Assembly: GCA_032128875.1 (NCBI GenBank) | Contig: JAVLKG010000005.1 | Span: 416,001 to 480,000, forward strand | DNA from: Candidatus Melainabacteria bacterium 17Bon1m | GTDB taxonomy: Bacteria > Cyanobacteriota > Vampirovibrionia > Obscuribacterales > Obscuribacteraceae | Reading direction: 5' to 3' | Length of the DNA: 64,000 bases | Shown here: piece after piece, positions 1 through 64,000 of the stretch | How positions within the stretch are numbered: position 1 is the first letter of the stretch | Layout: every line of letters starts with the position of its first letter | Notes under the pieces: model-generated | Database searches by the model: none | What the model was told of the DNA's origin: nothing | What the model saw: the letters and a program-made list of their open reading frames with translations, nothing else | Translations under genes and position numbers: made by a program

Positions 1-459
1 GGTATCAAGTATATTTTTCTTACTCATCGTGATGATGTCGCTGATGCTCAAAAGTATGCAGAGTATTTTTCTGCCAGTCGCATTATTCATCGCGACGAAC
101 TAAGTGCGCAGCCTGGCGCCGAGATAGTCATAGACGGTTATGATGCGCAGAATTTCGAAACTGATTTCACCGTAATTCCGGTGCCCGGTCACACCAAAGG
201 TCATATGGTGCTTCTCTACAGAAACAAGTTTTTGTTTACCGGAGATCACCTTGCTTATAATCCTGAAGATAGGCACCTTTACGCGTTTTCCGATTACTGC
301 TGGTATTCGTGGACAGAGCAGACGAAGTCTATGAAGAGGCTAAGCGAATATGATTTCGAGTGGGTGCTTGCTGGTCACGGAGATCGAGGAAAACTTCCGA
401 CCACTGAAATGAAAAAGCAAATGGCACAGCTTGTGAAATCTATGGAGAAATCACATTAG
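1..459 (+). CDS. MBL-fold metallo-hydrolase, 5'-truncated by window edge
   Basis: Frame is open from base 1: GIKYIFLTHRDDVADA...PGHTKGH...FTGDHLA...VLAGHG, the variant MBL motif set seen in cyanobacterial-type (often ferredoxin-fused) members. Confidence 0.85.
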   Translation, partial: GIKYIFLTHRDDVADAQKYAEYFSASRIIHRDELSAQPGAEIVIDGYDAQNFETDFTVIPVPGHTKGHMVLLYRNKFLFTGDHLAYNPEDRHLYAFSDYCWYSWTEQTKSMKRLSEYDFEWVLAGHGDRGKLPTTEMKKQMAQLVKSMEKSH

Positions 460-590
460 TTTCTTGATCGCAAGGAAAAACAGCAACTGTGCGGCGCCTT
501 CAGGTTTAATCTCGGAATTTGAACCTTTTGTCCGTTCGCGACGTATTAGCAATTAGGACTTACAAATTTGCTTTACGGAGGGACCGAACA

Positions 591-692
591 ATGGATTCTC
601 TGCTGCCTGTTTTCGCCGTTGTATCTTCAGTACTTGCTCTTGTGTTTTATACCGCGTTGTTTATAACCGGGTTACTGGACAATGAATTCTAG
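591..692 (+). CDS. Putative 33-aa single-pass membrane peptide (below ORF track cutoff)
   Basis: ATG 591 to TAG 692 reads MDSLLPVFAVVSSVLALVFYTALFITGLLDNEF; GGAGGG at 577-582 upstream; uninterrupted hydrophobic stretch. Confidence 0.5.
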   Translation: MDSLLPVFAVVSSVLALVFYTALFITGLLDNEF

Positions 693-799
693 TTTGTTCT
701 CATACTTATTATCTTTTGAGATCTTATTAAAGATGATCCACATCAGGTAGTTGACAATGTTCTTAAAGAAACACGGCTGGGGATGCTCTTGTCAAGAAG

Positions 800-1774
800 A
801 TGAAGGCTTGCGTCGTTATACCGACCAAGAACGGCGGCTCACTTTTCGAGAAGGTTTTGAAAGAGACTCTATCGCAAGTGACCGGCTTTGCCTTTGAAGT
901 TTTGGTCGTCGATTCCGGTTCAACGGATCAGACGATTTCAGTCGTTAAGCGCTCGAAAGCAAGATTGCTTTCTGTCAAACCCGAAGAATTCCAGCACGGC
1001 GCCACGCGCAACTTTGCTGTTTCTCAAACAGAAGCTGAGTTCGTAGCTTTTCTCACGCACGATGCGCTGCCTGCCAGCAAATTGTGGTTGCGCAACTTGA
1101 TTTTGAAAATGGAGTCCGACATGAGTGTTGCCGGAGCGTTCGGCAGACACCGTGCATATCCTGATTGTGATCCCTTCACAGCAGACGAACTCGAGCGACA
1201 TTTCGATCATTTGAATTCTCTTGAGCCTCTCCAAAAAATTGAAGACAAAGAGCGCTATTCAAGCGACATTGGCTATCGTCAGCTGCTTCATTTTTTTTCG
1301 AACAACAATAGTTGTTTACGTCGCTCGGTTTGGGAGAAGATCCCATTTCCATCCGTCAATTTTGCCGAAGATCAAGCCTGGGCGCAGAAAATAGTTGAAG
1401 CTGGCTATGCCAAAATTTATGCTGATGATGCAGTAGTTTTTCACTCTCACTCTTTCAACACAGTGGAAACATTTCGACGAGCGTTCGATGAATCGAAAGC
1501 AATGAAGGAGCTTTTCGATTACAAGTTAGTTCCGTCGCGCTCGTGCATTTTGAAGAACAGCTTGCATCAGCTGCGCATGGATAAGCGTTTGGTCGTTAGT
1601 CGCAAGCTCATAAGAAGCGCTCCAGTGTGCGTACTAAAGAGACCAATCAGAGTTCTGGCAAAACAACTGGGCAGCTTCGCCGGGCAGCGAGCCAGTTCTT
1701 TAGGCGAAGCGCAGCACCTTCTTTCGCTCGACCAATCGAAGAAAAGAAGCAAGCACAAAGCATCCGTGGATTAG
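800..1774 (+). CDS. GT2 glycosyltransferase, rhamnosyltransferase-like
   Basis: VVIPTKNG, VVDSGSTD, EEFQHGATRN, FLTHDA, FFSNNNS, FAEDQAW, VFHSH motifs. Confidence 0.9.
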   Translation: MKACVVIPTKNGGSLFEKVLKETLSQVTGFAFEVLVVDSGSTDQTISVVKRSKARLLSVKPEEFQHGATRNFAVSQTEAEFVAFLTHDALPASKLWLRNLILKMESDMSVAGAFGRHRAYPDCDPFTADELERHFDHLNSLEPLQKIEDKERYSSDIGYRQLLHFFSNNNSCLRRSVWEKIPFPSVNFAEDQAWAQKIVEAGYAKIYADDAVVFHSHSFNTVETFRRAFDESKAMKELFDYKLVPSRSCILKNSLHQLRMDKRLVVSRKLIRSAPVCVLKRPIRVLAKQLGSFAGQRASSLGEAQHLLSLDQSKKRSKHKASVD

Positions 1775-1790
1775 GCAGAGGCTGAAGAGA

Positions 1791-3023
1791 GTGGGCAAGT
1801 TAAAAACCTTCAGCCAACGCGTTCTGCGCCGACTGCGCAGAGAATTTCTCGGCGAGCAAACATCACCGTCTTGTGTGGTGGAAGACGTCTTTGCATATGT
1901 TACCGAGATTCCTTTTGGGCAATCTGTAACCATCGAAGAGGTGGCGGATAACACCATCAACTGGATAATGCCCGACTTTGGAATTGGAAGCGGCGGTCAT
2001 CTGAACATCTTTCGAATGATTTCGCGCTTGCAGAAATTGGGTTTTGAAAGTCGCATTATCATTCCCGAACTGGTTTGGTCGAAAACGGCGAAAGATGCCG
2101 AAGAGCGAATCAATCAACACTTCCTTCGGCTGGATGCTCCAGTATATGTGGGACGTGAAGATATTCCTTCTGCCTGCTTCTCGTTTGCGACTGCATGGAC
2201 AACTGCGTACTATCTGCGCGATTTTCAATCGACCGTGCACAAGTGTTATTTTGTTCAAGATTTTGAACCGTATTTCTATGCTCGCAGCACCGAGTCTGCG
2301 CTCTCCGAAGAGACCTATCGGTTTGGGTTTAAAGGTTTTGCCGCCGGCGATTGGCTAGCTTCCAAGTTGGTCCGCGACTACGGCATGGACGTAGAAGCCT
2401 TTCGTTTTTCCTATGATAAAGACCGGTATTGCGCGCCTTTAGAGCGCCGCTTGCAAACAAATAAGATCCTTTTCTATTCTCGTCCTCCTACCCCCCGGAG
2501 AGGTTTTGAGCTGGGCTATTTGGCCTTGAAGCAGTTGATTGCGCTCAAGCCGGAGCTGCAAATTTTGTTGGCGGGCTGGGATATTTCCAACTATCGTCTG
2601 CCTAAAGGCATGAAAAATTTGGGCATTGTGCCGCTCAAAGACTTGCGCGAACTGTATCAGGAGTGTGATGCGGCATTAGTCCTCTCTTTTACGAATTTGT
2701 CCCTCGTCCCGCTCGAGCTGATGGCTTGCGGTTGCCCAGTCATCAGCAATCGAGGCGCCAATGTTGAATGGATGCTCAACGATGAAATCGTTACTCTTGC
2801 AGAACCCACTGTTCATGGGCTTGTAACCGCTCTTCTAAAAGTGATTGAAGACCATCAAGGTGCTGAAGCAAAAGCGGAAGAGGCCTTGAAATATGTCCAA
2901 TCGACTGATTGGGACACGGAAACCTTAAAGTTGGCTACTTCTCTCAGAATGATGAACGAGAGAGAAAGGCAATCGGTATGCCGTGAGGAGAAGAGCGATG
3001 CGCAGCTCCAATCTCGAATATAA
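1791..3023 (+). CDS. WsaF-like GT4 glycosyltransferase (rhamnosyltransferase family)
   Basis: GSGGHLNIFR, FATAWTTAY, YFVQDFEPYFY, YSRPPTPRRGFEL, SLVPLELMACG. Confidence 0.85.
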   Translation: MGKLKTFSQRVLRRLRREFLGEQTSPSCVVEDVFAYVTEIPFGQSVTIEEVADNTINWIMPDFGIGSGGHLNIFRMISRLQKLGFESRIIIPELVWSKTAKDAEERINQHFLRLDAPVYVGREDIPSACFSFATAWTTAYYLRDFQSTVHKCYFVQDFEPYFYARSTESALSEETYRFGFKGFAAGDWLASKLVRDYGMDVEAFRFSYDKDRYCAPLERRLQTNKILFYSRPPTPRRGFELGYLALKQLIALKPELQILLAGWDISNYRLPKGMKNLGIVPLKDLRELYQECDAALVLSFTNLSLVPLELMACGCPVISNRGANVEWMLNDEIVTLAEPTVHGLVTALLKVIEDHQGAEAKAEEALKYVQSTDWDTETLKLATSLRMMNERERQSVCREEKSDAQLQSRI

Positions 3024-5328
3024 CGAAAAACTAGACCATTTGCGCTTTGCGGCATTCTTGCTGGTTTTGGTTTTCCATACATATCACCCGGTCTATTCTT
3101 GGCTCACAAATGCTGTTGGAACTTACGCGTATACGAGACCGGTGGATCTTCTTTCAATATTTGTCGTTGATGGTCACACGGGCGTAGCGCTATTTCTTAC
3201 CTTGAGTGGCTTTTTGTTTGCGCGCATTTGCAGCAGAACTCAAGGTTCATACTTTAGCGTGAGGAACTTCTACCTCAATCGCTTTCTTAGAATTTATCCA
3301 CTCTTCATTTTGATTTTGCTTATGGCCATCTTCTGGGGCGGCGCCCCTAACCCGTGGCCTTCATTATTGAGGTCTCTCCTAACCCTGCAAAATACTCCGG
3401 AAGCCGTTCATATCGACCAGCTAAATCATTTGTGGACTCTTGCCTGCGAATTGCAGTTCTATTTGGTTTTTCCAATTCTGCTGTGGTTGTATCGCTGCAA
3501 TCATGGTTTTACTTTGCTCATACTGTTTATGGGTATCGACGTTTTTGCCTTGGCGGTCAATTATCTGCAAGCTGGTGACACCCTCAGTCCGGCATATAGC
3601 ACTATCCTCGGGCGAATCAATCAATGTATCGTAGGCATGATGCTTGGGTTCACTCTTGAGAAATTTGAGCACCGACTGCGCAGTCCTTTGTTTTTACTTC
3701 TCTCTATCGGCATTCTCAGTGCATTACTGTTTGTCTTGCACAGCTGCGGCGGTACTGTTCTGGGTGGAACAAGCCCTATTTGGATTGTCTATCCAACATT
3801 AGAAGGACTGGCTTGGGCGGCTGTAATTGCTTCGTATGTGAGTTGTGATTTTCAATTGCCTCGTCCTCTGTCTCGCCTGTGTGCTGAGGGCGGTGCCTTG
3901 AGTTATTCATTGTATGTGTGGCACTTTTACTTTTGTTTGTTGATGATCCGCACTGTTTTACCGCTTTTGACAGATAAACAGCATAAGTTCGCGTGGCTTC
4001 TGGCAATGCAAGATTGGCTGATTGCACATCCTTTCTTGTCTGCCGTTGTTTTTGCCTTGTTTGTAGTTTTTCCTCCTACTTTGCTGGTTTCCATATTTAC
4101 CTACAAGTATGTTGAAGTTCCATTCTTCAACTTGCGACGAAGGTACATCTTCGAAAGTAGGGCAGAACAAGCGGATTCATGCGACCCAGCGTACGATTTT
4201 AAGAAGGCACTTCAGAATATCAATTTACAGATAAGTAAATTTGCCAAAGTGAGTGCGGTAGCCGCTGCTTCGATGGTTGTGCTTCTTGTTGGCTGCGAAC
4301 TTGCCTGCATTGCTTACGGAGTGCCGAAGAACGCGTTTCTTCAACCGGACGAGCAGCTCGGCACGGTGAGAATTCCGGGTCGGAAGCTTGAATGGACATT
4401 TGAAGGGTACTCTGCAGATGTACTGTCATCTGTCGGATTGCGTGACGTTGAGCATGCGAAAGAAAAGCCTCCTGGCGCAAAGCGCATAATGCTTATTGGC
4501 GATTCAATTGTTGAAGCTGTGCAGGTGCCTCTCGCGAATACTGCAGCGCGATTGTTTCAGCAAAAGCTCTACGGAGATGGATACGAAAATGTAGAAGTCA
4601 TAAACGCCGCGCATATGAACCATTCGCTCGGGCAGACAGTTTCTTACTACGACAGGCTCGCGCGTACATTCAAGCCTGATGAAGTCTATTTGGTGTTGGA
4701 CTCTTTCAATGGTGACATTAATCAGCGTGCCGCATCTGATTTTTCAGTTGAAGCGCGTCCATACTTCTACGTGACTAACAACTTTTTGCACGAGGACTCG
4801 ACACTTCTACCGTCTAAATTCGAGTGTCAAACATGGCGCCTATTGTTGCAGCATAGCCGCCTTGCAAATTGGCTAGTCAATCAAGATTTGCGGCTGAAGC
4901 TTGAGAATCACTGCTATCAGGTATTTGCCCGCGAGCTGTCAGTAGCGACGAGAAGTATCTCTGCTCGAAAAATTGAGTATCCTGCTCCCGATCGGCGCGA
5001 AGTCCGAAATGCTCTTCTCAGTTTTCTCAACAGAGTAGTAAATTCTCAAGGAGCAAAGCTGACCGTTTTCACGAAGTTCTATCCTACGCCGGACCTGACT
5101 CGCAGAGATTTCGAAGAGATATCTGACTTAAGTAAGCGTGAGCGTTTCAGTTTGGTTTCGCTGGATGAAGCCCTGATTAAGTCCGGTCCTGCTTGCTATG
5201 GCAAAGCGCATTTGACTGCACGCGGACAAGCGGTAATGTCCGAGAAGATGTACGAGACTTTCACAACTCGCGATACTGCAATTGCGAAGCTTAACTCTCG
5301 AAAAAATTTCCGAGATGTGTCAATGTAA
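2998..5328 (+). CDS. Acyltransferase-3 (OafA-like) fused to extracytoplasmic SGNH domain
   Basis: LDHLRFAA, GVALFLTLSGF, RFLRIYP, HLWTLACELQFY, SYSLYVWH, TYKYVEVPF; then an extra TM and LIGDS. ATG 2998 chosen from GAGGAG at 2985-2990. Confidence 0.85.
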   Translation: MRSSNLEYNEKLDHLRFAAFLLVLVFHTYHPVYSWLTNAVGTYAYTRPVDLLSIFVVDGHTGVALFLTLSGFLFARICSRTQGSYFSVRNFYLNRFLRIYPLFILILLMAIFWGGAPNPWPSLLRSLLTLQNTPEAVHIDQLNHLWTLACELQFYLVFPILLWLYRCNHGFTLLILFMGIDVFALAVNYLQAGDTLSPAYSTILGRINQCIVGMMLGFTLEKFEHRLRSPLFLLLSIGILSALLFVLHSCGGTVLGGTSPIWIVYPTLEGLAWAAVIASYVSCDFQLPRPLSRLCAEGGALSYSLYVWHFYFCLLMIRTVLPLLTDKQHKFAWLLAMQDWLIAHPFLSAVVFALFVVFPPTLLVSIFTYKYVEVPFFNLRRRYIFESRAEQADSCDPAYDFKKALQNINLQISKFAKVSAVAAASMVVLLVGCELACIAYGVPKNAFLQPDEQLGTVRIPGRKLEWTFEGYSADVLSSVGLRDVEHAKEKPPGAKRIMLIGDSIVEAVQVPLANTAARLFQQKLYGDGYENVEVINAAHMNHSLGQTVSYYDRLARTFKPDEVYLVLDSFNGDINQRAASDFSVEARPYFYVTNNFLHEDSTLLPSKFECQTWRLLLQHSRLANWLVNQDLRLKLENHCYQVFARELSVATRSISARKIEYPAPDRREVRNALLSFLNRVVNSQGAKLTVFTKFYPTPDLTRRDFEEISDLSKRERFSLVSLDEALIKSGPACYGKAHLTARGQAVMSEKMYETFTTRDTAIAKLNSRKNFRDVSM

Positions 5329-5341
5329 GGATCAAGAACAG

Positions 5342-6568
5342 ATGAAGATGCATAAGATCCTATTTCTGTTGCCGTCACGAGCGCTCTCCGGTGGTGTTTT
5401 AGTGGCTCGTCATCATGCGATGTTGCTTGCGGCGAAGGGCTACGAAGTTACAGTCGCCTACCTTCACACCTCGGATTTAGACAACGGTTCGGTCTTGCCA
5501 ATAATTGAACCGGCGCAAGAGATTCTTTATTCAGAGCTGGACCGGGACATCACTTTTGATGCTGTTGTTGCAACTTGGTGGGAAACTGCTTATCACGCCG
5601 CACAAATTAAGGCGAGAAGGTATTTCTATTTCGTTCAAGGGTTTGAAGAACGGCTTTACCCTACAGATTCAGTTTGGCCATTGCTTGTGCAACGAACCTA
5701 CCAGTCCGGTTTTAACTTCATCACTGTCAACAGCGGTCTGCAAAAGTATCTTCAAAACCAGTTTGGGCAATCGTCGATTGTAATTCCGCCTGGTATCAAT
5801 CTTGATGATTACGATTGTGAGCCAAAAATTGCGCGCGGCTCGGAATCATTGAGAGTACTCGTCGAAGGGGCGCCTGACGCTGACTATAAGCGCGTAGCGC
5901 TGGCTTTTGAAGCATTGTCGCAGATTTCTTCCGTCGAAACGGTTTATGTGTCTCCAAAGGGCAAAGCGCGACCGGAGTGGAAGGTCGATTATTTCTTTGA
6001 GAGCGTACCTCCTGCCGAGATGCCATCGATTTGCAAGTCTTGCGATTTGGTTTTAAAACTAAGCACAGACGAAAGCTTTTCGCTGCCTGTTTTGGAGTCT
6101 TTCGCAGCAGGAGCCACAGCAATTACTGCTGATTACTACGGTGGCTCGGATTTCATTGTTGATGGTAAAAACGCGCTTGTAGTGGCAGTAGATGACCTTT
6201 CTGCAGCTGTTGCGGCGTTAAGAAGACTGCAGAGCGATAGAAAGCTTTTGAGCGAACTCAAGGCTCAGGCAAAAGCGACGGCAGCAATATACTCGTGGAA
6301 CAAGATGGCGGAGAAAATGGAAAGCGCGCTGCTCGCGGGCTTTGACTTTGAAGCGCCTGAGACTCCTCCGCTAGCCGGTTGTTTGGCACAGTATCAAGCT
6401 CTACATGCGATGCGTTTGGAACTTACTCAAGCCCAATTTGAAAAAGAGCACTACAAGAGCGCACACTCGAAAGTCTCTGCCGAACTGCATGGATCGCGCG
6501 CCTATCGTGTTGGTAATTCGCTTGTAAAAGCATTTCGTTCTATTGCGCGAAATGAGGTGGAACGATGA
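5342..6568 (+). CDS. GT4 glycosyltransferase, WsaF-like, with C-terminal coiled-coil tail
   Basis: SGGVLV, VATWWETAY, YFVQGFE, ESFSLPVLESFAAG; start moved to ATG 5342, after the upstream stop. Confidence 0.85.
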   Translation: MKMHKILFLLPSRALSGGVLVARHHAMLLAAKGYEVTVAYLHTSDLDNGSVLPIIEPAQEILYSELDRDITFDAVVATWWETAYHAAQIKARRYFYFVQGFEERLYPTDSVWPLLVQRTYQSGFNFITVNSGLQKYLQNQFGQSSIVIPPGINLDDYDCEPKIARGSESLRVLVEGAPDADYKRVALAFEALSQISSVETVYVSPKGKARPEWKVDYFFESVPPAEMPSICKSCDLVLKLSTDESFSLPVLESFAAGATAITADYYGGSDFIVDGKNALVVAVDDLSAAVAALRRLQSDRKLLSELKAQAKATAAIYSWNKMAEKMESALLAGFDFEAPETPPLAGCLAQYQALHAMRLELTQAQFEKEHYKSAHSKVSAELHGSRAYRVGNSLVKAFRSIARNEVER

Positions 6569-7914
6569 CGCGGACAAAAGTCAGTTCCTTCGCAAACAAG
6601 TTGGCACCGGCGTATCTGACTGTGTTGATGCTATATCAGTTTTTGCTCTATTTCATGATCGGCAATATTTTTCATTCACTCTTTTTGCCGATGATAGACC
6701 ACACGCATTTTGCCATTGTTTGGGTAACTACAATTATTTTGATTCCATTTTTTGCTAAAGAGTGCAAAAACGCTTGGAATGAAAAGCGGATAGCTGAGCA
6801 GATTTTTCTCGTCTCTTGTGGTGTTTTCGTTTCAATTGCTTCGCTTAAAAGGCTTGGGACTGTTGAAGCTGTGTGGGGCTTGCTTACCGCAATTACCGTG
6901 TTCATGTTTCTATTGCTCGCACCCAAGCTTCTTAAGAAGAGGCATTATGCAGTTTTATTTTGGTTTGTCTGTATTCTTGCCGGAGTTCACGCGGTTAGCC
7001 AGATTTGCTTTGTATTAGGCCAAACACAGCAGTTTTGTGGTTTTAACGTCAACATGCCACATGGGCGATTGATGCGAGTTCCACACCTTCCATTGCTGTC
7101 CCTGCTGGATGGCTATACGGGAGGGTGGTTTACTAATCCCAATTGCTTAGCCAGTTACATCATGGCGATCCCAGCAATTTCTATATTTCTGAGTCAGTCT
7201 GCTACAACCCGCTTAAAAGCAGCCCGCTGGCTCGCTTTAAGCATCTGCGGGCTAACATCAATAAGCCTGCTTTTGACATTCTCCCGTGCTGCTATTCTGT
7301 CAACCATGCTTGGAATGATACCGCTGGCGGTGTACGCATTGCGTCAGCGAAAGGTTCCGGTTTTTGCATCTGTTTCTTTCTTGTTTGTCCTCGTTGGCGT
7401 GCTTTTCTTTGCACAGATGCGATTCACAACATTGGGTGATCCGCTCAGTCTCAGTGGCAGAATGGATATTTGGAACTCTGTCAGTGAATCACTCCAGCGT
7501 TTGCCGTTTTTTGGATACGGAACTTTCAGAGGCACTAACACTGGCGAAACACCTCACAATGTCTTTCTTGCAAATCTTTTGTTCTATGGCGTTCCTGGCC
7601 TTTTCTCTTTGCTTTCTATGTTAGGCTCAGGAATCTACATGATCTGGCGCCAGGTCAAACGAGAGCCTAATTACGGCGTGCTTGCTCTGTTTGGTTTTCT
7701 CTTAGCCTACATTTGCGCTTACTCGCAGATTGAGTTCGTTTTCACATGCCCTCATTCGTTTTCGAATTCGGTTGCCTTGCTGGTGTTTGGTTTCCTTATT
7801 TATCTGAGCACTATCAAGCCAAAAGACATACAAACAGTTCGAGACAATGAAGCGGAATCAGAAATTCTCACAAAGGCTGTCGCAAACGGGCTACAAAAGG
7901 CTGTTCGCACTTAA
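6565..7914 (+). CDS. O-antigen ligase family (Wzy_C) membrane protein; WaaL/oligosaccharyltransferase/Wzy-like
   Basis: Multi-TM; FTNPN, TFSRAA, SGRMDIW, PFFGYG, PHNVFL motifs; ATGA overlap with upstream gene. Confidence 0.8.
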   Translation: MTRTKVSSFANKLAPAYLTVLMLYQFLLYFMIGNIFHSLFLPMIDHTHFAIVWVTTIILIPFFAKECKNAWNEKRIAEQIFLVSCGVFVSIASLKRLGTVEAVWGLLTAITVFMFLLLAPKLLKKRHYAVLFWFVCILAGVHAVSQICFVLGQTQQFCGFNVNMPHGRLMRVPHLPLLSLLDGYTGGWFTNPNCLASYIMAIPAISIFLSQSATTRLKAARWLALSICGLTSISLLLTFSRAAILSTMLGMIPLAVYALRQRKVPVFASVSFLFVLVGVLFFAQMRFTTLGDPLSLSGRMDIWNSVSESLQRLPFFGYGTFRGTNTGETPHNVFLANLLFYGVPGLFSLLSMLGSGIYMIWRQVKREPNYGVLALFGFLLAYICAYSQIEFVFTCPHSFSNSVALLVFGFLIYLSTIKPKDIQTVRDNEAESEILTKAVANGLQKAVRT

Positions 7915-7920
7915 GCGGTT

Positions 7921-10152
7921 TCACCTCTGGCAGCGCAAGTAAGCGGCTGTGATGTAATCTGACAGCGCCCCTGGGCTATTATTGACCAAGCTAATCTCTT
8001 CAATCTCATCTGGATAATCGTCGAAAATGCGCCCGGGCTGTGTGTAAACAGCAGGCGCAGCGGGACCAAAAATTGGAATTTCGAATGCACTCGCATTACC
8101 GCTTTTGTATCGTACAACGCAGTTAATTAGTGCAGGTTTTCCCGTGGTCAGGAAGTCTAAGGATTGAAAATTTTGATGTGTAAATGAACCGACTGGGTGT
8201 ATCGAAAGCGTCTGGGCATCAACTGTTTTCAGCTTGCTTTCCGGACTCATAGACAATGCTTGTGTGTTGAGAATATTCTCCGGCGCATACTTAATTCCTG
8301 TTTGTATTTGATCAGGCGGTGCAACAACTTCAATGCGCGGGTATTCGAAGATGGTTGTTTTGTTGCCATTATTGCGAAAACAGATGGTCACGGTTTGTCC
8401 AGAGTAGCGTTTTAGATCTACTTCGTTGACGTTGCTTTGCTTTTCGAACTCACCGTCAGAGCCTCCACCATGTTTAATAAGAAGTTGATTCTGTGCTGGA
8501 AGACTTGCTGCCGGTGTTGCGTTCCCTTTCAAAACTTTGCAGTGGAGTCTTGCCACAGCGCTGTTCTTTGGTATCGTCACATGCCAGAAAACTTTGCTAT
8601 CTCCTTGCAATGCGAGATTGAGGTGGAGATAGTTTTTCCAACTCTTTTGCCGGCTCGGATCTGAACCCTTGACCCAAAAAACGCGTCCGCCATTGACCCT
8701 CTGCAGCTCAACGGAATTCATTGCGAAGTCGCCCTGTAAGAGATATTCGCGATGTGGCGCAAATATGGACCAGCTGTTCTTTTCAAGCGGCACTGCAAGC
8801 GTGTAAGGCTCCAAATTCACCAATTTAAAAATCATTCTGGTCGCATATGTCGGCGCATGAGCGAAGTTGCGCAGCATTGATGCAACGTAAGGTGCTCTGT
8901 TTGTTAGATAAAATTGCTTATCTTCGAAAGACTTGCTGGAGCTCAGATTCAACAAAAGCACCAATGTAAAAACTATCAATGCTCCTGCGCGTACGGCACG
9001 TTGGTACTGGGTGGCAAAGCTAAAGCAATAGAGCGCGATTCCAATCAGTCCGCACCAGTAAAGAGAACTCACAGAGCAGTTTGTTGGCGCGATGAAAGGA
9101 CGTGCCGTAGCTATTAGACCTACTGTTGCTAAACCCATAATTGCGCACAGTAGTGATGGTGCTAACGCGTCCGCGAATCTCTTTTTGTCAGTTAGCTTGA
9201 ACGCGGCAAACAAAAGAAAAGTAATACACACGAGCCCGAACAGACCGGCATTAAAGGATTGTTCTAGGTGTCCATAATGGCTTCCCGTGCCATTTGCGAA
9301 TGGACGTCCCAGTATGTTCAGAAAGATTCCGAAGTTGAATCCGAGAACTTGCTCGGCAATTGACCGTGTGTGTTCCTGCCTGACAGTGAATGATGCTAAG
9401 TAAGGTGCCAAGGAAAGAACTGATGCCGCAATCGCCCATGTATAGTCACAGAGCTTGCGTTTTCCGTTTAAATAGACTTGCACGAATAGCAGTGGCAGCG
9501 CGGTCAGGCTAAGCGCTGTTGTCCAACACCCGATCACGGCTGCCAGCGTGGATGCTATGTTAGCTGAAACTCGGCGAGGAAATCTTGCCAATGCCCAAAT
9601 GCTCAAAAGGCTCATAAGCAGAGACAATTGCCAGGTGACAGCGAATGTCGGGTGAGCGAGAACTGTTGTTTGCGAGGGTGCGAACAGGATTAGGCTAAGT
9701 GGGAGAAACATCGCAAGCCTAGTATTGGCGCTGTATTTGCCGAACATGTAATCGTTCATGAGCAGAACGCGCAAAAGCAGAAGTATTAGAGAGAGGCTAA
9801 GCATCGCGGTTTGCGAGGCGGCTGTCAGTTTGCAATTCAACCAGAAGAGAGCAAGTCCGAGCGCAAAGCTGTGACCATTGATCAGCGTGTCGCGAAAATA
9901 GTTCAACCAGTTGTAGTCACTGGCACTCATGCGCTCAATGAGTCTGAAGAAAATGACGTCGTCGTTGCTGGGTATATCGATACCCGATGTGTAGAGAAAA
10001 CTGCAAGCGCGGACAATCGGAATTAGCGCCGCCAGGGCTAAAAACAAGCAAATCGAGAAGGTGACCTTCTTACCTTGGTTTTGCTCTTCGAATTCCTGAT
10101 TCTTCTGCGCTACTGTTTCCACGCTGCCTATGACATAGATGCAGGGAGCCAA
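7921..10152 (-). CDS. Polytopic membrane protein with soluble C-terminal domain, possible GT-C-fold transferase
   Basis: ~11 hydrophobic segments, acidic PSNDD after TM1, NGH loop; start may be GTG 10122. Confidence 0.6.
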   Translation of the reverse strand: MAPCIYVIGSVETVAQKNQEFEEQNQGKKVTFSICLFLALAALIPIVRACSFLYTSGIDIPSNDDVIFFRLIERMSASDYNWLNYFRDTLINGHSFALGLALFWLNCKLTAASQTAMLSLSLILLLLRVLLMNDYMFGKYSANTRLAMFLPLSLILFAPSQTTVLAHPTFAVTWQLSLLMSLLSIWALARFPRRVSANIASTLAAVIGCWTTALSLTALPLLFVQVYLNGKRKLCDYTWAIAASVLSLAPYLASFTVRQEHTRSIAEQVLGFNFGIFLNILGRPFANGTGSHYGHLEQSFNAGLFGLVCITFLLFAAFKLTDKKRFADALAPSLLCAIMGLATVGLIATARPFIAPTNCSVSSLYWCGLIGIALYCFSFATQYQRAVRAGALIVFTLVLLLNLSSSKSFEDKQFYLTNRAPYVASMLRNFAHAPTYATRMIFKLVNLEPYTLAVPLEKNSWSIFAPHREYLLQGDFAMNSVELQRVNGGRVFWVKGSDPSRQKSWKNYLHLNLALQGDSKVFWHVTIPKNSAVARLHCKVLKGNATPAASLPAQNQLLIKHGGGSDGEFEKQSNVNEVDLKRYSGQTVTICFRNNGNKTTIFEYPRIEVVAPPDQIQTGIKYAPENILNTQALSMSPESKLKTVDAQTLSIHPVGSFTHQNFQSLDFLTTGKPALINCVVRYKSGNASAFEIPIFGPAAPAVYTQPGRIFDDYPDEIEEISLVNNSPGALSDYITAAYLRCQR

Positions 10153-11384
10153 TCAAAGTCTTTGATTGCAGAGGCTATATCTACATCATTTTCATGAATG
10201 TATGCAAGCAGCGTTCGCGCTTGTTCTAAATCGAGTATTTTTTGTTCTACGAGTGATTTAAGCGTGTTCGCGCCGTCCATTGTCATTTGAGTCATAAAGC
10301 CGGATTCGAGCAATGAGGCAGCAAGCGACTGGCGTTTTTTTAGAGCCCTTTGCGTAGCTACCTCGAGGTCTTCAGGATGGATACAACCCGTCACTTTCAG
10401 CAACTCGGCAACTTCCAATTCTTCTTCGAAGTACTCTTCCTGTTCCTCCAGCGCCTGCAAAACTTGAGCTATGTCCCAATCGACTGTTTCCAACTTCTTG
10501 GTCAGTTGAATTGCTTGGTCTTCTTGAAGCGCCCCTTCCATGAGCATGTTGAGAAGTTCATTCAAAGCAGTGACGCTTTTTTCAGAACAGAATCCGCAGG
10601 AGATGAGTGCTTCATCGATTGACTTATCCTCAGTCACTTCTATTTCTCGCGCTGAGATCAGTTCTCTCTCGTTTATCAAGCCGGACAGATACATCAGATA
10701 TCCTATATCGCTGTAAGGATAAGGATCTTCCTCCACCACCCCTAATTCCATCAGCGGCTGCAAGAGTGGTAGCTTGCGCAATCGCGCAGACCGAAGGGCT
10801 TGCAGTACCTGGCTTCGTGTGGCAATTCCGTCGCGAATAATTCTAAGACCCAATAGAGCAGAATTTAGCAAATCAACAGTAATGACGCCACGGTTGAGCA
10901 ATACCTGCCCTAGTGGCAAAGAAGCGTTGATACCGTCAACAATTGCTTTCTCAATCTGCTTCTGCTGCGCCGCTGCCGATTCGCGCAACAGGTCTCCTAG
11001 GCGGCTTGCTTTTACGCCGGCGGCCGTGGGTAGAGCGTTGACACGAGCCACTGCTTCTTCAATGGTCAAAGCCTGCTGTTTGATGAGCTTTAGGGCAGTG
11101 ACTCCATTGGTGACGGAAAGTGTGCCGTTGACAATCAGATTTTGCACTTCCAGTGCTTTTCCTAAGAGCTCTTCGGCAAGGTGCCCTTCCATCGACAGAA
11201 TTCTGCCGAGCGGGACGTGCATTTTCACAGCCAGCGCGGTGCAACTGTCGAGCGTTTCCTGATCGATCATTGTCGACTGCACAAGCAAATCGCCGATCTT
11301 GATGGGCAGAGGTTTCTCAGCCTCTGGCTGCAAGTCTTGCCCTTCGGAAAAATTGAATGGTATAAAGTACTCTTCCGACATCAC
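10128..11384 (-). CDS. Stand-alone protein of tandem MshEN/PilB-N-like repeats
   Basis: KIGDLLVQ..PLGRILSMEGHL; RLGDLLRE..PLGQVLLNRGVI; two further degenerate units; no ATPase domain. Confidence 0.7.
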   Translation of the reverse strand: MMSEEYFIPFNFSEGQDLQPEAEKPLPIKIGDLLVQSTMIDQETLDSCTALAVKMHVPLGRILSMEGHLAEELLGKALEVQNLIVNGTLSVTNGVTALKLIKQQALTIEEAVARVNALPTAAGVKASRLGDLLRESAAAQQKQIEKAIVDGINASLPLGQVLLNRGVITVDLLNSALLGLRIIRDGIATRSQVLQALRSARLRKLPLLQPLMELGVVEEDPYPYSDIGYLMYLSGLINERELISAREIEVTEDKSIDEALISCGFCSEKSVTALNELLNMLMEGALQEDQAIQLTKKLETVDWDIAQVLQALEEQEEYFEEELEVAELLKVTGCIHPEDLEVATQRALKKRQSLAASLLESGFMTQMTMDGANTLKSLVEQKILDLEQARTLLAYIHENDVDIASAIKDFDWLPASMS

Positions 11385-11396
11385 CTTGCTCCAAAA

Positions 11397-13208
11397 TTAC
11401 TTGTAGCTCTTGGAGATAATCAGCGGGAAGTTAGCTTCGACTGCTCTATCCTTGGCTTTGCGTGCAGCGGACAGCAATTGCTGGACCGAATCCCCGTCAG
11501 CGGGCAGATTGGCGACACCGAAAGCAAGCTTCAGGCTCTTCTTGTCCAGGTTTTTTATCAGTGGCGTCACTGTCAGAGTTTGCAGGATTCGGTTAGCGAC
11601 ATATGCGGCCGATGCGGTTCGCGTGTTCGGCAGAAGCAGTGCATATTCGAGCATCTCGTAGTGCCCTAGGATGTCTAGCGGACGCTTCACCATGTCAATG
11701 CGTCGGGCCGCGTTTTGCACCGCAGACGGTGGCAAAACATCAAACATGGTCTGCAAATCGCCGCGCTTTTGATTGCTGTCGTACTCTTTTTTTCTGTTCA
11801 TTTCAAAAAGAATGATAGACATTGGCCAGCCATAGGCTTCGAATCGATAAAACTCATGCTGCAGATAAAGCAAGAATGCAGAGTAGCTCAGCACGCCTGT
11901 TTCCTGGCGGACCATTGATTCTAAAAGAGCGTCTACTTCTTTCTTGCCATCGCCCAGAAAATCGAGTGCACCGACCTTTACTGCGTCCGGTGGCTTGATC
12001 TCAATTAATTCGCAAGTGAGGAAATTGAAAATCAGTGGAATCCAGTCAGCTGACTCCATCGGTCGGTCGCGCAAAAGATCGTTGAGCGAGTATTTGTGCC
12101 CGATTGTTTTATACACCTCAATCTGTTTTTCGACATTGAGAGGCTCGCCCTTGGTCAACATGAGGCGAACTTCCGTGTCGCCCAGATTGCGTGATTTCTT
12201 GACCAAGTACGCGTCCGTGGTGAGACCCATCCGCTCGAGATGTTTTTTCTTGTCGAGAAGGGCGATACCTTCCATGACTGTGTCCATCATCGGTTTGAGA
12301 ACATTGCGTACTTCTGTCTTTTCATCAGGGAAGAATGCAAATGTCCCTTTGCGCCAGGTGATTAGCTCTCGCACGGCGTTGTCGCCTAAGATACCGGCGA
12401 CGTGCGCGTACATGGCGACGCCGTTAAGGAAATAAATCTCTCCGACACTCTCGTCGCCGAGAATCTCCAGGCGGCCCGTTAATCCGTCGTTGTTCAAGTT
12501 CGACACTAAAGTCGACACTTGAGTGCTTTCGAGAGAGCCTTCCAATGACTTCGTCTCGAGCTGGGGTTCGGGAGCTGTAAAACGAGGACCGTGCTGCGAT
12601 TGTGAGGGCATTTTGTCGCCCAGATAATCGACGCCACCACTTTGTGGTTGCTGAAATGTGGAAAGAGAACCGGAAGACTGAGTAGGGTGAAAACTGCCTG
12701 AGCTGCTCGGCGAGCCCTCTGGATTATAGCCGGCAAGGTCGGCAGGATTTACGGCGGGGGGTGAATTGAAACCGCCCGACGCATCCTGAAACCTTGCTTC
12801 TGGTTGCATCGCGGGCACAGGCTGTGTCAGTGACGCATTCGGATCAAGCGCCGGCATCCCCGTTTTCGAGCGGTCCATGGCGCGAGTACTTTGCACCGAC
12901 ATACAAACCATGTCGTTTACCAGATCGAAATCACCAGACTCCTGCTGCCATAGCATCTGCGCTTCGGTGCCGTCATCTTCAAGCAAAGTCCAGAGCGGAT
13001 TATTTCTGCCGCTTTCTACTTTTACACTTAGGCTGTACGTCAAATTTGTGTTTGGTGCAACGAAAAGCTGCTCAACATCGCGGGGTTGGTTGTCCCGCGC
13101 TTGCTCGAACATGGATTGGTATATATCCATGGTCGGAATGTGTTGGATATTTGGAAGATTGATTCTGCCCCGGCTGGGCGGAGGTTGTGGCTTTTTCGAA
13201 CCAAACAT
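11397..13208 (-). CDS. DUF4388 (PatA-N) domain + degenerate GGDEF domain protein
   Basis: LEGSLEST..LTGRLEI..GEIYFLNG..ELITWRKGTFAF; C-terminal ETGVL..RPLDILGHYEMLEYALLLPNT..AFGVA; Pro/Ser/Gln-rich linker. Confidence 0.8.
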   Translation of the reverse strand: MFGSKKPQPPPSRGRINLPNIQHIPTMDIYQSMFEQARDNQPRDVEQLFVAPNTNLTYSLSVKVESGRNNPLWTLLEDDGTEAQMLWQQESGDFDLVNDMVCMSVQSTRAMDRSKTGMPALDPNASLTQPVPAMQPEARFQDASGGFNSPPAVNPADLAGYNPEGSPSSSGSFHPTQSSGSLSTFQQPQSGGVDYLGDKMPSQSQHGPRFTAPEPQLETKSLEGSLESTQVSTLVSNLNNDGLTGRLEILGDESVGEIYFLNGVAMYAHVAGILGDNAVRELITWRKGTFAFFPDEKTEVRNVLKPMMDTVMEGIALLDKKKHLERMGLTTDAYLVKKSRNLGDTEVRLMLTKGEPLNVEKQIEVYKTIGHKYSLNDLLRDRPMESADWIPLIFNFLTCELIEIKPPDAVKVGALDFLGDGKKEVDALLESMVRQETGVLSYSAFLLYLQHEFYRFEAYGWPMSIILFEMNRKKEYDSNQKRGDLQTMFDVLPPSAVQNAARRIDMVKRPLDILGHYEMLEYALLLPNTRTASAAYVANRILQTLTVTPLIKNLDKKSLKLAFGVANLPADGDSVQQLLSAARKAKDRAVEANFPLIISKSYK

Positions 13209-13762
13209 TCGCGTCTCTCTTCTCTAGGGGTACGTTTATCGGTCATACGGCAGCTCATGGCTTAAAGGTGTAATTCCCCATTATTTGATCAAAGAACCAG
13301 GCATATGAGTAGATTCGAGAGATTGATGTCAAGTAACAGGTTCGTTTGAATGCTTTAAACGCTTGTGGGGCTTTGATCTCGAGGATCTGCTCTGCGAGAA
13401 AAATTTGAGCCTGTGGTGATCGAGGGACGGAAGGGCGAAAGGCTGTCAAGGGTTCGTTGGTTACCAAATTGAAATTCTAAAGTGCCGCTTGGCAATGTGT
13501 TGCAACTAATTAAAACTATTGCACCCTCCGGAGCCACTGAGAGTGTCCGATGAAAGCCTCATAGGCTGACACTTTTGGAAGATGAACTAAGCTTCATTGC
13601 TACCTGAACATAGCTTCAGCCGTGTCAGGAGATGTGCAGAGTTTCTATTGACTATAATTGTCAGTCGGAAAAGGTTTAGAGCTAGTCTGGAATTCGTGGC
13701 CTGCGTTTTGCCCCCTGGGCGTTTCTGCCCTTATCGGTCTAGTGTTCACGGAAACCCGTTAA

Positions 13763-14689
13763 ATGAGCCAAGGAAGCAATAGTCCAGTAATGCCAACTCC
13801 TTTAGCTGAAGCTACGAGAAACAAGATTGAAACAGACAGCGCCATCGCCGATGTTGCGTCGCGTCTTGATCAGCAGCCAGCGATAACTTCCACTGAATCC
13901 TTCGGGTTCTTCTTGTTTCGCTCACTTCGCGAAATGACAAATATCAAGTTTGCACTGGCAAGCTTTGTCGTCAACAATTTGCGACGTCGTTACCGCCGGT
14001 CTGTGCTCGGTTTTGCATGGAGCTTGCTCAATCCGATTCTGACCATGTGCGTCATGACCGCTGTGTTTTCCATTTTGTTCAAGCAGAACCCGAAAGATTT
14101 TGGTGTCTACGTTTTCACCGGTCTTTTGCCTTGGAGTTTTTTCTGCGAATCAGTAGTTGCTGGTAGTGGCTCACTTACAGGCGCCGAGAGTTATCTCAAG
14201 AAAGTCTACATACCGAAGCTGTTCTTCCCCATGGTGACTGTTGCGACAGAAGCAGTGAATTTTGCGTCAAGTATATTTGCTCTGATTCTTTTGGCTGCGG
14301 TTGCTGGTTTTCACTTCACGTGGACTTGCGTATTGGTCTTGCCCATCACAGCGCTCCTTTTCGCTTTCACATACTGCTGCGCACTTTTCTGTTCGATTGC
14401 CACGGTGTATTTCCGCGATTTCGCTCATATTTTGCGAGTCGGCTTGGGGGCTGTTTTTTACACTGTACCTATCGTCTATCCGGTCGCAATGATTCCTGCG
14501 GATTACAGATGGTTTTACGCGTACCATCCCATGGCCCGCTTTGTAGAGCTATATAGGCTGGCAATCTGTGAAGGTCAAATTCCCTCTCTCGAGGTCTGGG
14601 CTTCTCCACTTGTCGTTACCGTTGTGGCATTTCTGCTTTCATTTGCTCTGCTCAAAAAGACTGAGCGCGACATCATTTTCCGCCTGTGA
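13763..14689 (+). CDS. wzm: ABC-2 polysaccharide export permease
   Basis: RYRRSVLGFAWSLLNP, GLLPWSFF, KKVYIP, VYFRDF, TVPIVYP. Confidence 0.92.
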   Translation: MSQGSNSPVMPTPLAEATRNKIETDSAIADVASRLDQQPAITSTESFGFFLFRSLREMTNIKFALASFVVNNLRRRYRRSVLGFAWSLLNPILTMCVMTAVFSILFKQNPKDFGVYVFTGLLPWSFFCESVVAGSGSLTGAESYLKKVYIPKLFFPMVTVATEAVNFASSIFALILLAAVAGFHFTWTCVLVLPITALLFAFTYCCALFCSIATVYFRDFAHILRVGLGAVFYTVPIVYPVAMIPADYRWFYAYHPMARFVELYRLAICEGQIPSLEVWASPLVVTVVAFLLSFALLKKTERDIIFRL

Positions 14690-14695
14690 GGTTTT

Positions 14696-15502
14696 GTGGA
14701 CGCACTAATTGAAATCAAGAACGCCACTTTGCGGTTTCGTATTTATCGAAATCGTACTCCTGCGCTAAAGGAAGCCGTTATTCGCGTGCTGTCCCCGAAA
14801 AAAACAGCGAGCGAGGAAGTAATTGAGTTCAATGCTCTGCAAAATTTGAATCTATCCATTAAAGGTGGAGACCGTCTCGGCATCATTGGTTTGAATGGTG
14901 CCGGCAAGTCCACTCTGCTGAAAATGATCGTCGGAATTTATCCTCCGCAGCATGGTTCTGTTCATGTCAAAGGAAAAGTGACACCACTCATTGAATTGGG
15001 CACCGGCTTTGATCACGAATTGAGCGGAAGAGAAAACATATATTTGAACGGCGCCCTTCTGGGACGCTCGTTCAAGCAAATGCGTTCGCTCGAAGAGGCA
15101 ATTATCGATTTTTCCGGACTTGAAGACAAAATCGATATGCCGATTAAGTACTATTCCAGTGGGATGCTCGGACGGCTTGCTTTCTCGATCGGCACCATTA
15201 TGGAGCCGGAAATCCTTCTGGTTGACGAGGTCTTTTCGACGGGCGACGCTCAATTCGTCGAAAAAGCAAGAAACCGAATGGACCATTTGATTTCCAAATC
15301 ATCGATCGTTGTTATCGTTTCGCACAGCATGGACCACATCGTCCATTTCTGCAACAAGGTCGTTGTTCTCAACAAAGGCGCTGTTGTAGCTGAAGGGGAC
15401 CCAGAGGAGATGGTCGAATACTATCGGCAGAACATTGCCAACGTCGGCGCTGCTCCCGCTCCTTATAAACCGGCTTCGCCACAACCTGCATTGACCACAT
15501 AA
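14696..15502 (+). CDS. wzt: ABC polysaccharide export ATPase, no C-terminal carbohydrate-binding domain
   Basis: GLNGAGKST, ELSGRENI, YSSGMLGRLAFS, LLVDEV, VSH. Confidence 0.93.
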   Translation: MDALIEIKNATLRFRIYRNRTPALKEAVIRVLSPKKTASEEVIEFNALQNLNLSIKGGDRLGIIGLNGAGKSTLLKMIVGIYPPQHGSVHVKGKVTPLIELGTGFDHELSGRENIYLNGALLGRSFKQMRSLEEAIIDFSGLEDKIDMPIKYYSSGMLGRLAFSIGTIMEPEILLVDEVFSTGDAQFVEKARNRMDHLISKSSIVVIVSHSMDHIVHFCNKVVVLNKGAVVAEGDPEEMVEYYRQNIANVGAAPAPYKPASPQPALTT

Positions 15503-15507
15503 TCAGT

Positions 15508-16929
15508 ATGTCAAACGCACCCAAGATACTTGCAATCGTTCCATCGTTGATAGCATCTTGCCAAATCAACGTGCTGAAGCCGCTCAATAAGCTTGCCGAG
15601 AGAGGCAAGGTCGAATTTCGCTGGATGCTGGAATCAAAGGCGGATGTTACTGCCCTTGCTTGGTGCGACGTTGTGATTTTTTGCCGCAACACAGAGCCGG
15701 CATATGGACATTTATTGAATGCCGCGGTGTGTGCTGGAAAGCCGATCATTTTTGATCTGGATGACAATTTCTGGGATATTCCATATGACACGGATCCGGA
15801 ATTGGCGCGCTATCATCGCCTCCCTCCTCGCCTGGCCCAATTAGAAAAATACTTGTCTTTCTCCAGTCTTGTTCGCGTGTACAGCCCTGTACTGGCTGAG
15901 CGTGTTAGTGCATTCAGCCAGAAAATCAAAATGCTGAAGTCCGGCTTTGATTTCTCGCTAGTATCAGGCAAGCGGCACAAGCAGAACGGAAGCACGCGCA
16001 TCGTGTACGCAACGAGCCGCATCGTCGATGACCAATATCATGAATTTCTCGACGGCATCATTCGAATCCTCGACGTTTACCAGGATAGAGTCAGTCTGAC
16101 TATTTGTGGCTGCAAACCCAGAGAGCTAGCCGCGCGGCGGGGAGTGGAGCTTATACCGCTCTACCCAGACTATGATAGATTTTTGATGGACTTTCATGCC
16201 CGTGGCTTTGACATTGGGCTTGCACCATTGCCAGATACCGTTTTTCATCGCTCGAAAAACAACACGAAATTTAGAGACTATGGTGCATGCCGGGTCGCTG
16301 GTGTTTACTCTGACGTAGATGTTTATTCATCATGCATTGAGGATGGCAGCACCGGAATTCTTGTCAGCAACACCGCTCAAGGCTGGTTTGACGGTGTCTC
16401 GAAGCTTATCGAAAATCCGGCGTTGACCGAAAGAATCAAAGACACTGCTTACAAGCATGTCTACGATAACTACCGGCAGGAATTAGTCGAAGAAGAGTGG
16501 CTTGTCGATATCACGTCAGTCTTGTCTCAACCTAGTCGAGAAGACTCTTTGCGGGCTGTGGAAACACAAGATATCCGTGTGAAAGCGGATTTCTTTGGAC
16601 TATATGGAATCCGCATTCCAGGCGAGTCTCCGGATGGGCAAAAGACGGCTAATTTGCTTTTGGAAGTTCTCACACCCGACGGTTATATCTTGCGGGAGGC
16701 TACCAGTTCGAATCTGCGCATTCTTGAAGATGGTGATATCGAGATTACTTTCGAGCCTATTGCAAATTCTCAGCGCCGAGAGTTTGTTTTCCGGTTGGTC
16801 TCTCTGCCGAGAGAGTTTCAACCAAAACCAGATTCCGAATGGACTACTGGTTGGATTCCGCCCAGCGGATTGATGCAAATGCTTTATCAATCGAAGCAAC
16901 TCGTGTCTGCGGGGATAGATAAACGATGA
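15508..16929 (+). CDS. GT-B fold glycosyltransferase with extra C-terminal beta-rich domain
   Basis: FDLDDNFW, DIGLAPL, SKNNTKFRDYG, DGSTGILV. Confidence 0.8.
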   Translation: MSNAPKILAIVPSLIASCQINVLKPLNKLAERGKVEFRWMLESKADVTALAWCDVVIFCRNTEPAYGHLLNAAVCAGKPIIFDLDDNFWDIPYDTDPELARYHRLPPRLAQLEKYLSFSSLVRVYSPVLAERVSAFSQKIKMLKSGFDFSLVSGKRHKQNGSTRIVYATSRIVDDQYHEFLDGIIRILDVYQDRVSLTICGCKPRELAARRGVELIPLYPDYDRFLMDFHARGFDIGLAPLPDTVFHRSKNNTKFRDYGACRVAGVYSDVDVYSSCIEDGSTGILVSNTAQGWFDGVSKLIENPALTERIKDTAYKHVYDNYRQELVEEEWLVDITSVLSQPSREDSLRAVETQDIRVKADFFGLYGIRIPGESPDGQKTANLLLEVLTPDGYILREATSSNLRILEDGDIEITFEPIANSQRREFVFRLVSLPREFQPKPDSEWTTGWIPPSGLMQMLYQSKQLVSAGIDKR

Positions 16930-17642
16930 ATTCCATTACTCATTTGGTATCCAATATAGTGCCATTAAATGAAGGCGGCAACCCGTGCTCGAGTGATTGT
17001 CCTGCCGTCCCTGAGCGTTTTGAGCCACAGAGTAAAGACGAACTTCTGCAACACATTCAAACTCTAGAAGCTGAGCTGCATAGCGTCAGAGAGAAAAGCA
17101 AATTTATTGCACAGGAGCTGGATCTGTTCCGCCAGCGTCGCGCTATCTTCTGGTCGGATCGTTTTCGCAATACATTCGATGCCTGGAGTTTGCTTAGCAA
17201 AGGCTTTCAGCGATTGAAGGACGACACCGCAATTTTTGCAAGCGATCTAAAAGGGTACCGTTTGCAGCCAAGTTTGAGCATGTTGCGAGTCTCGTATCTC
17301 AGTTACAAAGTCAAGCTGAATACCAAGGGTTTGACTGGTGTCTATCTTGCTCCTGTCGTCGAATTTCCGCTGCAAAAAGGCGAAATTGTCCTACAAATTA
17401 TGGAAGAGTCCAAAAGGCTTCTTGTTGAAACTTCTGTGCCGGTGGCGCAAATTAGTGACGATGGTCCGGTCGCATTTAGATTTCCGCCCCTTCAAAATTC
17501 AGACAATGAGCTAATATTCAACATTTTTGTTCAAAATGTTGATGTGCCTGTAAGGCTTTTAGAAATGCGCCGCTACGCGCTTGGCGGTTTCGGAAGACTT
17601 TCTACAGTCTGCTTTGCCGGATTCATTTTCGACGGTGAGTAA
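16926..17642 (+). CDS. Hypothetical protein, coiled coil + beta-rich domain
   Basis: ATGA-coupled to upstream gene; heptad segment LLQHIQTLEAELHSVREK; C-terminal part resembles the tail of 15508-16929. Confidence 0.7.
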   Translation: MNSITHLVSNIVPLNEGGNPCSSDCPAVPERFEPQSKDELLQHIQTLEAELHSVREKSKFIAQELDLFRQRRAIFWSDRFRNTFDAWSLLSKGFQRLKDDTAIFASDLKGYRLQPSLSMLRVSYLSYKVKLNTKGLTGVYLAPVVEFPLQKGEIVLQIMEESKRLLVETSVPVAQISDDGPVAFRFPPLQNSDNELIFNIFVQNVDVPVRLLEMRRYALGGFGRLSTVCFAGFIFDGE

Positions 17643-17651
17643 TTACCAGTA

Positions 17652-18551
17652 CTAATCTTTTGGGCTTTCCTTAGGTGCGTGCTTAGCGGAAACCTTGAGT
17701 GCACGTTTGACCTTCTGCCATTTGTTTCTCAGTTTCCAAAAACCGCTGGATTCCATTTGGCGAATTCTGTCCCGCAAATTCTGCAGCTCTCGCTTCATCT
17801 CCATTTCTGGAGTGTCATCCTCGAGGAGCTGCCTGTATTCGGCAAAGCGATGCATGATGAAGTCCAGATTCTCAACATAGAGATTGCGATGGTTCTTCGC
17901 CAGTTGCTCAAACATCTCCATCTTTTGTTTGGCGTTGAATCTTTGGGTTCTCGAGTCACTTTCTTGTCGGTAGTAAAAGAGCGTCTGAGGAATTCTTATT
18001 ACCACTCTTTTCAGCTCAATAATCGAAAGCCAAAAATCATGGTCTTCCCAGCCGTGAATCATGTTGGGGTTGTAGCCGCCGACGCTCTGCCAGTCAGCTT
18101 TTCTGAAAACAGCCGCGGAAAATATGAAGTTGTCCAGGAGAATGTCAGGAAAATTGTACGGCGGCAATTCCCACTTTCCATTTCGATTGCCGAAATAGGC
18201 TGCGTCGCAATAGACGATTCCTATATCGCTTTGATCTCGAAAGAGTTTTTCTGCTTTCTCTAAATAAGAAGGGTCGATTTTATCGTCGGCATCTAGCGTC
18301 AAGATCAGCTCACCCTTAGCATTCTTGATGCCATGATTGCGTGCTGCCGACGGTCCCGCGTTGTCCTTTTGCAAAAGAATCACTTGGGAGGACTTCAAAA
18401 ATTCAAGTAACGAGTCTGAGGGAGGTTGAGTCGAGCCGTCGTCTACAACTATTATTTCTACGTCCGCAAGTGTTTGTTTCAAAACACTGTCCACGGCATC
18501 GCGCAGATAATGCCAGTGATTGAAGCAGGGGATGACGACTGAAACTTTCAC
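17652..18551 (-). CDS. GT2 glycosyltransferase with coiled-coil/amphipathic tail
   Basis: VSVVIPCFN, VDDGST, GPSAARN, LDADD, GWEDHDFW. Confidence 0.92.
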   Translation of the reverse strand: MKVSVVIPCFNHWHYLRDAVDSVLKQTLADVEIIVVDDGSTQPPSDSLLEFLKSSQVILLQKDNAGPSAARNHGIKNAKGELILTLDADDKIDPSYLEKAEKLFRDQSDIGIVYCDAAYFGNRNGKWELPPYNFPDILLDNFIFSAAVFRKADWQSVGGYNPNMIHGWEDHDFWLSIIELKRVVIRIPQTLFYYRQESDSRTQRFNAKQKMEMFEQLAKNHRNLYVENLDFIMHRFAEYRQLLEDDTPEMEMKRELQNLRDRIRQMESSGFWKLRNKWQKVKRALKVSAKHAPKESPKD

Positions 18552-18554
18552 TTT

Positions 18555-19346
18555 CTACCACAAGTTGTTTTGGCTAAGATATGCGCGAGTCTCAACAAAA
18601 TTCTCGACCGTGTTAATGTCATAAAAACGCTTGCTGACAGAGAATCCTGCAAGCTCCTTCTTCTTTGACATTGACTTGAAAATGTCACTTAAGTCAAACG
18701 ATGTTTTCTTTAACTTCTTGCTGTGCTGCATGAATGCGCTTTTGGAAAAGAATGACAATCCATAGTCAATAAAGTGCATATTATCAGAGGGATCTTTCTT
18801 GTCGTATTTGAGGACCAGTCTGCTTTCCTCATCAAATTCGACATTGCTGGGCGCCCATTGATTGTTGTTCTCTAAAATCGACATCATGCCGCCCAGGCGG
18901 CTGGCTTTGAATGCGGTAAACAATGGCGGCATCGATATATCGAGGTAGGTGTCACCGTACATCACCGCAAAATCTTCGTCCACCATGTCCAGCGCCTTTT
19001 CGACGGCCGACCCGGTGCCGAAATTGTCCTGCCCATCATGGCTGTATGCGATTGACATTGAGAATTTGCTTCCGTCTCCAAGATAATCCTCGATTTGCTC
19101 GGAGAAATGATGGACAAGCACTATCAGTTTTGTTACTCCTTGACGCTGCAGCAACCGGAGGACATGGGCTATGAAGGGCTCACCAGAGATATCGACCATG
19201 GACTTGGGTTTATCTTTGGACATCTCTCCCAGGCGTGTGCCTTTGCCTCCGGCAAGAATTAAGAATGGAACGTCCTTCAGGCTCAGTAATGACGACTGGG
19301 CTTGGCTTTGCGGGCGGGGCGGTGCGGCTTCTATTTCTTCGTCCAT
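18555..19346 (-). CDS. Sugar-phosphate nucleotidyltransferase (HddC/MurU-like)
   Basis: ILAGGKGTRL, PKSMVDI, GTGSA, YGDTY, FIDYG, FYDI. Confidence 0.85.
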   Translation of the reverse strand: MDEEIEAAPPRPQSQAQSSLLSLKDVPFLILAGGKGTRLGEMSKDKPKSMVDISGEPFIAHVLRLLQRQGVTKLIVLVHHFSEQIEDYLGDGSKFSMSIAYSHDGQDNFGTGSAVEKALDMVDEDFAVMYGDTYLDISMPPLFTAFKASRLGGMMSILENNNQWAPSNVEFDEESRLVLKYDKKDPSDNMHFIDYGLSFFSKSAFMQHSKKLKKTSFDLSDIFKSMSKKKELAGFSVSKRFYDINTVENFVETRAYLSQNNLW

Positions 19347-19544
19347 CTCGGCCGTAATCTCTTATGTGCCAACTGTGGCACCTTTGCCGCAATTGTCTAA
19401 GATTATCAAGTTTGAAGAAAGGGCTTTAGAACTAGCTAATTCGCATTTTAAATGCTCGCGGCCAGGTATGCTTTATTCTGAAAAACCGCAGTTTAAGCCG
19501 GTGTTAAACGGTTTGCGAGCGGTGAGCGGACGAGTCTTATTGGT

Positions 19545-20444
19545 ATGAGTGATAGAGTTCTAATATTTGGCGGCTCCGGAATGCTGGGGCACAAGCTAAG
19601 TCAGGTTGTATCCAAAGAAGCCGACACTTTTGTGACGATGAGAAGTGCCGATTTGGCGCTCAAGTATCCGGGTGTATTCGGCAAGACAAAAGTGATCGAA
19701 GGCGTTGACGCTCAAAATGCCGAGAGCGTGGACAGAGCTTTCCAGGTCGCCAGTCCTACCGTCGTTGTCAATGCCGTCGGCATAGTGAAGCAGATTGCCA
19801 CTTCAAAAGATGCAGTGAACAGTATCACTGTGAATTCCGTCTTCCCTCACCGACTTGCTGAGCGGTGTGTTCGCGATGGTATTAGGCTCATTTCCATATC
19901 CACTGATTGCGTGTTCTCGGGTAATCGCGGCAATTATTCGGAAGAGGATGCACCGGATCCGCAAGATCAGTATGGCCGCACAAAGCTGTTGGGCGAAATC
20001 GATTTGCCCAATTGTTTGACTTTTAGAACTTCAATAATCGGACCGCAGATACAGGGCGAGTATTCGCTTTTGGAATGGTTTATGCGGCAAAAAGGAGGAA
20101 GCATCAAAGGTTACCGTAAAGCGATTTTTACGGGCTGGCCCACAATTGAGCTGGCTGAAATTGTCACTAAGGTGATAACTCTGCATCGTGAGCTAAGCGG
20201 CATCTATCACGTCGCCACTCAACCTATATCAAAGTTTGAACTGCTATCGCTTATTAACGACGCCTATGAATTAAATGTGGAGATTGCACCTGACGATGTA
20301 TTTGATTGCAATCGTTCACTCAATGGATCGCAGTTTCAAGCGAAAACCGGCATCGTAGCGAAGCCGTGGAAAGAGCTTGTCCAGCATATGCGCGCGGATT
20401 CGGCACTATATTCGGTGCTGGCTTCCTCCGCTGTTTCAAAGTAA
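19545..20444 (+). CDS. RmlD-family NDP-4-keto-6-deoxysugar reductase (QnlA/WbvR-like)
   Basis: GGSGMLG, NAVGIVKQ, ISTDCVFSG, YGRTK, RTSIIG. Confidence 0.85.
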   Translation: MSDRVLIFGGSGMLGHKLSQVVSKEADTFVTMRSADLALKYPGVFGKTKVIEGVDAQNAESVDRAFQVASPTVVVNAVGIVKQIATSKDAVNSITVNSVFPHRLAERCVRDGIRLISISTDCVFSGNRGNYSEEDAPDPQDQYGRTKLLGEIDLPNCLTFRTSIIGPQIQGEYSLLEWFMRQKGGSIKGYRKAIFTGWPTIELAEIVTKVITLHRELSGIYHVATQPISKFELLSLINDAYELNVEIAPDDVFDCNRSLNGSQFQAKTGIVAKPWKELVQHMRADSALYSVLASSAVSK

Positions 20445-20498
20445 ATTGGTTTTTCAAAGGCAAATTCAAGTCTAAATTCAGGAGCGGAAATTTCGGAA

Positions 20499-21290
20499 AT
20501 GACGGTATCTTCAGTGGCTGTGTCTAAAGAGCAGAATGTGACAAATTCTGAGAAAACCAGCCGGCATCAGTGGGAAAAGATCAAGAAGCCACCTACGTTT
20601 TGCGTGGTATTACCGGTCTGCAATGCGCAGGAAAAGATTGCAAAACGTGTTAGTGCAATAGTCAAAGTTCTGGATAACATCAGAGCACGAACCACGATAA
20701 TTGTTGTCAACGACGGAAGCCGCGACCAAACTTCTCTCGTTCTTCAGCAGCTCACGCAGGTATATCCGCAACTTGTAACCATCAACCGTCCGGAGCGGAA
20801 AGGCTACGGAAGTGCTACAAGAGCGGGCTTCCGGGCGGCGATCGATCACGGCTTTGATTACGCGCTCGTCTTGGACGGCGAAGCTCCGGCAAATGCTGAG
20901 TCAATTGAAGACTTTCTGCGTCCGATGCTGCTCTCGTACGATTTCATCAAGGCTTCGAGATATTCGCCATATAGCAAAGTGCGCGGAGTTTCGATGGTAA
21001 GGCGGTTCACATCGGTCATATTCAATAGGGTAGCCAGAAGAATTGTAGACTTGCCGATTACGGATTATTCCAACGGCGTCAGAGCAATTAAATGCACCTT
21101 GCTTGCGCGTATGATGACCGAGGAATGCGGACCGGCGTTATTGATCGAGGAAATCGTGCAGGGCAAAAGGCTGGGCGCGAAGTTTTTTGAGGTTCCTCAC
21201 ACACTTACACCGATGGGCAGCGAGTCGCTGTACTCCGCTTCTCCATCCACGTCAGACTATGGCAAATACTTGAAGCATTTGCTCGGATAG
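20499..21290 (+). CDS. GT2, dolichol-phosphate-mannose-synthase-like, possibly degenerate
   Basis: VNDGSRDQT, GYGSA, ASRY, ITDYSNGVRA; the DxD region reads LDGEAP. Confidence 0.75.
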   Translation: MTVSSVAVSKEQNVTNSEKTSRHQWEKIKKPPTFCVVLPVCNAQEKIAKRVSAIVKVLDNIRARTTIIVVNDGSRDQTSLVLQQLTQVYPQLVTINRPERKGYGSATRAGFRAAIDHGFDYALVLDGEAPANAESIEDFLRPMLLSYDFIKASRYSPYSKVRGVSMVRRFTSVIFNRVARRIVDLPITDYSNGVRAIKCTLLARMMTEECGPALLIEEIVQGKRLGAKFFEVPHTLTPMGSESLYSASPSTSDYGKYLKHLLG

Positions 21291-21308
21291 TTCAACAAAA
21301 GGGAGAGT

Positions 21309-22625
21309 ATGCACGTGAGCGTCGCATCTGCTAAAACCGCCAGAGATATCGATAAAGCAAGGAGCGTAGAAGTGAAGTGCGCATTTTGCTCCGGCAAAAA
21401 GATGCACAGCATTATCGATTTTGGTGATGTCGCCTTGGCCGGCGGCTTTCTCAAGAAAGACGACATTGCTAAGGAGCCAAAGTTTCCACTGCGTACTTTT
21501 TTCTGTACTGAATGCTATGCCGTCCAGGTCGTAGATATTGTCGAGCCTGAGGTTCTTTTCAAAAACTACTTTTATTTCTCATCGGCTATACGCTCTCTTA
21601 AAGAGCATTTTGTCGATTATGCGATGGAAGTTTCCTCCCGTTTTCTCAATCCGGAAGAGGCGACGGTTGTTGAATTCGGCTGCAACGACGGTATTTTGCT
21701 CAAGCCATTTGCCGACCAAAAAGTTCGCACTCTAATCGGTGTAGATCCCGCAACCAATGTCATCAACACTATTCAAGATCCCAGAATCAAAACGATAAAT
21801 GATTTCTTCGGTCCTCAGGTTGGCGCCGAAATCGAGCAGAAATATGGCAAAGCCGATTTGATTGTCGCCAATAATGTCTATGCGCATATTCCCGATATCA
21901 ATGGCGTCACCACCGCCGTAAGAGATCTCCTTAAGGATGACGGTGTATTCGTCTTCGAAGTCCATTATCTCGGTAAGGTCATCGAGGGACTGCAGTACGA
22001 CATGATTTATCACGAGCATCTCTACTATTACTCGTTGATAGCTCTGCAAAACCACTTTGCGCGTTATGACATGACTGTCTTCGACGTGAAGCCGATTCCT
22101 ATTCACGGCGGCTCGATGCGCTATTACGTGACGAAAAACGGCAGCAAGTATGCCAAGAATATCTCGGCGCGTGTTGAGCTACTTGCAAAAGACGAGCGGC
22201 AGAAAGGCTACGACAAGCTGGAAACATACGCTACTTTCAGCAAAGATGTCGCCGAAAGAAGAGACCAGCTCATGAGTTTGCTCTCCAGGCTAAAGAAAAA
22301 TGGGCGCACAATCGCCGGATACGGTGCGTCAGGGCGCGCCAACACCATAATTCAATACTCTGGAATAACGCATGAGCACATCGATTATATGATCGACGAT
22401 GCCCCAGCTAAAGAAGGATTTTGCACGCCGGGATCGCATTTTGAGATTTTTTCCAATCGACGATTGAAAGAAAATCGTCCTGACTATTTGTTGATTTTTG
22501 CTTGGGGATATTTCAATGAGATAGCCGAAAAATGCAGGGATTACCTTGCCTCCGGCGGTCGAATGATTGCTCCTCTTCCCGATGTGAAAGTGGTCTTCGC
22601 TCCAACGCAAGATGCCGATCTGTAG
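21309..22625 (+). CDS. NDP-sugar C-methyltransferase (TylCIII/NovU/TcaB9 family)
   Basis: Zn motif CAFC...CTECYAVQ, EFGCNDG, NNVYAHIPD, YDMIYHEHLYYYS, IHGGSMR, YGAS. Confidence 0.9.
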   Translation: MHVSVASAKTARDIDKARSVEVKCAFCSGKKMHSIIDFGDVALAGGFLKKDDIAKEPKFPLRTFFCTECYAVQVVDIVEPEVLFKNYFYFSSAIRSLKEHFVDYAMEVSSRFLNPEEATVVEFGCNDGILLKPFADQKVRTLIGVDPATNVINTIQDPRIKTINDFFGPQVGAEIEQKYGKADLIVANNVYAHIPDINGVTTAVRDLLKDDGVFVFEVHYLGKVIEGLQYDMIYHEHLYYYSLIALQNHFARYDMTVFDVKPIPIHGGSMRYYVTKNGSKYAKNISARVELLAKDERQKGYDKLETYATFSKDVAERRDQLMSLLSRLKKNGRTIAGYGASGRANTIIQYSGITHEHIDYMIDDAPAKEGFCTPGSHFEIFSNRRLKENRPDYLLIFAWGYFNEIAEKCRDYLASGGRMIAPLPDVKVVFAPTQDADL

Positions 22626-22669
22626 GATTGATACAAAAGTGTCTGGTACGTTTAGCAAGGTAATCTGAT

Positions 22670-23752
22670 TTGAAAGTAGTGACGATTTTTGGCACAAGAC
22701 CGGAGATGATCAAGCTCTGGTCAACCATGCGATTGCTCGATGAATTGAACTTTGAGCATATTATGGTTCATACCGGGCAAAATTTTACGCCTGAACTGAA
22801 GGATTTCTTCTTCACTGATTTGAAACTCAGAAAGCCTGATTATCAGCTGCAAATCGACACTTCCAGTTATGCAAAAGAAGTGGCTGACGTGATTATCCAG
22901 ACCGATGCATTGTTTGAGAAAATCAAACCAGATGCGCTGTTGATCCTAGGCGACACATTCAGCGGATTGTCTGTAATGCCTGCGTCTCAGCGCGGCATCA
23001 AGTCTTTCCATATGGAAGCAGGATTGCGCGCTTGGGACTGTCGCATGCCCGAGCAGAGAAACAGAAAATTGATCGATCACGCTTCGTACATCAATCTGCC
23101 GTTTAACCAGTATCATCGCGAGAACCTCATGCGGGAAGGAATTCACCCGTCTCGCATTTTCGTAACAGGCAACCCGACATTTGAAGTTATTCGCGCATTT
23201 TTGCCTGAAATCGAATCTTGCGATGTGCTTGAACGCCTTAACCTTGATGATAAGGGCTATGTTCTCGTTACTGCGCACCGTTCGGAGAATGTGGACAATC
23301 CGGTTTATCTGAATGCGATCATTGGAGCGCTAGGCGAGATTCACAAGCGTTTCAACAAGAAAGTTGTTTACCCCATGCACCCGCGAACGCAAAGTAAGCT
23401 GAAGGGAATTGATGTGCCGAAGGGCGTCGAGATCATGAATCCACTCGGATTTTACGATTTCAACAAACTCTACATGAAGGCATTTTGTGTTCTCTCGGAC
23501 TCCGGGACGGCTCCGGAAGAAGCTTATTACTGGAAGGTGCCATGCGTCAGCCTGCGCATGACTACGGAGCGTCCAGAGTCTGTTGAAGGCGGCGCACACA
23601 TTGTCGCCGGTATGGATCAAAACAATATTGTCGAGTCTGTGGAAACAGTAACAAGGCAGAAGTGGATGGGACGTTATTCTCTCGAGGAAGATTTCAGCCC
23701 GTCTGCAGTGGTGGCTAACGTTATGCGCAGTCAGATTACCAACTTTTTCTAG
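22670..23752 (+). CDS. Non-hydrolysing UDP-HexNAc 2-epimerase (FnlC/WbjD/QnlB type)
   Basis: GTRPEMIK, HTGQN, LGDT, HMEAGLR, MPEQRNR, TAHRSENVD, SDSGT, TERPE. Confidence 0.9.
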   Translation: MKVVTIFGTRPEMIKLWSTMRLLDELNFEHIMVHTGQNFTPELKDFFFTDLKLRKPDYQLQIDTSSYAKEVADVIIQTDALFEKIKPDALLILGDTFSGLSVMPASQRGIKSFHMEAGLRAWDCRMPEQRNRKLIDHASYINLPFNQYHRENLMREGIHPSRIFVTGNPTFEVIRAFLPEIESCDVLERLNLDDKGYVLVTAHRSENVDNPVYLNAIIGALGEIHKRFNKKVVYPMHPRTQSKLKGIDVPKGVEIMNPLGFYDFNKLYMKAFCVLSDSGTAPEEAYYWKVPCVSLRMTTERPESVEGGAHIVAGMDQNNIVESVETVTRQKWMGRYSLEEDFSPSAVVANVMRSQITNFF

Positions 23753-23754
23753 TA

Positions 23755-24921
23755 ATGGCAGAGGACGAAATGACGAGTTCAACCACCGATAAGCGCGGCA
23801 CAAAGAGCGAGCGACTGACGGGCGCAGCGATTAGGCTGGTACGAAATGTGCCGGGACTCAAAGAATCCGTTCTTACTGGTGTAGCGTTTTTGACTCGCCA
23901 TGAAACAGGCTATCTTCAGGCTCGTGTCGAGAAGCTGGAAGCAGCAAGCCACGAGCTCAACAATAGAATTGTCGAGCTAACATCTCTACAAGCGAGCATT
24001 TCCACTCATCTTGCTGCCGAGCAGAAACTCAACGCGGATGTAAAAAACGAGGTTGGCGCTTTCCGCCGATTGGTCTTCCTCGACAAGCGCCGTGAGCTAC
24101 TGGCGAAAAGTTTTCCCGATTATGCAGGACATCTTCCTCCGGCTGGCGATTTGCGGGTTGAGCTTAATAAGGCATTGGTGGCAGCCAGCATGCCTGTTAT
24201 CGTTTTTACACACATACAAAAAACAGCGGGTAACAGCGTGATTGCCTATTTGCGCCGCTGCCTGACTAAAGAAAGAGTGGTGCGAATTCACGAATTGGAA
24301 ATGGCGACAACCGATGAAACACGTGCCGTCGTTGATTCCAAATTTGGGTTGTATGACGTGCTTGCCGGTCACATCCCGTACTCTCGTGGTGTCGATCGAA
24401 TGACGGACAGAGAGAGCGTCAATATTAGTATTATGCGAGAGCCCATCGATAGGGTAGTCTCGCTGTATTACTACCTGAAGGCAAATGCGAGCTGGCTCGA
24501 ACAGGGCAAACGCATTGTTGCCGAGAATATGTCCATTGCTGATTTTGCCTACAGCGATATCTATTTCGACAATCATATGGTGCGCATGCTTTGCGACCAA
24601 GATCCCGCTCGTGCGCCGCTGGGTGACTGCACGCCGGATATGCTGGAGCAAGCCAAGATCAATGTGCTGCGAAACTTCTTGCTGGTTGGCGTGACAGAGG
24701 AAATTCACGATTTCCTGGCGGTTTTGGCAGAACTCTTTTGCTGGTCTTTGGATGATGTGCCGAAAGAGAACGTAAATGAGGCGCGTGCGCCGCTGTCGAA
24801 AGTGTCACCCGATGCTATTAATGCTCTTTCAGATCGCAACAAATATGACGTAGCGCTTTATCAATTTGTCAAAGGTGTTTGGTCGGACACAATGGCTGCG
24901 CGCTCGAACCGCCCGAGGTAG
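23755..24921 (+). CDS. Carbohydrate sulfotransferase (Sulfotransfer_2-like) with N-terminal coiled coil
   Basis: 5'-PSB HIQKTAGNS, 3'-PB MREPIDRVVSLY, VGVTE, NKYDVALY. Confidence 0.85.
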   Translation: MAEDEMTSSTTDKRGTKSERLTGAAIRLVRNVPGLKESVLTGVAFLTRHETGYLQARVEKLEAASHELNNRIVELTSLQASISTHLAAEQKLNADVKNEVGAFRRLVFLDKRRELLAKSFPDYAGHLPPAGDLRVELNKALVAASMPVIVFTHIQKTAGNSVIAYLRRCLTKERVVRIHELEMATTDETRAVVDSKFGLYDVLAGHIPYSRGVDRMTDRESVNISIMREPIDRVVSLYYYLKANASWLEQGKRIVAENMSIADFAYSDIYFDNHMVRMLCDQDPARAPLGDCTPDMLEQAKINVLRNFLLVGVTEEIHDFLAVLAELFCWSLDDVPKENVNEARAPLSKVSPDAINALSDRNKYDVALYQFVKGVWSDTMAARSNRPR

Positions 24922-25051
24922 CGGACTCTTGGGTTGCTGAGTTGTGTTTAACACAAGGCCATTTATTTGAGGCGGTCCAGCTCTCACGGTTCCAAGGCAG
25001 TCGCAGTCATTCTTTGATATGATCGCCGCCTCAGTGCAATTGGAGTAGGTC

Positions 25052-26122
25052 ATGCTGACCGATAAGAACGTAGTTGTTTTTGGTGGAACCGGCTCTCTGG
25101 GCAAGCTTCTAGTGAGGCGATTGCTGGCTGGTGAATGCGGCAAGTTGAAGAAGCTGATGATTGTCTCGCGGGACGAAGCGAAGCAGCACTTCATGCGCCT
25201 CGAGCTGCAGCAATTGTCAGTGGCTACCGACGAGCTTTTCTATCGCAATTACGAGCGCGTTGTGCAGTTTCACATTGGTGATATCCGCGACTATAGCTCG
25301 GTCCGAACCGCCATACGCGATGCTGATGTAGTCTTCAATGCAGCTGCGCTAAAGCAAGTGCCCGCCTGTGAGTACTTTCCGTATGAGGCCGTTTTGACCA
25401 ATATCGTCGGAGCAGAGAATATCGCCCGCGCAATTCGCGAGAATCCGTTGCGAGTTCAGACTGTTATTGGTGTTTCTACAGACAAAGCCTGCAAGCCTGT
25501 CAATGTGATGGGCATGACGAAAGCCATTCAAGAACGCATTTATGGTCGTGCCAATCTCGATTGCGAGAACACTCGTTTTGCCTGTGTCAGATATGGCAAT
25601 GTGCTTGCTTCACGTGGTTCTGTAATTCCGCTGTTTCACGAGCAAATTGCCTGCGGCGGTCCTGTGACCATCACAACGGAAACAATGACTCGTTTCTTGC
25701 TTCCTTTAGACCACGCCGTCGATACGATTTTCGCCTGCCTGAAAGGCGCCAAACCTGGGGAAATTTATGTCCCGAAGTGCCCGGCGGCGAACATCCGCGA
25801 TCTCGCTGAAGTCATGATTGGCGACTCTGGTTTGGAGATCAAAGTCATAGGCATTCGTCCTGGCGAAAAGGAGCACGAATCGCTGGTTTCGGACGAGGAA
25901 TCGCACCGTACCACTGAGCGTGACGGCTATTATGTTGTGCAGCCGATACTGCCGGAATTACAGCACGGTGAATTCAAGCCTGCCGATATCGCCGGCTTAG
26001 AGTACGACTCGCGTAAGGATTTGATGGACAAGAAGCAAATCAAAGAGTTGCTTGAAGCGAATGATTTGCTGCGTCCGCACGCAATCGCAGTGCGCATGAA
26101 AGAGACTGCTGCCAAGCGCTAA
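25052..26122 (+). CDS. UDP-GlcNAc 4,6-dehydratase/epimerase (FnlA/WbjB/CapE family)
   Basis: GGTGSLG, SRDEAKQ, AAALKQVP, STDKACKPVNVMGMTK, RYGNVLASRGSV, GIRPGEKEHE. Confidence 0.9.
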   Translation: MLTDKNVVVFGGTGSLGKLLVRRLLAGECGKLKKLMIVSRDEAKQHFMRLELQQLSVATDELFYRNYERVVQFHIGDIRDYSSVRTAIRDADVVFNAAALKQVPACEYFPYEAVLTNIVGAENIARAIRENPLRVQTVIGVSTDKACKPVNVMGMTKAIQERIYGRANLDCENTRFACVRYGNVLASRGSVIPLFHEQIACGGPVTITTETMTRFLLPLDHAVDTIFACLKGAKPGEIYVPKCPAANIRDLAEVMIGDSGLEIKVIGIRPGEKEHESLVSDEESHRTTERDGYYVVQPILPELQHGEFKPADIAGLEYDSRKDLMDKKQIKELLEANDLLRPHAIAVRMKETAAKR

Positions 26123-26129
26123 CTGTCGC

Positions 26130-27386
26130 CTAATTCGCCTGCGCTCGAGATGCGACCGCGCTTCGCCCGCGGCGTTGCATAACATCTTGGTAAACGGCAA
26201 TTAGTCTGTCGATGTATTCTTTTTCGCTGTAATGCTGAACTGCGAGCTTTCTGCCTTTGTTGCCGAGCGAGCGGCGCTTGCTCTCATTCTCGATAAGCTC
26301 CTTCAGCGCCGCTGCAAGCGCATCTGAATCACCTTTCTTGACGCTGATGCCATAGTCCGGCGCAAATGTCGTCTCAGGAAGTGCTGTACCGTCGAAAACA
26401 ACGCAAGGCTTGCCGCAAGCCATTGCCTCCACCGCCATCATGCCGAATGACTCTCCTTCGGAGGGCATGAGGAAAATGTCGGTAGCCTGATAAGCATCGA
26501 TCATCTCTTCGTTTGATTCCAGCCAGCCCATGTCGATAATCTGATACCGTCCGAAAAATTCTTCAAAAAGTCCTTTTTGATTGAATGTCAAAATGGTGAT
26601 TGGCTGTTTTACATCCAGCTTTCTAAGGCACTCGAGCGCGTACTGCAAACCCTTGTAAATGCTTGTTGTCGCCCGCAACGCAATGACGATGCTGCCGGGT
26701 TGGACGCCCAGTTTTTGTTTTTTCAACTCCGTGTCGCCGGGACAAAACGAGTCAAGGTCCACCCCTAGTGGAATGCGATGCACCCGCGCTTTTTTCATCA
26801 ATGGAGAAGCTTTTACCATCTCTTCCATCCATTTCGAGCAGACAACCAAATCGAAGTCACTCATTGAATAAGCGAGCTGTTTCACCTTCCACATCAGGTG
26901 TGTGTTGTCCTTCTTCATGGAGAATTCCACATCGAGCGACGGGCAATTTCCACATCCTTCTTTCCATTTTGCGCAATCGAATGGATGGACGCAGTGGCCT
27001 GTCAGCGCCCATGGATCGTGCAGAGTCCAGACCGATGGTTTTAACTGCGTCAATCCGGGCAATGCCATTAGATTGAAGAAACCTGTATGAATCAAGTGAT
27101 AGTGGGCAAGATCGGCTGCTTTGAATTGTGGATGTTTTGAGAATTCAAAGGCGAGTGGAGAGAGCAGCGATTGCAGTGATAGGCTCTGCTCCAGCTTTGC
27201 GGCTGTCTGATGGATTTTTGAGCGTAGCGTTCCTGTGTAAAACTCGTAAGTCGTATCATCGGTGCCGCGCTTACGCCACACTACGTGGGAGGACTCTAAG
27301 CCTCTTCGAATCAGCTGGTGATGCAGGTCTTGTCCATTGAACCGGGCTCCCTCAACATCGGTGACGCCGACTTGAACAACCCTCAT
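26130..27386 (-). CDS. GT4 glycosyltransferase (WcaC-like)
   Basis: VWTLHDPWALTGHC, C-x-x-W-x-x-x-C-x-x-CP, ESFGMMAVEAMACG. Confidence 0.9.
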   Translation of the reverse strand: MRVVQVGVTDVEGARFNGQDLHHQLIRRGLESSHVVWRKRGTDDTTYEFYTGTLRSKIHQTAAKLEQSLSLQSLLSPLAFEFSKHPQFKAADLAHYHLIHTGFFNLMALPGLTQLKPSVWTLHDPWALTGHCVHPFDCAKWKEGCGNCPSLDVEFSMKKDNTHLMWKVKQLAYSMSDFDLVVCSKWMEEMVKASPLMKKARVHRIPLGVDLDSFCPGDTELKKQKLGVQPGSIVIALRATTSIYKGLQYALECLRKLDVKQPITILTFNQKGLFEEFFGRYQIIDMGWLESNEEMIDAYQATDIFLMPSEGESFGMMAVEAMACGKPCVVFDGTALPETTFAPDYGISVKKGDSDALAAALKELIENESKRRSLGNKGRKLAVQHYSEKEYIDRLIAVYQDVMQRRGRSAVASRAQAN

Positions 27387-28666
27387 TTTGATGGGCCTCT
27401 GGATTCGGCCATTGCAAGAGTTTTCAAAAATTGTGCGCGCATGTGTTCGTCCGTAAGGTTTTGCGCGAAAGCCTTGTGACCGTTTTGCGCCACTTGTGCA
27501 TATCTGTCTGTGTCTCTAACCAGCCTGCTGAGAGCGTTCGATATCGCCGATTTCGCCAGTCCGTGACAAAGCATTCCGGCATCGTGTTCTTTGAGGAACT
27601 TAAAGGGTGATGAATACTCTGGTCCGTGCAACAACACAGGGCGCCCAGACGCAAGATATGTTGTTAGTTTTGATGGGAAGCTGAGCCGGGCGGTCGATTC
27701 TAGTTGTCTGTCGAAAAAGTATGGGCAATAGAGAATGTCGCACTGTGAAAGGATTTCGATTGATTCGAGCTGATCGCGCCAGCCCAAGTATTGAATGTTT
27801 CGCTTGTTGAAACCTTCGAGCTCGAATTCTCTGCCTAGCATTTTTATTTCGACGTCTCGCCCCTCGACCTTCCAATCCAGGGCATCAAGGGTTTCCAGCA
27901 ATGCATTCCATTCGTCCTTTGAATACATTTGACCAGCAAAACCAATCACTAATTTGTTGCTGTCATTCAGTCTTGTTGCCGGTTGTTTTGCCCATGTTTG
28001 TGGCAAGCCGGGGACTACAGGAATGGCTTTGCAGCCGTGTTCTCGATTGTACGTTTCCGCCATTGACCAGGACGCGGCAGCGACTGCTTGTGAGTTTTTC
28101 AAAACACTGGAGAAGGTTTTCAACACGCCATTTACAGACCAGCCATCGACACTATTGCTGCGCATCCACCACTGCGGCGGATCCCAGACCTGTGTCACCA
28201 TAGGCAGTGGCACGGTTTTTTGAATCTGATCGGCAAGGCGTATCATCGTCTGGCCTTCCAGAGTACAGAAAATCAGCTCGGGCTTTGTTTCTTTGATAAA
28301 TTGCCTGACCTGTTCTGCAAGTTGTGGAACAGTGACACTGGCAGTGTAAGTTTCCTTAAAGTAACATTCGAGTGAACCAAGCCTACGCGGCAGATGCCGA
28401 GTTTGTGCCTCCCTCGGTCTGAGCACTGCTTTGTAGGGAATGCCCTCCAGTTCTGGGTGCATTTCCACTTTCATGCGTGGATTCAATACGGAAAAGCAAC
28501 TCAAGTTGTCTGCTTTCAAAGACTGGCACATTGAATGCAGCATTAACCCGCCCGTGTAGCGGGTGTTTGGCGGCACGACGGAAAGCAGTAAGATGCGCTT
28601 GTTGGCGACTGAGTTTTCTTGCTTGCCTGCGATAATAGGTGGCGGACAAACTTCCATGATGGTCAA
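27383..28666 (-). CDS. GT-B fold glycosyltransferase (paralog family A, copy 1)
   Basis: IGFAGQMY, CDILYCPYFFD, RLSFPSKLTTYLASGRPVLLHGP. Confidence 0.8.
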   Translation of the reverse strand: MTIMEVCPPPIIAGKQENSVANKRILLLSVVPPNTRYTGGLMLHSMCQSLKADNLSCFSVLNPRMKVEMHPELEGIPYKAVLRPREAQTRHLPRRLGSLECYFKETYTASVTVPQLAEQVRQFIKETKPELIFCTLEGQTMIRLADQIQKTVPLPMVTQVWDPPQWWMRSNSVDGWSVNGVLKTFSSVLKNSQAVAAASWSMAETYNREHGCKAIPVVPGLPQTWAKQPATRLNDSNKLVIGFAGQMYSKDEWNALLETLDALDWKVEGRDVEIKMLGREFELEGFNKRNIQYLGWRDQLESIEILSQCDILYCPYFFDRQLESTARLSFPSKLTTYLASGRPVLLHGPEYSSPFKFLKEHDAGMLCHGLAKSAISNALSRLVRDTDRYAQVAQNGHKAFAQNLTDEHMRAQFLKTLAMAESRGPSK

Positions 28667-28752
28667 TAATTCAGCGTTATAGCACTATTCTGGTAGTCAA
28701 TAGAGATTAAACTGTTTTGTCCGTCCACGGATTGACTGTAGTTAATAATCCA

Positions 28753-29808
28753 ATGAAAAGTCAGATAAAGTCACTTTTGAAGCGGATACCTGTTGTGCGG
28801 CGATACGCCCCTCACCTTCGCTCCATGCTGGCTAATTCGAGCGTCAAAGGCGCCGCGCCTGTCAAACGTTCTTTGACAGCGTCTCAGGTCTCAGACATCG
28901 TCCAGGAGTTCTTAAAACGCCCAGGAGGCGAAAGAGAGCTCTATAAGGCTATGAGAGAGCGCGGTGTTTTCGTTTTGCCTGACCATTATTACCGCCCATT
29001 TGTGGACCCTACGAACCTGCCGCCCGACTTCTGGTCAAGCCGCTCTAGCCTGTGTGGTTGGACTGTCGATGCGGACGAATCGCTTAGCTGGGCCGAGAGA
29101 GAGTTGAATGAATACTTTCAGGAATTGCGTTCTTTTCTGCCAGTCAACAAAGAAGATAAGCCTGATTCCCGGCTCTATTTGATTAACGGAACGTACATGG
29201 CGGTAGATGCGCACATGTACTATGCCCTTATCCGTCATTTGAAACCAAAGCGAATCATTGAGGTGGGCGCAGGCTTTTCGACGCTGTTTGCGTATGAAGC
29301 ATTAAAACGCGGCAGTTTGTTCGAGCAGACACAATTGCATGTGGTTGAACCATATCCTGAAGCGATTATCAAAGAAGGGCTCGAATCGGTGGCCAAAGTG
29401 CGACGCGAGTTCGTGCAGAATGTGGAGCCTGCTTATTTTGATCAGTTGGAGGCTGGCGACATTTTATTCATCGATTCTACGCATGTCGTAAAAGAAGGCA
29501 ATGACGTTCTTTATCTCTATCTGGAAATTCTTCCGCGCCTGAAACCCGGCGTTTTTGTTCATGTTCACGACATAAATCTGCCCGAGCCGTATCCGTCATG
29601 CTATCTCGATTACGGATGGTTCTGGAACGAGCAGTACTTGTTGCAGGCTTACTTGATCAACAACAGCAAAGTAAAAATTCTCTGGCCGGGAAACTACTTG
29701 ATGTGTGAGGAGCCGGAGAGGATGATCAAACTGTTTCCGGATATCAAAGACATGCGCGCTGTTTACCCGCTTTCCGGACCGTCGGCATTTTGGTTTCAAA
29801 CTGTTTAG
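28753..29808 (+). CDS. Class I SAM-dependent methyltransferase (Methyltransf_24-like)
   Basis: IIEVGAGFST, VVEPYP, LFIDSTH, HVHDI, WNEQY; ATG 28753 preferred to TTG 28717. Confidence 0.85.
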   Translation: MKSQIKSLLKRIPVVRRYAPHLRSMLANSSVKGAAPVKRSLTASQVSDIVQEFLKRPGGERELYKAMRERGVFVLPDHYYRPFVDPTNLPPDFWSSRSSLCGWTVDADESLSWAERELNEYFQELRSFLPVNKEDKPDSRLYLINGTYMAVDAHMYYALIRHLKPKRIIEVGAGFSTLFAYEALKRGSLFEQTQLHVVEPYPEAIIKEGLESVAKVRREFVQNVEPAYFDQLEAGDILFIDSTHVVKEGNDVLYLYLEILPRLKPGVFVHVHDINLPEPYPSCYLDYGWFWNEQYLLQAYLINNSKVKILWPGNYLMCEEPERMIKLFPDIKDMRAVYPLSGPSAFWFQTV

Positions 29809-29847
29809 CTAGCTAATTCGGCGACAGTTAATTCAAACTCGGAAGCT

Positions 29848-31059
29848 CTAGCCTTTTCTTGCTGCAAGTTCTTGCTTTGATTCAGCTCCACTTGCGATTG
29901 TCGGTTTTTCTACTTCAGTCTTTTTCTCTGTCTCTAACTTGCCAAACATTGCACAGAATATTGTGCATGCCAATCTGGTCACGAGCACAGGCAAATGCTT
30001 GCATGTTTCTGTTTCACGCTCCAGTCTTGCACGATTTGCTTCGCGTTCCTCCGGAGGCATTCCAGAATAGAACCGCATGTACACGGATGCCGGCAATTTC
30101 TGTGTTCTAAGCAGTCGAACAAGTTTATAAACTCGCTTTCGAAACAACAAGATTGCTTTCACAGGCTTGGCTGTTTCCGGGTCTAGATATTCGGCTAGTC
30201 CGTGCAGTGCAAACCAGAATGGTTGATAGCGCAGTGCCATTCGAAAAATTGGATACGAGTATGGTAGGTAGAGAGGATTTTTGTTGTTTCTGATTGCTAG
30301 TCCGTAATGGACGCATAGTCGGGCAGCCAAAAAACGCAACTCAAGTCCATAACGCAGGCTGTCTTCTCTCAGTACCTTTGCGGTGTAGTACTTAAGTGCT
30401 TTATAGATAATCTCAGGGTGCTCCATCTCGTTTCCTTCGTGATACCGAATTCTGCACAAAGGCTGATCAATAGCGAGAAACTGGTACTTCTTAGAAATGC
30501 GGCGCCACATGTCCGTATCTTCGAATCGGTTTTGTTTTACATCGAAAATGCCCACTTTCTCAAATACTTCCTTGCGCACCATGACGGTCGGAAGGCAAAT
30601 AGTAAGCGGTAAGTAAAGGGCTATCTCTTTGTAAATCCACCCGGATGATGGGGCCGGATATACGTACGGATGCAATTGTCCATTGATGTCCACATTGTAA
30701 GCGGCCGAATAAATCGCTCCATACTGAGGATTTTCATCCAAAGCCCGCACTCCTATCTCGAGCTTGTTGGGCATGTATTCGTCATCTGAATCCAGGAAGG
30801 TTATGTATTTGCCTTGTGCTAAAGAGATTGCCTTATTCCGAGCTGTAGAACGACCGCGGTTGGTTTGAAAAACATACCGAATTTTGTCGCAGCTTAGGCT
30901 TTCTACCATCAGCTTTGTGTCGTCTGTTGAGCCATCGTCAACTACGATAATTTCAAAATCTTGGTAAGTTTGCTCTAAACAGCTAAGCAACGCTCGCTTC
31001 AAGAGCGCGCTGCGATTGTAGGTTGGAATGATGATGCTGACAGTCGGCAAGTCTGGCAC
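29848..31059 (-). CDS. GT2 glycosyltransferase
   Basis: VSIIIPTYNR, VDDGSTD, ARN, FLDSDD, FEDTDMW. Confidence 0.92.
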   Translation of the reverse strand: MPDLPTVSIIIPTYNRSALLKRALLSCLEQTYQDFEIIVVDDGSTDDTKLMVESLSCDKIRYVFQTNRGRSTARNKAISLAQGKYITFLDSDDEYMPNKLEIGVRALDENPQYGAIYSAAYNVDINGQLHPYVYPAPSSGWIYKEIALYLPLTICLPTVMVRKEVFEKVGIFDVKQNRFEDTDMWRRISKKYQFLAIDQPLCRIRYHEGNEMEHPEIIYKALKYYTAKVLREDSLRYGLELRFLAARLCVHYGLAIRNNKNPLYLPYSYPIFRMALRYQPFWFALHGLAEYLDPETAKPVKAILLFRKRVYKLVRLLRTQKLPASVYMRFYSGMPPEEREANRARLERETETCKHLPVLVTRLACTIFCAMFGKLETEKKTEVEKPTIASGAESKQELAARKG

Positions 31060-31060
31060 C

Positions 31061-32023
31061 TTATCGGGACTTCTTAAGAAATGAAGGCATTATCTCGCTG
31101 AAAATCCTTTTGACGATTTGTCTTTTGTACAAAAACTCTTTTCCTTGAAACGCAGATGGACAGTAGAGAATCGCGTTGAGCGCATGCCATGCTGCGGTGT
31201 ATTTCGCAGAACCAGCGACCTGGCAAGCATGATAGTGTCCCCAACTGTACGCCTCGCTCTTCCTGGTGCGTACCTCTTTCGGTAAGTCTTTTCTGCTGAA
31301 TAAGCGATCTAGCATCTCAATGTCTTCGGATGACATTCTTTGTCCTTGCTCCGTTGAAGACAAGGACGTCGGATGTACTCTATAAGTGGCCAGCACTTGA
31401 GGGAGACGCTTAAAGGGTCCATTCAATCCCATGCGCAACCACAAATCGAAATCACTAATATATTTGACTTGAGGATCTCTCAAACCGGTCAAGTCCAGTG
31501 CTCTTCTACTAACAAACGTACCGGGACCTGGCATGCACTTGTGCGTGGTTAGCATCTCCAGGTAGTCGTAGTCAGGTGTTTGAACATCCATGACTGCTTT
31601 ACCGTCTTTGTCGATGTATTGCCAGTCCGGGTAGACAACCAACACGTCCGGGTTATTCAAGAAAGTATCTACGACCGCGCTGATGGCTCCAGGCAACAGG
31701 GGATCGTCTGAGTTGATGACTGCAATATATTCGCCTTTTGCCATCCCGTAGGCCTTATTCACCGTACGGATTTCGCCCATGTTCTTGTGGCTTTCCCAGA
31801 TCAGCCTGCCGGTGTACTCTTCGAGCAACTCAACAGTATTGTCTTTGGAGCCGTCGTCCAGCACGATGTATTCAACATTCGGATAGTCCTGCTGAAGAAT
31901 ACTTTCGATCGTTTCTCGCAAATAGTCGGCACGGTTATATGCCGGCGTAATGATGGTTACAAGCGGTTGCGTGGTTGGCCTGTTTTTCTTGTTTGTTTGC
32001 GACTCGACAATCGTGTTGGGCAT
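31061..32023 (-). CDS. GT2 glycosyltransferase
   Basis: IITPAYNR, LDDGSKD, INSDD, SDFDLWLR. Confidence 0.92.
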   Translation of the reverse strand: MPNTIVESQTNKKNRPTTQPLVTIITPAYNRADYLRETIESILQQDYPNVEYIVLDDGSKDNTVELLEEYTGRLIWESHKNMGEIRTVNKAYGMAKGEYIAVINSDDPLLPGAISAVVDTFLNNPDVLVVYPDWQYIDKDGKAVMDVQTPDYDYLEMLTTHKCMPGPGTFVSRRALDLTGLRDPQVKYISDFDLWLRMGLNGPFKRLPQVLATYRVHPTSLSSTEQGQRMSSEDIEMLDRLFSRKDLPKEVRTRKSEAYSWGHYHACQVAGSAKYTAAWHALNAILYCPSAFQGKEFLYKRQIVKRIFSEIMPSFLKKSR

Positions 32024-32109
32024 TTTTCAAACTGCTCACATAACCAAACGGTTGACCCTTGCCTCGTTCGGCATAGTCCAAGCGCTAATTGTATGTGCCT
32101 TTTGACAAT

Positions 32110-33336
32110 TTAGGCAGTTGAATTTTTTTCTATGTAAGGACTCGGAAGCAAGTTCCGAATCCCCGCAGCAAACGCACTTTCTGCAAATCGCTCTTGCCGT
32201 AGCCGCTGGAAGTTAGCCGTTAAGTCCTTATTCTGACCCGCATCCAAAAGCGTTTTTAGCGCAGGAATGAACAAATTTTCACTAAGTGATTCGAGGGTGA
32301 TGCCCAGTGAAAATTCTCTCATCGTGTCTTCTATCAAAGACGGCTTTAGCGCTCTAACAAGAAGCGGTCGCTCGGCCTCGATGTATGTAGGAAAATCATC
32401 AGGAAGGCAGAGAAGTGATCGCCTGGCTTGACCCTTTTCGCTTACGAAAGGCAGAAAATTGAGAGTGCATTCTTTAAGCGCAACAACTGTTTCTGACCGC
32501 GATAGTCCGCCCAGTATTTCAATTTCAGCTGGTTTTCCGCCAAATTTAAATGGTAAGCAGGCTATTGAACCGAGCAATCTAAGAGAAATCCGTTTTTCTT
32601 CCGTCTGCCAGTTAATGGCCTGACATGCCTCGATTAAGGCTTGCGTACCTTCCATAAATTTGGGATTGATCAAAGAACCAATAACAATTTCACCTCGCTT
32701 TTCTTTCGAAGCTATAGTTGGCACAAGTGGGTCTGGCTGCGCAGGAAGAGGGATTTCAATTCCGTTAACCGAGTGTTTTTCACTGTAGTAGTTTGCCATC
32801 GGCAGCGAAGCAAATCCTGCCGACTGTGCAGATTTGAGCACCTCTACAAATTCTCTGCCTATCTGATTGCAACTCTGTGAGTCATAACCTTCTTCCTGTA
32901 AGACGACATCCGGAAGCGACGCAGTAAACGTGGAATACCGAATCTTCAAGGCGTCAGCAACTTTGCGTGTCAGCCAAATATTTGCTGGATGGTCGAGCAC
33001 TGAAACGAGGTAACTAACTTGATTTTTCGCGGCGAATGACGCAATTTCTTCAACATACTTTTCCAGCTTCTTGAAGAACCTTTGTCGGAAAAGCCAATAA
33101 ATTGTTTGCTCCGCTTTTGAAATATTCATAGATCTATTGATTGTCGGCGCACCGGGCAACGGCAATCTCAACACTTTGAATTGCGATATCGCATTTTCTT
33201 GGGCGGGGCTAATTAGGACAATCGCTGCGCGGTCGGGCCCGAGATGCTCCGTTAGACACCGCATGAATCTGCGACCTGTCGCTGCATCGCCAGGCATGAA
33301 TGGGCTGAGTATTAGTATTTTGTCGCCGTCAGTCAA
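32110..33336 (-). CDS. Divergent GT-B fold protein (paralog family A, copy 2)
   Basis: ATG, ASLPMANYY, CTLNFLPF, LPDDFPTYIEAERPLL align with copies 1 and 3 but are degenerate. Confidence 0.65.
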   Translation of the reverse strand: MTDGDKILILSPFMPGDAATGRRFMRCLTEHLGPDRAAIVLISPAQENAISQFKVLRLPLPGAPTINRSMNISKAEQTIYWLFRQRFFKKLEKYVEEIASFAAKNQVSYLVSVLDHPANIWLTRKVADALKIRYSTFTASLPDVVLQEEGYDSQSCNQIGREFVEVLKSAQSAGFASLPMANYYSEKHSVNGIEIPLPAQPDPLVPTIASKEKRGEIVIGSLINPKFMEGTQALIEACQAINWQTEEKRISLRLLGSIACLPFKFGGKPAEIEILGGLSRSETVVALKECTLNFLPFVSEKGQARRSLLCLPDDFPTYIEAERPLLVRALKPSLIEDTMREFSLGITLESLSENLFIPALKTLLDAGQNKDLTANFQRLRQERFAESAFAAGIRNLLPSPYIEKNSTA

Positions 33337-33364
33337 AGGCGAAACCTATCCTTGAGTTTGCCAA

Positions 33365-34612
33365 TTATAGAGGGTGGTTTAATTCATCGGCAGGCACGTC
33401 GAGTAGTTTGGCGATCTGAGTGCGAAACGCCACCAGAGAATATTCAGACTCGAGTGCTTGATTTCGAGCTTGCCATGCGAGGTTGCGAAATTCCAAATCC
33501 GTAACTAGCCGAGAAATAGAATCAAGAATGTCTCTATGTTCCAGGCTGTGGCAAGTTAGACCAATGGGGTATTTCGCAAAGAAGTCTGTGGGGGTAGAAG
33601 CTCTCGGTCCGTGAAAGAGCACCGGCACGCCACTAGTCAGATAGGTACCCAGCTTGTCGGGAAAACATGTGCGAACTGATAAAGCGCGCGATTCATCGAA
33701 CCAGTAAGGCAGATAGGCGAAGTCGCATTTCGACAGCTCTTCAACTACAGACTCTTGATCTCGAAAACCTAACAATTGAATCGAAGAGTGTTGTTGGTCG
33801 AACTGCGCTGGAATGTAGAAATAGTTGGAGAGAACCTTCAGTGTGACTTGCTTTCCCGCCACTTTCCACTGCACCGAAGATAGTGCTTCGAAAAGTGATT
33901 TAAACTCATCTTGCGCGTAAAGACTGCCACTGAATCCGATGACAATTTGGCGGTCATTTTGCTCAGGAGCAAGACTGCGCTCCTTCTTTGTATCCGTATC
34001 TCGGACCGGGCGAATAAGAGTGATACCTTCGACCGCATAGCGAGCTTTGTACTCGGTGCTCATGCCATCAGACGCAACTGCCAGTGTTTTCGCGCGTTTG
34101 ACGCATGCAGCAAACTGAGACATAACTTTCTCTTTGGTGCTCTCATCAAATTGCAGAAGTTGCATTGTTGTTTCATGAGGGTCCCAAGCCAGGCAGATCA
34201 ATTCCGCATCCAGCGCCTTAGCGACTGCTTCTGCAATTACGGTTACAGTTGGACTGGCCAGCACAGCAAACACTTGTTTGCATCCCTGCTGCTTGCCAAA
34301 TTCGATTGCGCGCTGTTTAACCAATTCAACCTCGCGCCAGTAGTTTTGCCGTTTTTTGCGCAGCGAGATCTCTTTTAGTATTGGTAATTTGCTGGATGGT
34401 CTTAGCAGTTCTGTGGGCAGTTTTACTCGCTTTATACTCATGTCTTTGATGTCATTTGTGTCGCCGGGAAGCGCATAGTTCAATGATTCAAGGACGAAAA
34501 AAGATATTGTATCTTTTGGAAACGCAAGACAAATTTCGCGCAACAGTGCTTCGCCTGTTCCGGCTTTGCCCGGTGGAGTGGCTGAAATTATCAGTGTTTT
34601 TGGAATAGGCAT
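33365..34612 (-). CDS. GT-B fold glycosyltransferase (paralog family A, copy 3)
   Basis: IGFSGSLY, CDFAYLPYWFD, RTCFPDKLGTYLTSGVPVLFHGP; start set at MPIPK by comparison with paralogs (ORF is open to 34699). Confidence 0.8.
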   Translation of the reverse strand: MPIPKTLIISATPPGKAGTGEALLREICLAFPKDTISFFVLESLNYALPGDTNDIKDMSIKRVKLPTELLRPSSKLPILKEISLRKKRQNYWREVELVKQRAIEFGKQQGCKQVFAVLASPTVTVIAEAVAKALDAELICLAWDPHETTMQLLQFDESTKEKVMSQFAACVKRAKTLAVASDGMSTEYKARYAVEGITLIRPVRDTDTKKERSLAPEQNDRQIVIGFSGSLYAQDEFKSLFEALSSVQWKVAGKQVTLKVLSNYFYIPAQFDQQHSSIQLLGFRDQESVVEELSKCDFAYLPYWFDESRALSVRTCFPDKLGTYLTSGVPVLFHGPRASTPTDFFAKYPIGLTCHSLEHRDILDSISRLVTDLEFRNLAWQARNQALESEYSLVAFRTQIAKLLDVPADELNHPL

Positions 34613-34661
34613 TAATGAGGCGGCATCAAGCGTTTCATCAAGCTGCCTCCATAACAGGGCA

Positions 34662-35792
34662 TTACTTCTGCCAATAAACCGCCGCACCATCAACTTCAAT
34701 GAGAGGTGCTTCTATTTTTCGCTCGTACCTAAAATCTATAATTGCCTTTTTGCAGGTTTCTAATAAATAGTCATCAACAATTACAAATCCATTTTCGGAA
34801 ACCTTGTCGTACAAGGCGTTTAGTGCGTCCATTGTTGATTCGTAAAGGTCGCCATCCAATCTCAAAATAGCTAGTCTTTTGATCGGCGCCACTGGCAGCG
34901 TGTCTTTGAACCAACCTTTTAGGAAGTGCACTTGATCGTCTAAAAGTCCAAATTTCTCAAAGTTCTGTTTCACTGTCTCAATTGAAACGGCCAATTCTTT
35001 CAGAGTCCAGTGGGGATCTCCTTTGTCAGCCGGATACTTTTCTGCATCGGGTTTTGGTAAACCTTCGAACGAGTCAGCAACCCAGATTTTTCTGTCATTT
35101 TGCAAGTAAGCACGACATATTGCTCGCATGTAGATACACGCACCACCACGCCAAACTCCAGTTTCTATAAAGTCCCCAGGTATGTTTTGCTTTATCACTT
35201 TCTCGCAAAGAAACCTGAGATTAGCCATTCTGGCGCGCCCGATCATTGTCACTGCCTCAGAAGGCCAATCCCAACCAATTTCTCTCAAGTCAGGGTTGAA
35301 ATCATCTGAAGAGCCAACCTGTAGTGGTTTGTCTCGATACAAGAGACCTACCAGAGCCTTTTCTAGAAGGTCTAAATAGAGTTTGGTGGAAGTGCTATCA
35401 AAACCTTGTGCCTCAGAATCTCCAACCTTCAAATGCTCGAGTTTTGAGTCAATGGCATACTCCATTGTCGAAAGCTTACCTAGCACTCGTGCAAAACTTT
35501 GCCCGACTTGCTGTTTGAGGTGAGCAACCTCTCCTCTCAATAATTCTCGCTCTCTGGTGAGAGTGGCATTATCTGCGCGAAGCTCACGACACTCAGCTTT
35601 TGCGAGTTCAAGCTTCTCTTGAAGATCTTTGATTTGACCAATGATACTGTCGTATCGGTTTCGAATCGCCGGGATTGAGAGCGCGACCGAACGTACAAGA
35701 GTTTTCGTCACATCAAACCCCTTTGAATTACCGGACCTAGACTCCTGAATCGGTATGTTAAAACCTTCTACGCCGGTTTGTATTTCATTCAA
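34662..35792 (-). CDS. TylF/MycF/NovP-family sugar O-methyltransferase with N-terminal coiled coil
   Basis: TMIGRARM, GDFIETGVWRGG, DSFEGLP, KGWFKDTLP, LRLDGDLYEST, VDDY. Confidence 0.92.
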   Translation of the reverse strand: MNEIQTGVEGFNIPIQESRSGNSKGFDVTKTLVRSVALSIPAIRNRYDSIIGQIKDLQEKLELAKAECRELRADNATLTRERELLRGEVAHLKQQVGQSFARVLGKLSTMEYAIDSKLEHLKVGDSEAQGFDSTSTKLYLDLLEKALVGLLYRDKPLQVGSSDDFNPDLREIGWDWPSEAVTMIGRARMANLRFLCEKVIKQNIPGDFIETGVWRGGACIYMRAICRAYLQNDRKIWVADSFEGLPKPDAEKYPADKGDPHWTLKELAVSIETVKQNFEKFGLLDDQVHFLKGWFKDTLPVAPIKRLAILRLDGDLYESTMDALNALYDKVSENGFVIVDDYLLETCKKAIIDFRYERKIEAPLIEVDGAAVYWQK

Positions 35793-36074
35793 TTAATATG
35801 CCAACTGCGGACCAGTGGTCATTCTGCTAAGTTTTTAGCCTTTGAATTGCCAAAAGGGATTTTGCAGTTCGCGACATCACGATCATTCGGTATACCATTT
35901 CCTATCTCATTGCTTGGCTACCGTATATGCGTTTGATGTAATCAGCGCAGCCGCGTACGTCAAGCCTCGGTTAAGTCTTAGTAAGGGTATTGTCATGAGC
36001 CCCTTTTCAGCTCTTTTCAGATTACTCTTCTATGGCAATATTGAAGTAGTCAATAGACGAGGTCACGCTTCTCA

Positions 36075-37454
36075 ATGGGTTCCGGTAACAAGCTATTCGG
36101 TGCATACGACATCCGCGGCACATACGGTCAGGCACTCAACGAAGATTTTGCCTTCAAGCTCGGTAGAGCATTTGGGCGATTTCTCTCTCCTGTCGAGCGT
36201 TTACGGGTTTTGGTCGGTCACGATAGCCGTACACACTCTCCTGGGTTGGCCGAAGCGCTGACCGCCGGTTTGACGACCGCTGGGCATGACGTTGTTAACC
36301 TGTCTGTTGCTTCCACCCCGATGATCGCCTGGTTTGGAGCCACCAACGGCTTTGACGCGAGCATCGCTGTTACAGCCAGCCACCTGGGCAAGGAGCACAA
36401 TGGCTTCAAGCTTTACACGGGCAAGGCCAACCCCATCGGTGCCGGCAACGGGCTCAAGGAAATAGAGAAGATATTGAACGAACTGGAGCCGGTCAACGGC
36501 AAGAAACCCGGTTCGGTTTCCCAGATTGATGGAGTCCAACAATACATCGAGTACTTAACGTCGATGCTGGCGCCTCACCGCCGTTTGAAAGTGGCAATTG
36601 ACGTTGGGCACGGCGCTGCTGCTCCTGAAGTCACAGAACTGCTTAGAGCTTGCAAGAGCGTTGATTTTATTGCCCTTGCTTGCAGTGTAGATGGAGAGTT
36701 TCCAGCCCGTTCGCCAAATCCCCTCGATGAAGGCGCTCTTGCTGAATTGTCGAAGCTGGTCGTCGATGAGAAGTGCGACTTCGGTGTTGCGTTCGACGGC
36801 GACGCCGACAGGGCTATTTTCGTTGACGAAAAGGGCACAATGATCGCTACCGATCTAATGATCGGTTTGGTAGGCGCTCATCTGATCGAGAACAAAGGTG
36901 CCGGCACTGTTGTGTTCGATCTTCGCGCCAGCCGTTCTGTTGGCGAACATATTGAAAGCCTGGGCGGAAAAGCCGTGCGTACCGGCGTCGGTACTATGTT
37001 TATCAAAAACAACATGGTCGAACATAAGGCAATTTTTGCCGGAGAGCTTTCTGGCCACTACTACTACGGCGACATGTATGACAGCGATAATGCCATGCGC
37101 ACGTTGATTGAAGTCATCAATCTTGTATCGCGTAAGGGACATCCGCTTTCCGCACATATAGAGCCGCTTTCTCGCTATTCTTCTAGTGGCGAAATCAATT
37201 TGCGCGTGGCCGGAATCGAGCAAGTTTTGCGCCATCTTGATGAAGCCATCACAGGTGGTGCCAAAGACCATATCGATGGTTTGTCGGTAAACTTTCCGCA
37301 GTGGTGGTTTGCAGCTCGTGGTTCTCAAACTGAGCCGGTCTTGAGGCTGACTGTCGGAGCCGTTAACCGAGAGATTTTGGAAGAACAGACTAAACATTTG
37401 ATTGGAGTTATCAATCAAGTGAAAGTGCCTGTCGTAACTTCCGACTGCAATTAG
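36075..37454 (+). CDS. manB: Phosphomannomutase/phosphoglucomutase
   Basis: AYDIRG, TASH, FDGDADR, GELSGHYY, RGSQTEP. Confidence 0.92.
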   Translation: MGSGNKLFGAYDIRGTYGQALNEDFAFKLGRAFGRFLSPVERLRVLVGHDSRTHSPGLAEALTAGLTTAGHDVVNLSVASTPMIAWFGATNGFDASIAVTASHLGKEHNGFKLYTGKANPIGAGNGLKEIEKILNELEPVNGKKPGSVSQIDGVQQYIEYLTSMLAPHRRLKVAIDVGHGAAAPEVTELLRACKSVDFIALACSVDGEFPARSPNPLDEGALAELSKLVVDEKCDFGVAFDGDADRAIFVDEKGTMIATDLMIGLVGAHLIENKGAGTVVFDLRASRSVGEHIESLGGKAVRTGVGTMFIKNNMVEHKAIFAGELSGHYYYGDMYDSDNAMRTLIEVINLVSRKGHPLSAHIEPLSRYSSSGEINLRVAGIEQVLRHLDEAITGGAKDHIDGLSVNFPQWWFAARGSQTEPVLRLTVGAVNREILEEQTKHLIGVINQVKVPVVTSDCN

Positions 37455-37527
37455 AAAAGATGACCCTCGAACATTTAACCGACTTCACCTGAAGCTCGGC
37501 AGTCTTTGTTTGAAATTATTTTAAGAC

Positions 37528-37555
37528 GCGCGACGCTACCGCCTGTCGTGCTTTT
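37528..37555 (+). terminator. Possible weak intrinsic terminator hairpin after manB
   Basis: GCGCGACG-ctaccgcc-TGTCGTGC (two G-U pairs) followed by TTTT. Confidence 0.3.
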
Positions 37556-37666
37556 CAGGCTGTTGCACAAGGTTCCTAAGTGCCTCTAACTAAACTTGCC
37601 AACAAGTACTTTAGAATCCTCATTTAACGGAAATTCCGACTAAACAAAGGCAACTCATAGGCATAT

Positions 37667-40600
37667 ATGCCTCGTCGCACGGATATCTCTAAAATCCTCA
37701 TCATTGGCTCCGGTCCTATCCGCATAGGTCAAGCTTGCGAGTTTGACTATTCCGGAACCCAGGCGTGCCAGGCGCTCCGCCAGGAGGGCTTTGAGGTCGT
37801 TCTGGTCAATTCCAACCCGGCGACCATCATGACCGACCCAGAAGTCGCTCAGCGGACTTATATAGAACCTTTGACCACAGAATTTGTGGAAGCGGTAATT
37901 GCACGCGAACGTCCGCAAGCGTTACTGCCGACAATGGGCGGGCAAACGGCTTTGAACATTGCGGTGAATTTGCACGACCAAGGCATTCTTCAGCGCTACG
38001 GTGTTGAACTAATCGGCGCAACTATGGAAGCGATCAATGTCGCTGAGGACAGGGCTCTTTTCCGCAGCAAGATGATAGAAATCGGCGAACCTGTGCCGCG
38101 TTCATTCATTGCGCATTCGCTAGAAGAAGTCGAAGAACACAAAGACGAGATCCCTTTGCCTTGCATCATTCGTCCTGCTTTTACTCTCGGTGGCACCGGC
38201 AGTGGTGCGGCTGACACTTACGAACAATTAGTGGCGGCCTGCCGCATCGGTTTGGCTGCAAGCCCTGTCAGTGAAGTTCTTATCGAAGAAAGCGTTTACG
38301 GCTGGAAGGAAATGGAACTCGAGGTCGTACGCGATAAGAAGGATAACTTCATCGTCGTTTGCGGCATAGAAAACCTCGATCCGATGGGCGTTCACACCGG
38401 CGATTCGATTACCGTCGCGCCGATACAAACGCTTAGCGATCGCGAGTATCAAAAGCTTAGAGATGCCGCAGCGAAGATTATCAGAGCGATTGGAGTCGAT
38501 TGTGGTGGTTCCAATATTCAATTCGCCGTCAACCCGGTGAATGGTGATTACATCGTCATCGAGATGAATCCGCGCGTGTCGCGTTCGTCCGCACTGGCAA
38601 GTAAGGCGACGGGCTATTCCATTGCTAAAGTAGCTGCGAAGCTCGCAGTCGGCTTTACGCTTGATGAACTCAAGAATGAAGTGGCCGGAATTTCAGCTTG
38701 TTTTGAGCCATCAATTGATTATGTGGTGACCAAAATCCCTCGCTTCAATTTCGATAAGTTCTACGGTGCAAAAGATGGTCTAGGTACTGAGATGCGCTCG
38801 GTGGGCGAGGTTATGGCGGTCGGTACTACTTTTGCCGAATCCATGCATAAGGCTCTGAGAAGTTTGGAACTCAATCTGGCTGGATTTACCGAAACGCCTG
38901 GACGTGCCGCAGCTACTCGTGAGCTATTGACCCAGAGACTGGCGACTCCGTCGCGCTATCGTCTCACCGATATCGCCACTGCTTATGCCCAGGGGTGGTC
39001 GGTTGAGGATGTGCAAAAGGTCTCGAAAATAGATCCGTGGTTTCTCCATAATTTGAAAGAAATTTGCGACAACGAGCGCGGTGCGCGAGCCGTAATTGCA
39101 AAAATCATTGAGAATTTCGGTGTCAAAGCACTCTTCCGCGAGTTTGAAGCGGGCTTGCTTTTGCGTCTCAAGCGCGAGTTCTTCAGCGATGCTCAAATTG
39201 CATCATTTATCAATTCGGCAGTTGGGCGTGAAGTTGCCACTGAAGGTGCCATTTACGCTTTTCGCCAACGCCTCGATTTGCGCCCGGTGTATAAGGCCAT
39301 CGACACTTGCGCCGGCGAGTTTCCCACTCAAACGAATTACTTGTACTCGACATTTGCTCCGGCTCGAGAAGAATACAAAGCTGACGACTCCCAGAAAGTG
39401 ATCATCCTGGGCAGTGGCCCGAATCGCATCGGACAAGCCATCGAGTTTGACTACTGCTGCGTTCAAGCCAGCTTGGCTATAAAAGAGCAAGGCAAGAAGT
39501 CGATCATTGTTAATTGCAATCCTGAAACAGTCTCAACAGACTACGATGTTTCTGATGTTCTCTACTTTGAGCCGCTGACTCTTGAATCAGTGAGCAATAT
39601 TCTTGCCGTAGAAAAGCCGCTTGGAGTGATTGTGCAATTCGGTGGACAAACGCCGCTCAATCTTGCCGAGAAGCTGGAAGCCCGTGGATTCAAGATTTTG
39701 GGAACTTCGGTGAAAGCAATCAAGCTTGCCGAAGATCGCTCCAGTTTTAGAACAGTTTTGTCCGAGCTGGGCATCAGGCAGCCGGAAGGCGCCATTGTTC
39801 ATACCCGTGACGAGGCGCTGAAAGCTGCACGCTTGTTGGGCTTCCCTGTTCTGCTACGACCGAGCTTTGTTCTTGGTGGAAAAGCGATGCACATTGCTCG
39901 CTCTTCGGACCACTTGCTCGAATTGATTGATTCTATTTTTGCGGCGTCGCCGGATCAGCCACTTTTGATCGATCGCTTTTTACAGCATGCTGTTGAAGTT
40001 GACGTTGATGCACTTTCAGATGGCGAGACGACTATCGTAGCCGGCATAATGGAGCACATCGAAGAAGCCGGAGTTCACTCCGGAGACAGTTCGTGCGTGC
40101 TGCCTTCGGTGTCTTTGTCCGAAGAATCAAAATCTCGCATTGTCGCTGCTACCGAAGCAATTGCTGAAAAACTGTCCGTCAAAGGTTTGATGAACGTTCA
40201 GTACGCTATCAAAGACGGTGAGCTTTACGTGCTTGAGGTAAACCCGCGTGCCTCGCGCACTGTTCCATTCGTTTCAAAAGCAACCGGAGTATCGTGGGCA
40301 AAGTTGGCGACCCGAGTGATCATGGGTGAAAAGTTGAGCGACTTGAAGCCGCTTATTCAGCCGGTCGACAATGGTTATGCCGTTAAGTCTGTCGTCATTC
40401 CTTTTGAGCGATTTGTCGATGCACAAGTTTGCCTCGGTCCTGAGATGCGCTCAACCGGTGAGGTTATGGGCCAGGGGGCGAGCTTCGAGGAGGCTTATGC
40501 CCGCGCGCAAATCGCGTCAGGAAAAGCCTTGCCAGTCAATGGACCGGTTCTTATTGCTGCCTCGGAGCATTTGATTGGTGAGGCGCTAAGTGTTGTTGAT

Positions 40601-40993
40601 GTTTTCCGGCGGCATGGCACCGAAGTGATTGTCACTTCCGAGGTTGCTGATTCATTCGATCCCATGAATGCTGATGCGGAAATTATTGATTTGACCAATT
40701 GGCGCATAGAGGACATAGCTGCCTGGATGAAGAAGGCTAACGTCAAACGCGTGGTCAGTTTGTCACCTTTCGACAAACTCTGTCCTGTTCAGGCGAAAGT
40801 TCGAAGAGCTGCCGTGGGACAGGCGATTCCATTGAGCATGACCACCAGAGATGCAATTGGTGTTAGCCAGGCAACAATGACGGTCTCGAAAATGAGTTTG
40901 CAGTTGAAAGCGATTCAAGAGCGCCGTGCTGCGGCTCCTCAGCCTCAATTCGCGGGCGCACCGGCAGCGCCGGTTGGCCAATTTACTATTTGA
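37667..40993 (+). CDS. carB: Carbamoyl-phosphate synthase large subunit with divergent C-terminal MGS domain
   Basis: [47 protein letters not shown], second ATP-grasp [39 protein letters not shown]. Confidence 0.96.
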
Positions 40994-41107
40994 AAAATTT
41001 AACCGCCTTTCAACCTGATATTTCAGTCAGGACTAGAGGTTGGCCTAAGGCTTATCATTGTGCCGGCGGCTTTCTTGCCGTCTTGCCACTAATCGGAAGG
41101 CGATAAC

Positions 41108-42946
41108 GTGACCGGAAAAGTTCGAATACTGGGGATCTCGGCTTATTACCATGACTCCGCCGCTTGCCTTGTAGAAGACGGTGTCATTGTTGCTGCGGCG
41201 CAAGAAGAGCGTTTCACACGGATAAAGGGCGATTCTAGTTTCCCTCACAATGCAGTTGGTTTTTGCCTTGAAACTGGCGGGATTACCGAAAAGGACATTG
41301 ATTATGTCGTTTTCTACGAGAATCCATACGCCAAGTTCGACCGACTTTTAACCACCTATCACGCTACTGTTCCGGCGAGTTTACCTTCATACCTGCGCAG
41401 TTTGCCGGTATGGTTGACTCAGAAATTGTGGATGAGAAAACAGATTTCCGAAGAGTTGGGCGTGAAAAAGCATGTCTACTTCTGCGATCACCACTTGTCG
41501 CACGCAGCCAGCGCCTTTTTTCCATCGCCATTTGAAGAAGCTGCGGTGCTTACGATCGATGGCGTCGGTGAATGGTCTACGACCACTTACGGCATAGGCA
41601 AAGGCGACGATCTGAAGCTGCTCAAGCACATTCGTTTTCCTAACTCACTTGGGTTGCTTTATTCGGCATTTACGTACTACACCGGCTTCAAAATCAATAG
41701 CGGTGAGTACAAATTGATGGGTCTTGCGCCTTACGGCAAGCCAATTTATGCACAGATGATCATGGAAAAACTGATCACCGTTGATGAAGAAGGTGCAGTT
41801 GCTCTTAACCAACATTACTTTGACTATGTTGGTGGACTGACCATGACTAATGCTCGTTTTGATGAGCTTTTCGGCGGACCTCCTCGGGAGCCGGAATCAA
41901 TCATTCGCCAGAAGGAAATGGATATTGCCGCGAGTATTCAGAAAGTTTTGAATGACGTCCTCATCATCATGGCTCGTCATGTGAAGGAAGCAACAGGAGC
42001 CAAAAACCTGGTGTTGGCCGGTGGAGTAGCGCTGAATGTAGTGTCTACTGGAATACTTTCGCGCGAAAAAATCTTCGAGCAAATCTGGATTCAACCGGCG
42101 GCTGGAGATGCCGGTGGCGCGCTTGGCGCTTGCCTCTGGATGTGGCATCAGGTTTTGGGCAAAGGCAGAACCGTTCAAAAGCCTGACTCCATGTCCGGTG
42201 CTTTCCTTGGTCTGGAAATCCCCGATTATTCCGAAGAGGATGATGCCGTGCTTCGCCGAATGGGCGCTGTTTGGCAAGAGATGGATGAAGAGACTCTGCA
42301 AGACGCAATTGCCGAGGCTATCGACAATGGAGAGATCGTTGCTGTAGCTAGAGGCCGCGCTGAATTTGGACCAAGGGCGTTAGGAAGCCGTTCTATTCTT
42401 GCCGATGCGCGCAGTCAGAAAATGCAAAGCCACTTGAACTTGCAGGTGAAGTTCCGCGAGAGCTTCCGACCTTTCGCTCCGATGGTTCTGGCTGAAGACG
42501 CTGAGGAATACTTTGATATTCCGCAAGAAAGTCCGTATATGTTGCTCTGTTACCCGGTTTTGGAAAAACAGAGAATTGCTGTGCAGGATAAGGGGCTGTT
42601 CGGAATCGATCTGTTGAAACAACCCCGCTCTAAGTTGCCGGCAATCACTCACGTGGATTACTCGGCTCGTGTGCAGACAATTGACAGAGACAGAAATCCG
42701 TTTATTCATTCTGTCATCAGCAAATTCAAAAGCCGCTCCGGCTGCTCGGTAATCGTCAACACGTCATTCAACGTGAGGGGCGAGCCGATTGTGAACACCG
42801 CAGAAGATGCATATCGCTGCTTTATGGCCACGGAAATGGACTGCGTGGTGATTGGAAATCGTTTCTTTAGAAGAAAGGACCAGCAGGAAAAACCGCTCAG
42901 CGAAGAAGAAAGATCTGCCTGGTTGAGGAGGTTCGACCTTGACTAA
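41108..42946 (+). CDS. O-carbamoyltransferase (NodU/CmcH/SxtI family)
   Basis: HDSAA, AQEERF, HHLSHAASAF, DGVGE, GEYKLMGLAPYG, EFGPRALG, KFRESFRPFAP, NTSFNVRGEPIV. Confidence 0.95.
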   Translation: MTGKVRILGISAYYHDSAACLVEDGVIVAAAQEERFTRIKGDSSFPHNAVGFCLETGGITEKDIDYVVFYENPYAKFDRLLTTYHATVPASLPSYLRSLPVWLTQKLWMRKQISEELGVKKHVYFCDHHLSHAASAFFPSPFEEAAVLTIDGVGEWSTTTYGIGKGDDLKLLKHIRFPNSLGLLYSAFTYYTGFKINSGEYKLMGLAPYGKPIYAQMIMEKLITVDEEGAVALNQHYFDYVGGLTMTNARFDELFGGPPREPESIIRQKEMDIAASIQKVLNDVLIIMARHVKEATGAKNLVLAGGVALNVVSTGILSREKIFEQIWIQPAAGDAGGALGACLWMWHQVLGKGRTVQKPDSMSGAFLGLEIPDYSEEDDAVLRRMGAVWQEMDEETLQDAIAEAIDNGEIVAVARGRAEFGPRALGSRSILADARSQKMQSHLNLQVKFRESFRPFAPMVLAEDAEEYFDIPQESPYMLLCYPVLEKQRIAVQDKGLFGIDLLKQPRSKLPAITHVDYSARVQTIDRDRNPFIHSVISKFKSRSGCSVIVNTSFNVRGEPIVNTAEDAYRCFMATEMDCVVIGNRFFRRKDQQEKPLSEEERSAWLRRFDLD

Positions 42947-43610
42947 GACTGCATTAGCTGAAAGAAACGAAGTTGCCTTCAGACCCAATCGCAATGCGCG
43001 GGGCTCAGGTCATGTGAGCTCTTACATGAAGCGCTTGAACGTGCGCAGAGAGCGCGCGGCTTTGAAAAACAACGTTATTTTTGGACTGACAATCGGCTGG
43101 GTGCTCACTTTGATGGGCGCTTTCAAAACTTACATTTTGCTTGAAAGCGGCGTGTCGCAGCTGATGCTGGTCGCTGGTGTGGCATTCCTCGGCACCACGC
43201 TTGTTGCGCCCGGACTGATGATTTATCCGCATAAAGTCATGAAAGGGATCGCTACTTTTGTTGGCACCAATTTGTTCAAAGGAATTCTTTGTGTTGTTTA
43301 TTTCCTGACTATCCTGCCTGCAGGACTTATCTACCAGAAGAAAAACAATCACGAACCCTTTTACTCATGGGCAGCGGGTAATGCTCCTAAGATTGAAGGA
43401 TGGACGGAAAAAATTGCCTCTGACGAAAATGGTAAGTCTTCCGAATACAGCTTGCCTGGTTGGCTGCAACCACTCTCTGTCGTGATCTATTTCGCGCGCA
43501 ACAGTCAGTTGCTTTTCCTTCCTTGCTTGATCGTACTTCTCATGCTCGGATTGATCGGAGTTTTTGTTCAAAGCAGTGCGTTGGCTCCATTTATATACAC
43601 ACTGTTCTAA
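42939..43610 (+). CDS. Fused SxtJ-like + SxtK/DUF5989-like membrane protein
   Basis: SxtJ-like FG..P..GIL..YF..ILPAG segment followed by a terminal TM helix ending QSSALAPFIYTLF; overlaps the carbamoyltransferase stop. Confidence 0.8.
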   Translation: MTKTALAERNEVAFRPNRNARGSGHVSSYMKRLNVRRERAALKNNVIFGLTIGWVLTLMGAFKTYILLESGVSQLMLVAGVAFLGTTLVAPGLMIYPHKVMKGIATFVGTNLFKGILCVVYFLTILPAGLIYQKKNNHEPFYSWAAGNAPKIEGWTEKIASDENGKSSEYSLPGWLQPLSVVIYFARNSQLLFLPCLIVLLMLGLIGVFVQSSALAPFIYTLF

Positions 43611-43634
43611 GAAGCTGTTTTAAGAGGAAGAGAG

Positions 43635-45215
43635 TTGCTGGAATTAGCTAGCAAGCCAAAAACAAGCAAAGCAGCTCCGCGTCATTTGTCCGCGGGGACT
43701 GTTGCTCTAACGTCCATCGGCTACTTTGCTGCGTCGCTTGCGATTATCGTCGGTGCTGCATTTGCTCTTGACCGCTGGATTATTCCCGAGATGGAAAATC
43801 GCGGTTATCTCGAATCTCATTTGTGGGCGGATGAAAATCATCAGCTCAATCACTTCACCTATGTGAAGAATGAAGCGCGTAAGGAAAACCCTGTCTGGCG
43901 TTCGCAGTATATTCCCGTAACTGCAGAGCATCCTGGCAAACAGCGAATTCTCGTTATCGGCGATTCATTTGTTTGGGGGGATGGTTCTAACAATGTGAAC
44001 ACCCTCTGGTGGCGCCAATTAGAGCTCGAGCTACAACATCGTGGCTACAACAACGTTGAAATCGTTGCGGCCGGATTGAATGGTGCCAGTACGCACGACC
44101 AGCTGAATTGGTTGGGTTCGATCTTGCCGAAATACACGCCAGATCTTGTGATATTTGGCTGCGTCACCAATGACGCCGATGAAAAGGATGCTAGCGGTAA
44201 GTCTTATGTGCGCATGATTCCGAAAGAATTGCCCGCACGAGAAAGTGCTGATTCTAAGCTGAACAGTCTCTTGCCAAATCTGTCCGGACAGTTGGAGCAG
44301 ATAAGTAAACTCTCGCGCCTGGCTCATTTGAGTCAGAAGTCCACAGCATTGGAATATGCAGATTGGGAACTTGCCTTGTTGAAAGGACAGAATTTCAAAG
44401 CGTATCAAAATACCGTTTCGTCTCTTGCTAATCAATTGAAAACCGCTGGTGTACCGGCCTTTGTAATTTCGCTTCCGGCTGGTTTTCAAAACAAGACAAA
44501 AGAAAACACAGCCGGCGGACAAAACTTCTTCGATAGTGTGAAGGCCTACAATGAGCAGCGTTTTTCCGCTTTTGCGCCAGTGTTCAAGTCCTCGGGTCTA
44601 CTCTTTGTTGATACGACCGAAGCATTCGCAAAGGCTGCATCTGCCGATCCCCGTTTGAAGTCGAGTGGCTCGCCTCTGCGTCTGGGAATAAATCCCAGCA
44701 ATGGACATCCTGGTCCGTTCTCGACCCACTTCTATGCTGTTTCTGCTGCCGATACTATCGAGCGAAATTTCCCTGCTCTCTTGACCAAAACAGCCAGTGC
44801 ATCCAATTCGACTGTTTCCAGATCAGGCGTTGAGATAAACGACTGCATGCCGCCGTATATGAACGTGCGTGCTGATGAGAAAGAGGCTGGCAGTTTTCAG
44901 TTCACCTATCCGCCTGATGTTGCTGAACATACTTTGTTCATGCCGTTGCGTCGCCGTCACGTTCAACTGTCCTTAAAAAAACCAGCTCAAGTTCATACCG
45001 TTGAAATCAGCGGAGACAACCTATCTGCTGCACAGATTTATCCGAGCTTTTTCGATGCCAAACTTGGCTACACGCCGGACGAATTCTCATCGTTGCCACT
45101 TAAAAAGGGAAATGTGCTTACCTGGAATTTGGGCGACAAACAACTGAGCGCACTCAAGATCCGCGCTAGCTTTAATGGCGGCAATCAGGCGCTCAAAATC
45201 CATTTTACGAACTAG
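43635..45215 (+). CDS. Membrane-anchored SGNH/GDSL-family protein (SxtL-like position)
   Basis: N-terminal TM, RILVIGDSFVWG, AAGLNGAST, VTNDAD, NPSNGHP. Confidence 0.8.
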   Translation: MLELASKPKTSKAAPRHLSAGTVALTSIGYFAASLAIIVGAAFALDRWIIPEMENRGYLESHLWADENHQLNHFTYVKNEARKENPVWRSQYIPVTAEHPGKQRILVIGDSFVWGDGSNNVNTLWWRQLELELQHRGYNNVEIVAAGLNGASTHDQLNWLGSILPKYTPDLVIFGCVTNDADEKDASGKSYVRMIPKELPARESADSKLNSLLPNLSGQLEQISKLSRLAHLSQKSTALEYADWELALLKGQNFKAYQNTVSSLANQLKTAGVPAFVISLPAGFQNKTKENTAGGQNFFDSVKAYNEQRFSAFAPVFKSSGLLFVDTTEAFAKAASADPRLKSSGSPLRLGINPSNGHPGPFSTHFYAVSAADTIERNFPALLTKTASASNSTVSRSGVEINDCMPPYMNVRADEKEAGSFQFTYPPDVAEHTLFMPLRRRHVQLSLKKPAQVHTVEISGDNLSAAQIYPSFFDAKLGYTPDEFSSLPLKKGNVLTWNLGDKQLSALKIRASFNGGNQALKIHFTN

Positions 45216-45263
45216 TCAGATACTGATTGTACTGATATCTATCACAATCACTCTCTGAACTGC

Positions 45264-46763
45264 CTACTGCGGCATTCTGAGTTGGTCTGAATCGATGATT
45301 TTTCCCAGGTTGGAAATCGAATCGTTGATTTGCAGCATTGAAAATTCGACGGTGGGCGATGACTGTAAAAGAGTCCGCGCCATATCGCGCGCTTGCACGC
45401 GTATTTCCGGTACAGCTACAGTCTCGCCGCGCAATCCAAGCGTGTTTGTGCCCAGAGTGAATATCACTCTGCTGGGCTTTTGATTTGCATCAAGAACGGC
45501 GCCATCGGTGCGCACGTTGATGCCTAAGCCGGTAGCGTGAGGTTGGACGATTCCGCGTGTCAGTAAAGACTGAGCCAATGTTGATTTGGATTTGCGGAAA
45601 TCCGGAGTGAAGCCGGAGCAATTGAGCATGAGGTTGACTTTCAGCTGATGCGGCTGGCCGCCTCCTCGCGGCATTATCGTCGCGATTAGTGCTTCAGAAG
45701 TTTCGTTGACGCTGTAGAGTCTTCCAGCCATCACTTTCAGCTTTCCTGACTGAATGAGCTGCTCTATTGCATCACCAATTTCCGGCGCCATACGATGACG
45801 GTGAACATCCCAATACGTGCGAATATGCCTCAGGAAGCGCCTCTTTTGCTTATCGGTCAAGGAAGCCCAGAGCGCTTGCGAATGGGGTCTTAGCGAGTCG
45901 ATGACTTGTCTCCAGTCGCTAACTTCCATTTTGACTGTTGAGGCATTGTCGAAAAGTTGCTCGAAAGAACCGTTTCTTATGGATTCTTTCACTGCTTTGA
46001 AGAGCAGATTGAGATCGCCATACAGCTCTTGATTCAATTCGGTTTGGGCAAAAGCCGGCACTGAAGTTTTTGAATGAGCGCGGGGCAGGAGTCCGTGGCG
46101 AGAAACCGCATATATCGTGCCTTTGAAGCCGCTGTGGACAAGTTCTAGCGTTTTGTCCACCGTGGTCAGGCCTGTCCCTATCAAAAGTGCATCGCCTGCA
46201 ATGGTATCGAAGCTGGTGGCATTAGGCTTCCAGGGATTGCCGATATATCTTTCTGATGCGGCGATTCCTTGCGATATTCCAGAAGGTGCCGAAGGGCTGA
46301 AATTGCCAGTCGCCAGCACTACTTTGTCGGCTACAATGACTTCGCCGCTCGCCAATTTTAGTACGGCCTTTGTCTCGTCCTGAATAAGTTTTACCGACAG
46401 GACTTCGTCTTCCACTCGCTCGAATGTGACTAGAGACGGCAGATTGTTCGTCGCCGCGTGCAATATGTTTTCCACGTATTCGCCATAGAGCGCACGAGAA
46501 ACAAAAGCTGTTTCACTCAGCCTTGGATACTTTGTCCGTGCCCACTTTAGAAAGTGCAGTGGCTCGTCAGGAAACGCGCTCATACGACCGGCAGGGACAT
46601 TCAGCAAATGTCCTGGGAATTGCGTGGAATAAGCCACACCTTTGCCGGCTTTTTCTGCCGGTTCGATAAGTGCGACTTTGATTGGTGTGCGCGCTTGCTG
46701 GATAAGGTTAACGGCTGTAAGAGTGCCAGTAAAGCCACCACCAATAATTGCCACTGTAATCAT
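45264..46763 (-). CDS. FAD/NAD(P)-binding oxidoreductase (YdhS-like)
   Basis: IIGGGFTG, GKGVAYST, LLNVPAGRMS, IGTGLT, WDVHRHRMAP, ETVAVPE. Confidence 0.85.
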   Translation of the reverse strand: MITVAIIGGGFTGTLTAVNLIQQARTPIKVALIEPAEKAGKGVAYSTQFPGHLLNVPAGRMSAFPDEPLHFLKWARTKYPRLSETAFVSRALYGEYVENILHAATNNLPSLVTFERVEDEVLSVKLIQDETKAVLKLASGEVIVADKVVLATGNFSPSAPSGISQGIAASERYIGNPWKPNATSFDTIAGDALLIGTGLTTVDKTLELVHSGFKGTIYAVSRHGLLPRAHSKTSVPAFAQTELNQELYGDLNLLFKAVKESIRNGSFEQLFDNASTVKMEVSDWRQVIDSLRPHSQALWASLTDKQKRRFLRHIRTYWDVHRHRMAPEIGDAIEQLIQSGKLKVMAGRLYSVNETSEALIATIMPRGGGQPHQLKVNLMLNCSGFTPDFRKSKSTLAQSLLTRGIVQPHATGLGINVRTDGAVLDANQKPSRVIFTLGTNTLGLRGETVAVPEIRVQARDMARTLLQSSPTVEFSMLQINDSISNLGKIIDSDQLRMPQ

Positions 46764-46794
46764 GCAAAAGACCTTAAAACAACCAGTTGATGAG

Positions 46795-47823
46795 TTAGCG
46801 GCTCGATGCGGCAGCGCTTAATGCTTCTGCCAATGAATCTTCTTTTGCAGCTTTGCTCTCTCTGCCTTCGTTGAGACTTGAGCTGGCCATATTGCCTTCG
46901 AAGCCTCTGCCCAGCTTCTCTCCAATGAGATAGGTCGGGCGTCCACGCAACTCTTCCAGAGCAGTGGACAAGTAAATGGCGACAAGACCGGTTGAGAGGA
47001 CTTGCACGCCGGACAAGACTAACAAACCGGACATGATGAAGACGAACGGTTGTGAGGCTGGTGGGCTGGCGAATGCGATCGCCAGTGTAAGCAGCCCGAG
47101 GACGGTAAGGATGCCTCCAGCCACAGGGATCAAAAAGAGCGGTGCAACGCTGAAGGCAAGTATGCCGTCAAAGGCGAGGCGCAGAAGCCTTCTGATTGTA
47201 TAAGTGCTTTCCCCGAGTTCTCGGGCTCCTCTATCGACAGGAATTCCCACTTGCTTGAAGCCCAGCCAAGGCACAAGACCGCGCAAGAAGCGCTTCTTCT
47301 CGGGCAGACGGCGCAGTGCATCGACGACTTTTCTGTCGATAAGTCGGAAGTCTCCGGTATCACGTGGAATATCTACGGCCGATACGGAGGAAAGAACACG
47401 ATAGTAGAGGAATGCGAAAAGGCGCTTCGGCACGCTGTCTTTGCGAGTCGAGCGAGTTGCATAAATGACGTCATAGCCGCGGCGCCAGAGATCCATCATT
47501 TGTGGAATCAGCTCAGGCGGATCTTGCAAATCGGAATCGATATTGACGACCGCTCTGCCATCGGAGTGATCCATACCTGCCGTAATTGCAGCTTGCTGTC
47601 CGAAATTGCGAGACAGATTGATCAGTTTCACATAAGGAAACTCACCGGCAATTTCTCTCAAGGCGCGCGTCGTGCGCTCGCCCGAGCCGTCATTTACGAA
47701 AACTACTTCGTATTTGATCGAGACGGCCAAAAGAATTTCTTCCAGCCGCTGGAGCAGCCGAATTAGATTGCGTGGGTCTTCGTTATAAACAGCGACTACT
47801 ACTGATAGGTCAGGTGTTGCCAC
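46795..47823 (-). CDS. GtrB/CsbB/ArnC-like polyprenyl-phosphate glycosyltransferase
   Basis: LSRNFGQQAA, IDSDLQDPPE, TGDFRLIDR, FLRGL, two C-terminal TMs, RPTY. Confidence 0.92.
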   Translation of the reverse strand: MATPDLSVVVAVYNEDPRNLIRLLQRLEEILLAVSIKYEVVFVNDGSGERTTRALREIAGEFPYVKLINLSRNFGQQAAITAGMDHSDGRAVVNIDSDLQDPPELIPQMMDLWRRGYDVIYATRSTRKDSVPKRLFAFLYYRVLSSVSAVDIPRDTGDFRLIDRKVVDALRRLPEKKRFLRGLVPWLGFKQVGIPVDRGARELGESTYTIRRLLRLAFDGILAFSVAPLFLIPVAGGILTVLGLLTLAIAFASPPASQPFVFIMSGLLVLSGVQVLSTGLVAIYLSTALEELRGRPTYLIGEKLGRGFEGNMASSSLNEGRESKAAKEDSLAEALSAAASSR

Positions 47824-47967
47824 GAGGGTGTTTCCAGAAACTGTAAACCTGTGAGATTGACTCTCAACAACCTTCGAATTGTCTTACAAATTCGAGCCTG
47901 AGGTCAACTTGTCAGCTTCTAATGTCAAGACGATGGACGGCTTGTAAAGCCCGCACCTGTGGGGTTG

Positions 47968-48906
47968 CTAAGCTGGATTTAAGGAAGTGATCCAGTCCCA
48001 TGTTTGGCGAAGACCCGCACCCAGCTCTGTTTCAGGGGCCCAGTTCAAATGTTTTTTGGCAAGCTTAATGTCAAGAACATTGGCTGGAACGTCGACGCCC
48101 CTGGCTGGGGTGTAGTTTACGCTCACCGGTCGGTCTATATTTTTCTTTATCTCCGCCACGATTTCATTTAACGAATAGCCGCGGCCGGCTCCAATATTGA
48201 ATATCCGAGGGTCATTCGGACCAGCTTGGTATTCTGCCGCAGACACGAGTGCTTTTGCCGTATCGGTTACATAGATGTAGTCACGGATAACTTCGCCATC
48301 GCCGAATATGTTGATGGGCTTGTTTTCGGATATCGCACCAAGGAAAACGCCGATTGCACCCTGCTTTGCATGAGGATTTTGCAAGACACCATAGGGATTG
48401 GAAAGCCTCAGTACGACATACTCCTGACCCCACTGGGTGTAGAACAAATAAAGATACTTCTCGATTGCTAATTTGGTGATTCCATACGAGCAAATAGGCT
48501 CATTCGTGTGGTCTTCGGGAATCGGAATAGTTTTTGGTATGCCGTAGATTGTGCCGCCGGAAGAGATGAAGACCACCTTTTTGACGTTGGAATTGCGGCA
48601 TGCTTGGAAGAGTTGGACTGAATCTTCGACATTCGATTTTATGTCATAGATAGGGTCTTCGTTGGATGTTTGCGGAACCGTGGTGTATGCGAGGTGGAAA
48701 ACCCAATCGATCCCCTCGACTGCCGCAGCCACTTCTCCGTGATTGCCAAGGTCGCCGCTCAGGTTTTCGACTTCCTTGCGCGACTCTCTAAAGCGGCTAG
48801 GGTAGCGGTCTAAGACCCGCACCGAATGCCCCTGCAGAAGCAGTTGATCAACTAAGTGGCAGCCAATAAAGCCATTGCCGCCGATTACTAGCGTTTTCAT
48901 GTGCAT
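47968..48906 (-). CDS. NAD-dependent nucleotide-sugar epimerase/dehydratase
   Basis: GGNGFIG, SSGGTIYG, YGITK, RLSNPYG, RDYIYV. Confidence 0.9.
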   Translation of the reverse strand: MHMKTLVIGGNGFIGCHLVDQLLLQGHSVRVLDRYPSRFRESRKEVENLSGDLGNHGEVAAAVEGIDWVFHLAYTTVPQTSNEDPIYDIKSNVEDSVQLFQACRNSNVKKVVFISSGGTIYGIPKTIPIPEDHTNEPICSYGITKLAIEKYLYLFYTQWGQEYVVLRLSNPYGVLQNPHAKQGAIGVFLGAISENKPINIFGDGEVIRDYIYVTDTAKALVSAAEYQAGPNDPRIFNIGAGRGYSLNEIVAEIKKNIDRPVSVNYTPARGVDVPANVLDIKLAKKHLNWAPETELGAGLRQTWDWITSLNPA

Positions 48907-48957
48907 AATGTTAGCACGTGGTGAAATCGGCTCCCTTTCATACGTTTCAGCAATTGC

Positions 48958-50361
48958 TCAGGCAGATGTCGGAATTTTCAGAAATGGGGCGTATATCTTT
49001 TCAATGTCATCAACCATCACTTGCACGCTTCGCTCGTCCTTTATGTTGGAACGGAATTTTTCGAGCAGTCCTTTCTCCGTGACTACTCTCAATAGCTGCT
49101 GCTTCAACGACTCGACTGAATTTAGAGTGAACAATAATCCAGTGTTGTCGTGATCGATGATTTCGGCCATGCCGCCCAAATCAGTGGCAATGAGCGGTGT
49201 TTTCGTTGCCAGGGCAGACTGCATTACGAGAGGCGTATTTTCGTACCACCTAGATGGAATCACCAGAACATCAATGTTAGAGAGTATTTCGCCAAATTTC
49301 TCTTGCGGGAAAGTGCCTTTGAAAGCAATCTTTTTTGAGTTGGAAGAACCATCTTGAGCCATGTCTAAGAGCTTCTTTCCATACTCTGGAAATTGGTCTG
49401 TCGAGCCGTAAATGGACAGGTTGCATTTTTCGTCTTCAGGCAGGGCGAGGAAGGCTTTGATAAGTAAGTCCACGCCTTTGTGTTCAAACAGAGTACCGAT
49501 GAAAGCAATTCGTACAAGTGGGGACTCGGACTTCTTCGTATGCGGTGTGAGCGCATCGAGCCGAATTCCGAAAGGCACGTGATGAATCAGTTTTTCGTCT
49601 ATGCCGTTTTCAACGAAAACATCACCCATGAGTTTTGTCGGCACGAGTATTGCCTGCAACTTGTTGGCTGCTGCTCGCAGTTTGCCGGGGCGGCTCAGGG
49701 TCGCCTTTGTCGCGTCAGGAAGTTTTGTTGCAATATAGGCTGAGTATGCTGCTTTCACTGCCGCATCCTGCACTGCCGATGCACCCTTTGTCGAAGGATA
49801 TTTTGCCCCCAGCGCTTCCTTAAACTCAGACAGGGGCGGAAACAACCTGGGCGTATAACAGTCAAGGCACTTTATTGCTCCCGGTCCAGGTCCCCGGCAA
49901 ACCGTACCGTCAGGTCGTTTTAGCTGCACTATCGGGCAGACGAACCAGAAGTCTGTCGAGTAAAACACTACAGGAATGCTCATTTCCCTTGCAACATCGA
50001 TAATTGCGGCTGAGTGATTCTGAGCATGGACAATTTGCACCAAATCCGGTTTGAAGTCGTTCAAAAGCTCTTTGAAATGCGCCGCCACGTGCGGGTGATC
50101 GTACTCGAAGGAGAAGCGATATCCCTTGAGCCTGAGCGCTTCTTCGATGACATGTACTCTAATTCCTTCGTACACATAATTGGACGTTTCGCAATCATGA
50201 GTTTCTTTTCTGCGTGCATCAACATCAGGCGGATTGGCAGTGACGATGAGGACGTCGTAGCCGCGTTCTTTCAATTCCTTGGCGATGTTCAACGTGAGCA
50301 CTTCAGTGCCCGCGCGGTGTTCGGGAAAGAACTTATGAACGGTTAGTAGGACCCTTTTCAT
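48958..50361 (-). CDS. GT4 glycosyltransferase
   Basis: HKFFP..AGTE, TDFWFVCP, HKGVD, PSRWYENTP; ATG 50361 preferred. Confidence 0.9.
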   Translation of the reverse strand: MKRVLLTVHKFFPEHRAGTEVLTLNIAKELKERGYDVLIVTANPPDVDARRKETHDCETSNYVYEGIRVHVIEEALRLKGYRFSFEYDHPHVAAHFKELLNDFKPDLVQIVHAQNHSAAIIDVAREMSIPVVFYSTDFWFVCPIVQLKRPDGTVCRGPGPGAIKCLDCYTPRLFPPLSEFKEALGAKYPSTKGASAVQDAAVKAAYSAYIATKLPDATKATLSRPGKLRAAANKLQAILVPTKLMGDVFVENGIDEKLIHHVPFGIRLDALTPHTKKSESPLVRIAFIGTLFEHKGVDLLIKAFLALPEDEKCNLSIYGSTDQFPEYGKKLLDMAQDGSSNSKKIAFKGTFPQEKFGEILSNIDVLVIPSRWYENTPLVMQSALATKTPLIATDLGGMAEIIDHDNTGLLFTLNSVESLKQQLLRVVTEKGLLEKFRSNIKDERSVQVMVDDIEKIYAPFLKIPTSA

Positions 50362-50419
50362 GATTTGGCTTCGCGCGCAGCTTGAATGAACAAGCAAAAA
50401 CGCTTATTGCCCGCACAGT

Positions 50420-52009
50420 TTATTGCACTGCAATCGGTTGTTTTTCCTGTGTGCGTATTTGCTTACCCGCTGCCTCTTCCAGCATGGATGCCAGGCTCAT
50501 AGTCACGCTGAATTGCTCTTTTTGCTGCGCTTCTATTGCGTCTTCCATGCGAGCTATAAACGCCGGAGCAGTGGCATGTTTGCCAGCCGCTTTTCTGTAG
50601 CCTGCAACAAAAATGGTTGCAGCGGCCAGGCGCGGGCGTTTTTTCAGGAAGCGGAACCAGTGACGGGCGCGAAAGGCCAGCGATTGCTTTGAGAGCGTTT
50701 CGAACATCATCTGCTCGTAAGCGCACAAGACTTCCAGTGCATCTCTCAAACTTCTCTGTGTTCCTCTCATGTAGAGTGGGTCCGCTTTGCGAGCCTGATA
50801 ATGAGCTTTTGCTTGCTCGTATAGTGCGACCTTTTCTTCGGCTTTGCGAGCCAAGTTGAGGTTTGACGCCACAAACTCGCGAGCGTTCTTGCCGAATTGC
50901 AAGCGCATTTTTTCGTCTTTCAAAAGAGTGATAATTGCGTCTGCGAGCGCTTCTGCGGAGCGAGGTGGGACAATCAATCCACGCTCGTTGTGCAGGGCAT
51001 ATTCGCCCATGCCACCAGCAGTAGTGGCGACGACCGGTTTGCCGCTGGCCAGTCCCTCGATGCAGGTGAAAGGCGCATTGTCATACAAAGAGGGCACAAC
51101 GCACAGGTCGGCGGAGCGAACATAATTGGGCATTTCCATGAGCGGAATATGCGGAATGAATGTCACTTTGTCCAAGCAGTTGTTTTCTGCCAGGCGTTTT
51201 TTAAGCCAGGCGAGCATGGAGCCGCCTCCCGGTGCTGCATTGGTGTCGGCCCCTACGCAGATGAATCTGACATTCGGAACAGCTTTCACAACAGCCGGCA
51301 TCGCCTCGACCAGATAGTGAATGCCTTTGCGCTCTTCCAGGCGTCCTGCAAAGAAAACAGTAAGATTGCCGTCCGCTTGAAGGGCACGCGGACCTTCCGG
51401 CTTGAATTTGTCTGTGTCGACCGGGTATTTGATCACCTTTATGCGTTCAAATGGATAGCCGGTATCTTCAGCAACAAAGCCCGCCAGGTTGGCGCTCGGG
51501 GATATGACTTGATCTGCGAGCAAAATGCCTATGCGCTCGAGAATGCAAATCAGACGATTATCGAAGGACGGCGTCACGCCATGGAAACAATCACTGATGA
51601 ATTTGGAATGTGGAGTGTGCAGGTGAATGACGAGAGGTAATTCGCGCGTCATTGCATGGAATAGACCGCCTGCCAGGTGTTCCGGCACTTCGACGACTTC
51701 AAACGGCTTTTCTTTGTGCAATTCCATGAATCGCATCCAGAGCGCCACTGTCGTCTTGATTACATAGTGGCTCGCCGGCGCGGCGACGAGTGTGAGGTTG
51801 AGTTCTTCCAGCAGATGCTTCCAGGCGACGCGATGCACCAGCACTCCCTCTTCTCTGGAAGAGCGCGCGGCGTCTCCTGCAGACAGCGAGATGACTTCAA
51901 CGTCGTGCCCTGCTCTTGTGAGCGCATGGGCAATGTGATAATTGAAAGCGCCGACGCCGCCCCAACCTGTATCGGGCGGATATTCTCGCGAAATTAAGCA
52001 GATTCTCAT
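50420..52009 (-). CDS. GT4 glycosyltransferase with C-terminal extension
   Basis: SREYPPDTGWGG, AGRLEERKG, PSLYDNAPFTCIEG. Confidence 0.9.
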   Translation of the reverse strand: MRICLISREYPPDTGWGGVGAFNYHIAHALTRAGHDVEVISLSAGDAARSSREEGVLVHRVAWKHLLEELNLTLVAAPASHYVIKTTVALWMRFMELHKEKPFEVVEVPEHLAGGLFHAMTRELPLVIHLHTPHSKFISDCFHGVTPSFDNRLICILERIGILLADQVISPSANLAGFVAEDTGYPFERIKVIKYPVDTDKFKPEGPRALQADGNLTVFFAGRLEERKGIHYLVEAMPAVVKAVPNVRFICVGADTNAAPGGGSMLAWLKKRLAENNCLDKVTFIPHIPLMEMPNYVRSADLCVVPSLYDNAPFTCIEGLASGKPVVATTAGGMGEYALHNERGLIVPPRSAEALADAIITLLKDEKMRLQFGKNAREFVASNLNLARKAEEKVALYEQAKAHYQARKADPLYMRGTQRSLRDALEVLCAYEQMMFETLSKQSLAFRARHWFRFLKKRPRLAAATIFVAGYRKAAGKHATAPAFIARMEDAIEAQQKEQFSVTMSLASMLEEAAGKQIRTQEKQPIAVQ

Positions 52010-52318
52010 CGTCCCTCTTCACTTTCGGGTTCGGGCAGCGCCCAGAGCCACGTCCAGCCAGCATGCATGCCATTCGGCTTATAACATGGCATCTTATACA
52101 ATGTCATGGTCCTATTCATTAGGCCCAATTTACAGGTGTTTACCGGTCTAAAGCCGAACGTCCGATACCACGAGGCTTTGCAGCTGCCGCACGGTGCGGT
52201 TTGGCGGCGGCAAAATACCGCCGGTTAAGTCTTGGTAATGATTGCCCCTCTGAATTTTTCCATCAATTTCAGTTAGGCTTCCACTGGAATTGATGCTTAA
52301 ACCAGGGGTAACAACTCA

Positions 52319-53302
52319 ATGATTCTTGTCACCGGAGGCGCCGGGTACATCGGCAGTCACTTCGTTCGATACTACACGCAGTGCCGTCCGGCAGAAAAAA
52401 TTGTTGTTCTGGATAATCTGGTCGAAGGGCATCTTGAAGCTCTGGAAGGGCTATCGAATGTACACTTCGAACGTGCAGATATTAACGACTTCGATGCAGT
52501 AAAGGAGATTCTGAAAAAACATTCGGTAGATGCAGTCGTTCATTTTGCATCGTACTGCTACGTTGGAGAGTCACAAGAAAACCCCAGCAAGTACTACGAA
52601 AACAACGTTGTGGGATCCATCAGTCTATTTCGCGCGATGGATGAATGTGGTGTAAAGAAGCTTGTTTTTTCTTCGAGTTGTGCGACATACGGTGTGCCTA
52701 CAAAGTTGCCGATTGATGAGACTCATCCACAAAATCCTATCAACGTGTACGGATTGACGAAATTTTTGATCGAAAGAATTCTCGAAGGTTATGCCTATAC
52801 GAAGGACTGGAGTTTTACCGCTCTTAGGTATTTCAATGCTGCCGGAGCCCATCCGGAGGCTCTAATTGGCGAAAGCCACGCACCGGAAACACACATAATT
52901 CCGCTTGCCTTAAAGACTGCATTGGGCACAAAAGAACAACTGCATGTGTATGGAGATGACTATGAAACTCCTGATGGCAGCTGTATTCGCGATTATATCC
53001 ATGTGGAAGATTTGGCCTCGGCGCATTTACTGGCCGTGGAAAAATTATCTGAACAAAAGGGTGGACAATTCATCAACCTCGGCACTGCCCATGGTGCATC
53101 AGTAAAAGAAATCGTCGCTTTATGCGAAGAAATCACGGGCAAAAAAATCAATCATTCTTTCAGTCCTCGACGCTCTGGCGATCCCGCACGCCTGGTGGCC
53201 GATCCTGGCAAGGCTGTCAGTTATTTGGGATGGCGGCCGCAACATGATTTGCGTTCGATTATTGAGACCGCTTGGAAGTGGGAGCAAAACAAACGTTACT
53301 AA
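52319..53302 (+). CDS. galE: UDP-glucose 4-epimerase
   Basis: GGAGYIGSH, VGES, FSSSCATYG, YGLTK, LRYFNAAGA, PETHIIP, DGSCIRDYIHV. Confidence 0.95.
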   Translation: MILVTGGAGYIGSHFVRYYTQCRPAEKIVVLDNLVEGHLEALEGLSNVHFERADINDFDAVKEILKKHSVDAVVHFASYCYVGESQENPSKYYENNVVGSISLFRAMDECGVKKLVFSSSCATYGVPTKLPIDETHPQNPINVYGLTKFLIERILEGYAYTKDWSFTALRYFNAAGAHPEALIGESHAPETHIIPLALKTALGTKEQLHVYGDDYETPDGSCIRDYIHVEDLASAHLLAVEKLSEQKGGQFINLGTAHGASVKEIVALCEEITGKKINHSFSPRRSGDPARLVADPGKAVSYLGWRPQHDLRSIIETAWKWEQNKRY

Positions 53303-53303
53303 G

Positions 53304-55286
53304 ATGAATTCTGACGAACGGGTCGAAGCTCTCGCACGCGGGGTATTGATTCTCGCCTGCTCGCTTGCCGCTTTTGGTCTTGCCTTTGTGCTTCCTGACG
53401 GAAAACCGTTTGCCGATCAGGGCTTTAATTGGTATGTAAATTCCGGACAGCACAATCTGCTGGCGCCCAGAATTGCGTATGTCTTCTTTTGTCTTTCCCT
53501 CTCTATTTGCGCCGTGCTTCTCAATCGTGGAAAGACACTCTGCTTAGGTTTTACAAGAAGTCATTTCCCCATTCTTTCAGCCGTTGTTTACTTGTCGGTT
53601 CTCGCCTTTGGCGCTGCTGCTCTCATTCCTTTCGTCAATCAACTGGCAATATTGGGTGTATCGGTCATTCTCGTCTGCGTATCTGTTTTCGCCTTCCGGA
53701 TTTTGCCTCGAAGAACCGTTGATTTGCTGCTTTTGATTTCTGCCGTCGCCGCTTTTCTTATTGCATTGGTGCCTGGGCTGTCTTCGCTCCCAGACCTCTC
53801 TTCGCACTTCCCGGAATCAATTGCCGATATCGAAGCACACCAGGCACTTTCCACTGCTGCAAATGTTCAGCTCGCTCAAGGCGCAAAGCTTTTCCAGGCG
53901 GTTTCTGCCCGCTACGGCATTTTATGGCAATCGCTTCTCGGGGCTTGGACAACGCTCGTACATCCGCTAACGGTGGGTGATTCGATCATGTTTACTCGTT
54001 GGCTACACACTTTGTTTTTTGCATTTGCGTCATTTGCTTATTTCAAATTCTCTCGCAACAAAGTTATTGCAGCGTGTCTGGCAATTCTTTTCATCGCACC
54101 CTGGATGGAGCTCAGGCAGCCGCTTTTCGTTTTCCCTCAAGTGTCATCTTGGCGTTATTTTGGATTTGCGGCCGTACCACTGATAGTTCTTCTTTTAGAG
54201 CGGACCGCTGCTAAGACAAAGTTCTTTATATTGGGCATTACCGCAGGTCTTTGTCTTTTGTCTGACTTCGCTTCCGGTATTTCAATCGCCGTAGGGCTTC
54301 TGGCATATACCTGCTTTTTGAAACAGCAAGACGCTCGACTTAAATTGATTGGTTTGTATCTGGGTGGAATCATCATCTCAATTGCTGTTTTCTTTGGCAC
54401 CTTTGCTGCGATTTTCGGCTATGTGCCTTCTGCATCAGCGTTCATGATCGACCTAAAGAACACTATCTGGGAAGCTGCCGGCGGCACTGCTCCTGCTCTC
54501 AGCTATCCATTCGACCCGCTCGCTATTTTGATTCTTGTGCACACTGCATATGTATGCCTTTCGATTGTGTCGCAAGCAAAAGGTTCAGTTTCGCCGCGAA
54601 ACGCATTGCGGCTCTCTATCGGAATAATTTCGTTGTTGTGGTTTGTGCATTATGTGAATGAACCGAATACTTTTGCATTGCGAGCTTGCCGTGTGCTTTA
54701 TGCGTTCTTTTTGATTGACCTGTTTCGAATTCTGTTGGTCACTAAAAAGTTTCGCTTGCATGCAAAAGAACCGCTCTGGATGGCGCGTTTGCTGCTGCTT
54801 GCCATTGTCGTTCCGGCTGCTGTCTTGTCGTACCAGCCGGCTGCCGAAAAGGCTTGGGCAATGGTGGCTGGAGAGACCCGCAAAGACAGTGCCAAAGTGC
54901 TTGTTTCCGGCGTCTGGTTGCCGGAAGAAGTTGGTCGCGCATTGCAGCAAAAGGCGAAGTTTATCCAACGAATTTCGGGTCAAAAGCCCATCTATTACTT
55001 GACTGCAGACAGTTCTTTTATTCCGGTACTGTCGCAAAAAGTTTCCGCTGCACCTGTGGCGGACCCGACCAACTTGGTTTTTGCAAAGCAGTGCGATCGG
55101 CTCGTACAAGCAATAACAAATGCAGGAGCGAATGAAATTTTTGTGGACGATCCTGATTTTGTCACGTCGAAAGGCGTGGTGCGACGGAGCTGTTTTGATT
55201 ATTTGCGCGTCCTTCTCTCTCGAAATTACCAGCTTGTAAGCACGTCTGACGGCTGGCAGGTCTGGCAGAAAAAACAACGCCAGTAG
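53304..55286 (+). CDS. Polytopic membrane protein, possible GT-C-like transferase
   Basis: ~13 hydrophobic segments and a soluble C-terminal tail; ATG 1 nt after the galE stop. Confidence 0.65.
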   Translation: MNSDERVEALARGVLILACSLAAFGLAFVLPDGKPFADQGFNWYVNSGQHNLLAPRIAYVFFCLSLSICAVLLNRGKTLCLGFTRSHFPILSAVVYLSVLAFGAAALIPFVNQLAILGVSVILVCVSVFAFRILPRRTVDLLLLISAVAAFLIALVPGLSSLPDLSSHFPESIADIEAHQALSTAANVQLAQGAKLFQAVSARYGILWQSLLGAWTTLVHPLTVGDSIMFTRWLHTLFFAFASFAYFKFSRNKVIAACLAILFIAPWMELRQPLFVFPQVSSWRYFGFAAVPLIVLLLERTAAKTKFFILGITAGLCLLSDFASGISIAVGLLAYTCFLKQQDARLKLIGLYLGGIIISIAVFFGTFAAIFGYVPSASAFMIDLKNTIWEAAGGTAPALSYPFDPLAILILVHTAYVCLSIVSQAKGSVSPRNALRLSIGIISLLWFVHYVNEPNTFALRACRVLYAFFLIDLFRILLVTKKFRLHAKEPLWMARLLLLAIVVPAAVLSYQPAAEKAWAMVAGETRKDSAKVLVSGVWLPEEVGRALQQKAKFIQRISGQKPIYYLTADSSFIPVLSQKVSAAPVADPTNLVFAKQCDRLVQAITNAGANEIFVDDPDFVTSKGVVRRSCFDYLRVLLSRNYQLVSTSDGWQVWQKKQRQ

Positions 55287-55395
55287 CTGCCCCGCAATCG
55301 GCGCAGCAAAGCCCTTCCAATCACGCGAGGGCCCTAGGCAACACTCGCGTACAGGGCTCTCGCACTACCACCACCTGTGGTGCGCAAAATCCTAT
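55286..55395 (-). ncRNA. Candidate structured small RNA downstream of the promoter
   Basis: Three consecutive GC-rich stem-loops in non-coding DNA; no known family recognised. Confidence 0.3.
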
Positions 55396-55401
55396 ATATC
55401 T

Positions 55402-55429
55402 ATTATACATACGCGCGTATGTATGTCAA
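55402..55429 (-). promoter_or_regulatory. Consensus sigma70 promoter overlapped by a perfect 20-bp palindromic operator
   Basis: Minus strand TTGACA-16 nt-TATAAT; ATACATACGCGCGTATGTAT (55405-55424) is a perfect palindrome. Confidence 0.7.
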
Positions 55430-55467
55430 TCGAAAAGTCAGTCCTACTGCTCTCGCTCTAGTCTTGC

Positions 55468-57024
55468 TTACTTCACTTCCAGAATCAAACCGCGATTAGC
55501 TCCTATGACTTTCGCAGATATGTTGATAGTGTTTATCCCTCGACCTTTTGCTTCCGGTAATTTCCAGGAGAGCCACGAGCCATTTTTGTTTCCGAGACTG
55601 AACATTTCGCCATTGTCGAAATGTTTTGCTGCATCCACATTCGTTATGTAGAGCGATGCGCCCTTGAGCCCTGTGCCTCCTAGGGTAATTTCCTTCGCAT
55701 TGATAGGCGTTTCTAAATTGAGCTCGATGAATGGCTTTCTCAAAGGCATATTGCGGAAGTCGTCCGCCAATTTCATTGGATATACAACAACAATTTTGTT
55801 GTCTGTCTGTTGGATTTGTAAATTGGGCGGAATGCAGTCGTTGACGCGTAACTGGGCGTCTTTCGATGTGGGCTCACTGGACTTTGTGCCAAGAATCGGC
55901 GCAAAATCCTTTTCTAAAACATCAGCCGCATGAACACCGTAAGCATATGTTGCCCATCTGTTCGGATGCGCGTTGGCAGGATTTACGCCAAAGGACAGGA
56001 CACCCTTTTTTACAAGGCTGTCTTCTTTTCTGGCTGCGTTGATCCATGTGTCGTAGCTGTCTACAACACGAACATCGCGATCCTCGAAGGCTTTTTTGAT
56101 CGGCGGAAAAACGCGATCATAATGTGCCTTGATTCCGTCGAAGTCGACTTTTCCAGGGCACTCATATGGCAAAAGCATGATGAATGAAGGGATGGAGAGG
56201 CTGTGCAGATAATTTGCTGTATTGTCGAGCGTTTTGCCGTACATGCTCCAGTTCTCGCCGGAAAGCAGGCTAAACTCCCAATTGGGCGGGTTATCCTTTG
56301 TGAATTCACCTGAGCGTGTCTTACGCAGATAAGCTTCCCGCAACGCGATCAGTTGATGTGAAAGATGTGGGTACAGTCCTTTGAATGCTTCGAGTAATCC
56401 ATTTTGGCGATGAGGACGGAATAGCAACTTCTGGTCGAAGTCTGCTGTTTGCATTCGCGACATTTCGTCTGCGTCATTGGGAATATATCCCCAAATCACG
56501 AGGTCAGGCTTGAATTTCGGGATTACCTTTTTGGCAGCATCGAGTTCTAAGCGCGTGTTTAAGCCCTGCATTCCGGCTGCGATTATTTCTACATCTTTGT
56601 AGCCGCGACGCTCCAATTCTCTGGCCAGCTGACGCCACCAGATGTCGTTCATGTTGTTGTAACCATGACCCCATACGAAAGAATCGCCAATTACCAGAAT
56701 GCGATGAGCTTTGGCAGACTTCTCTGCGACCGGCCACAAACTGGAGTGCCAGACAGGATTTTGATTGAGATCTGCTTTATTCCTGGCGTGTGCCCAGTAA
56801 TAGATGAAATCGTCCTCTTCTGTCCACGACGCTGAAACGATTTTGCCTTCGTCTTCCAAGGCAGGGATGATCAAGCGATCAAGCACAACAGAGACAAGCA
56901 AGATGAATGCCAGCGAAATCGAGAAATACTTAACGCTAAGTTGCGGAAATATTGCCGCTTTCGTATGAGGTTTCTCTGATTTTTCAGCGCTAATTTTTTG
57001 AGTCACTTCGCCGGCAGCAATCAC
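55468..57024 (-). CDS. Membrane-anchored SGNH-family protein, paralog of 43635-45215
   Basis: LDRLIIP, NPVW, RILVIGDSFVWG, WWRQL, PNDADE, NPANAHP, NDCIPP, MPLR shared with the paralog. Confidence 0.8.
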   Translation of the reverse strand: MIAAGEVTQKISAEKSEKPHTKAAIFPQLSVKYFSISLAFILLVSVVLDRLIIPALEDEGKIVSASWTEEDDFIYYWAHARNKADLNQNPVWHSSLWPVAEKSAKAHRILVIGDSFVWGHGYNNMNDIWWRQLARELERRGYKDVEIIAAGMQGLNTRLELDAAKKVIPKFKPDLVIWGYIPNDADEMSRMQTADFDQKLLFRPHRQNGLLEAFKGLYPHLSHQLIALREAYLRKTRSGEFTKDNPPNWEFSLLSGENWSMYGKTLDNTANYLHSLSIPSFIMLLPYECPGKVDFDGIKAHYDRVFPPIKKAFEDRDVRVVDSYDTWINAARKEDSLVKKGVLSFGVNPANAHPNRWATYAYGVHAADVLEKDFAPILGTKSSEPTSKDAQLRVNDCIPPNLQIQQTDNKIVVVYPMKLADDFRNMPLRKPFIELNLETPINAKEITLGGTGLKGASLYITNVDAAKHFDNGEMFSLGNKNGSWLSWKLPEAKGRGINTINISAKVIGANRGLILEVK

Positions 57025-57256
57025 AATAGGTCCTTCACTGGTTTCATCGACCAGGCACGATGGTTAGCCTGGTTTTCTTTCTTAGGCCTGCCAAGCATTC
57101 TATATTTGTCCAATACTCAAGACGTTAGTCGAATCTAAAGAAGCATCTTTGGTTATAGATGTTTCTGCCTTACTGTCTCAATTTGCTGTATATTCTCCAA
57201 AATTGATTTTTTCGTTCCTGATCTGAAAAACGCGCTGAGCGCTAGGTTCTCATTAG

Positions 57257-60139
57257 TTGCAACAGTTGATTGACTCGTGGAATGCATTGTCAGAGCGCAA
57301 GAGAGACGGCGTTTGTCTTTTGCTGCTCACGTTGTTTTGTTTAATTGTTTTCTACAAGACCGTGTTTTTGGGTCAGCAGATTAGCCGAATATTCGAAATT
57401 GCCAATATCGACTATTTGTTCAGGCAAGCCTTGGCTGTTCCAATCAAGTATGACCAGCACTGCATGTTCGCCAAAGTGTGCGCATACCTGTTGATTGGTA
57501 CAACTTGGAGAGAAGGCATAATGCCGTTTTGGAATCCGTACATAGGGTGCGGTGCTCCATTCATGGCCGAGCTGCAGTCTGTTGTGTTGTCACCGTGGAC
57601 GTTGTTCTACGTTTTGTGGCCCAGTCTTCAGATGCACAGCTATCTGCTTGTTGCACAGCAGGTTTTGGGAGCGATCGGAATGTTCCTCGCTGCGCGCGCT
57701 TTAGGGCTTTCGCGTTTTGCTTCAGTATTGGCTGCCGTTGTGCATTTGTGTTGCGCTCACCAGCAGTGGCGCCTCGAGTTGCAGATGAATCATTCTTTCT
57801 ATCCGCTTACCGTTTGGTGTTTTGTTCGTCTGTATCAGACGAAGCATTTTTTATGGGCTCTGGCAGCAGGCGCTGGATGTGCGGCGCAAATTCTTTCCGG
57901 CGACGCACAAGTAAGTTTGCTTTCCATAACCACCGTCAGCGTTCTTTTTGTCTTGATGAACCTTCTTGGCGAAGCCAGGCAAGAAGCGTTTTTCAAGCGT
58001 GCGATTGAGGGCGGCGTTTGGTTGTCGCTGGCAGGAATTAACGCAATTTGTTTGGCGTCTCCAGTCTTTCTCGGCTTTGTAGAATGGGTCAAGATAGGCG
58101 ATTTGTCTAAGCACCATGCCTATTATGCAGTTGGAAATCCCGCTCCCTGGCAGAGTCTTGTCTATACTCTGATGCACCCCGGTTATGGCGGTTCATCGTT
58201 GTACGCCGGTTGTTTGACTCTGCCCTTGATTGTCTTTTCACTGCTTGCAATAAAGCAAAAACGCCCTTTCTATCTCAGCGTTTTGCTTACTGCAATTTAT
58301 GCTTTCATGAGCGCGTCTCGCACGGGACCGTTTCCTTTACTGGACTCGAAACTCGGTCTCATGGGACTTTCTCGATTCGAGGGAATGGAGGTTTTCCTTG
58401 TCCAAATCGCTTTTCTCATGGCGTTTGGCCTGGATGAACTGGCCAGATGCAAGTGGACTGTGAGAAATTGGGTTTTTCTTGCGGCCGTTGCCTCCTCTAT
58501 TGCGTCTCTTGCAATTCCTCCTTATCTCGCGAAGATAGGCGTAAATCTCGAAGCGTTTACGTTCGACTTTCATTCGGAAGGATACGGCTTTCAATCGCAA
58601 CAGTGGTATTTCGATCTTGCCTTGGTTTGTGCCTTTTGGGTTCTTCTAGTTCTCGTAAATAGCTATCGAGCAAAGCTGAAGAGCATCGCAGTTATTTTGC
58701 TTTTTGTTATTCCACTGTGCATAAACACAAGCAGCGAGGTCTTCGCTTGCAAAAATGCCTTGCCTAGTTATCCCAAATTCAAGTATCCGAAGACAGAATT
58801 ACTCCAATTTCTTGCTGAGAAAAAAGAGCGCATTGTTCCTATTGGATATAACCTGTTAAGACCAAACAACAATGTTGTTTATAAAATCTCGAGCATGGCG
58901 TGGGCTGGACCTCTTGTGCCTCCGCGGCTGCACAAATTCATAATAGCTGCAGGTGGGCACGCTGATCCATTTACAAAACTGTTTACCCCTGGCCCTCTAA
59001 ACCATCTGCTCGATTTGGCGAGCATCCGATACATCCTTAGTTTTGCTCCTGTGCGCAGTCTGAGCGAACCATATACTTTCGAATCACCTACCGCGCAACC
59101 TGTGAAATTCAAAATTGAACAACGGGTAAGAATGGATGCTGCAAAACTTTTCTACGACTCTCCAAAGGGCGAATTTGGCGGATATATAGACTGGTATGTG
59201 CAAGAGGGCGAAGGCGAGAACTTCGCTTTCCAGATTGCTCTCTTTGACTCTAAAACTGGCAGGGTGTATTGGACTGGCGGACCATTTTATGTCCGTCAGA
59301 CAGAGCGCTTGAAGCGCGATACGCGTCCAAAAACATACAGCCGCATGCCGCTGGACGGCATTGTTCCCAACCATGTGCCCGACTCTACAGATTTATGCGT
59401 GGGAATCACTGTCCAGCAGATTCCTGAGATGAATGAGCTCGAGCCGCAAAGTGGCGGAACGCTTGTTAGTAAAACCATGTTCAAGGTCGCAGATTTTAGA
59501 AAACAATCTCTGCCTTTGGATGCGGCGCGACGCTTCAAAATGGTCAAGGAAGTGCCTGTCAGCTTTGTTCGGGTCTATGAAAACAGAAAGGCAATGCCGA
59601 CTGCATATCTTGTGCACAAAACCGTTCTGAAAGAGAAAGAAGACGAAGTTCTTGCAGAAGTGACAAACCAGGCGTTTGATGCGCGATCTGTTGCCGTAAT
59701 CGAAGACAAGAATTTACCGCCATTGACTGGAGCCGATAAGCCGTCCGCCGCCGATGAAGTCACTTCGGTGAGAACCGACAACAATACTTTGTCTGTTGAT
59801 GTGAAAACTGATAAGCCTGGTTTTTTGGTGGTAACCGACCAATATTTCCCTGGGTGGCATGCTGTTGTGGATGGTGCAGAGGTTGCGATCGCGCACGCCA
59901 ATTACCTATTTAAGGGCATTCCCATTGGTCCTGGCACGCACAAAATCATCTTCTATTTCCGCCCGACATTTTGGAATCTTTCGCTCGTTTTATTGGCTCT
60001 CTGTTTCATTCTGAACACTGCAGCCTTTATCTTCCAGCAAAAGCGGCGCAAGGACATTGCTTCGCCTGCTTACGGCAGCGCTTCAACACCTTCCGGGTCT
60101 TTATCTGGAGGTGGTGGAGGCGAGGACGAGCAAAATTGA
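57257..60139 (+). CDS. YfhO-family membrane protein (GT-C-like glycosyltransferase)
   Basis: PFWNPYIGCGAPF, many TMs, C-terminal VYEN..P.AY..GFLVVTDQYFPGW..ANYLFKGI..G.H.I.F.FRP + TM. Confidence 0.88.
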   Translation: MQQLIDSWNALSERKRDGVCLLLLTLFCLIVFYKTVFLGQQISRIFEIANIDYLFRQALAVPIKYDQHCMFAKVCAYLLIGTTWREGIMPFWNPYIGCGAPFMAELQSVVLSPWTLFYVLWPSLQMHSYLLVAQQVLGAIGMFLAARALGLSRFASVLAAVVHLCCAHQQWRLELQMNHSFYPLTVWCFVRLYQTKHFLWALAAGAGCAAQILSGDAQVSLLSITTVSVLFVLMNLLGEARQEAFFKRAIEGGVWLSLAGINAICLASPVFLGFVEWVKIGDLSKHHAYYAVGNPAPWQSLVYTLMHPGYGGSSLYAGCLTLPLIVFSLLAIKQKRPFYLSVLLTAIYAFMSASRTGPFPLLDSKLGLMGLSRFEGMEVFLVQIAFLMAFGLDELARCKWTVRNWVFLAAVASSIASLAIPPYLAKIGVNLEAFTFDFHSEGYGFQSQQWYFDLALVCAFWVLLVLVNSYRAKLKSIAVILLFVIPLCINTSSEVFACKNALPSYPKFKYPKTELLQFLAEKKERIVPIGYNLLRPNNNVVYKISSMAWAGPLVPPRLHKFIIAAGGHADPFTKLFTPGPLNHLLDLASIRYILSFAPVRSLSEPYTFESPTAQPVKFKIEQRVRMDAAKLFYDSPKGEFGGYIDWYVQEGEGENFAFQIALFDSKTGRVYWTGGPFYVRQTERLKRDTRPKTYSRMPLDGIVPNHVPDSTDLCVGITVQQIPEMNELEPQSGGTLVSKTMFKVADFRKQSLPLDAARRFKMVKEVPVSFVRVYENRKAMPTAYLVHKTVLKEKEDEVLAEVTNQAFDARSVAVIEDKNLPPLTGADKPSAADEVTSVRTDNNTLSVDVKTDKPGFLVVTDQYFPGWHAVVDGAEVAIAHANYLFKGIPIGPGTHKIIFYFRPTFWNLSLVLLALCFILNTAAFIFQQKRRKDIASPAYGSASTPSGSLSGGGGGEDEQN

Positions 60140-60292
60140 CATATGACGAGTTTTTAATTTTTGGCATTCTCGGTTGGAAGACATGACCGGTTGTTGCTCG
60201 TCTTGCTTCTTTTCACATACCTAATATGCAGTTCAGCCGCTTCCTCTTGTTTAGTGCTATAAAATCGTTGCTCAAGGTGGGCAAGGATATTA

Positions 60293-61039
60293 ATGAACTC
60301 CACGTTAACTCGCTCCAATGCCGTCGAGGTACGCAGAAAGTCAACCGCCGTTGCTTTCTCGGCCGTAATCACGTTGTACAACGAAGAGGGCAATATTGAG
60401 CCTCTGACGCGCTCGCTAATCGCGTCTTTCCGCGAGCACATGAAGGATATTCCGTTTGAACTCGTGCTGGTTATTAACGGCTCTGAAGATAGAACCGGGC
60501 AGATAGCTCTGGAATTGGAGAAAGAGTTCAAGGAATTGACGTTGGTCATGGTCAAGAAAAATCGTGGCTATGGCGGTGGAACCCTGGCTGGTTTGATGAA
60601 TGCCAGCGGCGATGTGGTCGGCTTTCTTGACGGCGATCAGCAAGTGGCTGCAGAGGATGTGGCGCGCGTCTTTAAAGCTTGCATTGAGAGCGATTACGAT
60701 ATCGTCAAAATTCTTCGTGTGGTCCGTGGTGATGGACCATTGAGAGCTTTTCAGAGCCGGTGTTTCAATACTCTTTTCCGTTTGATGTTCGGCGGTACTA
60801 GCCTTGATGTGAATAGCAAGCCAAAGGTGTTGAAGCGAGCCGCTTTGGAAAGAATGAATTTAAGGTCGACGGACTGGTTCCTCGATGCCGAGGTAATGAT
60901 TGAAGCTGTACGGCTCAATCTCTCGGTGCTAGAGATTCCGGTAACTTGGCTGGAAAGAGAACACGGCAGTTCGAATATACGGCTTTCTAGTGCCGTAGAG
61001 TTTTTCAAAAACATGATTAGGTATAAGTATGGCGGATAA
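60293..61039 (+). CDS. GT2, dolichol/polyprenyl-phosphate sugar synthase-like
   Basis: LYNEE, NGSEDRT, NRGYGG, LDGDQQ, DVNSKPK, WFLDAE, REHGSS. Confidence 0.88.
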   Translation: MNSTLTRSNAVEVRRKSTAVAFSAVITLYNEEGNIEPLTRSLIASFREHMKDIPFELVLVINGSEDRTGQIALELEKEFKELTLVMVKKNRGYGGGTLAGLMNASGDVVGFLDGDQQVAAEDVARVFKACIESDYDIVKILRVVRGDGPLRAFQSRCFNTLFRLMFGGTSLDVNSKPKVLKRAALERMNLRSTDWFLDAEVMIEAVRLNLSVLEIPVTWLEREHGSSNIRLSSAVEFFKNMIRYKYGG

Positions 61040-61904
61040 GGTATCAGGCGCTAAAGTTGTTATTCTCGCGGGCGGGCAAGGGCTGCGTATGCGCGAGGAA
61101 ACTGAGACCAGGCCTAAGCCGATGGTTGAGGTCGGTGGGCAACCGATCATGATGCATATCATGAGACAGTACGCCAGTTACGGCTACAAAGACTTCGTCA
61201 TCTGCCTTGGTTACCGCGGTGAAGTAATCAAAAAATATTTCCTCGATTATCACTTTTTGACTAGCGATTTTACAGTCAATCTTGGCTCCGGCGGCGGTGC
61301 CACCTTCCATGGTGACATAGAGGAAGCTGATTGGTCTGTTACTCTTGCTGACACAGGACTTTCTTCGGAAACGGGCAGCCGCTTCAAGCAGATTCAAAAG
61401 TACGTAAAAGGTGCTGATTTGATCATGCTTACCTATGGTGACGGATTGGCCAATGTAGATATTTCGAAGCTAGTTGAGTTTCACCGCTCGCACGGCAAGA
61501 TCGGCACTGTGACTGGAGTATTGCCGCCATCACCTTTTGGTGAAATGAAACTGTCCGGCAGTGCCGTTGAAGTTTTTGCGGAAAAACCAAATCATGCCGA
61601 CAAGTTCATCAATGGTGGATTCTTTGTTTTTGACCAGCGTATTTTTGACTATGTTAGCGATGCCACCGATTGCAGTCTGGAAAGAGATTGCTTGAAAAAT
61701 GTCGCAACGGATGGCGAATTGATGATGTTCCGTCATGAAGGCTTCTGGCAGTGTCTGGATACGCAGCGCGATCTGGTTCAATTCCAAAAGCTGCTCTCCA
61801 CAGGAAAAGCTCCCTGGCTCACCGAGCGTTCTGCTAAATCGCAATCACCGGTGCCGGCAACGATGTTCCAAAACAAACCAATCAACTTTGCGCCGCCTGC
61901 CTGA
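61029..61904 (+). CDS. rfbF: Glucose-1-phosphate cytidylyltransferase
   Basis: ILAGGQGLRMREET..PKPMVE, LGYRG, DTG..ETGSR, TYGDG, INGGFF, GFWQCLDT. Confidence 0.92.
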   Translation: MADKVSGAKVVILAGGQGLRMREETETRPKPMVEVGGQPIMMHIMRQYASYGYKDFVICLGYRGEVIKKYFLDYHFLTSDFTVNLGSGGGATFHGDIEEADWSVTLADTGLSSETGSRFKQIQKYVKGADLIMLTYGDGLANVDISKLVEFHRSHGKIGTVTGVLPPSPFGEMKLSGSAVEVFAEKPNHADKFINGGFFVFDQRIFDYVSDATDCSLERDCLKNVATDGELMMFRHEGFWQCLDTQRDLVQFQKLLSTGKAPWLTERSAKSQSPVPATMFQNKPINFAPPA

Positions 61905-61955
61905 TCGAAGGCAAAAGTCATCAGTGTCGTAATTGTCTAAGCTCAAACGGCAGCA

Positions 61956-62966
61956 TCAAGAGATGCTTGCCATGTCACTTTTACCTTTGACTAGTTCTTT
62001 GTACCAGCCGACAGTTTCTTGCAATCCGGCTTTGAAATCATATTGCGGTTTCCAGCCAAGCATTGCACTGATTTTGGTTGCATCGAGGAATTGTTCTTCT
62101 ATTTCTCGAGTGGCGGTACCTTGAATAATCGGCTTGAGATCTTCTCTGCCGGTTACCTCTAAGATTTTGTCTACACATTCGAGCACCGACATTGGTGCTT
62201 GATTGCTGATATTGAAAGCTTCTCCGTGCACCGAGGCGTCGTTCCACATGCGCTCGGCTAGAGTCAAATACGCGTTGACGGCGTCTTTAATGTACAAGTA
62301 GTCCCGCACAGGCTTGCCATTCGAGCGGATTGTGACTGGCTGCCCGCGCAACACGTGCGAAAGTGTGTCCGGAACGATGCGGCTCATGTTCAAATCGCCT
62401 GCGCCAAATAGATTGCCGCAACGCGTGGTGCAAACCGGCACTTTATAGGAAATGGCATAACTGCGCGCGATCAAATCAGCACAGCTCTTCGATACGTCAT
62501 AAGGAAAACGCCCCTGCATTGGTGCATCTTCGATATAGGGAAGCACTTCTTGGTCGCCATAGGCTTTGTCTGACGACGCCAGAATAATGCCGCGCAGCCG
62601 CCTGTCGTTCATGTCGGAAGTCTGCCCCAGCTGTCTTGCTGTTTCTAAGACGTTCCAGGTGCCTTCGATATTCGATTTGAAAGTATCGAGGGGGTTAGTG
62701 TTGGCGATGCCCACTATACTTTGCGCAGCAAGGTGAAAAATGAATTCGATATTGCGATCTTTGACAATCCGGAGCAGCAAATCAAGGTCTTCAACACTGC
62801 CTTCAATCAATTCAGCGTCCTTTTTGACGTCATGAATCATTGATTCAGGCTTGTATTGGCGGTCTAAGCCAATTACTTTGGCGCCCCTTTCCACCAATGT
62901 TTTACTCAACCAGCTTCCTAGAAAGCCGGCGCAGCCGGTGACGAGTACGGTTTTATCTTGAAACAT
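61956..62966 (-). CDS. CDP-glucose 4,6-dehydratase-like SDR (RfbG-like)
   Basis: VTGCAGFLGSWL, HLAAQSIV, ASSDKAYG, PYDVSKSC, RCGNLFGAGD, RIVPD; ATG 62966 preferred (ORF is open to 63017). Confidence 0.85.
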   Translation of the reverse strand: MFQDKTVLVTGCAGFLGSWLSKTLVERGAKVIGLDRQYKPESMIHDVKKDAELIEGSVEDLDLLLRIVKDRNIEFIFHLAAQSIVGIANTNPLDTFKSNIEGTWNVLETARQLGQTSDMNDRRLRGIILASSDKAYGDQEVLPYIEDAPMQGRFPYDVSKSCADLIARSYAISYKVPVCTTRCGNLFGAGDLNMSRIVPDTLSHVLRGQPVTIRSNGKPVRDYLYIKDAVNAYLTLAERMWNDASVHGEAFNISNQAPMSVLECVDKILEVTGREDLKPIIQGTATREIEEQFLDATKISAMLGWKPQYDFKAGLQETVGWYKELVKGKSDMASIS

Positions 62967-63243
62967 TGTGAGAAGATGCCCGAGTGAAGGCGCTGAACGC
63001 CTCATTATAAAAGACACTTGTGCGACTTTCGAGATGCTAAGGCGAAAAAGGCGCTTCTCGGTTTTGTTATTTTTGCCTAATCAACCCGGTCGCCTTGCCC
63101 AGCGCGACTTTCCATGAGCGTGGAATTGTTCTTTCAATGTGTGCAATCTGATATTTGAGTCAGGACTACAAATTGGCAAAGGACTATCATTGAAATCACT
63201 TTTCTATCAACCCTCATTTACACCTTTGTTTTAGACGTTTCTT

Positions 63244-64000
63244 GTGCGCATTTGCCTGATTTCTCGCGAATATCCTCCTGATACTGGATTTGGTGGTATC
63301 GCTACTTTCACGCGCCACCTGGCGCAAGGATTGAAATCTATCGGCCACGACGTGGTGGTAGTGGCGCTTGCAAAGGAAGGCAAAGACGCTGAATTGCAGG
63401 ACGATCTGGGTATCCCGGTCCACAGAGTTGTACCGTTACCGATCGGTGCTGATTTAGGCTGGACGGCTTTTTGTATGCCATATAGCCGCTATGTAATGCG
63501 CACAAGTTCCGCACTGTATGCCAAATTCGATGAATTGAATGCGATGCAGCGATTTGACGCAGTTGATACACCCGAACTTCTTGCAGAAGGCTATTTCCCC
63601 GCAATCACCAAGTGCACTCCGCTTACTATCAGGCTTTACACACCGCACTCAAAATTTATTGCAGAAAAACTGCACAACGTAACCGATACATTTGACCATC
63701 AATATGTAGCGGCAGTTGAGAGAATCGCAATGCTTTCGGCTGACGTGATTACTTCACCCAGTCTCGATCTTGCTCAGTTTGTCGCCGGCGATCTCGGTAT
63801 TAAGGTCGAAGATATCGACATTGTCTACAATCCGATTGACGCCTCAGAATTCAGCCCCGACGGCGAATCCGCAGACATCGGTCCGAAGGGGCGTACGGTC
63901 TTATTCGTTGGCCGGCTTGAAGCTCGCAAGGGCATTCATTATCTTATCGATGCCATCCCGCAGGTCGTTGCCGCTGTACCCGACGCAAGATTTGTCATTA
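63244..64000 (+). CDS. GT4 glycosyltransferase, 3'-truncated by window edge; paralog of 50420-52009
   Basis: Absent from the ORF track (no stop in window). GTG 63244 reads MRICLISREYPPDTGFGGIATF...LFVGRLEARKGIHYLIDAIP. Confidence 0.9.
   Translation, partial: MRICLISREYPPDTGFGGIATFTRHLAQGLKSIGHDVVVVALAKEGKDAELQDDLGIPVHRVVPLPIGADLGWTAFCMPYSRYVMRTSSALYAKFDELNAMQRFDAVDTPELLAEGYFPAITKCTPLTIRLYTPHSKFIAEKLHNVTDTFDHQYVAAVERIAMLSADVITSPSLDLAQFVAGDLGIKVEDIDIVYNPIDASEFSPDGESADIGPKGRTVLFVGRLEARKGIHYLIDAIPQVVAAVPDARFVI

Follow-up and report, generated by a model that had tools for sequence, protein, structure and literature searches.

How could carbamoyl groups, with their donor-making enzyme in the cytoplasm, reach a surface polysaccharide outside the cell through a gene set that includes no MBOAT? 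The question is raised by a block of four genes at positions 37667-45215 (+ strand) of the window, the whole 64,000-nucleotide stretch of Candidatus Melainabacteria bacterium 17Bon1m that was analysed. All four open reading frames (ORFs), a carB paralog, a carbamoyltransferase (CT) gene, and genes for a 223-aa membrane protein and an SGNH protein, are present on the + strand at the coordinates and with the identities given in the initial annotation, which had interpreted them as a relay that moves carbamoyl groups to an envelope polymer. The observation is confirmed by our analysis and the relay interpretation is partly supported. We tentatively favor a tyrosine relay that dispenses with an MBOAT and carries out extracytoplasmic O-carbamoylation of surface polysaccharide, a reading to which we give a little less than an even chance; if true, it suggests a hitherto undescribed route by which surface sugars are decorated outside the cell.

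The block is surrounded by a large polysaccharide locus, as had been claimed, with genes for GT2, GT4, Wzy_C, an ABC-2 transporter, epimerases, a sulfotransferase, methyltransferases and AT3. The four cassette genes share one strand, and neighbours either overlap or are separated by 24-114 nt. The window yielded no MBOAT, the closest one of the genome lying ~10 kb past the window end. Also inside the window is an AT3+SGNH fusion at 2983-5328.

At the center of the block, the second gene (41108..42946, + strand) encodes a 612-aa O-carbamoyltransferase of the NodU/CmcH/TobZ type, predicted to be cytoplasmic, with both Carbam_trans_N (Kae1-like, 308.8 bits) and Carbam_trans_C (YrdC-like, 228 bits) domains; it is the sole full CT copy in the genome. 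A narrower identity as the NodU nodulation equivalog was rejected (144 bits, where NF041651 demands 1000). Overlapping the CT stop by 8 nt is the start of the third gene (42939..43610, + strand), whose 223-aa product, here called JK, is a fused SxtJ-like and DUF5989 (SxtK-like) membrane protein. Its DUF5989 module, residues 184-223 (43488..43607, + strand), comprises the last transmembrane helix plus the tail. By the Pfam gathering score, which we used to define this family of ~49 aa (one helix, then a C-terminal tail), PF19451 (cut-off 27) is matched with 37.7 bits by the whole protein and 42.1 bits by the fragment, over profile positions 10-49 of 49. The rest of JK appears to be a divergent relative of SxtJ, linked to it only transitively. 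It scores 11.4 bits against Pfam SxtJ (PF19588, threshold 24.4; aligned positions 6-91 of 99), and an HMM seeded with residues 28-160 of the window protein retrieved 34 stand-alone ORFs adjoining DUF5989, of which 28 pass the Pfam SxtJ cut-off, one falls below it and five have no match. A phmmer search with JK returned 206 relatives at E<=0.001, mostly ~200-aa fused forms. The "SxtJK shuttle" of the initial annotation is thus corrected to a single fused ORF, whose SxtJ part on its own stays below the Pfam threshold.

Comparison across loci shows a conserved core of CT, SxtJ and DUF5989 that spans many phyla and is free of MBOATs. Of 77 loci, 55 have CT within three genes of the tail gene; among the 47 well-flanked loci, with 5 kb or more on either side, the count is 38. 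In one case, P0140, the three are fused into a single 801-aa protein. An MBOAT HMM run against the ORFs of 80 loci, over a range of ~10 kb, gave 0 matches, and the contexts of DUF5989 loci are mostly polysaccharide loci, so that both the MBOAT-free character of the cassette and its association with envelope glycan loci were borne out. The SGNH gene is a less constant companion. SGNH relatives account for 36 of 407 ORFs at one to three gene steps from the tail gene versus 12 of 537 at greater distance (odds ratio 4.2), and two same-class genomes have the order CT-J-SGNH-K. SGNH genes are thus enriched next to the tail gene, although not universal: a relative occurs within three genes in 20 of the 47 well-flanked loci and is absent from that range in 27, and in one same-genus genome the gene following the cassette is not an SGNH gene, both of which count against a relay. 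The co-occurrence that had been anticipated therefore holds for the core and only partly for its SGNH partner.

The first gene (37667..40993, + strand) encodes CarB2, a second full-length carbamoyl-phosphate synthase large subunit of 1108 aa, placed in the CarB family by NF003671 (NCBIfam equivalog; 1484.6 bits, cut-off 599) and TIGR01369 (1393 bits versus 1027). The other carB of the genome, on a different contig (C2), scores 1491.5 bits against NF003671 and is 55% identical to CarB2; there is only one carA, versus two carB copies. The location of an extra paralog directly upstream of the CT gene speaks for the relay, and the order carB-CT-JK is kept in three same-genus genomes. Apart from the same-genus genomes, carB neighbours the cassette in only 2 of the 77 other loci, and the cassette-linked CarBs resemble one another no more (53% and 40%) than they do the housekeeping copy (54%). 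carB is a lineage-specific addition to the cassette, not the regular part of it that had been assumed. The rarity of this neighbour and the lack of mutual closeness among the CarBs would also suit four genes that share no function, with carB2 serving arginine or pyrimidine synthesis and the others being unrelated members of the locus. We consider this very improbable, given the order preserved within the genus, the overlapping or closely spaced genes on one strand and the conservation of the CT-J-K core across phyla.

The feature that first points to a shuttle is the C-terminus of JK, which ends in APFIYTLF. Its last six residues, FIYTLF (residues 218-223; 43590..43607, + strand; Tyr220 at 43596-43598), are read directly from the DNA and constitute a candidate shuttle motif, fitting the FXYXXF acyl-shuttle motif as described in PMC12148441. 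Such a hexapeptide after a transmembrane helix is a hallmark of MBOAT-SGNH shuttles. A genome-wide count of the C-terminus [FLM][ILV]Y..F, over 18,235 stop-to-stop frames no shorter than 100 aa, gives only 16 cases: 14 MBOATs (all F[IV]YFQF), JK itself and one stray 122-aa frame. The tail reported in the initial annotation is thus real and its resemblance to the 14 MBOAT tails is more than chance. Y220 and F223 are invariant in an alignment whose members were selected by their tail; when no such selection is made, [FLMSV][ILV]Y..F ends 139 of 150 relatives among the matches listed, and FIY[TS][LI]F ends 29 of 29 cyanobacterial DUF5989 genes found by the Pfam model. When DUF5989 was aligned by hhalign with the last 49 aa of the 14 MBOATs, the helix and PFIY fell in register (P 2.7e-4, probability 41%), a likeness that is lost without the last seven residues (P 0.12), which weighs against the relay.

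A tail of this kind could instead belong to a DltX-like microprotein acting in trans, which would serve one of the genome's MBOATs with an ordinary acyl group rather than carbamoyl, its adjacency to CT reflecting no more than a shared polysaccharide locus. The genome does have 14 MBOATs, and DltX is described as a separate microprotein serving an MBOAT (PMC12148441). However, each of the 14 has a tail of its own, the 80 loci yielded no MBOAT within ~10 kb, and what the module constantly has beside it is CT, to the point of fusion in P0140. Moreover, when the 51-aa tail fragment was scanned against Pfam with E allowed up to 10, a setting in which HMMER filters still drop most weak matches, only DUF5989 and ODV-E18 came up and not DltX; no PDB chain was matched at E up to 10. 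We attach hardly any credence to this explanation.

The putative receiving partner in the favored relay is encoded by the fourth gene (43635..45215, + strand), which begins 24 nt downstream of the JK gene with a TTG start and the stretch AAGAGGAAG directly upstream of it. Its product is a 526-aa membrane-anchored SGNH protein (Lipase_GDSL_2, 34.4 bits) with an N-terminal anchor (~20-46), an SGNH domain (~100-384) and a C-terminal beta-rich domain (~400-526). The AF2 model (pLDDT 91.4, pTM 0.90) confirmed the SGNH fold, with 7ddy_B at Z 16.0 (rmsd 3.3, 190 aligned). Among 70 homologues, the block I nucleophile motif G109, D110 and S111 (Ser111 codon at 43965..43967, + strand) and the block V residue H358 (codon at 44706..44708, + strand) are invariant, and conservation reaches 90% or more for G147, G150 and N179, in agreement with the SGNH/GDSL superfamily and its block I Ser, block II Gly, block III Asn and block V His. 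The consensus around His358 is NPxNGHPG; because the residue three before it varies (Ser in the window), there is no canonical DxxH Asp, a point against the relay. Elsewhere in the window lies a second paralog of this protein (292 bits), which has no tail gene.

Whether this protein resembles the SGNH partners of MBOATs was assessed with an HMM built only from the 11 MBOAT-adjacent SGNHs of the genome. It matched 37 ORFs in DUF5989 loci, at up to 128 bits; many SGNHs beside DUF5989 are of the same family as the genome's MBOAT partners. The window copy itself is a weak match (20.1 bits, E 2.2e-4), and its modeled fold, as near to esterases (7ddy_B) as to PatB (7tlv; Z 14.3, rmsd 4.6, 194 aligned), does not tell transferase from esterase; both points weigh against the relay.

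A relay of this type needs both the tail and the SGNH domain to face outward. For the SGNH domain, an outside location, as initially proposed, is predicted by charge bias: an N-terminal anchor is present in 94 of 98 homologues, and the net charge goes from +2.2 ahead of it to -0.8 behind. The stand-alone DUF5989 proteins (64 ORFs) have K+R of 4.08 at the N-side against 0.14 at the C-side, by which their tail is predicted to be extracytoplasmic (N-in/C-out). In the fused form, the charge pattern conflicts with itself, and the claim of an external tail is to that extent weakened: the N-terminus, loop 2-3 and both linker ends are K/R-rich, which therefore leaves three hydrophobic segments between two cytoplasmic ends. 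Either segment 3 would not span the membrane or the tail would be cytoplasmic, which speaks against the relay. The AF2 model of JK (pLDDT 83.1; helices 28-66, 72-89, 91-136, 174-187 and 191-222) has low confidence at the tail (pLDDT 46-55) and no fold matches at E<=0.001, and no conduit is evident; these observations are unfavorable. The suggested modeling of the complex gave SGNH plus JK a score of 0.45, versus 0.01 for the best of three controls. Of 80 solved complexes, 58 reach the score mark, as do 2 of 110 mismatched pairs, but at a score of 0.60 or under it is reached by only 7 of the 80 and by both of these mismatches. The SGNH-JK runs share at least 46% of contacts, with partner pLDDT of at least 56, and this model provides weak support for the complex.

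In the main rival, CT would carbamoylate a lipid- or nucleotide-linked sugar on the cytoplasmic face. SxtJ and DUF5989 would then only anchor CT at the membrane or link it to the assembly machinery, the tail acting in docking or stability, and the SGNH protein would be an independent periplasmic esterase or transferase, trimming carbamoyl or acetyl groups for example, as proposed for SxtL. Known members of this O-carbamoyltransferase family work alone in the cytoplasm; TobZ, NodU and CmcH do so on soluble acceptors. In keeping with a tether are also the absence of a nearby SGNH gene in the majority of well-flanked loci, the second SGNH paralog without a tail gene, a fold equally near esterases and PatB, and a JK model in which no membrane route is visible. 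Reviews, in their accounts of saxitoxin synthesis, group SxtI/J/K into a single carbamoylating unit and consider that SxtL may be a hydrolase. A tether would, however, have no need for the extreme C-terminus to keep its Tyr and terminal Phe nearly invariant and in the register of MBOAT tails, nor does it account for the enrichment of MBOAT-partner-family SGNH genes beside the tail gene, even between J and K. On balance we regard the tether as rather unlikely.

In the relay that we tentatively favor, CarB2 would supply carbamoyl phosphate, a dedicated role proposed for a protein whose family is clear. The group would be activated by the cytoplasmic CT, a member by family of the TobZ-type enzymes from which this chemistry is extrapolated, while CT is seated on the SxtJ-like/DUF5989 protein. 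Coupling of CT to JK is supported because their genes overlap, their neighbourhood is conserved and a natural three-way fusion exists. Carbamoyl may then be loaded covalently onto Tyr220, a step suggested by the agreement of the tail with the tyrosine shuttle motif found in DltX and bacterial MBOATs. The tail, predicted to lie outside, would pass the group to Ser111 of the anchored periplasmic SGNH protein, which would transfer it to a glycan hydroxyl. The membrane might be crossed through SxtJ as a conduit, or the tail might be loaded before the C-terminal helix inserts. It counts against the relay that CT depends on cytoplasmic substrates while the tail is predicted to be outside. Carbamoyl-serine enzymes are usually slow in turnover, so that a ping-pong mechanism via Ser111 is less obviously workable than with acetyl.

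Among known systems, the cassette shares with MBOAT-SGNH shuttles (Dlt, Pat, Alg) a nearby anchored SGNH partner, while lacking their loading MBOAT. The Dlt pathway, as outlined in PMC12148441 and PMC11035591, combines a DltA/C donor system, the MBOAT DltB, the microprotein DltX and the SGNH-like DltD. By those descriptions the likeness extends to a small single-pass module with a FXYXXF-type tail, an anchored SGNH protein predicted to be extracytoplasmic and a cytoplasmic donor-making enzyme. Unlike Dlt, the cassette has neither an MBOAT nor a carrier protein, the group proposed is carbamoyl rather than D-alanyl, and the module comes joined to an SxtJ-like domain, with DUF5989 not detected as DltX by sequence. 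With PatA/PatB and other bacterial MBOAT-SGNH O-acetylation pairs, among them the genome's 14 MBOATs, which have DUF1574/SGNH partners, JK shares a P-F-[IV]-Y-x-x-F C-terminus after the last helix, a likeness confined to the last seven residues, and many DUF5989-adjacent SGNHs belong to the MBOAT-partner family. In those pairs, however, the MBOAT carries the tail and loads it from acetyl-CoA inside the membrane, whereas the only candidate loader in the cassette is a soluble ATP-dependent carbamoyltransferase. That enzyme has the two-domain Carbam_trans_N/C architecture of TobZ, NodU and CmcH, and differs from NodU in falling short of its equivalog.

The cassette had also been equated with sxtIJKL of the saxitoxin clusters. 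The families are the same, and the contiguity of sxtI-J-K-L is a matter of general background. The description in PMC2885083 goes no further than placing sxtJ and sxtK beside sxtI and calling SxtL GDSL-like. The resemblance covers CT, SxtJ (PF19588, transitively), DUF5989 and a nearby SGNH/GDSL gene. Compared by description, sxt differs in having a small alkaloid rather than a polysaccharide as acceptor, and J and K as separate genes. As stated in a 2026 bioRxiv preprint, SxtJ and SxtK are only "hypothesised to work in conjunction" with SxtI, with no function known. Finally, AT3-SGNH proteins of the OatA type have another membrane domain, another donor and a tyrosine that is not in a C-terminal hexapeptide, yet in them, as in the relay proposed here, a membrane module is described as loading a tyrosine that feeds an SGNH domain (PMC12148441).

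Four ORFs, all in the same direction, occupy positions 37667 to 45215 of the window. The first (37667-40993, + strand) encodes a full-length CarB of 1108 aa (NF003671, 1484.6 bits against a cut-off of 599), and the second (41108-42946, +) a 612-aa carbamoyltransferase (CT) with matches to Carbam_trans_N (308.8 bits) and Carbam_trans_C (228 bits); assignment of the CT to the NodU equivalog was rejected, at 144 bits against a cut-off of 1000. The third ORF (42939-43610, +) starts 8 nt ahead of the CT stop and encodes a 223-aa membrane protein that ends in APFIYTLF and whose final 40 residues match DUF5989, the SxtK-like module (37.7 bits against a cut-off of 27). Its N-terminal part resembles Pfam SxtJ only faintly (11.4 bits against 24.4). 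However, an HMM built from this part retrieves 34 stand-alone ORFs adjoining DUF5989 genes, 28 of which exceed the Pfam SxtJ cut-off, and we therefore describe the protein as a divergent SxtJ fused to an SxtK-like module. The fourth ORF (43635-45215, +) begins 24 nt past the third, with a AAGAGGAAG stretch just before its start, and encodes a 526-aa protein with a single N-terminal hydrophobic anchor and a GDSL/SGNH domain. The initial annotation, which described four co-oriented genes in a surface-glycan locus, is thus borne out in the ORFs, their families and their surroundings. Its CarB, CT and SGNH identities hold, while SxtJ and SxtK are a single fused ORF in which the SxtJ match taken alone falls below the cut-off.

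The remainder of the window is a polysaccharide locus that includes GT2 and GT4 transferases, Wzy_C, an ABC-2 transporter and epimerases, as well as a sulfotransferase, methyltransferases and an AT3-SGNH fusion. The product of this last gene (2983-5328, +) is an AT3 acyltransferase of 781 aa; the SGNH HMM matches its C-terminal part at 90.9 bits, which makes the protein an OatA-type fusion within the locus of the cassette. A DUF4388 and GGDEF protein encoded at 11397-13208 (-) hints at control of the locus by c-di-GMP. A scan of positions 35700-45500 returned fewer promoter and terminator sites than shuffled sequence (5 versus a mean of 8.5, and 10 versus 11.6), so no operon boundaries were drawn from it.

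The C-terminus of the 223-aa protein carries a pattern that was reportedly defined as a shuttle motif in a 2023 paper. According to excerpts of PMC12148441, DltX and bacterial MBOATs end in this motif, FXYXXF, whose Tyr carries the acyl group to an SGNH partner, and the tail of PatA is given as FIYANF. The present genome has 18,235 stop-to-stop frames of 100 aa or more, of which 16 have a tail of the form [FLM][ILV]Y..F: 14 are MBOATs (detected with PF03062, each ending F[IV]YFQF), one is the 223-aa protein and one a stray 122-aa frame. A search of 1.84 billion representatives found 206 relatives; among the best 150, which were examined for the tail, 139 end [FLMSV][ILV]Y..F and the remainder look truncated. 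All 29 cyanobacterial DUF5989 genes, taken as top-scoring matches of the Pfam model and not by motif, end FIYTLF or FIYSIF. The reading of FIYTLF as a Tyr motif, made in the initial annotation, is upheld by both the restricted distribution and the conservation of the tail. A sequence search of the PDB with the 51-aa tail fragment gave no match at E values up to 10. When the profile of 64 stand-alone DUF5989 sequences was compared with the last 49 residues of the MBOATs, the helix and PFIY fell in the same register (P 2.7e-4, probability 41%), and nothing was left of this alignment once the last 7 residues were removed (P 0.12). The likeness therefore lies in a shared terminal motif with constant spacing to a helix, for which homology is not demonstrable.

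The best-supported explanation of the cassette, whose chances we place just short of even, is a tyrosine shuttle that moves carbamoyl groups and operates free of any MBOAT. In such a relay, Tyr220 of the tail would receive the carbamoyl group and pass it to Ser111 of the SGNH protein, from which it would go onto a glycan. Alternatively, SxtJ and DUF5989 might merely fix the CT at the membrane, with a lipid- or nucleotide-linked sugar as the acceptor and the SGNH protein acting independently. We regard this main rival as somewhat less likely than the relay. A tether leaves the invariant terminal Tyr and Phe unaccounted for. Even if the relay proves wrong, a motif limited, in a 7.5-Mb genome, to MBOATs and the 223-aa protein calls for explanation.

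Comparison across genomes indicates that the CT, SxtJ and DUF5989 form a conserved unit. When genomes, one for each species, were searched for APFIYTLF, at least 600 sites matched the pattern; 112 of these proved to be relatives, and 80 loci were retained, spanning Cyanobacteria, Planctomycetes, Acidobacteria, Bacteroidota, Proteobacteria, Nitrospira, Omnitrophota, Actinobacteria and others. Cultured strains of Bradyrhizobium, Reyranella and Hoeflea are among the carriers. Because the query was a 40-sequence subset sharing LAPFIYTLF, these loci are biased to the consensus tail and cannot serve to measure tail conservation, for which the other two samples were used. The tail ORF was recognized in 77 of the 80 loci. 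Counting ORFs of 100 aa or more, 55 of the 77 have a CT within three genes of it, as do 38 of the 47 loci flanked by 5 kb or more on each side, usually in the order CT-SxtJ-DUF5989 or SxtJ-DUF5989-CT. A natural fusion of all three parts, the 801-aa database protein P0140 (ending PLIYPIF), ties them together and argues that the N-terminus of the SxtJ part is cytoplasmic. None of the ORFs in the 80 loci was matched by an HMM of the MBOATs from the genome under study, so that the co-occurrence survey favors the view of an MBOAT-free cassette. Its proposed tie to envelope glycan loci is likewise sustained: Pfam annotation of 133 neighboring ORFs (a further 50 were covered by the iterated HMM grown from the window SGNH protein, not by Pfam) revealed mostly polysaccharide genes, with some unrelated contexts. 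Within this phylum, 301 genomes were sampled, and DUF5989 exceeds its Pfam cut-off in 49 of them.

Some loci depart from the common arrangement. Three long ORFs ending in DUF5989 (550, 494 and 285 aa) were rejected as fusions, since their N-terminal parts have no Pfam match and they appear to be over-extended frames. In one genome of the same genus, another fused SxtJ-DUF5989 gene lies 20 kb away from the first copy; no CT adjoins it, and the gene that follows, of 514 aa, is unmatched by the SGNH HMM. Stand-alone SxtJ proteins share a conserved end, approximately E-[KR]-[PQ]-[FY], past a very basic stretch, and this end is absent from the fused forms.

The place of CarB in the cassette is narrower than first proposed. 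The genome (7.55 Mb in 35 contigs) encodes two full CarB proteins, one on contig C2 (1491.5 bits) and one in the window (1392.8 bits), which are 55% identical, and a single carA, on C2; the window CT is its sole full carbamoyltransferase. With a second full carB and only one carA, the window copy is an extra paralog, located directly upstream of the CT, and the order carB-CT-membrane protein is repeated in three genomes of the same genus. Outside the genus, however, carB adjoins the cassette in only 2 of 77 loci. The idea that cassette-linked CarBs form a group of their own was rejected, as these two are 53% and 40% identical to the window copy, compared to 54% for the housekeeping paralog. 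We conclude that carB is a lineage-specific addition outside the conserved unit.

For the SGNH protein, membership in the cassette takes the form of an enrichment. The iterated HMM identified 48 relatives in 37 of the 80 loci. When 22 of the SGNH neighbors called by the HMM were checked against Pfam, a GDSL-type family matched 20 of them at E≤0.001, in several cases below the gathering score, and the other 2 were unmatched. Relatives make up 17 of 146 ORFs one step from the tail gene, 12 of 135 at two steps, 7 of 126 at three and 12 of 537 beyond, an enrichment at steps 1-3 with an odds ratio of 4.2 (Fisher's P 7e-6), albeit among loci that are not independent. The claim that the SGNH protein belongs to the cassette is upheld to this extent but not as a rule, as a relative lies within three genes in 20 of the 47 well-flanked loci and none does in the other 27. 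In two genomes of the same class, the SGNH gene (442 aa) sits between the SxtJ and DUF5989 genes, in the order CT-SxtJ-SGNH-DUF5989.

The kind of SGNH protein found in these loci is also informative. In the genome under study, the iterated HMM gives 21 matches among 13,426 ORFs, 11 of them beside 9 of the 14 MBOATs, and an HMM built from these 11 MBOAT partners matches 37 ORFs in DUF5989 loci, at up to 128 bits and all within the earlier 48. Many DUF5989-linked SGNH proteins are therefore members of the MBOAT-partner family. The window protein itself scores only 20.1 bits with this HMM (E 2.2e-4) and, with three paralogs in the genome (234-292 bits), is a divergent branch. A mere tether would explain the many loci without an SGNH gene, but it leaves the kind of SGNH protein beside the tail unaccounted for.

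Several further SGNH arrangements were observed. A paralog of the cassette SGNH protein, encoded at 55468-57024 (-) of the window (518 aa, 292 bits; Lipase_GDSL_2, 26.2 bits), has no tail gene, CT or MBOAT adjoining, and two more paralogs lie elsewhere in the genome. Most of the genome's 14 MBOATs, distributed over ten contigs, stand beside an SGNH/DUF1574-type gene (9 MBOATs according to the first HMM, with the MBOAT-partner HMM adding 4), an unusually large number of MBOAT-SGNH pairs. In Trichodesmium erythraeum IMS101 (NC_008312.1), four SGNH paralogs of 400-409 aa stand in tandem after the SxtJ and DUF5989 genes, with no CT within four genes. On a 3.6-kb contig of a Pyrinomonadaceae MAG, DUF5989 is flanked by an SGNH gene and an AT3 acyltransferase gene. 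Some cassette-linked SGNH proteins, from three loci, have C-terminal TPR repeats (405-751 aa).

The structural model of the window SGNH protein (pLDDT 91.4, pTM 0.90) resembles esterases and PatB about equally: residues 100-384 align with 7ddy_B (Z 16.0, rmsd 3.3, 190 residues) and with PatB 7tlv (Z 14.3, rmsd 4.6, 194 residues). As the best Foldseek match is a two-domain esterase of acetylated mannans, a sugar-binding function would fit the modeled C-terminal domain. G109, D110, S111 and H358 are invariant among 70 homologues, and the usual Asp ahead of the His is absent. Of 98 homologues, 94 have an N-terminal anchor, as do 46 of the 48 relatives from the loci, with a net charge of +2.2 before it and -0.8 after; on these grounds the catalytic domain is predicted to lie outside the cytoplasm, as the initial annotation had it.

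The orientation of the tail depends on the form of its carrier. In stand-alone DUF5989 proteins, the helix is flanked by 4.08 K+R on its N-side and 0.14 on its C-side, a bias that predicts an N-in, tail-out orientation. The same orientation holds for DltX, whose tail, FLYFGF, is predicted to face outward according to PMC11035591. The fused protein is rich in K and R at its N-terminus, in loop 2-3 and at each end of the linker leading into the last helix, and stand-alone SxtJ has a strongly basic C-terminal region past its third hydrophobic segment. With both ends in the cytoplasm, the three hydrophobic segments between them cannot all cross the membrane. In the fused form, either segment 3 (residues 113-132, with conserved L117, Y121, P127 and G129) is re-entrant or the tail is cytoplasmic; for the relay, the tail would lie outside. 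The AF2 model of this protein contains helices only, with low confidence at the tail, and a fold search of the PDB with it gave no match at E≤0.001. The top-ranked entries were unrelated helical proteins with TM-scores of 0.15-0.24, giving no hint of an MBOAT-like fold.

Structure prediction of the complex, which had been suggested as a check, moved the case slightly. When the SGNH protein was co-folded with the membrane protein (residues 28-223), the score was 0.45, compared to 0.01 for the best of three controls, with runs agreeing in at least 46% of contacts and a partner pLDDT of at least 56. Among reference pairs, 58 of 80 solved complexes pass the mark used, as do 2 of 110 mismatched pairs; those passing at 0.60 or below are only 7 of the 80 complexes plus both of these mismatches. 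The prediction thus lends weak support to a putative SGNH-membrane protein complex, raising the odds no more than a little.

A difficulty for the relay is that the CT is an ATP-dependent enzyme predicted to be cytoplasmic, while the target Tyr would lie on the far side of the membrane. In addition, carbamoyl-serine enzymes as a rule turn over slowly, which calls for caution. More specifically, and more tentatively than for the shuttle as a whole, DUF5989 (SxtK) may be the carbamoyl-Tyr shuttle, with SxtJ and the CT as its MBOAT-independent loader. If so, CT-SxtJ-DUF5989(-SGNH) cassettes would carbamoylate targets outside the cytoplasm, which here would be envelope glycans and, in sxt clusters, perhaps saxitoxin precursors. 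Three families without a function since 2008 would gain one, carbamoyl would join the groups carried by Tyr shuttles, and the variant would have a broad reach, given the share of genomes with DUF5989 in this phylum and the cassettes in many others.

Saxitoxin papers from 2010 to 2026, in the excerpts available, describe SxtJ, SxtK and SxtL as uncharacterised or as 'working in conjunction' with SxtI. Full-text literature searches returned no paper with the term DUF5989, although the 2023 motif paper may already mention DUF5989-like proteins, and none combining carbamoyltransferase, SGNH and MBOAT. A search for 'acyl shuttle' with MBOAT gave no relevant paper including carbamoyl, and one for DltX with carbamoyltransferase gave only unrelated genome or transcriptome studies.

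Tyrosine-shuttle acylation, as in Dlt and PatAB, has recently been worked out and is tied to MBOAT or AT3 membrane enzymes. If correct, the relay would be the first shuttle system independent of both and the first proposed route for carbamoylation of extracytoplasmic polymers, and it would provide a testable role for SxtJ, SxtK/DUF5989 and perhaps SxtL. The tail of the cassette is that of Dlt and PatAB, and so in many loci is the type of SGNH protein, but a soluble carbamoyltransferase takes the place of the MBOAT.

Follow-up and report, generated by a model that had tools for sequence, protein, structure and literature searches.

Carbamoyl phosphate stands at the branch point of arginine and pyrimidine biosynthesis, and carbamoyl phosphate synthetase (CPS) is a textbook allosteric enzyme. 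Why, then, does a gene for the large subunit of this enzyme (carB) lie in a glycan-biosynthesis island, beside an O-carbamoyltransferase gene and with an allosteric domain that does not match the usual profile? The locus is part of a 64 kb stretch of DNA from a Candidatus Obscuribacterales (Melainabacteria) genome; we refer to this stretch as the window, and all coordinates are relative to it. A preliminary description had read the gene as a specialized paralog with an eroded allosteric domain, feeding the adjacent carbamoyltransferase. Its claims of paralogy and of effector-residue loss held up; the term "eroded" did not.

Catalytic domains of the CarB protein

The gene and its first three domains are listed below. 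Identities are to P0286, the canonical CarB that appears to come from the same assembly.

37667..40993, + strand: carB paralog P0001, 1108 aa; CPS large subunit with a remodeled allosteric domain
37667..38866, + strand: carboxyphosphate (first ATP-grasp) domain, approximately residues 1-400; 68% identity
38873..39376, + strand: oligomerization domain, approximately residues 403-570, boundaries approximate; PF02787, 58.7 bits
39377..40519, + strand: carbamoyl-phosphate (second ATP-grasp) domain, approximately residues 571-951; 60% identity

P0001 scored 1484.6 bits against the NCBIfam profile NF003671 (cut-off 599) and 1393 bits against TIGR01369 (cut-off 1027). The canonical P0286 scored 1652.8 bits against NF003671. 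CPSase_L_D1, D2 and D3 were found by Pfam, with PF02786 and PF25596 present twice each. The phmmer alignment to E. coli CPS (1bxr, 1100 bits) ends at query residue 978 and shows a short insert in the oligomerization domain of P0001 relative to E. coli; the alignment to human CPS1 extends to residue 1057.

Catalytic and tunnel residues were compared using a list, in E. coli numbering, that we take to be the relevant set. All 19 catalytic residues on this list are identical to E. coli in P0001 and are kept in all 19 members of its family (P0001 and 18 relatives, described below). These are R129, R169, E215, H243, N283, Q285, E299, N301, R303 and R306 in the first ATP-grasp domain, and R675, R715, E761, H788, Q829, E841, N843, R845 and R848 in the second. 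The gate of the ammonia tunnel, presumably formed by C232, A251 and A314, is also identical to E. coli and kept in 19 of 19 proteins. Among the carbamate-tunnel residues on the list, the sole difference from E. coli is the change of G575 to A. The profile matches and the catalytic residues bear out the earlier statement that both ATP-grasp halves are conserved. Judged by its sequence, P0001 is a CarB with an intact catalytic residue set.

The remodeled C-terminal domain

The remainder of the protein, referred to here as the tail, consists of two parts.

40520..40918, + strand: remodeled MGS-like (allosteric) domain, approximately residues 952-1084; no PF02142; 18% identity to P0286
40919..40990, + strand: Ala/Pro/Gln-rich C-terminal extension of about 24 aa, predicted to be disordered (pLDDT <50, model residues 153-174)

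The divergent region had been taken to begin at 40538 (residue 958). The region itself stands, and the alignment to E. coli moves the start of the allosteric domain to around residue 952 (near nt 40520). PF02142 (MGS) gave no match to the whole of P0001, and none to the tail alone at E<=10. The strings quoted from the tail in the preliminary description ([26 protein letters not shown]...P...TT) were found there as described. The usual MGS motifs are replaced, as had been noted; P0286 in the same alignment reads SVSDVHK, ATRGTA, VNKV, INIPSG and RRAS..VVTT. Neither the sequence nor the length of the terminal extension is constant within the clade.

Alignment to E. coli CPS confirmed that residues of the UMP/IMP site are replaced, and the ornithine-site residue is replaced too. 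The changes in P0001 (E. coli numbering) are S948A, K954I, T977V, K993L, N1015S and T1042M. All 19 MGS-less proteins have lost K954, K993 and T1042, and 17 of the 19 have lost T977; all four are kept in the canonical CarBs P0286 and P0031. We take K954, T974 and N1015 to be effector-site residues of E. coli CPS. Three further points on the E. coli enzyme come from excerpts of one source: T977 and K993 are crucial for UMP, S948F abolishes the response to UMP and IMP, and T1042I much reduces activation by ornithine (PMC6245113). The roles assigned to these positions in P0001 are carried over by analogy with E. coli. Because the residues for UMP/IMP (K954, T977, K993, S948 and N1015) and for ornithine (T1042) have become hydrophobic or small, P0001 is most likely blind to pyrimidine and arginine feedback signals.

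The AF2 model of the tail has a mean pLDDT of 80, with a core above 90 and alternating strands and helices. With this model, Foldseek returned the allosteric domain of E. coli CPS as the top match (1jdb_B, TM 0.67, rmsd 2.7 Å), followed by CPS1 (5dou, TM 0.64), 2yvq and then methylglyoxal synthases. By this model, the C-terminal domain of P0001 retains an MGS-like fold as a structural module. The tail is present at full length in the alignment, collinear with canonical tails, and is common to eight proteins at 63-95% identity. Since it is shared by these proteins, is collinear and folds with a core pLDDT above 90, its divergence is neither a frameshift nor a chance effect.

Domain by domain, P0001 is 68, 39, 60 and 18% identical to P0286, versus 67, 40, 60 and 45% between P0286 and E. 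coli. The divergence of P0001 is confined to the allosteric domain. At matched catalytic identity, the tail evolves faster than canonical tails do, with ratios of 0.36-0.79 versus 0.59-0.95 in canonical CarBs. In the whole family of 19, tail conservation falls to only about 25% at a catalytic identity of 64-67%, compared with 38-45% for canonical tails, and few tail positions are invariant. "Eroded" does not describe a domain that keeps its full length, a fold nearest to the CPS allosteric domain and 66-95% conservation in the close clade. The tail is remodeled under relaxed constraint, not decaying. As it is still well conserved in the close clade, it may be more than a scaffold.

A rival explanation is a re-tuned sensor, in which the tail is not effector-blind but binds another ligand and brings P0001 under the control of a cue connected with the glycan pathway. 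The MGS-like domain of human CPS1 binds NAG, according to portions of two reports (PMC4655335; PMC6022934). The intact predicted fold, the conservation within the close clade and the presence of a GGDEF-domain protein in the island would also suit this explanation. We nevertheless consider it unlikely, since the loose conservation of the tail across the family, well below that of canonical tails, and the scarcity of invariant positions speak against a specific pocket common to its members.

Canonical partner, glycan island and nitrogen source

All five accession series that carry an MGS-less CarB also carry a canonical, MGS-bearing CarB of 1086 aa, at a distance of 939-4969 accession numbers. 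The pairs are PZM85327/PZM81007, MBX9951082/MBX9952021, HIA53332+HIA55661/HIA50692, HIN67511/HIN65695 and HNB23524/HNB25146. Sequential GenBank numbering suggests that both forms are present in the same genome. The second, canonical carB that the preliminary description had proposed to look for was found, on the basis of this numbering, in five of five series, in agreement with its view of P0001 as a paralog and not the housekeeping CarB. No same-series pairs occurred in the first 20 clusters examined; they were found in later clusters. In three of the eight series with the canonical cluster (MBA385, MCC697 and MCC752), no MGS-less partner is among the listed members, which fits an accessory gene or incomplete MAGs and proves neither.

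In the CarB tree, a branch with an SH-aLRT of 100 separates the 19 MGS-less proteins (P0001-P0011 and P0013-P0020) from the others, both when all columns are used and when only E. coli columns 1-933 are used (tail left out). The CarB phylogeny that had been suggested as a check therefore places the MGS-less and canonical forms in separate, fully supported clades. Among the CarBs listed, PF02142 is present without exception in the 101 entries from P0021 onward. A phmmer search with the tail against 1.84 billion representatives returned four matches at E<=0.001, each of them a fragment of 169-234 aa; this count gives no family size, because the representatives were clustered at 50% identity and canonical ones probably stand in for MGS-less CarBs. 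A tblastn search of plasmids with the tail gave no match, and the ESM Atlas returned only generic CarB clusters, with taxa mostly unrecorded.

The genes that flank carB are as follows.

36075..37454, + strand: phosphomannomutase/phosphoglucomutase (PF02878, PF02879, PF02880), upstream of carB with a 212-nt gap
41108..42946, + strand: O-carbamoyltransferase of the NodU/CmcH/TobZ family, 612 aa (PF02543, 308.8 bits; PF16861, 228 bits)
42939..43610, + strand: hydrophobic protein with a C-terminal DUF5989 (PF19451, E=2.1e-9); start codon uncertain
43635..45215, + strand: 526-aa protein with an SGNH/GDSL-like hydrolase fold and a hydrophobic segment at its N terminus (PF13472, E=4.1e-8)

Glycan-biosynthesis genes were found throughout the window by Pfam. 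The upstream mutase, which scored 339.9 bits against NF007088 and so falls under the cut-off, is part of the sugar-precursor context. A gap of 114 nt separates carB from the O-carbamoyltransferase gene (NodU/CmcH/NovN-type) that follows it on the same strand. The transferase's nearest solved proteins are the novobiocin carbamoyltransferase 9s2t (309 bits), GdmN and TobZ. The DUF5989 gene overlaps the transferase stop by 8 nt, and its product has long hydrophobic stretches. A GGDEF-domain protein is encoded within the island as well. A scan of 35700-45400 for promoter and terminator consensus sequences gave no more sites than shuffled sequences and no feature that would mark out an operon; the window had no hits to Rfam and none in a tRNA scan.

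No such O-carbamoyltransferase was found near canonical carB at 80 loci (1.30 Mb). These loci, all with canonical CarBs and none from Melainabacteria, are among the matches listed in a contig scan with P0001 (best-segment identity 44-63%; pattern EFDYCCVQ, which matches CarBs generally). Complex predictions for the carbamoyltransferase and the tail gave scores of 0.01 and 0.10, where the mark is 0.32, which speaks neither for nor against binding. We infer the link between carB and the transferase from their adjacency at one locus. In the open-access papers searched, we found no description of a CarB encoded within a gene cluster for glycans or an O-carbamoyltransferase, no mention of DUF5989, and no text with both Obscuribacter and carbamoyl.

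P0001 might instead be one of two housekeeping CPSases, specific for arginine or pyrimidine as in Bacillus subtilis, Geobacillus and Lactobacillus plantarum, in which case its position in the island would be incidental. The same-strand sugar-pathway flanks count against this, and so does the O-carbamoyltransferase at 114 nt, a neighbor that none of the 80 canonical loci has. Nor did the 64 kb yield a gene of the carA, arg or pyr kind. The MGS-less copy is also not listed in three of the eight canonical-bearing series, an unexpected gap if its role were housekeeping. A second, canonical CarB does occur in the same accession series, and paired, differently regulated CPSases in one bacterium are described as an established pattern in part of one source (PMC6245113). 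All in all, we regard this explanation as quite improbable.

The earlier statement that no carA, pyr or arg gene lies nearby agrees with the Pfam annotation, in which none occurs among 47 ORFs of 150 aa or more. A tblastn search of the 64-kb window with E. coli CarA found nothing. However, this is weak evidence, because 31 of the 80 canonical carB loci likewise have no CarA-like match in the available flanking sequence; the other 49 have one.

The lack of a CarA-like gene in the 64 kb could also mean that P0001 is a stand-alone, ammonia-dependent CPS that works without any CarA. CarB alone can make carbamoyl phosphate from ammonia, but the ammonia reaction of the E. coli CPSase requires very high, probably unphysiological concentrations; both statements are taken from excerpts of PMC6245113. 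The domains that contact CarA are 68 and 39% identical to P0286, versus a cross-phylum baseline of 67 and 40%, and the gate of the ammonia tunnel is intact. We find an enzyme of this kind hard to credit, given these domains, the intact gate and the many canonical loci that also have no carA in their flanks. Since divergence in these CarA-contacting domains does not exceed that seen between phyla, P0001 is at least as likely to rely on the housekeeping CarA. The nitrogen source is probably glutamine, delivered via the housekeeping CarA.

A further candidate, that P0001 is the only CarB of its lineage and its odd tail is normal for Obscuribacterales, was rejected as extremely improbable, with both forms paired in five of five series and in separate, fully supported clades. 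The preliminary description had named a sole carB whose relatives share the tail as grounds for abandoning its reading; what was found points the other way, since PF02142 is kept in all 120 relatives listed for the Obscuribacterales CarB P0031, a set in which the names Obscuribacterales, Obscuribacter and Melainabacteria are frequent.

Proposed role and comparison with known systems

On balance, we favor the view that P0001 is an accessory, catalytically complete and probably effector-blind CarB that supplies carbamoyl phosphate for glycan O-carbamoylation. The genome would then hold a regulated canonical CarB and the accessory P0001. The accessory gene would act in a run on the + strand (carB, O-carbamoyltransferase, DUF5989 hydrophobic protein and SGNH protein) inside the 64-kb glycan island. 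P0001 would make carbamoyl phosphate on demand, and the transferase would be its likely consumer, O-carbamoylating the glycan of the island. Its control would lie in co-expression with the island, not in allostery, and as a result glycan decoration would neither drain the arginine/pyrimidine pool nor be throttled by it. The loss of effector residues and the adjacency in a glycan island suggest that P0001 probably supplies the transferase and does so outside feedback.

A broader proposal is, in our view, unlikely. The MGS-less CarBs might form an unrecognized subfamily of constitutively "open" carbamoyl phosphate generators, serving as accessory modules for O-carbamoylation of glycans and natural products. 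At this locus, CarB would form one surface-polysaccharide-carbamoylating unit with the transferase, DUF5989 and SGNH proteins. The rewritten tail would have a new purpose beyond that of a scaffold, for instance as a site for a new effector or as a partner surface, and the enzyme might run on ammonia without a dedicated CarA.

If the favored view is true, a secondary use of a tightly regulated metabolite has been insulated by duplicating its synthase and stripping the feedback. The MGS-less CarBs would also offer feedback-resistant CPS scaffolds, already made by nature, to those who engineer pathways for arginine, citrulline, pyrimidine or carbamoylated products. Canonical and MGS-less CarBs both match NF003671 as an equivalog and are named alike by annotation pipelines. 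Because of this, CPS may be counted or assigned wrongly when pathways are reconstructed from Melainabacteria and other MAGs.

P0001 resembles E. coli CPS (1jdb/1bxr) in its length, four-domain order, both ATP-grasp sites, tunnel residues and MGS-like C-terminal fold. In contrast to that enzyme, its allosteric domain is not recognized by Pfam, and its UMP/IMP and ornithine contacts are replaced. Unlike a canonical CarB, it is probably a second copy, has no carA nearby and is located in a glycan island instead of with arg or pyr genes. The paired CPS paralogs of Bacillus subtilis, Geobacillus stearothermophilus and Lactobacillus plantarum generally have a carA each in their pathway operons. These three organisms have two CPS large subunits, each apparently dedicated to a pathway and under different regulation, according to part of one source (PMC6245113), a likeness to P0001 by description and not by sequence. 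Those paralogs serve arginine versus pyrimidine, whereas P0001 would serve glycan O-carbamoylation and has no carA in 64 kb.

The natural changes T1042M/L and S948A, together with the loss of K993 and T977, are reminiscent of the E. coli carB mutants T1042I and S948F, as these appear in excerpts of PMC6245113. Each of the latter is one change made in the laboratory to a housekeeping enzyme, whereas the whole pocket is rewritten across the 19 members of the MGS-less family. Human CPS1 offers a precedent for an MGS-like domain that changed its ligand, to N-acetylglutamate, with its fold kept. CPS1, however, is a fused, NAG-dependent eukaryotic enzyme, and the P0001 tail shows relaxed constraint and no evident new ligand. 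P0001 appears to belong to a known type, the pathway-dedicated CPS paralog, in what its sequence suggests is a new form.

Catalytic part of the CarB paralog

The carB gene of the window encodes a protein, P0001, that is unambiguously a carbamoyl-phosphate synthase (CPS) large subunit. It scores 1484.6 bits against the NCBIfam model NF003671 (cut-off 599) and 1393 bits against TIGR01369 (cut-off 1027), and phmmer matches it to E. coli CPS (1bxr) with 1100 bits. Pfam finds two pre-ATP-grasp domains, two ATP-grasp domains, and one oligomerisation domain.

Features of the gene:
37667-40993, + strand: carB paralog P0001, 1108 aa (NF003671, TIGR01369)
39060-39170: insert of ~12 residues relative to E. 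coli in the oligomerisation domain, residues ~466-500 (phmmer alignment)
39389-39391: residue 591, the counterpart of E. coli G575, Ala for Gly
40919-40990: Ala/Pro/Gln-rich C-terminal extension of ~24 residues after the MGS-like (allosteric) domain, predicted disordered, with a length and a sequence that differ between clade members

The 19 active-site residues checked and three ammonia-tunnel gate residues are identical to those of E. coli in all 19 members of the family lacking the MGS domain PF02142 (P0001 and its relatives, the MGS-less CarBs). By these residues, the catalytic machinery is intact. The carbamate-tunnel residue G575 of E. coli is replaced by Ala in 11 of the 19, including P0001; the canonical proteins examined have Gly there. 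The Pfam D3 score of the oligomerisation domain is modest (58.7 bits); the overall divergence of this domain is at the cross-phylum baseline. P0001 and P0286, the canonical CarB of the same assembly, both fall under the equivalog NF003671 (1484.6 vs 1652.8 bits), so automatic annotation cannot separate the two types.

The allosteric tail

No PF02142 match is found in the whole of P0001, nor when the final 171 residues are scanned on their own at E<=10, and the phmmer alignment with E. coli CarB ends at query residue 978. We aligned the tail with those of E. coli CarB (from NC_000913.3) and canonical Obscuribacterales CarBs. It is collinear with both, without large indels. The effector residues are largely replaced; K954, T974, and N1015 are included as presumed effector positions, following the structural literature.

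Table. Effector positions in the alignment (E. coli; P0001). All are kept in P0286 and in P0031, a canonical Obscuribacterales CarB.
S948; A
K954; I
T974; T (kept)
T977; V
K993; L
N1015; S
T1042; M

According to excerpts of PMC6245113, UMP binding and inhibition depend critically on T977 and K993, an S948F enzyme no longer responds to UMP or IMP, and T1042 hydrogen-bonds ornithine, with T1042I greatly reducing ornithine activation.

AlphaFold2, given an alignment of 18 family members, models residues 935-1108 with a mean pLDDT of 80; the core, above 90, has alternating strands and helices, and the end of ~22 residues is disordered. The top Foldseek match of the model in the PDB is the allosteric domain of E. 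coli CPS (1jdb_B; TM 0.67, rmsd 2.7 Å, 134 columns, 16% identity), followed by human CPS1, the isolated CPS MGS domain 2yvq, and methylglyoxal synthases. By this model, the MGS-like fold is therefore retained.

The divergence of P0001 is restricted to the allosteric domain. At matched catalytic identity, the ratio of tail to catalytic identity is lower in the MGS-less family than in canonical CarBs, so constraint on the tail is relaxed, yet not absent.

Table. Domain identities (carboxyphosphate; oligomerisation; carbamoyl phosphate; allosteric).
P0001 vs P0286: 68%; 39%; 60%; 18%
P0286 vs E. coli: 67%; 40%; 60%; 45%

Table. Tail/catalytic identity ratio by catalytic identity (MGS-less; canonical, other phyla; canonical Obscuribacterales).
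55-65%: 0.37; 0.59; no value
65-75%: 0.36; 0.65; no value
75-85%: 0.60; 0.68; 0.88
85-100%: 0.79; 0.95; 0.94

The preliminary description had called this domain eroded. The tail strings it quoted are present in the translation as described, and the loss of motifs and effector residues stands; erosion does not, given a collinear tail, a fold retained in the model, and constraint that is only relaxed; the domain is remodelled instead.

Paralogy and phylogeny

The nearest relatives of P0001 are named as proteins of Candidatus Melainabacteria or Obscuribacterales MAGs. Precomputed annotation lacks PF02142 in the best 19 listed relatives of the full-length protein (P0002-P0020, 98% down to 54% identity), although its absence from P0012, a partial protein, is uninformative. 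By our reading of the listing, the other 101 all carry it. It is also present in all 120 listed relatives of P0031 (71-100% identity), many of them named Obscuribacterales, Obscuribacter, or Melainabacteria, so the usual CarB of the order is canonical. This speaks against the possibility that the relatives' housekeeping CarB has the same divergent tail.

That P0001 is a paralog, present in addition to a canonical CarB, is supported by five GenBank accession series common to its 90%-identity cluster and the cluster of the canonical 1086-aa P0168. Every difference lies within the protein count of one genome. From this numbering, the decisive lead, we infer that both genes co-occur in the same assemblies.

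Table. Shared accession series (MGS-less; canonical; accession difference).
PZM85327; PZM81007; 4320
MBX9951082; MBX9952021; 939
HIA53332 and HIA55661 (two partials); HIA50692; 2640 and 4969
HIN67511; HIN65695; 1816
HNB23524; HNB25146; 1622

Among the listed members, the canonical series MBA385, MCC697, and MCC752 have no MGS-less partner, which fits either an accessory gene or incomplete MAGs.

Trees were computed for 51 CarBs (19 MGS-less, 17 canonical Obscuribacterales, 15 from other phyla; the partial P0012 excluded), as quick searches without bootstraps and with four long-branched rows. A branch with SH-aLRT 100 separates the MGS-less CarBs from all the others, both with all columns and with E. 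coli columns 1-933 only under a site-mixture model. The canonical Obscuribacterales CarBs form a separate clade (SH-aLRT 99). The trees are unrooted, and the MGS-less clade may have arisen by old duplication or by transfer.

Neighbourhood, proposed role, and known systems

Pfam scans of the 47 larger ORFs show that the window is a single island of glycan-biosynthesis genes. They encode glycosyltransferases of families GT2 and GT4; a Wzy-like protein; an ABC-2 exporter pair; epimerases, dehydratases, and nucleotidyltransferases for NDP-sugars; methyltransferases of the O- and C-types; a sulfotransferase; and an AT3 acyltransferase. A tight same-strand trio follows carB.

41108-45215, + strand, in order:
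O-carbamoyltransferase of the NodU/CmcH family, 612 aa, 114 nt downstream of carB (PF02543 308.8 bits, PF16861 228 bits)
hydrophobic protein with a DUF5989 C-terminus (Pfam), its start overlapping the transferase stop by 8 nt
SGNH/GDSL-like protein (Pfam), 526 aa, with a hydrophobic N-terminus

The layout resembles membrane-protein-plus-SGNH systems that O-acylate extracytoplasmic glycans; no paper naming DUF5989 turned up in the open-access literature searched. Among solved proteins, the transferase is closest to the novobiocin carbamoyltransferase 9s2t, GdmN, and TobZ. An excerpt of PMC6022934 gives carbamoyl phosphate as the substrate of this enzyme class. No transferase homolog (E<=1e-5) lies near canonical carB at the 80 listed loci (1.30 Mb).

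Many decorating enzymes are encoded, among them those at 2983-5328, 21309-22625, 23755-24921, and 34662-35792: a 781-aa AT3 acyltransferase-domain protein, a sugar C-methyltransferase (PF08421/PF08484), a sulfotransferase, and a TylF-like O-methyltransferase. Together with the carbamoyltransferase they predict a heavily modified glycan. A protein with DUF4388 and GGDEF (diguanylate cyclase-like) domains (11397-13208, - strand) hints at c-di-GMP-linked control of the polysaccharide. At the thresholds applied, Pfam matches none of several large ORFs, of 743, 418, 473, 238, 680, and 518 aa (7921-11384, - strand; 15508-17642, + strand; 53244-57024).

As first noted, carA, pyr, and arg genes are missing nearby: tblastn with E. 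coli CarA is empty across the 64-kb window, and Pfam finds no arginine or pyrimidine synthesis genes among the 47 ORFs. A CarA-like match occurs in the flanking DNA examined of 49 of the 80 listed canonical carB loci, so its absence here is only mildly unusual. Excerpts of PMC6245113 place the CarA contacts in the carboxyphosphate and oligomerisation domains and state that ammonia serves the E. coli enzyme only when very concentrated. The contacting domains of P0001 diverge no more than across phyla, and the tunnel gate is intact. We therefore lean towards nitrogen supply through the housekeeping CarA rather than an enzyme that truly works without CarA.

In our proposal, P0001 would be a large subunit of normal catalysis, its allosteric domain now serving only as a structural module. 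It lies with the O-carbamoyltransferase, is presumably expressed together with it, and may be functionally linked to it, providing carbamoyl phosphate for decoration of the island polysaccharide. The enzyme would be insensitive to effectors, its supply neither shut off by UMP nor dependent on ornithine.

The open-access literature searched yielded no description of CarB beside an O-carbamoyltransferase or in a glycan island. Excerpts of PMC6245113 describe two specialised CPSases per organism in B. subtilis, G. stearothermophilus, L. plantarum, and fungi, and single mutations at S948 and T1042 that blunt regulation in E. coli, whereas in the P0001 family the whole effector pocket is rewritten. 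CPS1 shows that the same C-terminal domain can switch ligand. The new element is a conserved, naturally occurring CarB-only subfamily whose entire effector pocket is rewritten, placed next to an O-carbamoyltransferase within a glycan island of a non-photosynthetic relative of cyanobacteria.

Follow-up and report, generated by a model that had tools for sequence, protein, structure and literature searches.

What is a protein encoded in a bacterial glycan cluster doing with a tail like that of an acyl shuttle? The window analysed here, 64,000 nucleotides from Candidatus Melainabacteria bacterium 17Bon1m, contains an ORF (42939-43610, +) whose product ends in QSSALAPFIYTLF and a stop codon, the last six residues, FIYTLF, being encoded at 43590-43607. 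The preliminary description had compared this ending with a known acyl-shuttle motif, and excerpts of two papers back that precedent. PMC12148441 describes, in the part consulted, an FXYXXF 'acyl shuttle' motif that DltX has in common with the C-terminal end of bacterial MBOATs, treats the acyl-tyrosine shuttles of DltX and PatA and gives FIYANF as the Neisseria gonorrhoeae PatA peptide. [quoted passage not shown] Is the ending seen here a shuttle of this kind? On which side of the membrane does it lie? What would it carry, and to which partner? The features concerned are the following.

37667..40993, + strand: carB, carbamoyl-phosphate synthase large chain, 1108 aa, assigned by Pfam (scores below)
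41108..42946, + strand: NodU/CmcH-type O-carbamoyltransferase, 612 aa, SxtI-like, no TM helix, overlapping the start of the next ORF by 8 nt
42939..43610, + strand: predicted SxtJ-SxtK (DUF5989) fusion, 223 aa from a TTG start, with an alternative ATG start at 43026
43488..43607, + strand: DUF5989/SxtK part of the fusion, residues 184-223 (TM helix 191-210, linker QSSALAP, then the tail)
43590..43607, + strand: C-terminal hexapeptide F-I-Y-T-L-F, candidate shuttle motif, with Tyr220 fourth from the end and the stop codon at 43608-43610
43635..45215, + strand: SGNH/GDSL protein, 526 aa, in SxtL-like position (Pfam Lipase_GDSL_2, E 4.1e-8)
55468..57024, - strand: paralogue of the SGNH protein, 518 aa (phmmer E 1.4e-86), one of three paralogues in the genome

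The motif lies exactly at the protein's C-terminus, as had been claimed, and 43590..43610 is the hexapeptide with its stop codon. Translated from the TTG, the 223-aa protein closes with LGLIGVFVQSSALAPFIYTLF; F218 is encoded at 43590-43592, F223 at 43605-43607 and the stop is the TAA at 43608-43610. How often would such an ending arise by chance? In the organism's own 7.55-Mb genome, F.Y..F closes 17 of 58,573 ORFs of at least 40 aa, and FxYxxF closes 15 of the 7,429 ORFs of at least 150 aa, where composition predicts 0.31. The 15 comprise the full set of 14 MBOATs in the genome (PF03062) and the SxtJ-SxtK fusion; the two remaining F.Y..F ORFs are short (84 and 50 aa). The MBOAT tails read F[IV]YFQF, mostly with a proline before them, and lie about nine residues past the last TM helix. 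Across 80 related loci, 85 of 8,305 ORFs have the FxYxxF end, of which 82 are DUF5989 and three are not; two of these three are unannotated and end in FIYF[QD]F, like the genome's MBOATs. The occurrence of FIYTLF at the end of the fusion is far above chance.

To which family does the protein belong? Residues 184-223 match positions 10-49 of the 49 in Pfam DUF5989 (PF19451; E 2.1e-9, 37.7 bits, cut-off 27), and since the match reaches position 49 of 49, the motif is the end of the family profile. The genome has one DUF5989, scored at 40.8 bits in a genome-wide scan. DUF5989 is here the C-terminal 40-50 residues of a 223-aa fusion and not a free single-TM peptide of about 50 aa; approximately 60% of 104 DUF5989 representatives are also fusions, of about 200 aa. 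Scanned by hmmscan at E up to 1, residues 1-183 do not match SxtJ (PF19588). Compared by hhalign with 21 standalone SxtJ-type ORFs, the fused family (31 full-length relatives, with Obscuribacterales/Melainabacteria as the named sources) aligns over 120 columns, residues 38-162, with 98.6% probability and an E of 6.9e-16, and four of the five standalone SxtJ-type ORFs beside DUF5989 that were scanned exceed the Pfam SxtJ cut-off. Judged by these profiles, the protein is a fusion of SxtJ and DUF5989/SxtK. Its SxtJ part has three short hydrophobic helices without an obvious catalytic residue. In the AF2 model of the fusion (mean pLDDT 78.9) there is a helix at 191-212, followed by a tail, 214-223, with pLDDT below 50, which is probably flexible. 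A search of the ESM Atlas with the SxtK part gave no usable match.

Is the tyrosine itself kept? This had been set beforehand as a test of the shuttle idea, and both the residue and its terminal position turned out to be conserved: 103 of the 104 representatives (50% clusters, 1.84 billion proteins searched) have a tyrosine at -4 in an x-[IVL]-Y-x-x-F end, a figure somewhat favoured by the search, as the 104 matches and the 80 loci were retrieved with queries that included the tail. The sole exception has a 5-residue extension, and 86 of the 104 follow the strict FxYxxF. Fused relatives with as little as 33% identity still have the tail unchanged, and in 25 standalone peptides the P, F, Y and last F are all invariant. 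The last F does vary, as Pfam-based matches in one subgroup end in FIYTII, FIYTVI or FVYPFF.

Is SxtK then a relative of DltX? Six family members scanned against Pfam gave no match to DltX (PF12459) at E up to 10, and a profile of the 25 standalone peptides, run against all PDB chains at E up to 10, returned no DltX chain. Its hits were chance TM matches, to PsbJ (E 0.15) and to the NPxxY region SSAVNPLVYTLF of a GPCR construct (E 4.3). Homology to DltX was therefore rejected, and 'analogue' is the right word. What is shared is a plan. The length, spacing and terminal position had been described as those of DltX, and they do agree with it as far as the excerpted sources portray DltX: an amphipathic N-terminal helix, one TM helix, about nine linker residues and P-F-I-Y-x-x-F-COOH. 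Standalone SxtK relatives are micro-proteins of about 50 aa with one TM helix, like DltX of the Firmicutes DltABCD-X D-alanylation system; the terminal F-I-Y-x-x-F is common to both (NQAKFIYNEF in L. plantarum, APFIYTLF here, where an extracytoplasmic location is a prediction), and so is a TM-anchored partner of SGNH fold, whose TM helix packs on the shuttle module in the models. The two systems differ in that the cassette here is without an MBOAT (DltB) and without a carrier protein, its donor enzyme is a cytoplasmic ATP-dependent carbamoyltransferase, and the cargo would be a carbamoyl instead of a D-alanyl group. SxtK is nearly always accompanied by a second small membrane protein, SxtJ, to which it is fused here, and it is SxtJ and not the SxtK helix that the modelled SGNH anchor contacts. 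The same tail also closes MBOATs of the PatA and AlgI type, which have the SGNH partners PatB and AlgX/AlgJ. According to an excerpt of PMC12148441, PatA ends with a TM helix, a peripheral cytoplasmic helix, another TM helix and a periplasmic tail, an order resembled by the end of SxtJ, the amphipathic helix 174-187, the TM helix 191-210 and the tail. Unlike the MBOATs, SxtK has neither an MBOAT core nor the conserved His-containing funnel that would load the tail; no MBOAT or AT3 protein is present in the cassette, and the genome's 14 MBOATs lie elsewhere, each with its own tail. The proposal that SxtK/DUF5989 peptides are DltX analogues is partly supported, by conservation, architecture, the positive-inside rule and the SGNH neighbour with its modelled complex; sequence homology is lacking.

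Could the likeness be coincidental? An aromatic tail might serve membrane insertion, stability or oligomerisation of a tail-anchored peptide. Short aromatic motifs do recur by chance, the weak match of the family profile to a GPCR being an example, and homology to DltX is lacking. Coincidence does not fit well with a motif that, among ORFs of at least 150 aa, the genome restricts to the MBOATs and the fusion (15 against 0.31), nor with a terminal position fixed in 103 of 104 proteins, nor with SGNH genes being neighbours much more often than chance would bring about for a common family (30 of 61 copies within 3 kb, only four more at 3-6 kb). Such convergence appears very improbable.

What would the tail carry? 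The genes stand in the order sxtI-J-K-L: carbamoyltransferase, SxtJ-SxtK fusion, SGNH protein. These are the four families of cyanobacterial SxtI-SxtJ-SxtK-SxtL, in the same order and with matching sizes (612 aa here; sxtI of 1839 bp, or 612 codons, sxtJ of 405 bp, sxtK of 165 bp and sxtL, a GDSL lipase; PMC2679770). The annotation of the saxitoxin cluster has SxtJ and SxtK as 'Unknown' and SxtL as 'Decarbamoylation' (PMC2679770). In contrast to the saxitoxin clusters, J and K are fused here and the cassette sits inside a glycan gene cluster (GT2, GT4, epimerases, methyltransferases, a YfhO-like protein) of a Melainabacteria-type, non-photosynthetic genome. The window shows no sxt core genes, and the substrate here is presumably a polysaccharide, unlike in the toxin clusters. 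The carbamoyltransferase consists of a Kae1-like Carbam_trans_N domain (residues 6-342, E 8e-92) and a YrdC-like Carbam_trans_C domain (residues 402-588, E 6.6e-68); phmmer finds its NodU/CmcH type as a single copy in the genome. With 144 bits against NCBIfam NodU, for which the equivalog cut-off is 1000, it scores much too low to be NodU itself. The carB gene (CPSase_L_D2 E 6.6e-106, CPSase_L_D1 E 2.4e-99) is one of two genome copies, the other being at C2:952604-955915, and could be a dedicated supply of the carbamoyl donor.

How constant is this company? The cassette is found again in many phyla. Of 61 DUF5989 copies flanked by at least 3 kb at each end, 53 have a carbamoyltransferase within 3 kb, 53 have SxtJ (with a rebuilt profile; the first profile gave 48 and missed divergent copies) and 30 have an SGNH relative, or 34 within 6 kb. 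In 30 loci of the same phylum, many of them from one genus and therefore not independent, the SGNH gene is directly beside DUF5989 in 19, mostly in the order carbamoyltransferase-J-K-SGNH. Eight of the 61 copies are without a carbamoyltransferase; some are near SGNH genes and one, L026, is near an unannotated 560-aa ORF, and in L026 and L063 DUF5989 adjoins an SGNH gene with no carbamoyltransferase in the locus. Might the tail then shuttle a different group, such as acetyl, loaded by some other membrane enzyme, with the carbamoyltransferase acting independently? The eight loci would agree with this. It is hard to credit when the carbamoyltransferase is within 3 kb of the other 53 copies, usually adjacent or overlapping, and the cassettes examined show no membrane protein that uses acyl-CoA. 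Apparent carbamoyltransferase-SxtJ/SxtK fusions in the ORF tables (e.g. L011, L029, L036, L045) were dismissed as overlapping-frame artefacts of first-start-codon choice.

Which protein would receive the group? The SGNH protein has a TM anchor (about 21-45), an SGNH domain (about 100-385, with Ser111, Asn179 and His358) and a C-terminal beta-sandwich (about 400-526), and its AF2 model has a pLDDT of 91.4. In 70 family sequences G109, D110, S111, D180 and H358 are invariant and N179 nearly so; the block V Asp (DxxH) is absent, the family having N353-P-x-N356-G-H358-P-G. Is it a transferase or a hydrolase? The best VIA-align match among those listed is the acetyl xylan esterase 7ddy_B (Z 16.0, rmsd 3.3 Å, 190 residues), and the transferase PatB is in the tie group at Z 14.3, with generic esterases ranked alongside by Foldseek and VIA-align among the matches listed; as esterases and PatB fall within about 2 Z units, the fold cannot separate the two activities. 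Pfam gives no ALGX or DltD match for the SGNH protein of the window. Among 54 neighbouring SGNH ORFs from the loci, 51 match SGNH Pfam families and 13 match ALGX (seven of the 13 above the cut-off), the family of SGNH acetyltransferases that work with the MBOAT AlgI. Four paralogous SGNH proteins are encoded in the genome against one DUF5989, an imbalance that counts against a shuttle.

Do the fusion and the SGNH protein meet? Their co-folding gave an ipSAE of 0.76 (runs 0.82, 0.57 and 0.76), with 0.00 for the best of three controls; 58 of 80 solved complexes and 2 of 110 mismatched pairs reach the mark used, a calibration that is rough because own alignments were used. The runs share at least 88% of contacts and the partner pLDDT is at least 67. 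In the models the SGNH TM helix (16-38) packs parallel to SxtJ helix 31-58 and SGNH residues 220-231 contact the SxtJ loop 65-68; the tail (214-223), Ser111 and His358 are outside the confidently touching residues, which by the rule of the tool speaks neither for nor against their contact. The co-folding supports a predicted SxtJ-SGNH complex in the membrane.

All this can also be arranged so that the tail carries nothing. SxtJ and SxtK would be a non-covalent adaptor that tethers and activates the carbamoyltransferase at the membrane, with the tail as a docking peptide; a lipid- or nucleotide-linked glycan precursor (in sxt clusters, a small molecule) would be carbamoylated on the cytoplasmic face, and the SGNH protein would be a hydrolase trimming carbamoyl or acetyl groups, as proposed for SxtL. 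Esterases as the top fold matches among those listed suit this arrangement, and so does the fact that the carbamoyltransferase and SxtJ accompany DUF5989 (53 of 61 each) more often than SGNH does (30 of 61). Docking might make use of the conserved ends of all three cytoplasm-facing parts: 53 of 64 SxtJ ORFs close with F or Y, and 45 of 66 carbamoyltransferase ORFs with LD. Left unexplained are the exact MBOAT/DltX hexapeptide at the exact C-terminus with its invariant Tyr, the predicted outside location of the tail, away from the carbamoyltransferase, the DUF5989-SGNH pairs without a carbamoyltransferase (L026, L063) and the ALGX-type, transferase character of 13 of the 54 neighbouring SGNH ORFs. 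An adaptor is unlikely, if still a serious contender.

On which side of the membrane does the tail end up? The SxtK family proteins have on average 2.08 K/R in the 15 residues before the TM helix versus 0.12 in the 13-residue tail; the N side is richer in K/R in 93 of 103 proteins, equal in nine and poorer in one. An N-terminal hydrophobic anchor is present in 70 of 70 SGNH family members, with 2.8 K/R before it and 1.6 after. The positive-inside rule predicts an extracytoplasmic tail, on the same side as the SGNH domain. The fusion has four hydrophobic helices (46-68, 75-96, 111-132, 191-210). If all four span the membrane and the N-terminus is inside, as the complex model implies, the tail is cytoplasmic; a tail outside requires that helix 111-132 is not a full span. 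The AF2 model of the fusion has residues 91-135 as one continuous 45-residue helix.

A cytoplasmic tail would have a different part to play. With four true TM spans it would enter the carbamoyltransferase as acceptor, relay or pseudo-substrate regulator, and the SGNH protein would be linked to it by membrane scaffolding only. Beyond the four hydrophobic helices, the co-fold agrees with this topology: modelled SxtJ helix 46-58 is parallel to the N-in SGNH anchor and 84-91 is back at the inner leaflet, which leads to a C-terminus inside. Enzymes of the NodU/CmcH family O-carbamoylate hydroxyls, and a tyrosine hydroxyl is a plausible acceptor for one. Yet with this topology the periplasm would hold about eight K/R from the C-terminal tail of SxtJ, together with the N-terminal flank of standalone SxtK, which is rich in K/R, contrary to the positive-inside rule, and a 50-aa peptide without a signal sequence has no means to export a charged N-terminus. 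The continuous helix 91-135 fits an in-plane helix better than a span after a surface helix, and PatA has the same TM helix, peripheral cytoplasmic helix, TM helix and outward tail (PMC12148441, as excerpted). This reading as a whole is quite improbable. That tail and SGNH domain share one side of the membrane, as the preliminary description requires, is favoured by the distribution of charges (93 of 103) and opposed by the counting of four spans. The topology of the fused protein is ambiguous and is one of two weak points of the shuttle reading.

How might a tyrosine shuttle work here? The reading preferred, a DltX-like shuttle for carbamoyl transfer to an extracytoplasmic glycan, is given a probability of about 45%, slightly short of even odds. 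It builds on the observed motif with its conserved terminal position, shared in the genome with the MBOATs only, on the four-gene cassette and its glycan context, and on the predicted placement of tail and SGNH domain on one side and the predicted SxtJ-SGNH complex. The SxtK part would be a functional analogue of DltX, whose single TM helix would hold out an APFIYTLF-COOH tail, flexible and invariant, at the outer surface of the cytoplasmic membrane. First, the cytoplasmic NodU/CmcH-type carbamoyltransferase would activate carbamoyl phosphate, for which the adjacent second carB copy is a possible source. What would follow, including the covalent intermediate and the identity of the group carried, we infer. 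The carbamoyl group would pass through or alongside the membrane part of SxtJ to the hydroxyl of Tyr220, forming O-carbamoyl-tyrosine, an aryl carbamate and as such a chemically good carbamoyl donor to serine hydrolases. The tail would then swing into the SGNH protein, which is TM-anchored and would be kept on SxtJ by packing of their helices, and would carbamoylate Ser111; last, the SGNH protein would hand the carbamoyl to a hydroxyl on the glycan that the neighbouring genes of the cluster produce. The second weak point is loading: a soluble enzyme of the cytoplasm is the sole candidate for it, and SxtJ has no evident carbamoyl conduit. Also against the shuttle, about half of the loci (31 of 61) have no SGNH gene within 3 kb.

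The shared tyrosine-bearing tail suggests that DUF5989/SxtK helps put carbamoyl groups on cell-surface sugars. The wider claim, that carbamoyltransferase, SxtJ, SxtK and SGNH protein form a previously unrecognised, phylum-spanning machine leading from carbamoyl phosphate through O-carbamoyl-tyrosine to extracytoplasmic glycans, is conceivable but rather doubtful. If it were true, a tyrosine shuttle would for the first time do without an MBOAT or AT3 enzyme, and for the first time carry a non-acyl (carbamate) group, and the tyrosine acyl-shuttle principle would reach beyond MBOAT systems; other pathways lack a DltX-like micro-protein, according to an excerpt of PMC12148441. Two widespread families of unknown function, DUF5989/SxtK and SxtJ, would gain a testable molecular function, and an unstudied envelope modification would come into view, the extracytoplasmic O-carbamoylation of surface glycans. 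Toxin clusters would have co-opted a copy of the cassette as their sxtIJKL genes, with SxtL as the final transferase and not a decarbamoylase, and this tailoring step would take place outside the cytoplasm; for three genes of a well-known toxin cluster, an annotation that has stood for twenty years would have to be revised. The literature search run here found no publication linking DUF5989/SxtK to a tyrosine acyl shuttle, no paper naming DUF5989 and none on a periplasmic polysaccharide O-carbamoyltransferase; the acyl-shuttle papers it found (on PatAB and DltE-DltD-DltX) contain the word 'carbamoyl' zero times. As to distribution, DUF5989 is present in 74 of 401 sampled genomes of the phylum, and its loci occur in more than 10 other phylum-level groups as well.

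The hexapeptide FIYTLF ends a SxtJ–SxtK (DUF5989) fusion protein, encoded on the + strand of the window in the order carB, carbamoyltransferase, SxtJ–SxtK fusion, SGNH:

37667-40993, + strand: carB, one of two copies in the genome
41108-42946, + strand: NodU/CmcH-type carbamoyltransferase, 612 aa, sole such gene in the genome
42939-43610, + strand: SxtJ–SxtK fusion ORF, 223 aa from TTG, C-terminus ...LGLIGVFVQSSALAPFIYTLF
43590-43607, + strand: FIYTLF hexapeptide, with the TAA stop at 43608-43610
43635-45215, + strand: SGNH protein, 526 aa, directly after the fusion

Translation of the ORF 42939..43610 returns exactly the tail, coordinates included, that the preliminary description had read there. 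The start codon is uncertain because the ESM Atlas entry begins at residue 30 (ATG at 43026). Residues 184–223 match positions 10–49 of the 49 in the DUF5989 Pfam profile (PF19451; E 2.1e-9, 37.7 bits, cut-off 27), and since the match reaches the last position, the hexapeptide is the family profile's end. What is the rest of the protein? The N-terminal part alone has no Pfam match; a profile of 86 fused relatives matches 21 standalone SxtJ-type proteins over residues 38–162 (98.6% probability, E 6.9e-16), and four of the five standalone proteins scanned exceed the Pfam SxtJ cut-off. Judged by these profiles, the 223-aa protein is a SxtJ–SxtK fusion. Its full-length relatives number 31, with Obscuribacterales or Melainabacteria as source names. 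The order and sizes of the cassette equal those of sxtI (1839 bp), sxtJ (405 bp), sxtK (165 bp) and sxtL (GDSL lipase) in saxitoxin clusters. There SxtJ and SxtK are given as 'Unknown' or as forming an unspecified complex with SxtI, and SxtL as 'Decarbamoylation' by proposal (PMC2679770; PMC12300590).

The cassette is surrounded by GT2 and GT4 glycosyltransferases, sugar epimerases/dehydratases, methyltransferases, a phosphomannomutase-type enzyme, a nucleotidyl transferase and a YfhO-like membrane protein; the region is a surface-glycan cluster. The same cluster holds a 960-aa protein (57257-60139, + strand) with a YfhO-like C-terminal match (E 5.5e-12), adjoined by unannotated ORFs of 680, 444 and 408 aa. 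The window carB, with no carA seen beside it, immediately precedes the carbamoyltransferase gene and is possibly a dedicated supply of carbamoyl donor; the genome's other carB is C2:952604-955915.

Is the tyrosine a property of the family? A phmmer search of 1.84 billion representatives gave 104 matches at E ≤1e-3 to the last 49 residues of the fusion, a query that includes the motif, and in 103 of these the tyrosine is fourth from the end and the match finishes exactly at the protein C-terminus. The residue and its terminal position are therefore conserved in DUF5989, as expected if, as the preliminary description proposed, these peptides are DltX analogues. The sole exception reads FIYTI plus five further residues. 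Strict FxYxxF is present in 86 of the 104 and hydrophobic-x-Y-x-x-hydrophobic in 102. Family lengths are bimodal (standalone peptides of ~50–60 aa, SxtJ fusions of ~200 aa); the tail is essentially unchanged in 12 fused relatives with identity down to 33%, and all 25 standalone peptides examined share P, F, Y and the last F. Within the same phylum, a Pfam-HMM scan found DUF5989 over cut-off in 74 of 401 genomes, one subgroup of loci having FIYTII, FIYTVI and FVYPFF tails; thus the final F can vary and the Tyr position holds. Such tails occur in the DUF5989–SxtJ–carbamoyltransferase cassettes of loci L138–L141 (genomes G363, G335, G269 and G149, small-genome members of the same class), and L138–L140 have no SGNH gene within 6 kb. 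Two DUF5989 copies are decayed, one truncated without a surrounding cassette and the other with an in-frame TAG, adjoining a fragmented carbamoyltransferase.

An FXYXXF 'acyl shuttle' motif has been defined for DltX and bacterial MBOAT C-termini; the PatA tyrosine is auto-acetylated, PatB uses the acetylated peptide FIYANF, and a DltX-like micro-protein is stated to be absent from other MBOAT/SGNH pathways (PMC12148441). For the 49-aa DltX of L. plantarum, another report describes binding of the C-terminal peptide NQAKFIYNEF by the ectodomain of DltD and terms the motif extracytoplasmic (PMC13653941). How specific is such an ending? When all ORFs of the own genome (7.55 Mb, 35 contigs) were listed, an F.Y..F C-terminus was found in 17 of 58,573 ORFs of ≥40 aa and in 15 of 7,429 of ≥150 aa, against 0.31 expected from composition for the latter. 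Those 15 are all 14 of the 14 MBOAT matches and the fusion; the other two are short, at 84 and 50 aa. In the MBOATs the ending is ...(P)F[IV]YFQF, ~9 residues past the last hydrophobic helix, and in the fusion it is ...APFIYTLF, nine residues past its helix. Across 80 related loci the strict motif is C-terminal in 85 of 8,305 ORFs, 82 of them DUF5989; two of the other three have the MBOAT-like ending FIYF[QD]F. Beside these counts, a convergent motif unrelated to the shuttles seems quite improbable. The 14 MBOAT paralogues (e.g. C5:490211-491725, just past the window end) all end in F[IV]YFQF-COOH, and most are followed by a ~400-aa ORF (8 of 13 match GDSL_2, DUF1574 or DltD), more polymer-acylation pairs than is usual in a single genome.

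On which side of the membrane does the tail lie? In SxtK, mean K/R is 2.08 in the 15 residues before the helix versus 0.12 in the 13-residue tail (N side richer in 93 of 103 proteins, equal in 9, poorer in 1). This bias, in a ~50-aa peptide without signal sequence, strongly predicts an N-in, C-out standalone SxtK, the orientation of DltX. The SGNH family has an N-terminal hydrophobic segment in 70 of 70 members, with K/R of 2.8 before and 1.6 after, and on this bias the catalytic domain is predicted to be outside. The fusion itself has four hydrophobic helices (46–68, 75–96, 111–132, 191–210), and four full spans with the N-terminus inside would leave the tail inside. A tail on the SGNH side thus agrees with the charge bias of standalone SxtK and SGNH proteins and conflicts with the span count of the fusion. 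A cytoplasmic tail serving the carbamoyltransferase would suit that count and not the charge bias, and we consider it improbable. In standalone SxtJ, K/R averages 3.4 for the N-terminus, 1.6 for loop 1, 3.0 for loop 2 and 8.05 for the C-tail of 35 residues, a pattern that fits best with only loop 1 outside. The AF2 model of the fusion (mean pLDDT 78.9) has residues 91–135 as one 45-residue helix and a disordered tail (pLDDT <50). To reconcile charge bias and span count, helix 111–132 may be less than a full span, in or along the inner leaflet, and the fusion would run N-in, TM1, loop 1 out, TM2, inside up to the SxtK helix, and tail outside. PatA is described as having this arrangement: TM helix, peripheral cytoplasmic helix, TM helix and periplasmic tail (PMC12148441).

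SGNH residues 1–400 (70-sequence alignment) were co-folded with the fusion (86-sequence alignment), giving an ipSAE of 0.76 (runs 0.82, 0.57, 0.76; best of three controls 0.00), a mark that 58 of 80 solved complexes attain, as do 2 of 110 mismatched pairs, a rough comparison since own alignments were used. Contacts agree by ≥88% between runs, with partner pLDDT ≥67, and the confident interface places the SGNH anchor (16–38) parallel to SxtJ helix 31–58 and SGNH helix 220–231 on SxtJ loop 65–68. The model supports a membrane complex of SxtJ and the SGNH protein, and would set loop 1 of SxtJ on the same side as SGNH. Is the SGNH protein a transferase? Its AF2 model has pLDDT 91.4; G109-D110-S111 and H358 are invariant, N179 is near-invariant, and block V is NPxNGHPG without the usual Asp. 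Fold matches are generic SGNH enzymes (acetyl xylan esterase Z 16.0, PatB Z 14.3; a two-domain mannan acetyl esterase as the top Foldseek match); a carbohydrate substrate is plausible, but transferase is not separable from hydrolase. A non-covalent adaptor role with a hydrolytic SGNH protein, a rival to the shuttle, we regard as unlikely but worth serious attention. Three SGNH paralogues (E 1.4e-86 to 6.3e-69; window 55468-57024, - strand, C5:393130-394710 and C10:43170-44675), none with an MBOAT beside it, share the genome with a single DUF5989; a single shuttle might supply several transferases, or the paralogues might function independently of it.

Scanning one genome per species matched at least 600 stretches; 265 among the matches listed were confirmed and 80 loci kept, from Acidobacteriota, Gemmatimonadota, Planctomycetota, Nitrospirota, Proteobacteria, Bacteroidota, Actinobacteria, candidate-phyla groups and others. 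For 61 DUF5989 copies the sequence extends ≥3 kb to either side; within that distance, 53 have a carbamoyltransferase, 53 have SxtJ (48 with a weaker initial profile) and 30 have an SGNH relative (34 within 6 kb). SGNH Pfam families are matched by 51 of 54 neighbouring SGNH ORFs, and ALGX, the SGNH acetyltransferase family partnering the MBOAT AlgI, by 13 (7 above cut-off). For eight copies, no carbamoyltransferase lies within 3 kb. Four of the eight adjoin SGNH genes (L026, L063, two copies in L018) and the other four lack an SGNH gene over that distance too, with unrelated surroundings in L006, L012 and L017 and sugar-nucleotide and ABC-2 export genes around L069. In same-phylum loci an SGNH gene, its product likewise starting with a TM anchor, directly adjoins DUF5989 in 19 of 30, mostly in carbamoyltransferase–SxtJ–DUF5989–SGNH order, many coming from one genus and therefore not independent. 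L018, L023 and L035 interleave two DUF5989 copies with two or three SGNH genes (L023: CT-K-SGNH-(CT fragment)-K-SGNH-SGNH).

The most economical account of the fusion tail would be a tyrosine shuttle, given its MBOAT/DltX-type sequence, fixed terminal Tyr, predicted outside location and a bound or neighbouring TM-anchored SGNH protein. Its cargo would be carbamoyl, as the carbamoyltransferase is near-constant in the cassettes; the model for carbamoyl has a probability of roughly 45%, and a shuttle of other cargo seems very improbable. An O-aryl carbamate can carbamoylate a serine nucleophile, as the established pharmacology of carbamate inhibitors illustrates. How is the tyrosine loaded? This is the unsolved step: the carbamoyltransferase is a soluble cytoplasmic enzyme that depends on ATP and carbamoyl phosphate, and SxtJ has no obvious carbamoyl conduit. 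If true, the system would shuttle a carbamate on tyrosine and do so with no MBOAT. The literature searched contained no paper naming DUF5989 and no match joining shuttle terms with carbamoyl, and within it the DUF5989–shuttle link is new.

At L026 (4398-6077, + strand), a locus without carbamoyltransferase or SxtJ, a 560-aa ORF with no Pfam match lies upstream of the SGNH and DUF5989 genes and is a candidate alternative loader. Standalone SxtJ proteins (loci L006–L085) have a conserved [RKNH]-[QMP]-[FY]-COOH end, most commonly RQF, a second conserved C-terminal aromatic in the cassette (F or Y in 53 of 64 SxtJ ORFs <260 aa). Carbamoyltransferases of the same loci end in [FY]-x-L-D-COOH (LD in 45 of 66 ORFs >500 aa; FDLD in the window, 42935-42946), an ending that might dock with the K/R-rich tail of SxtJ.
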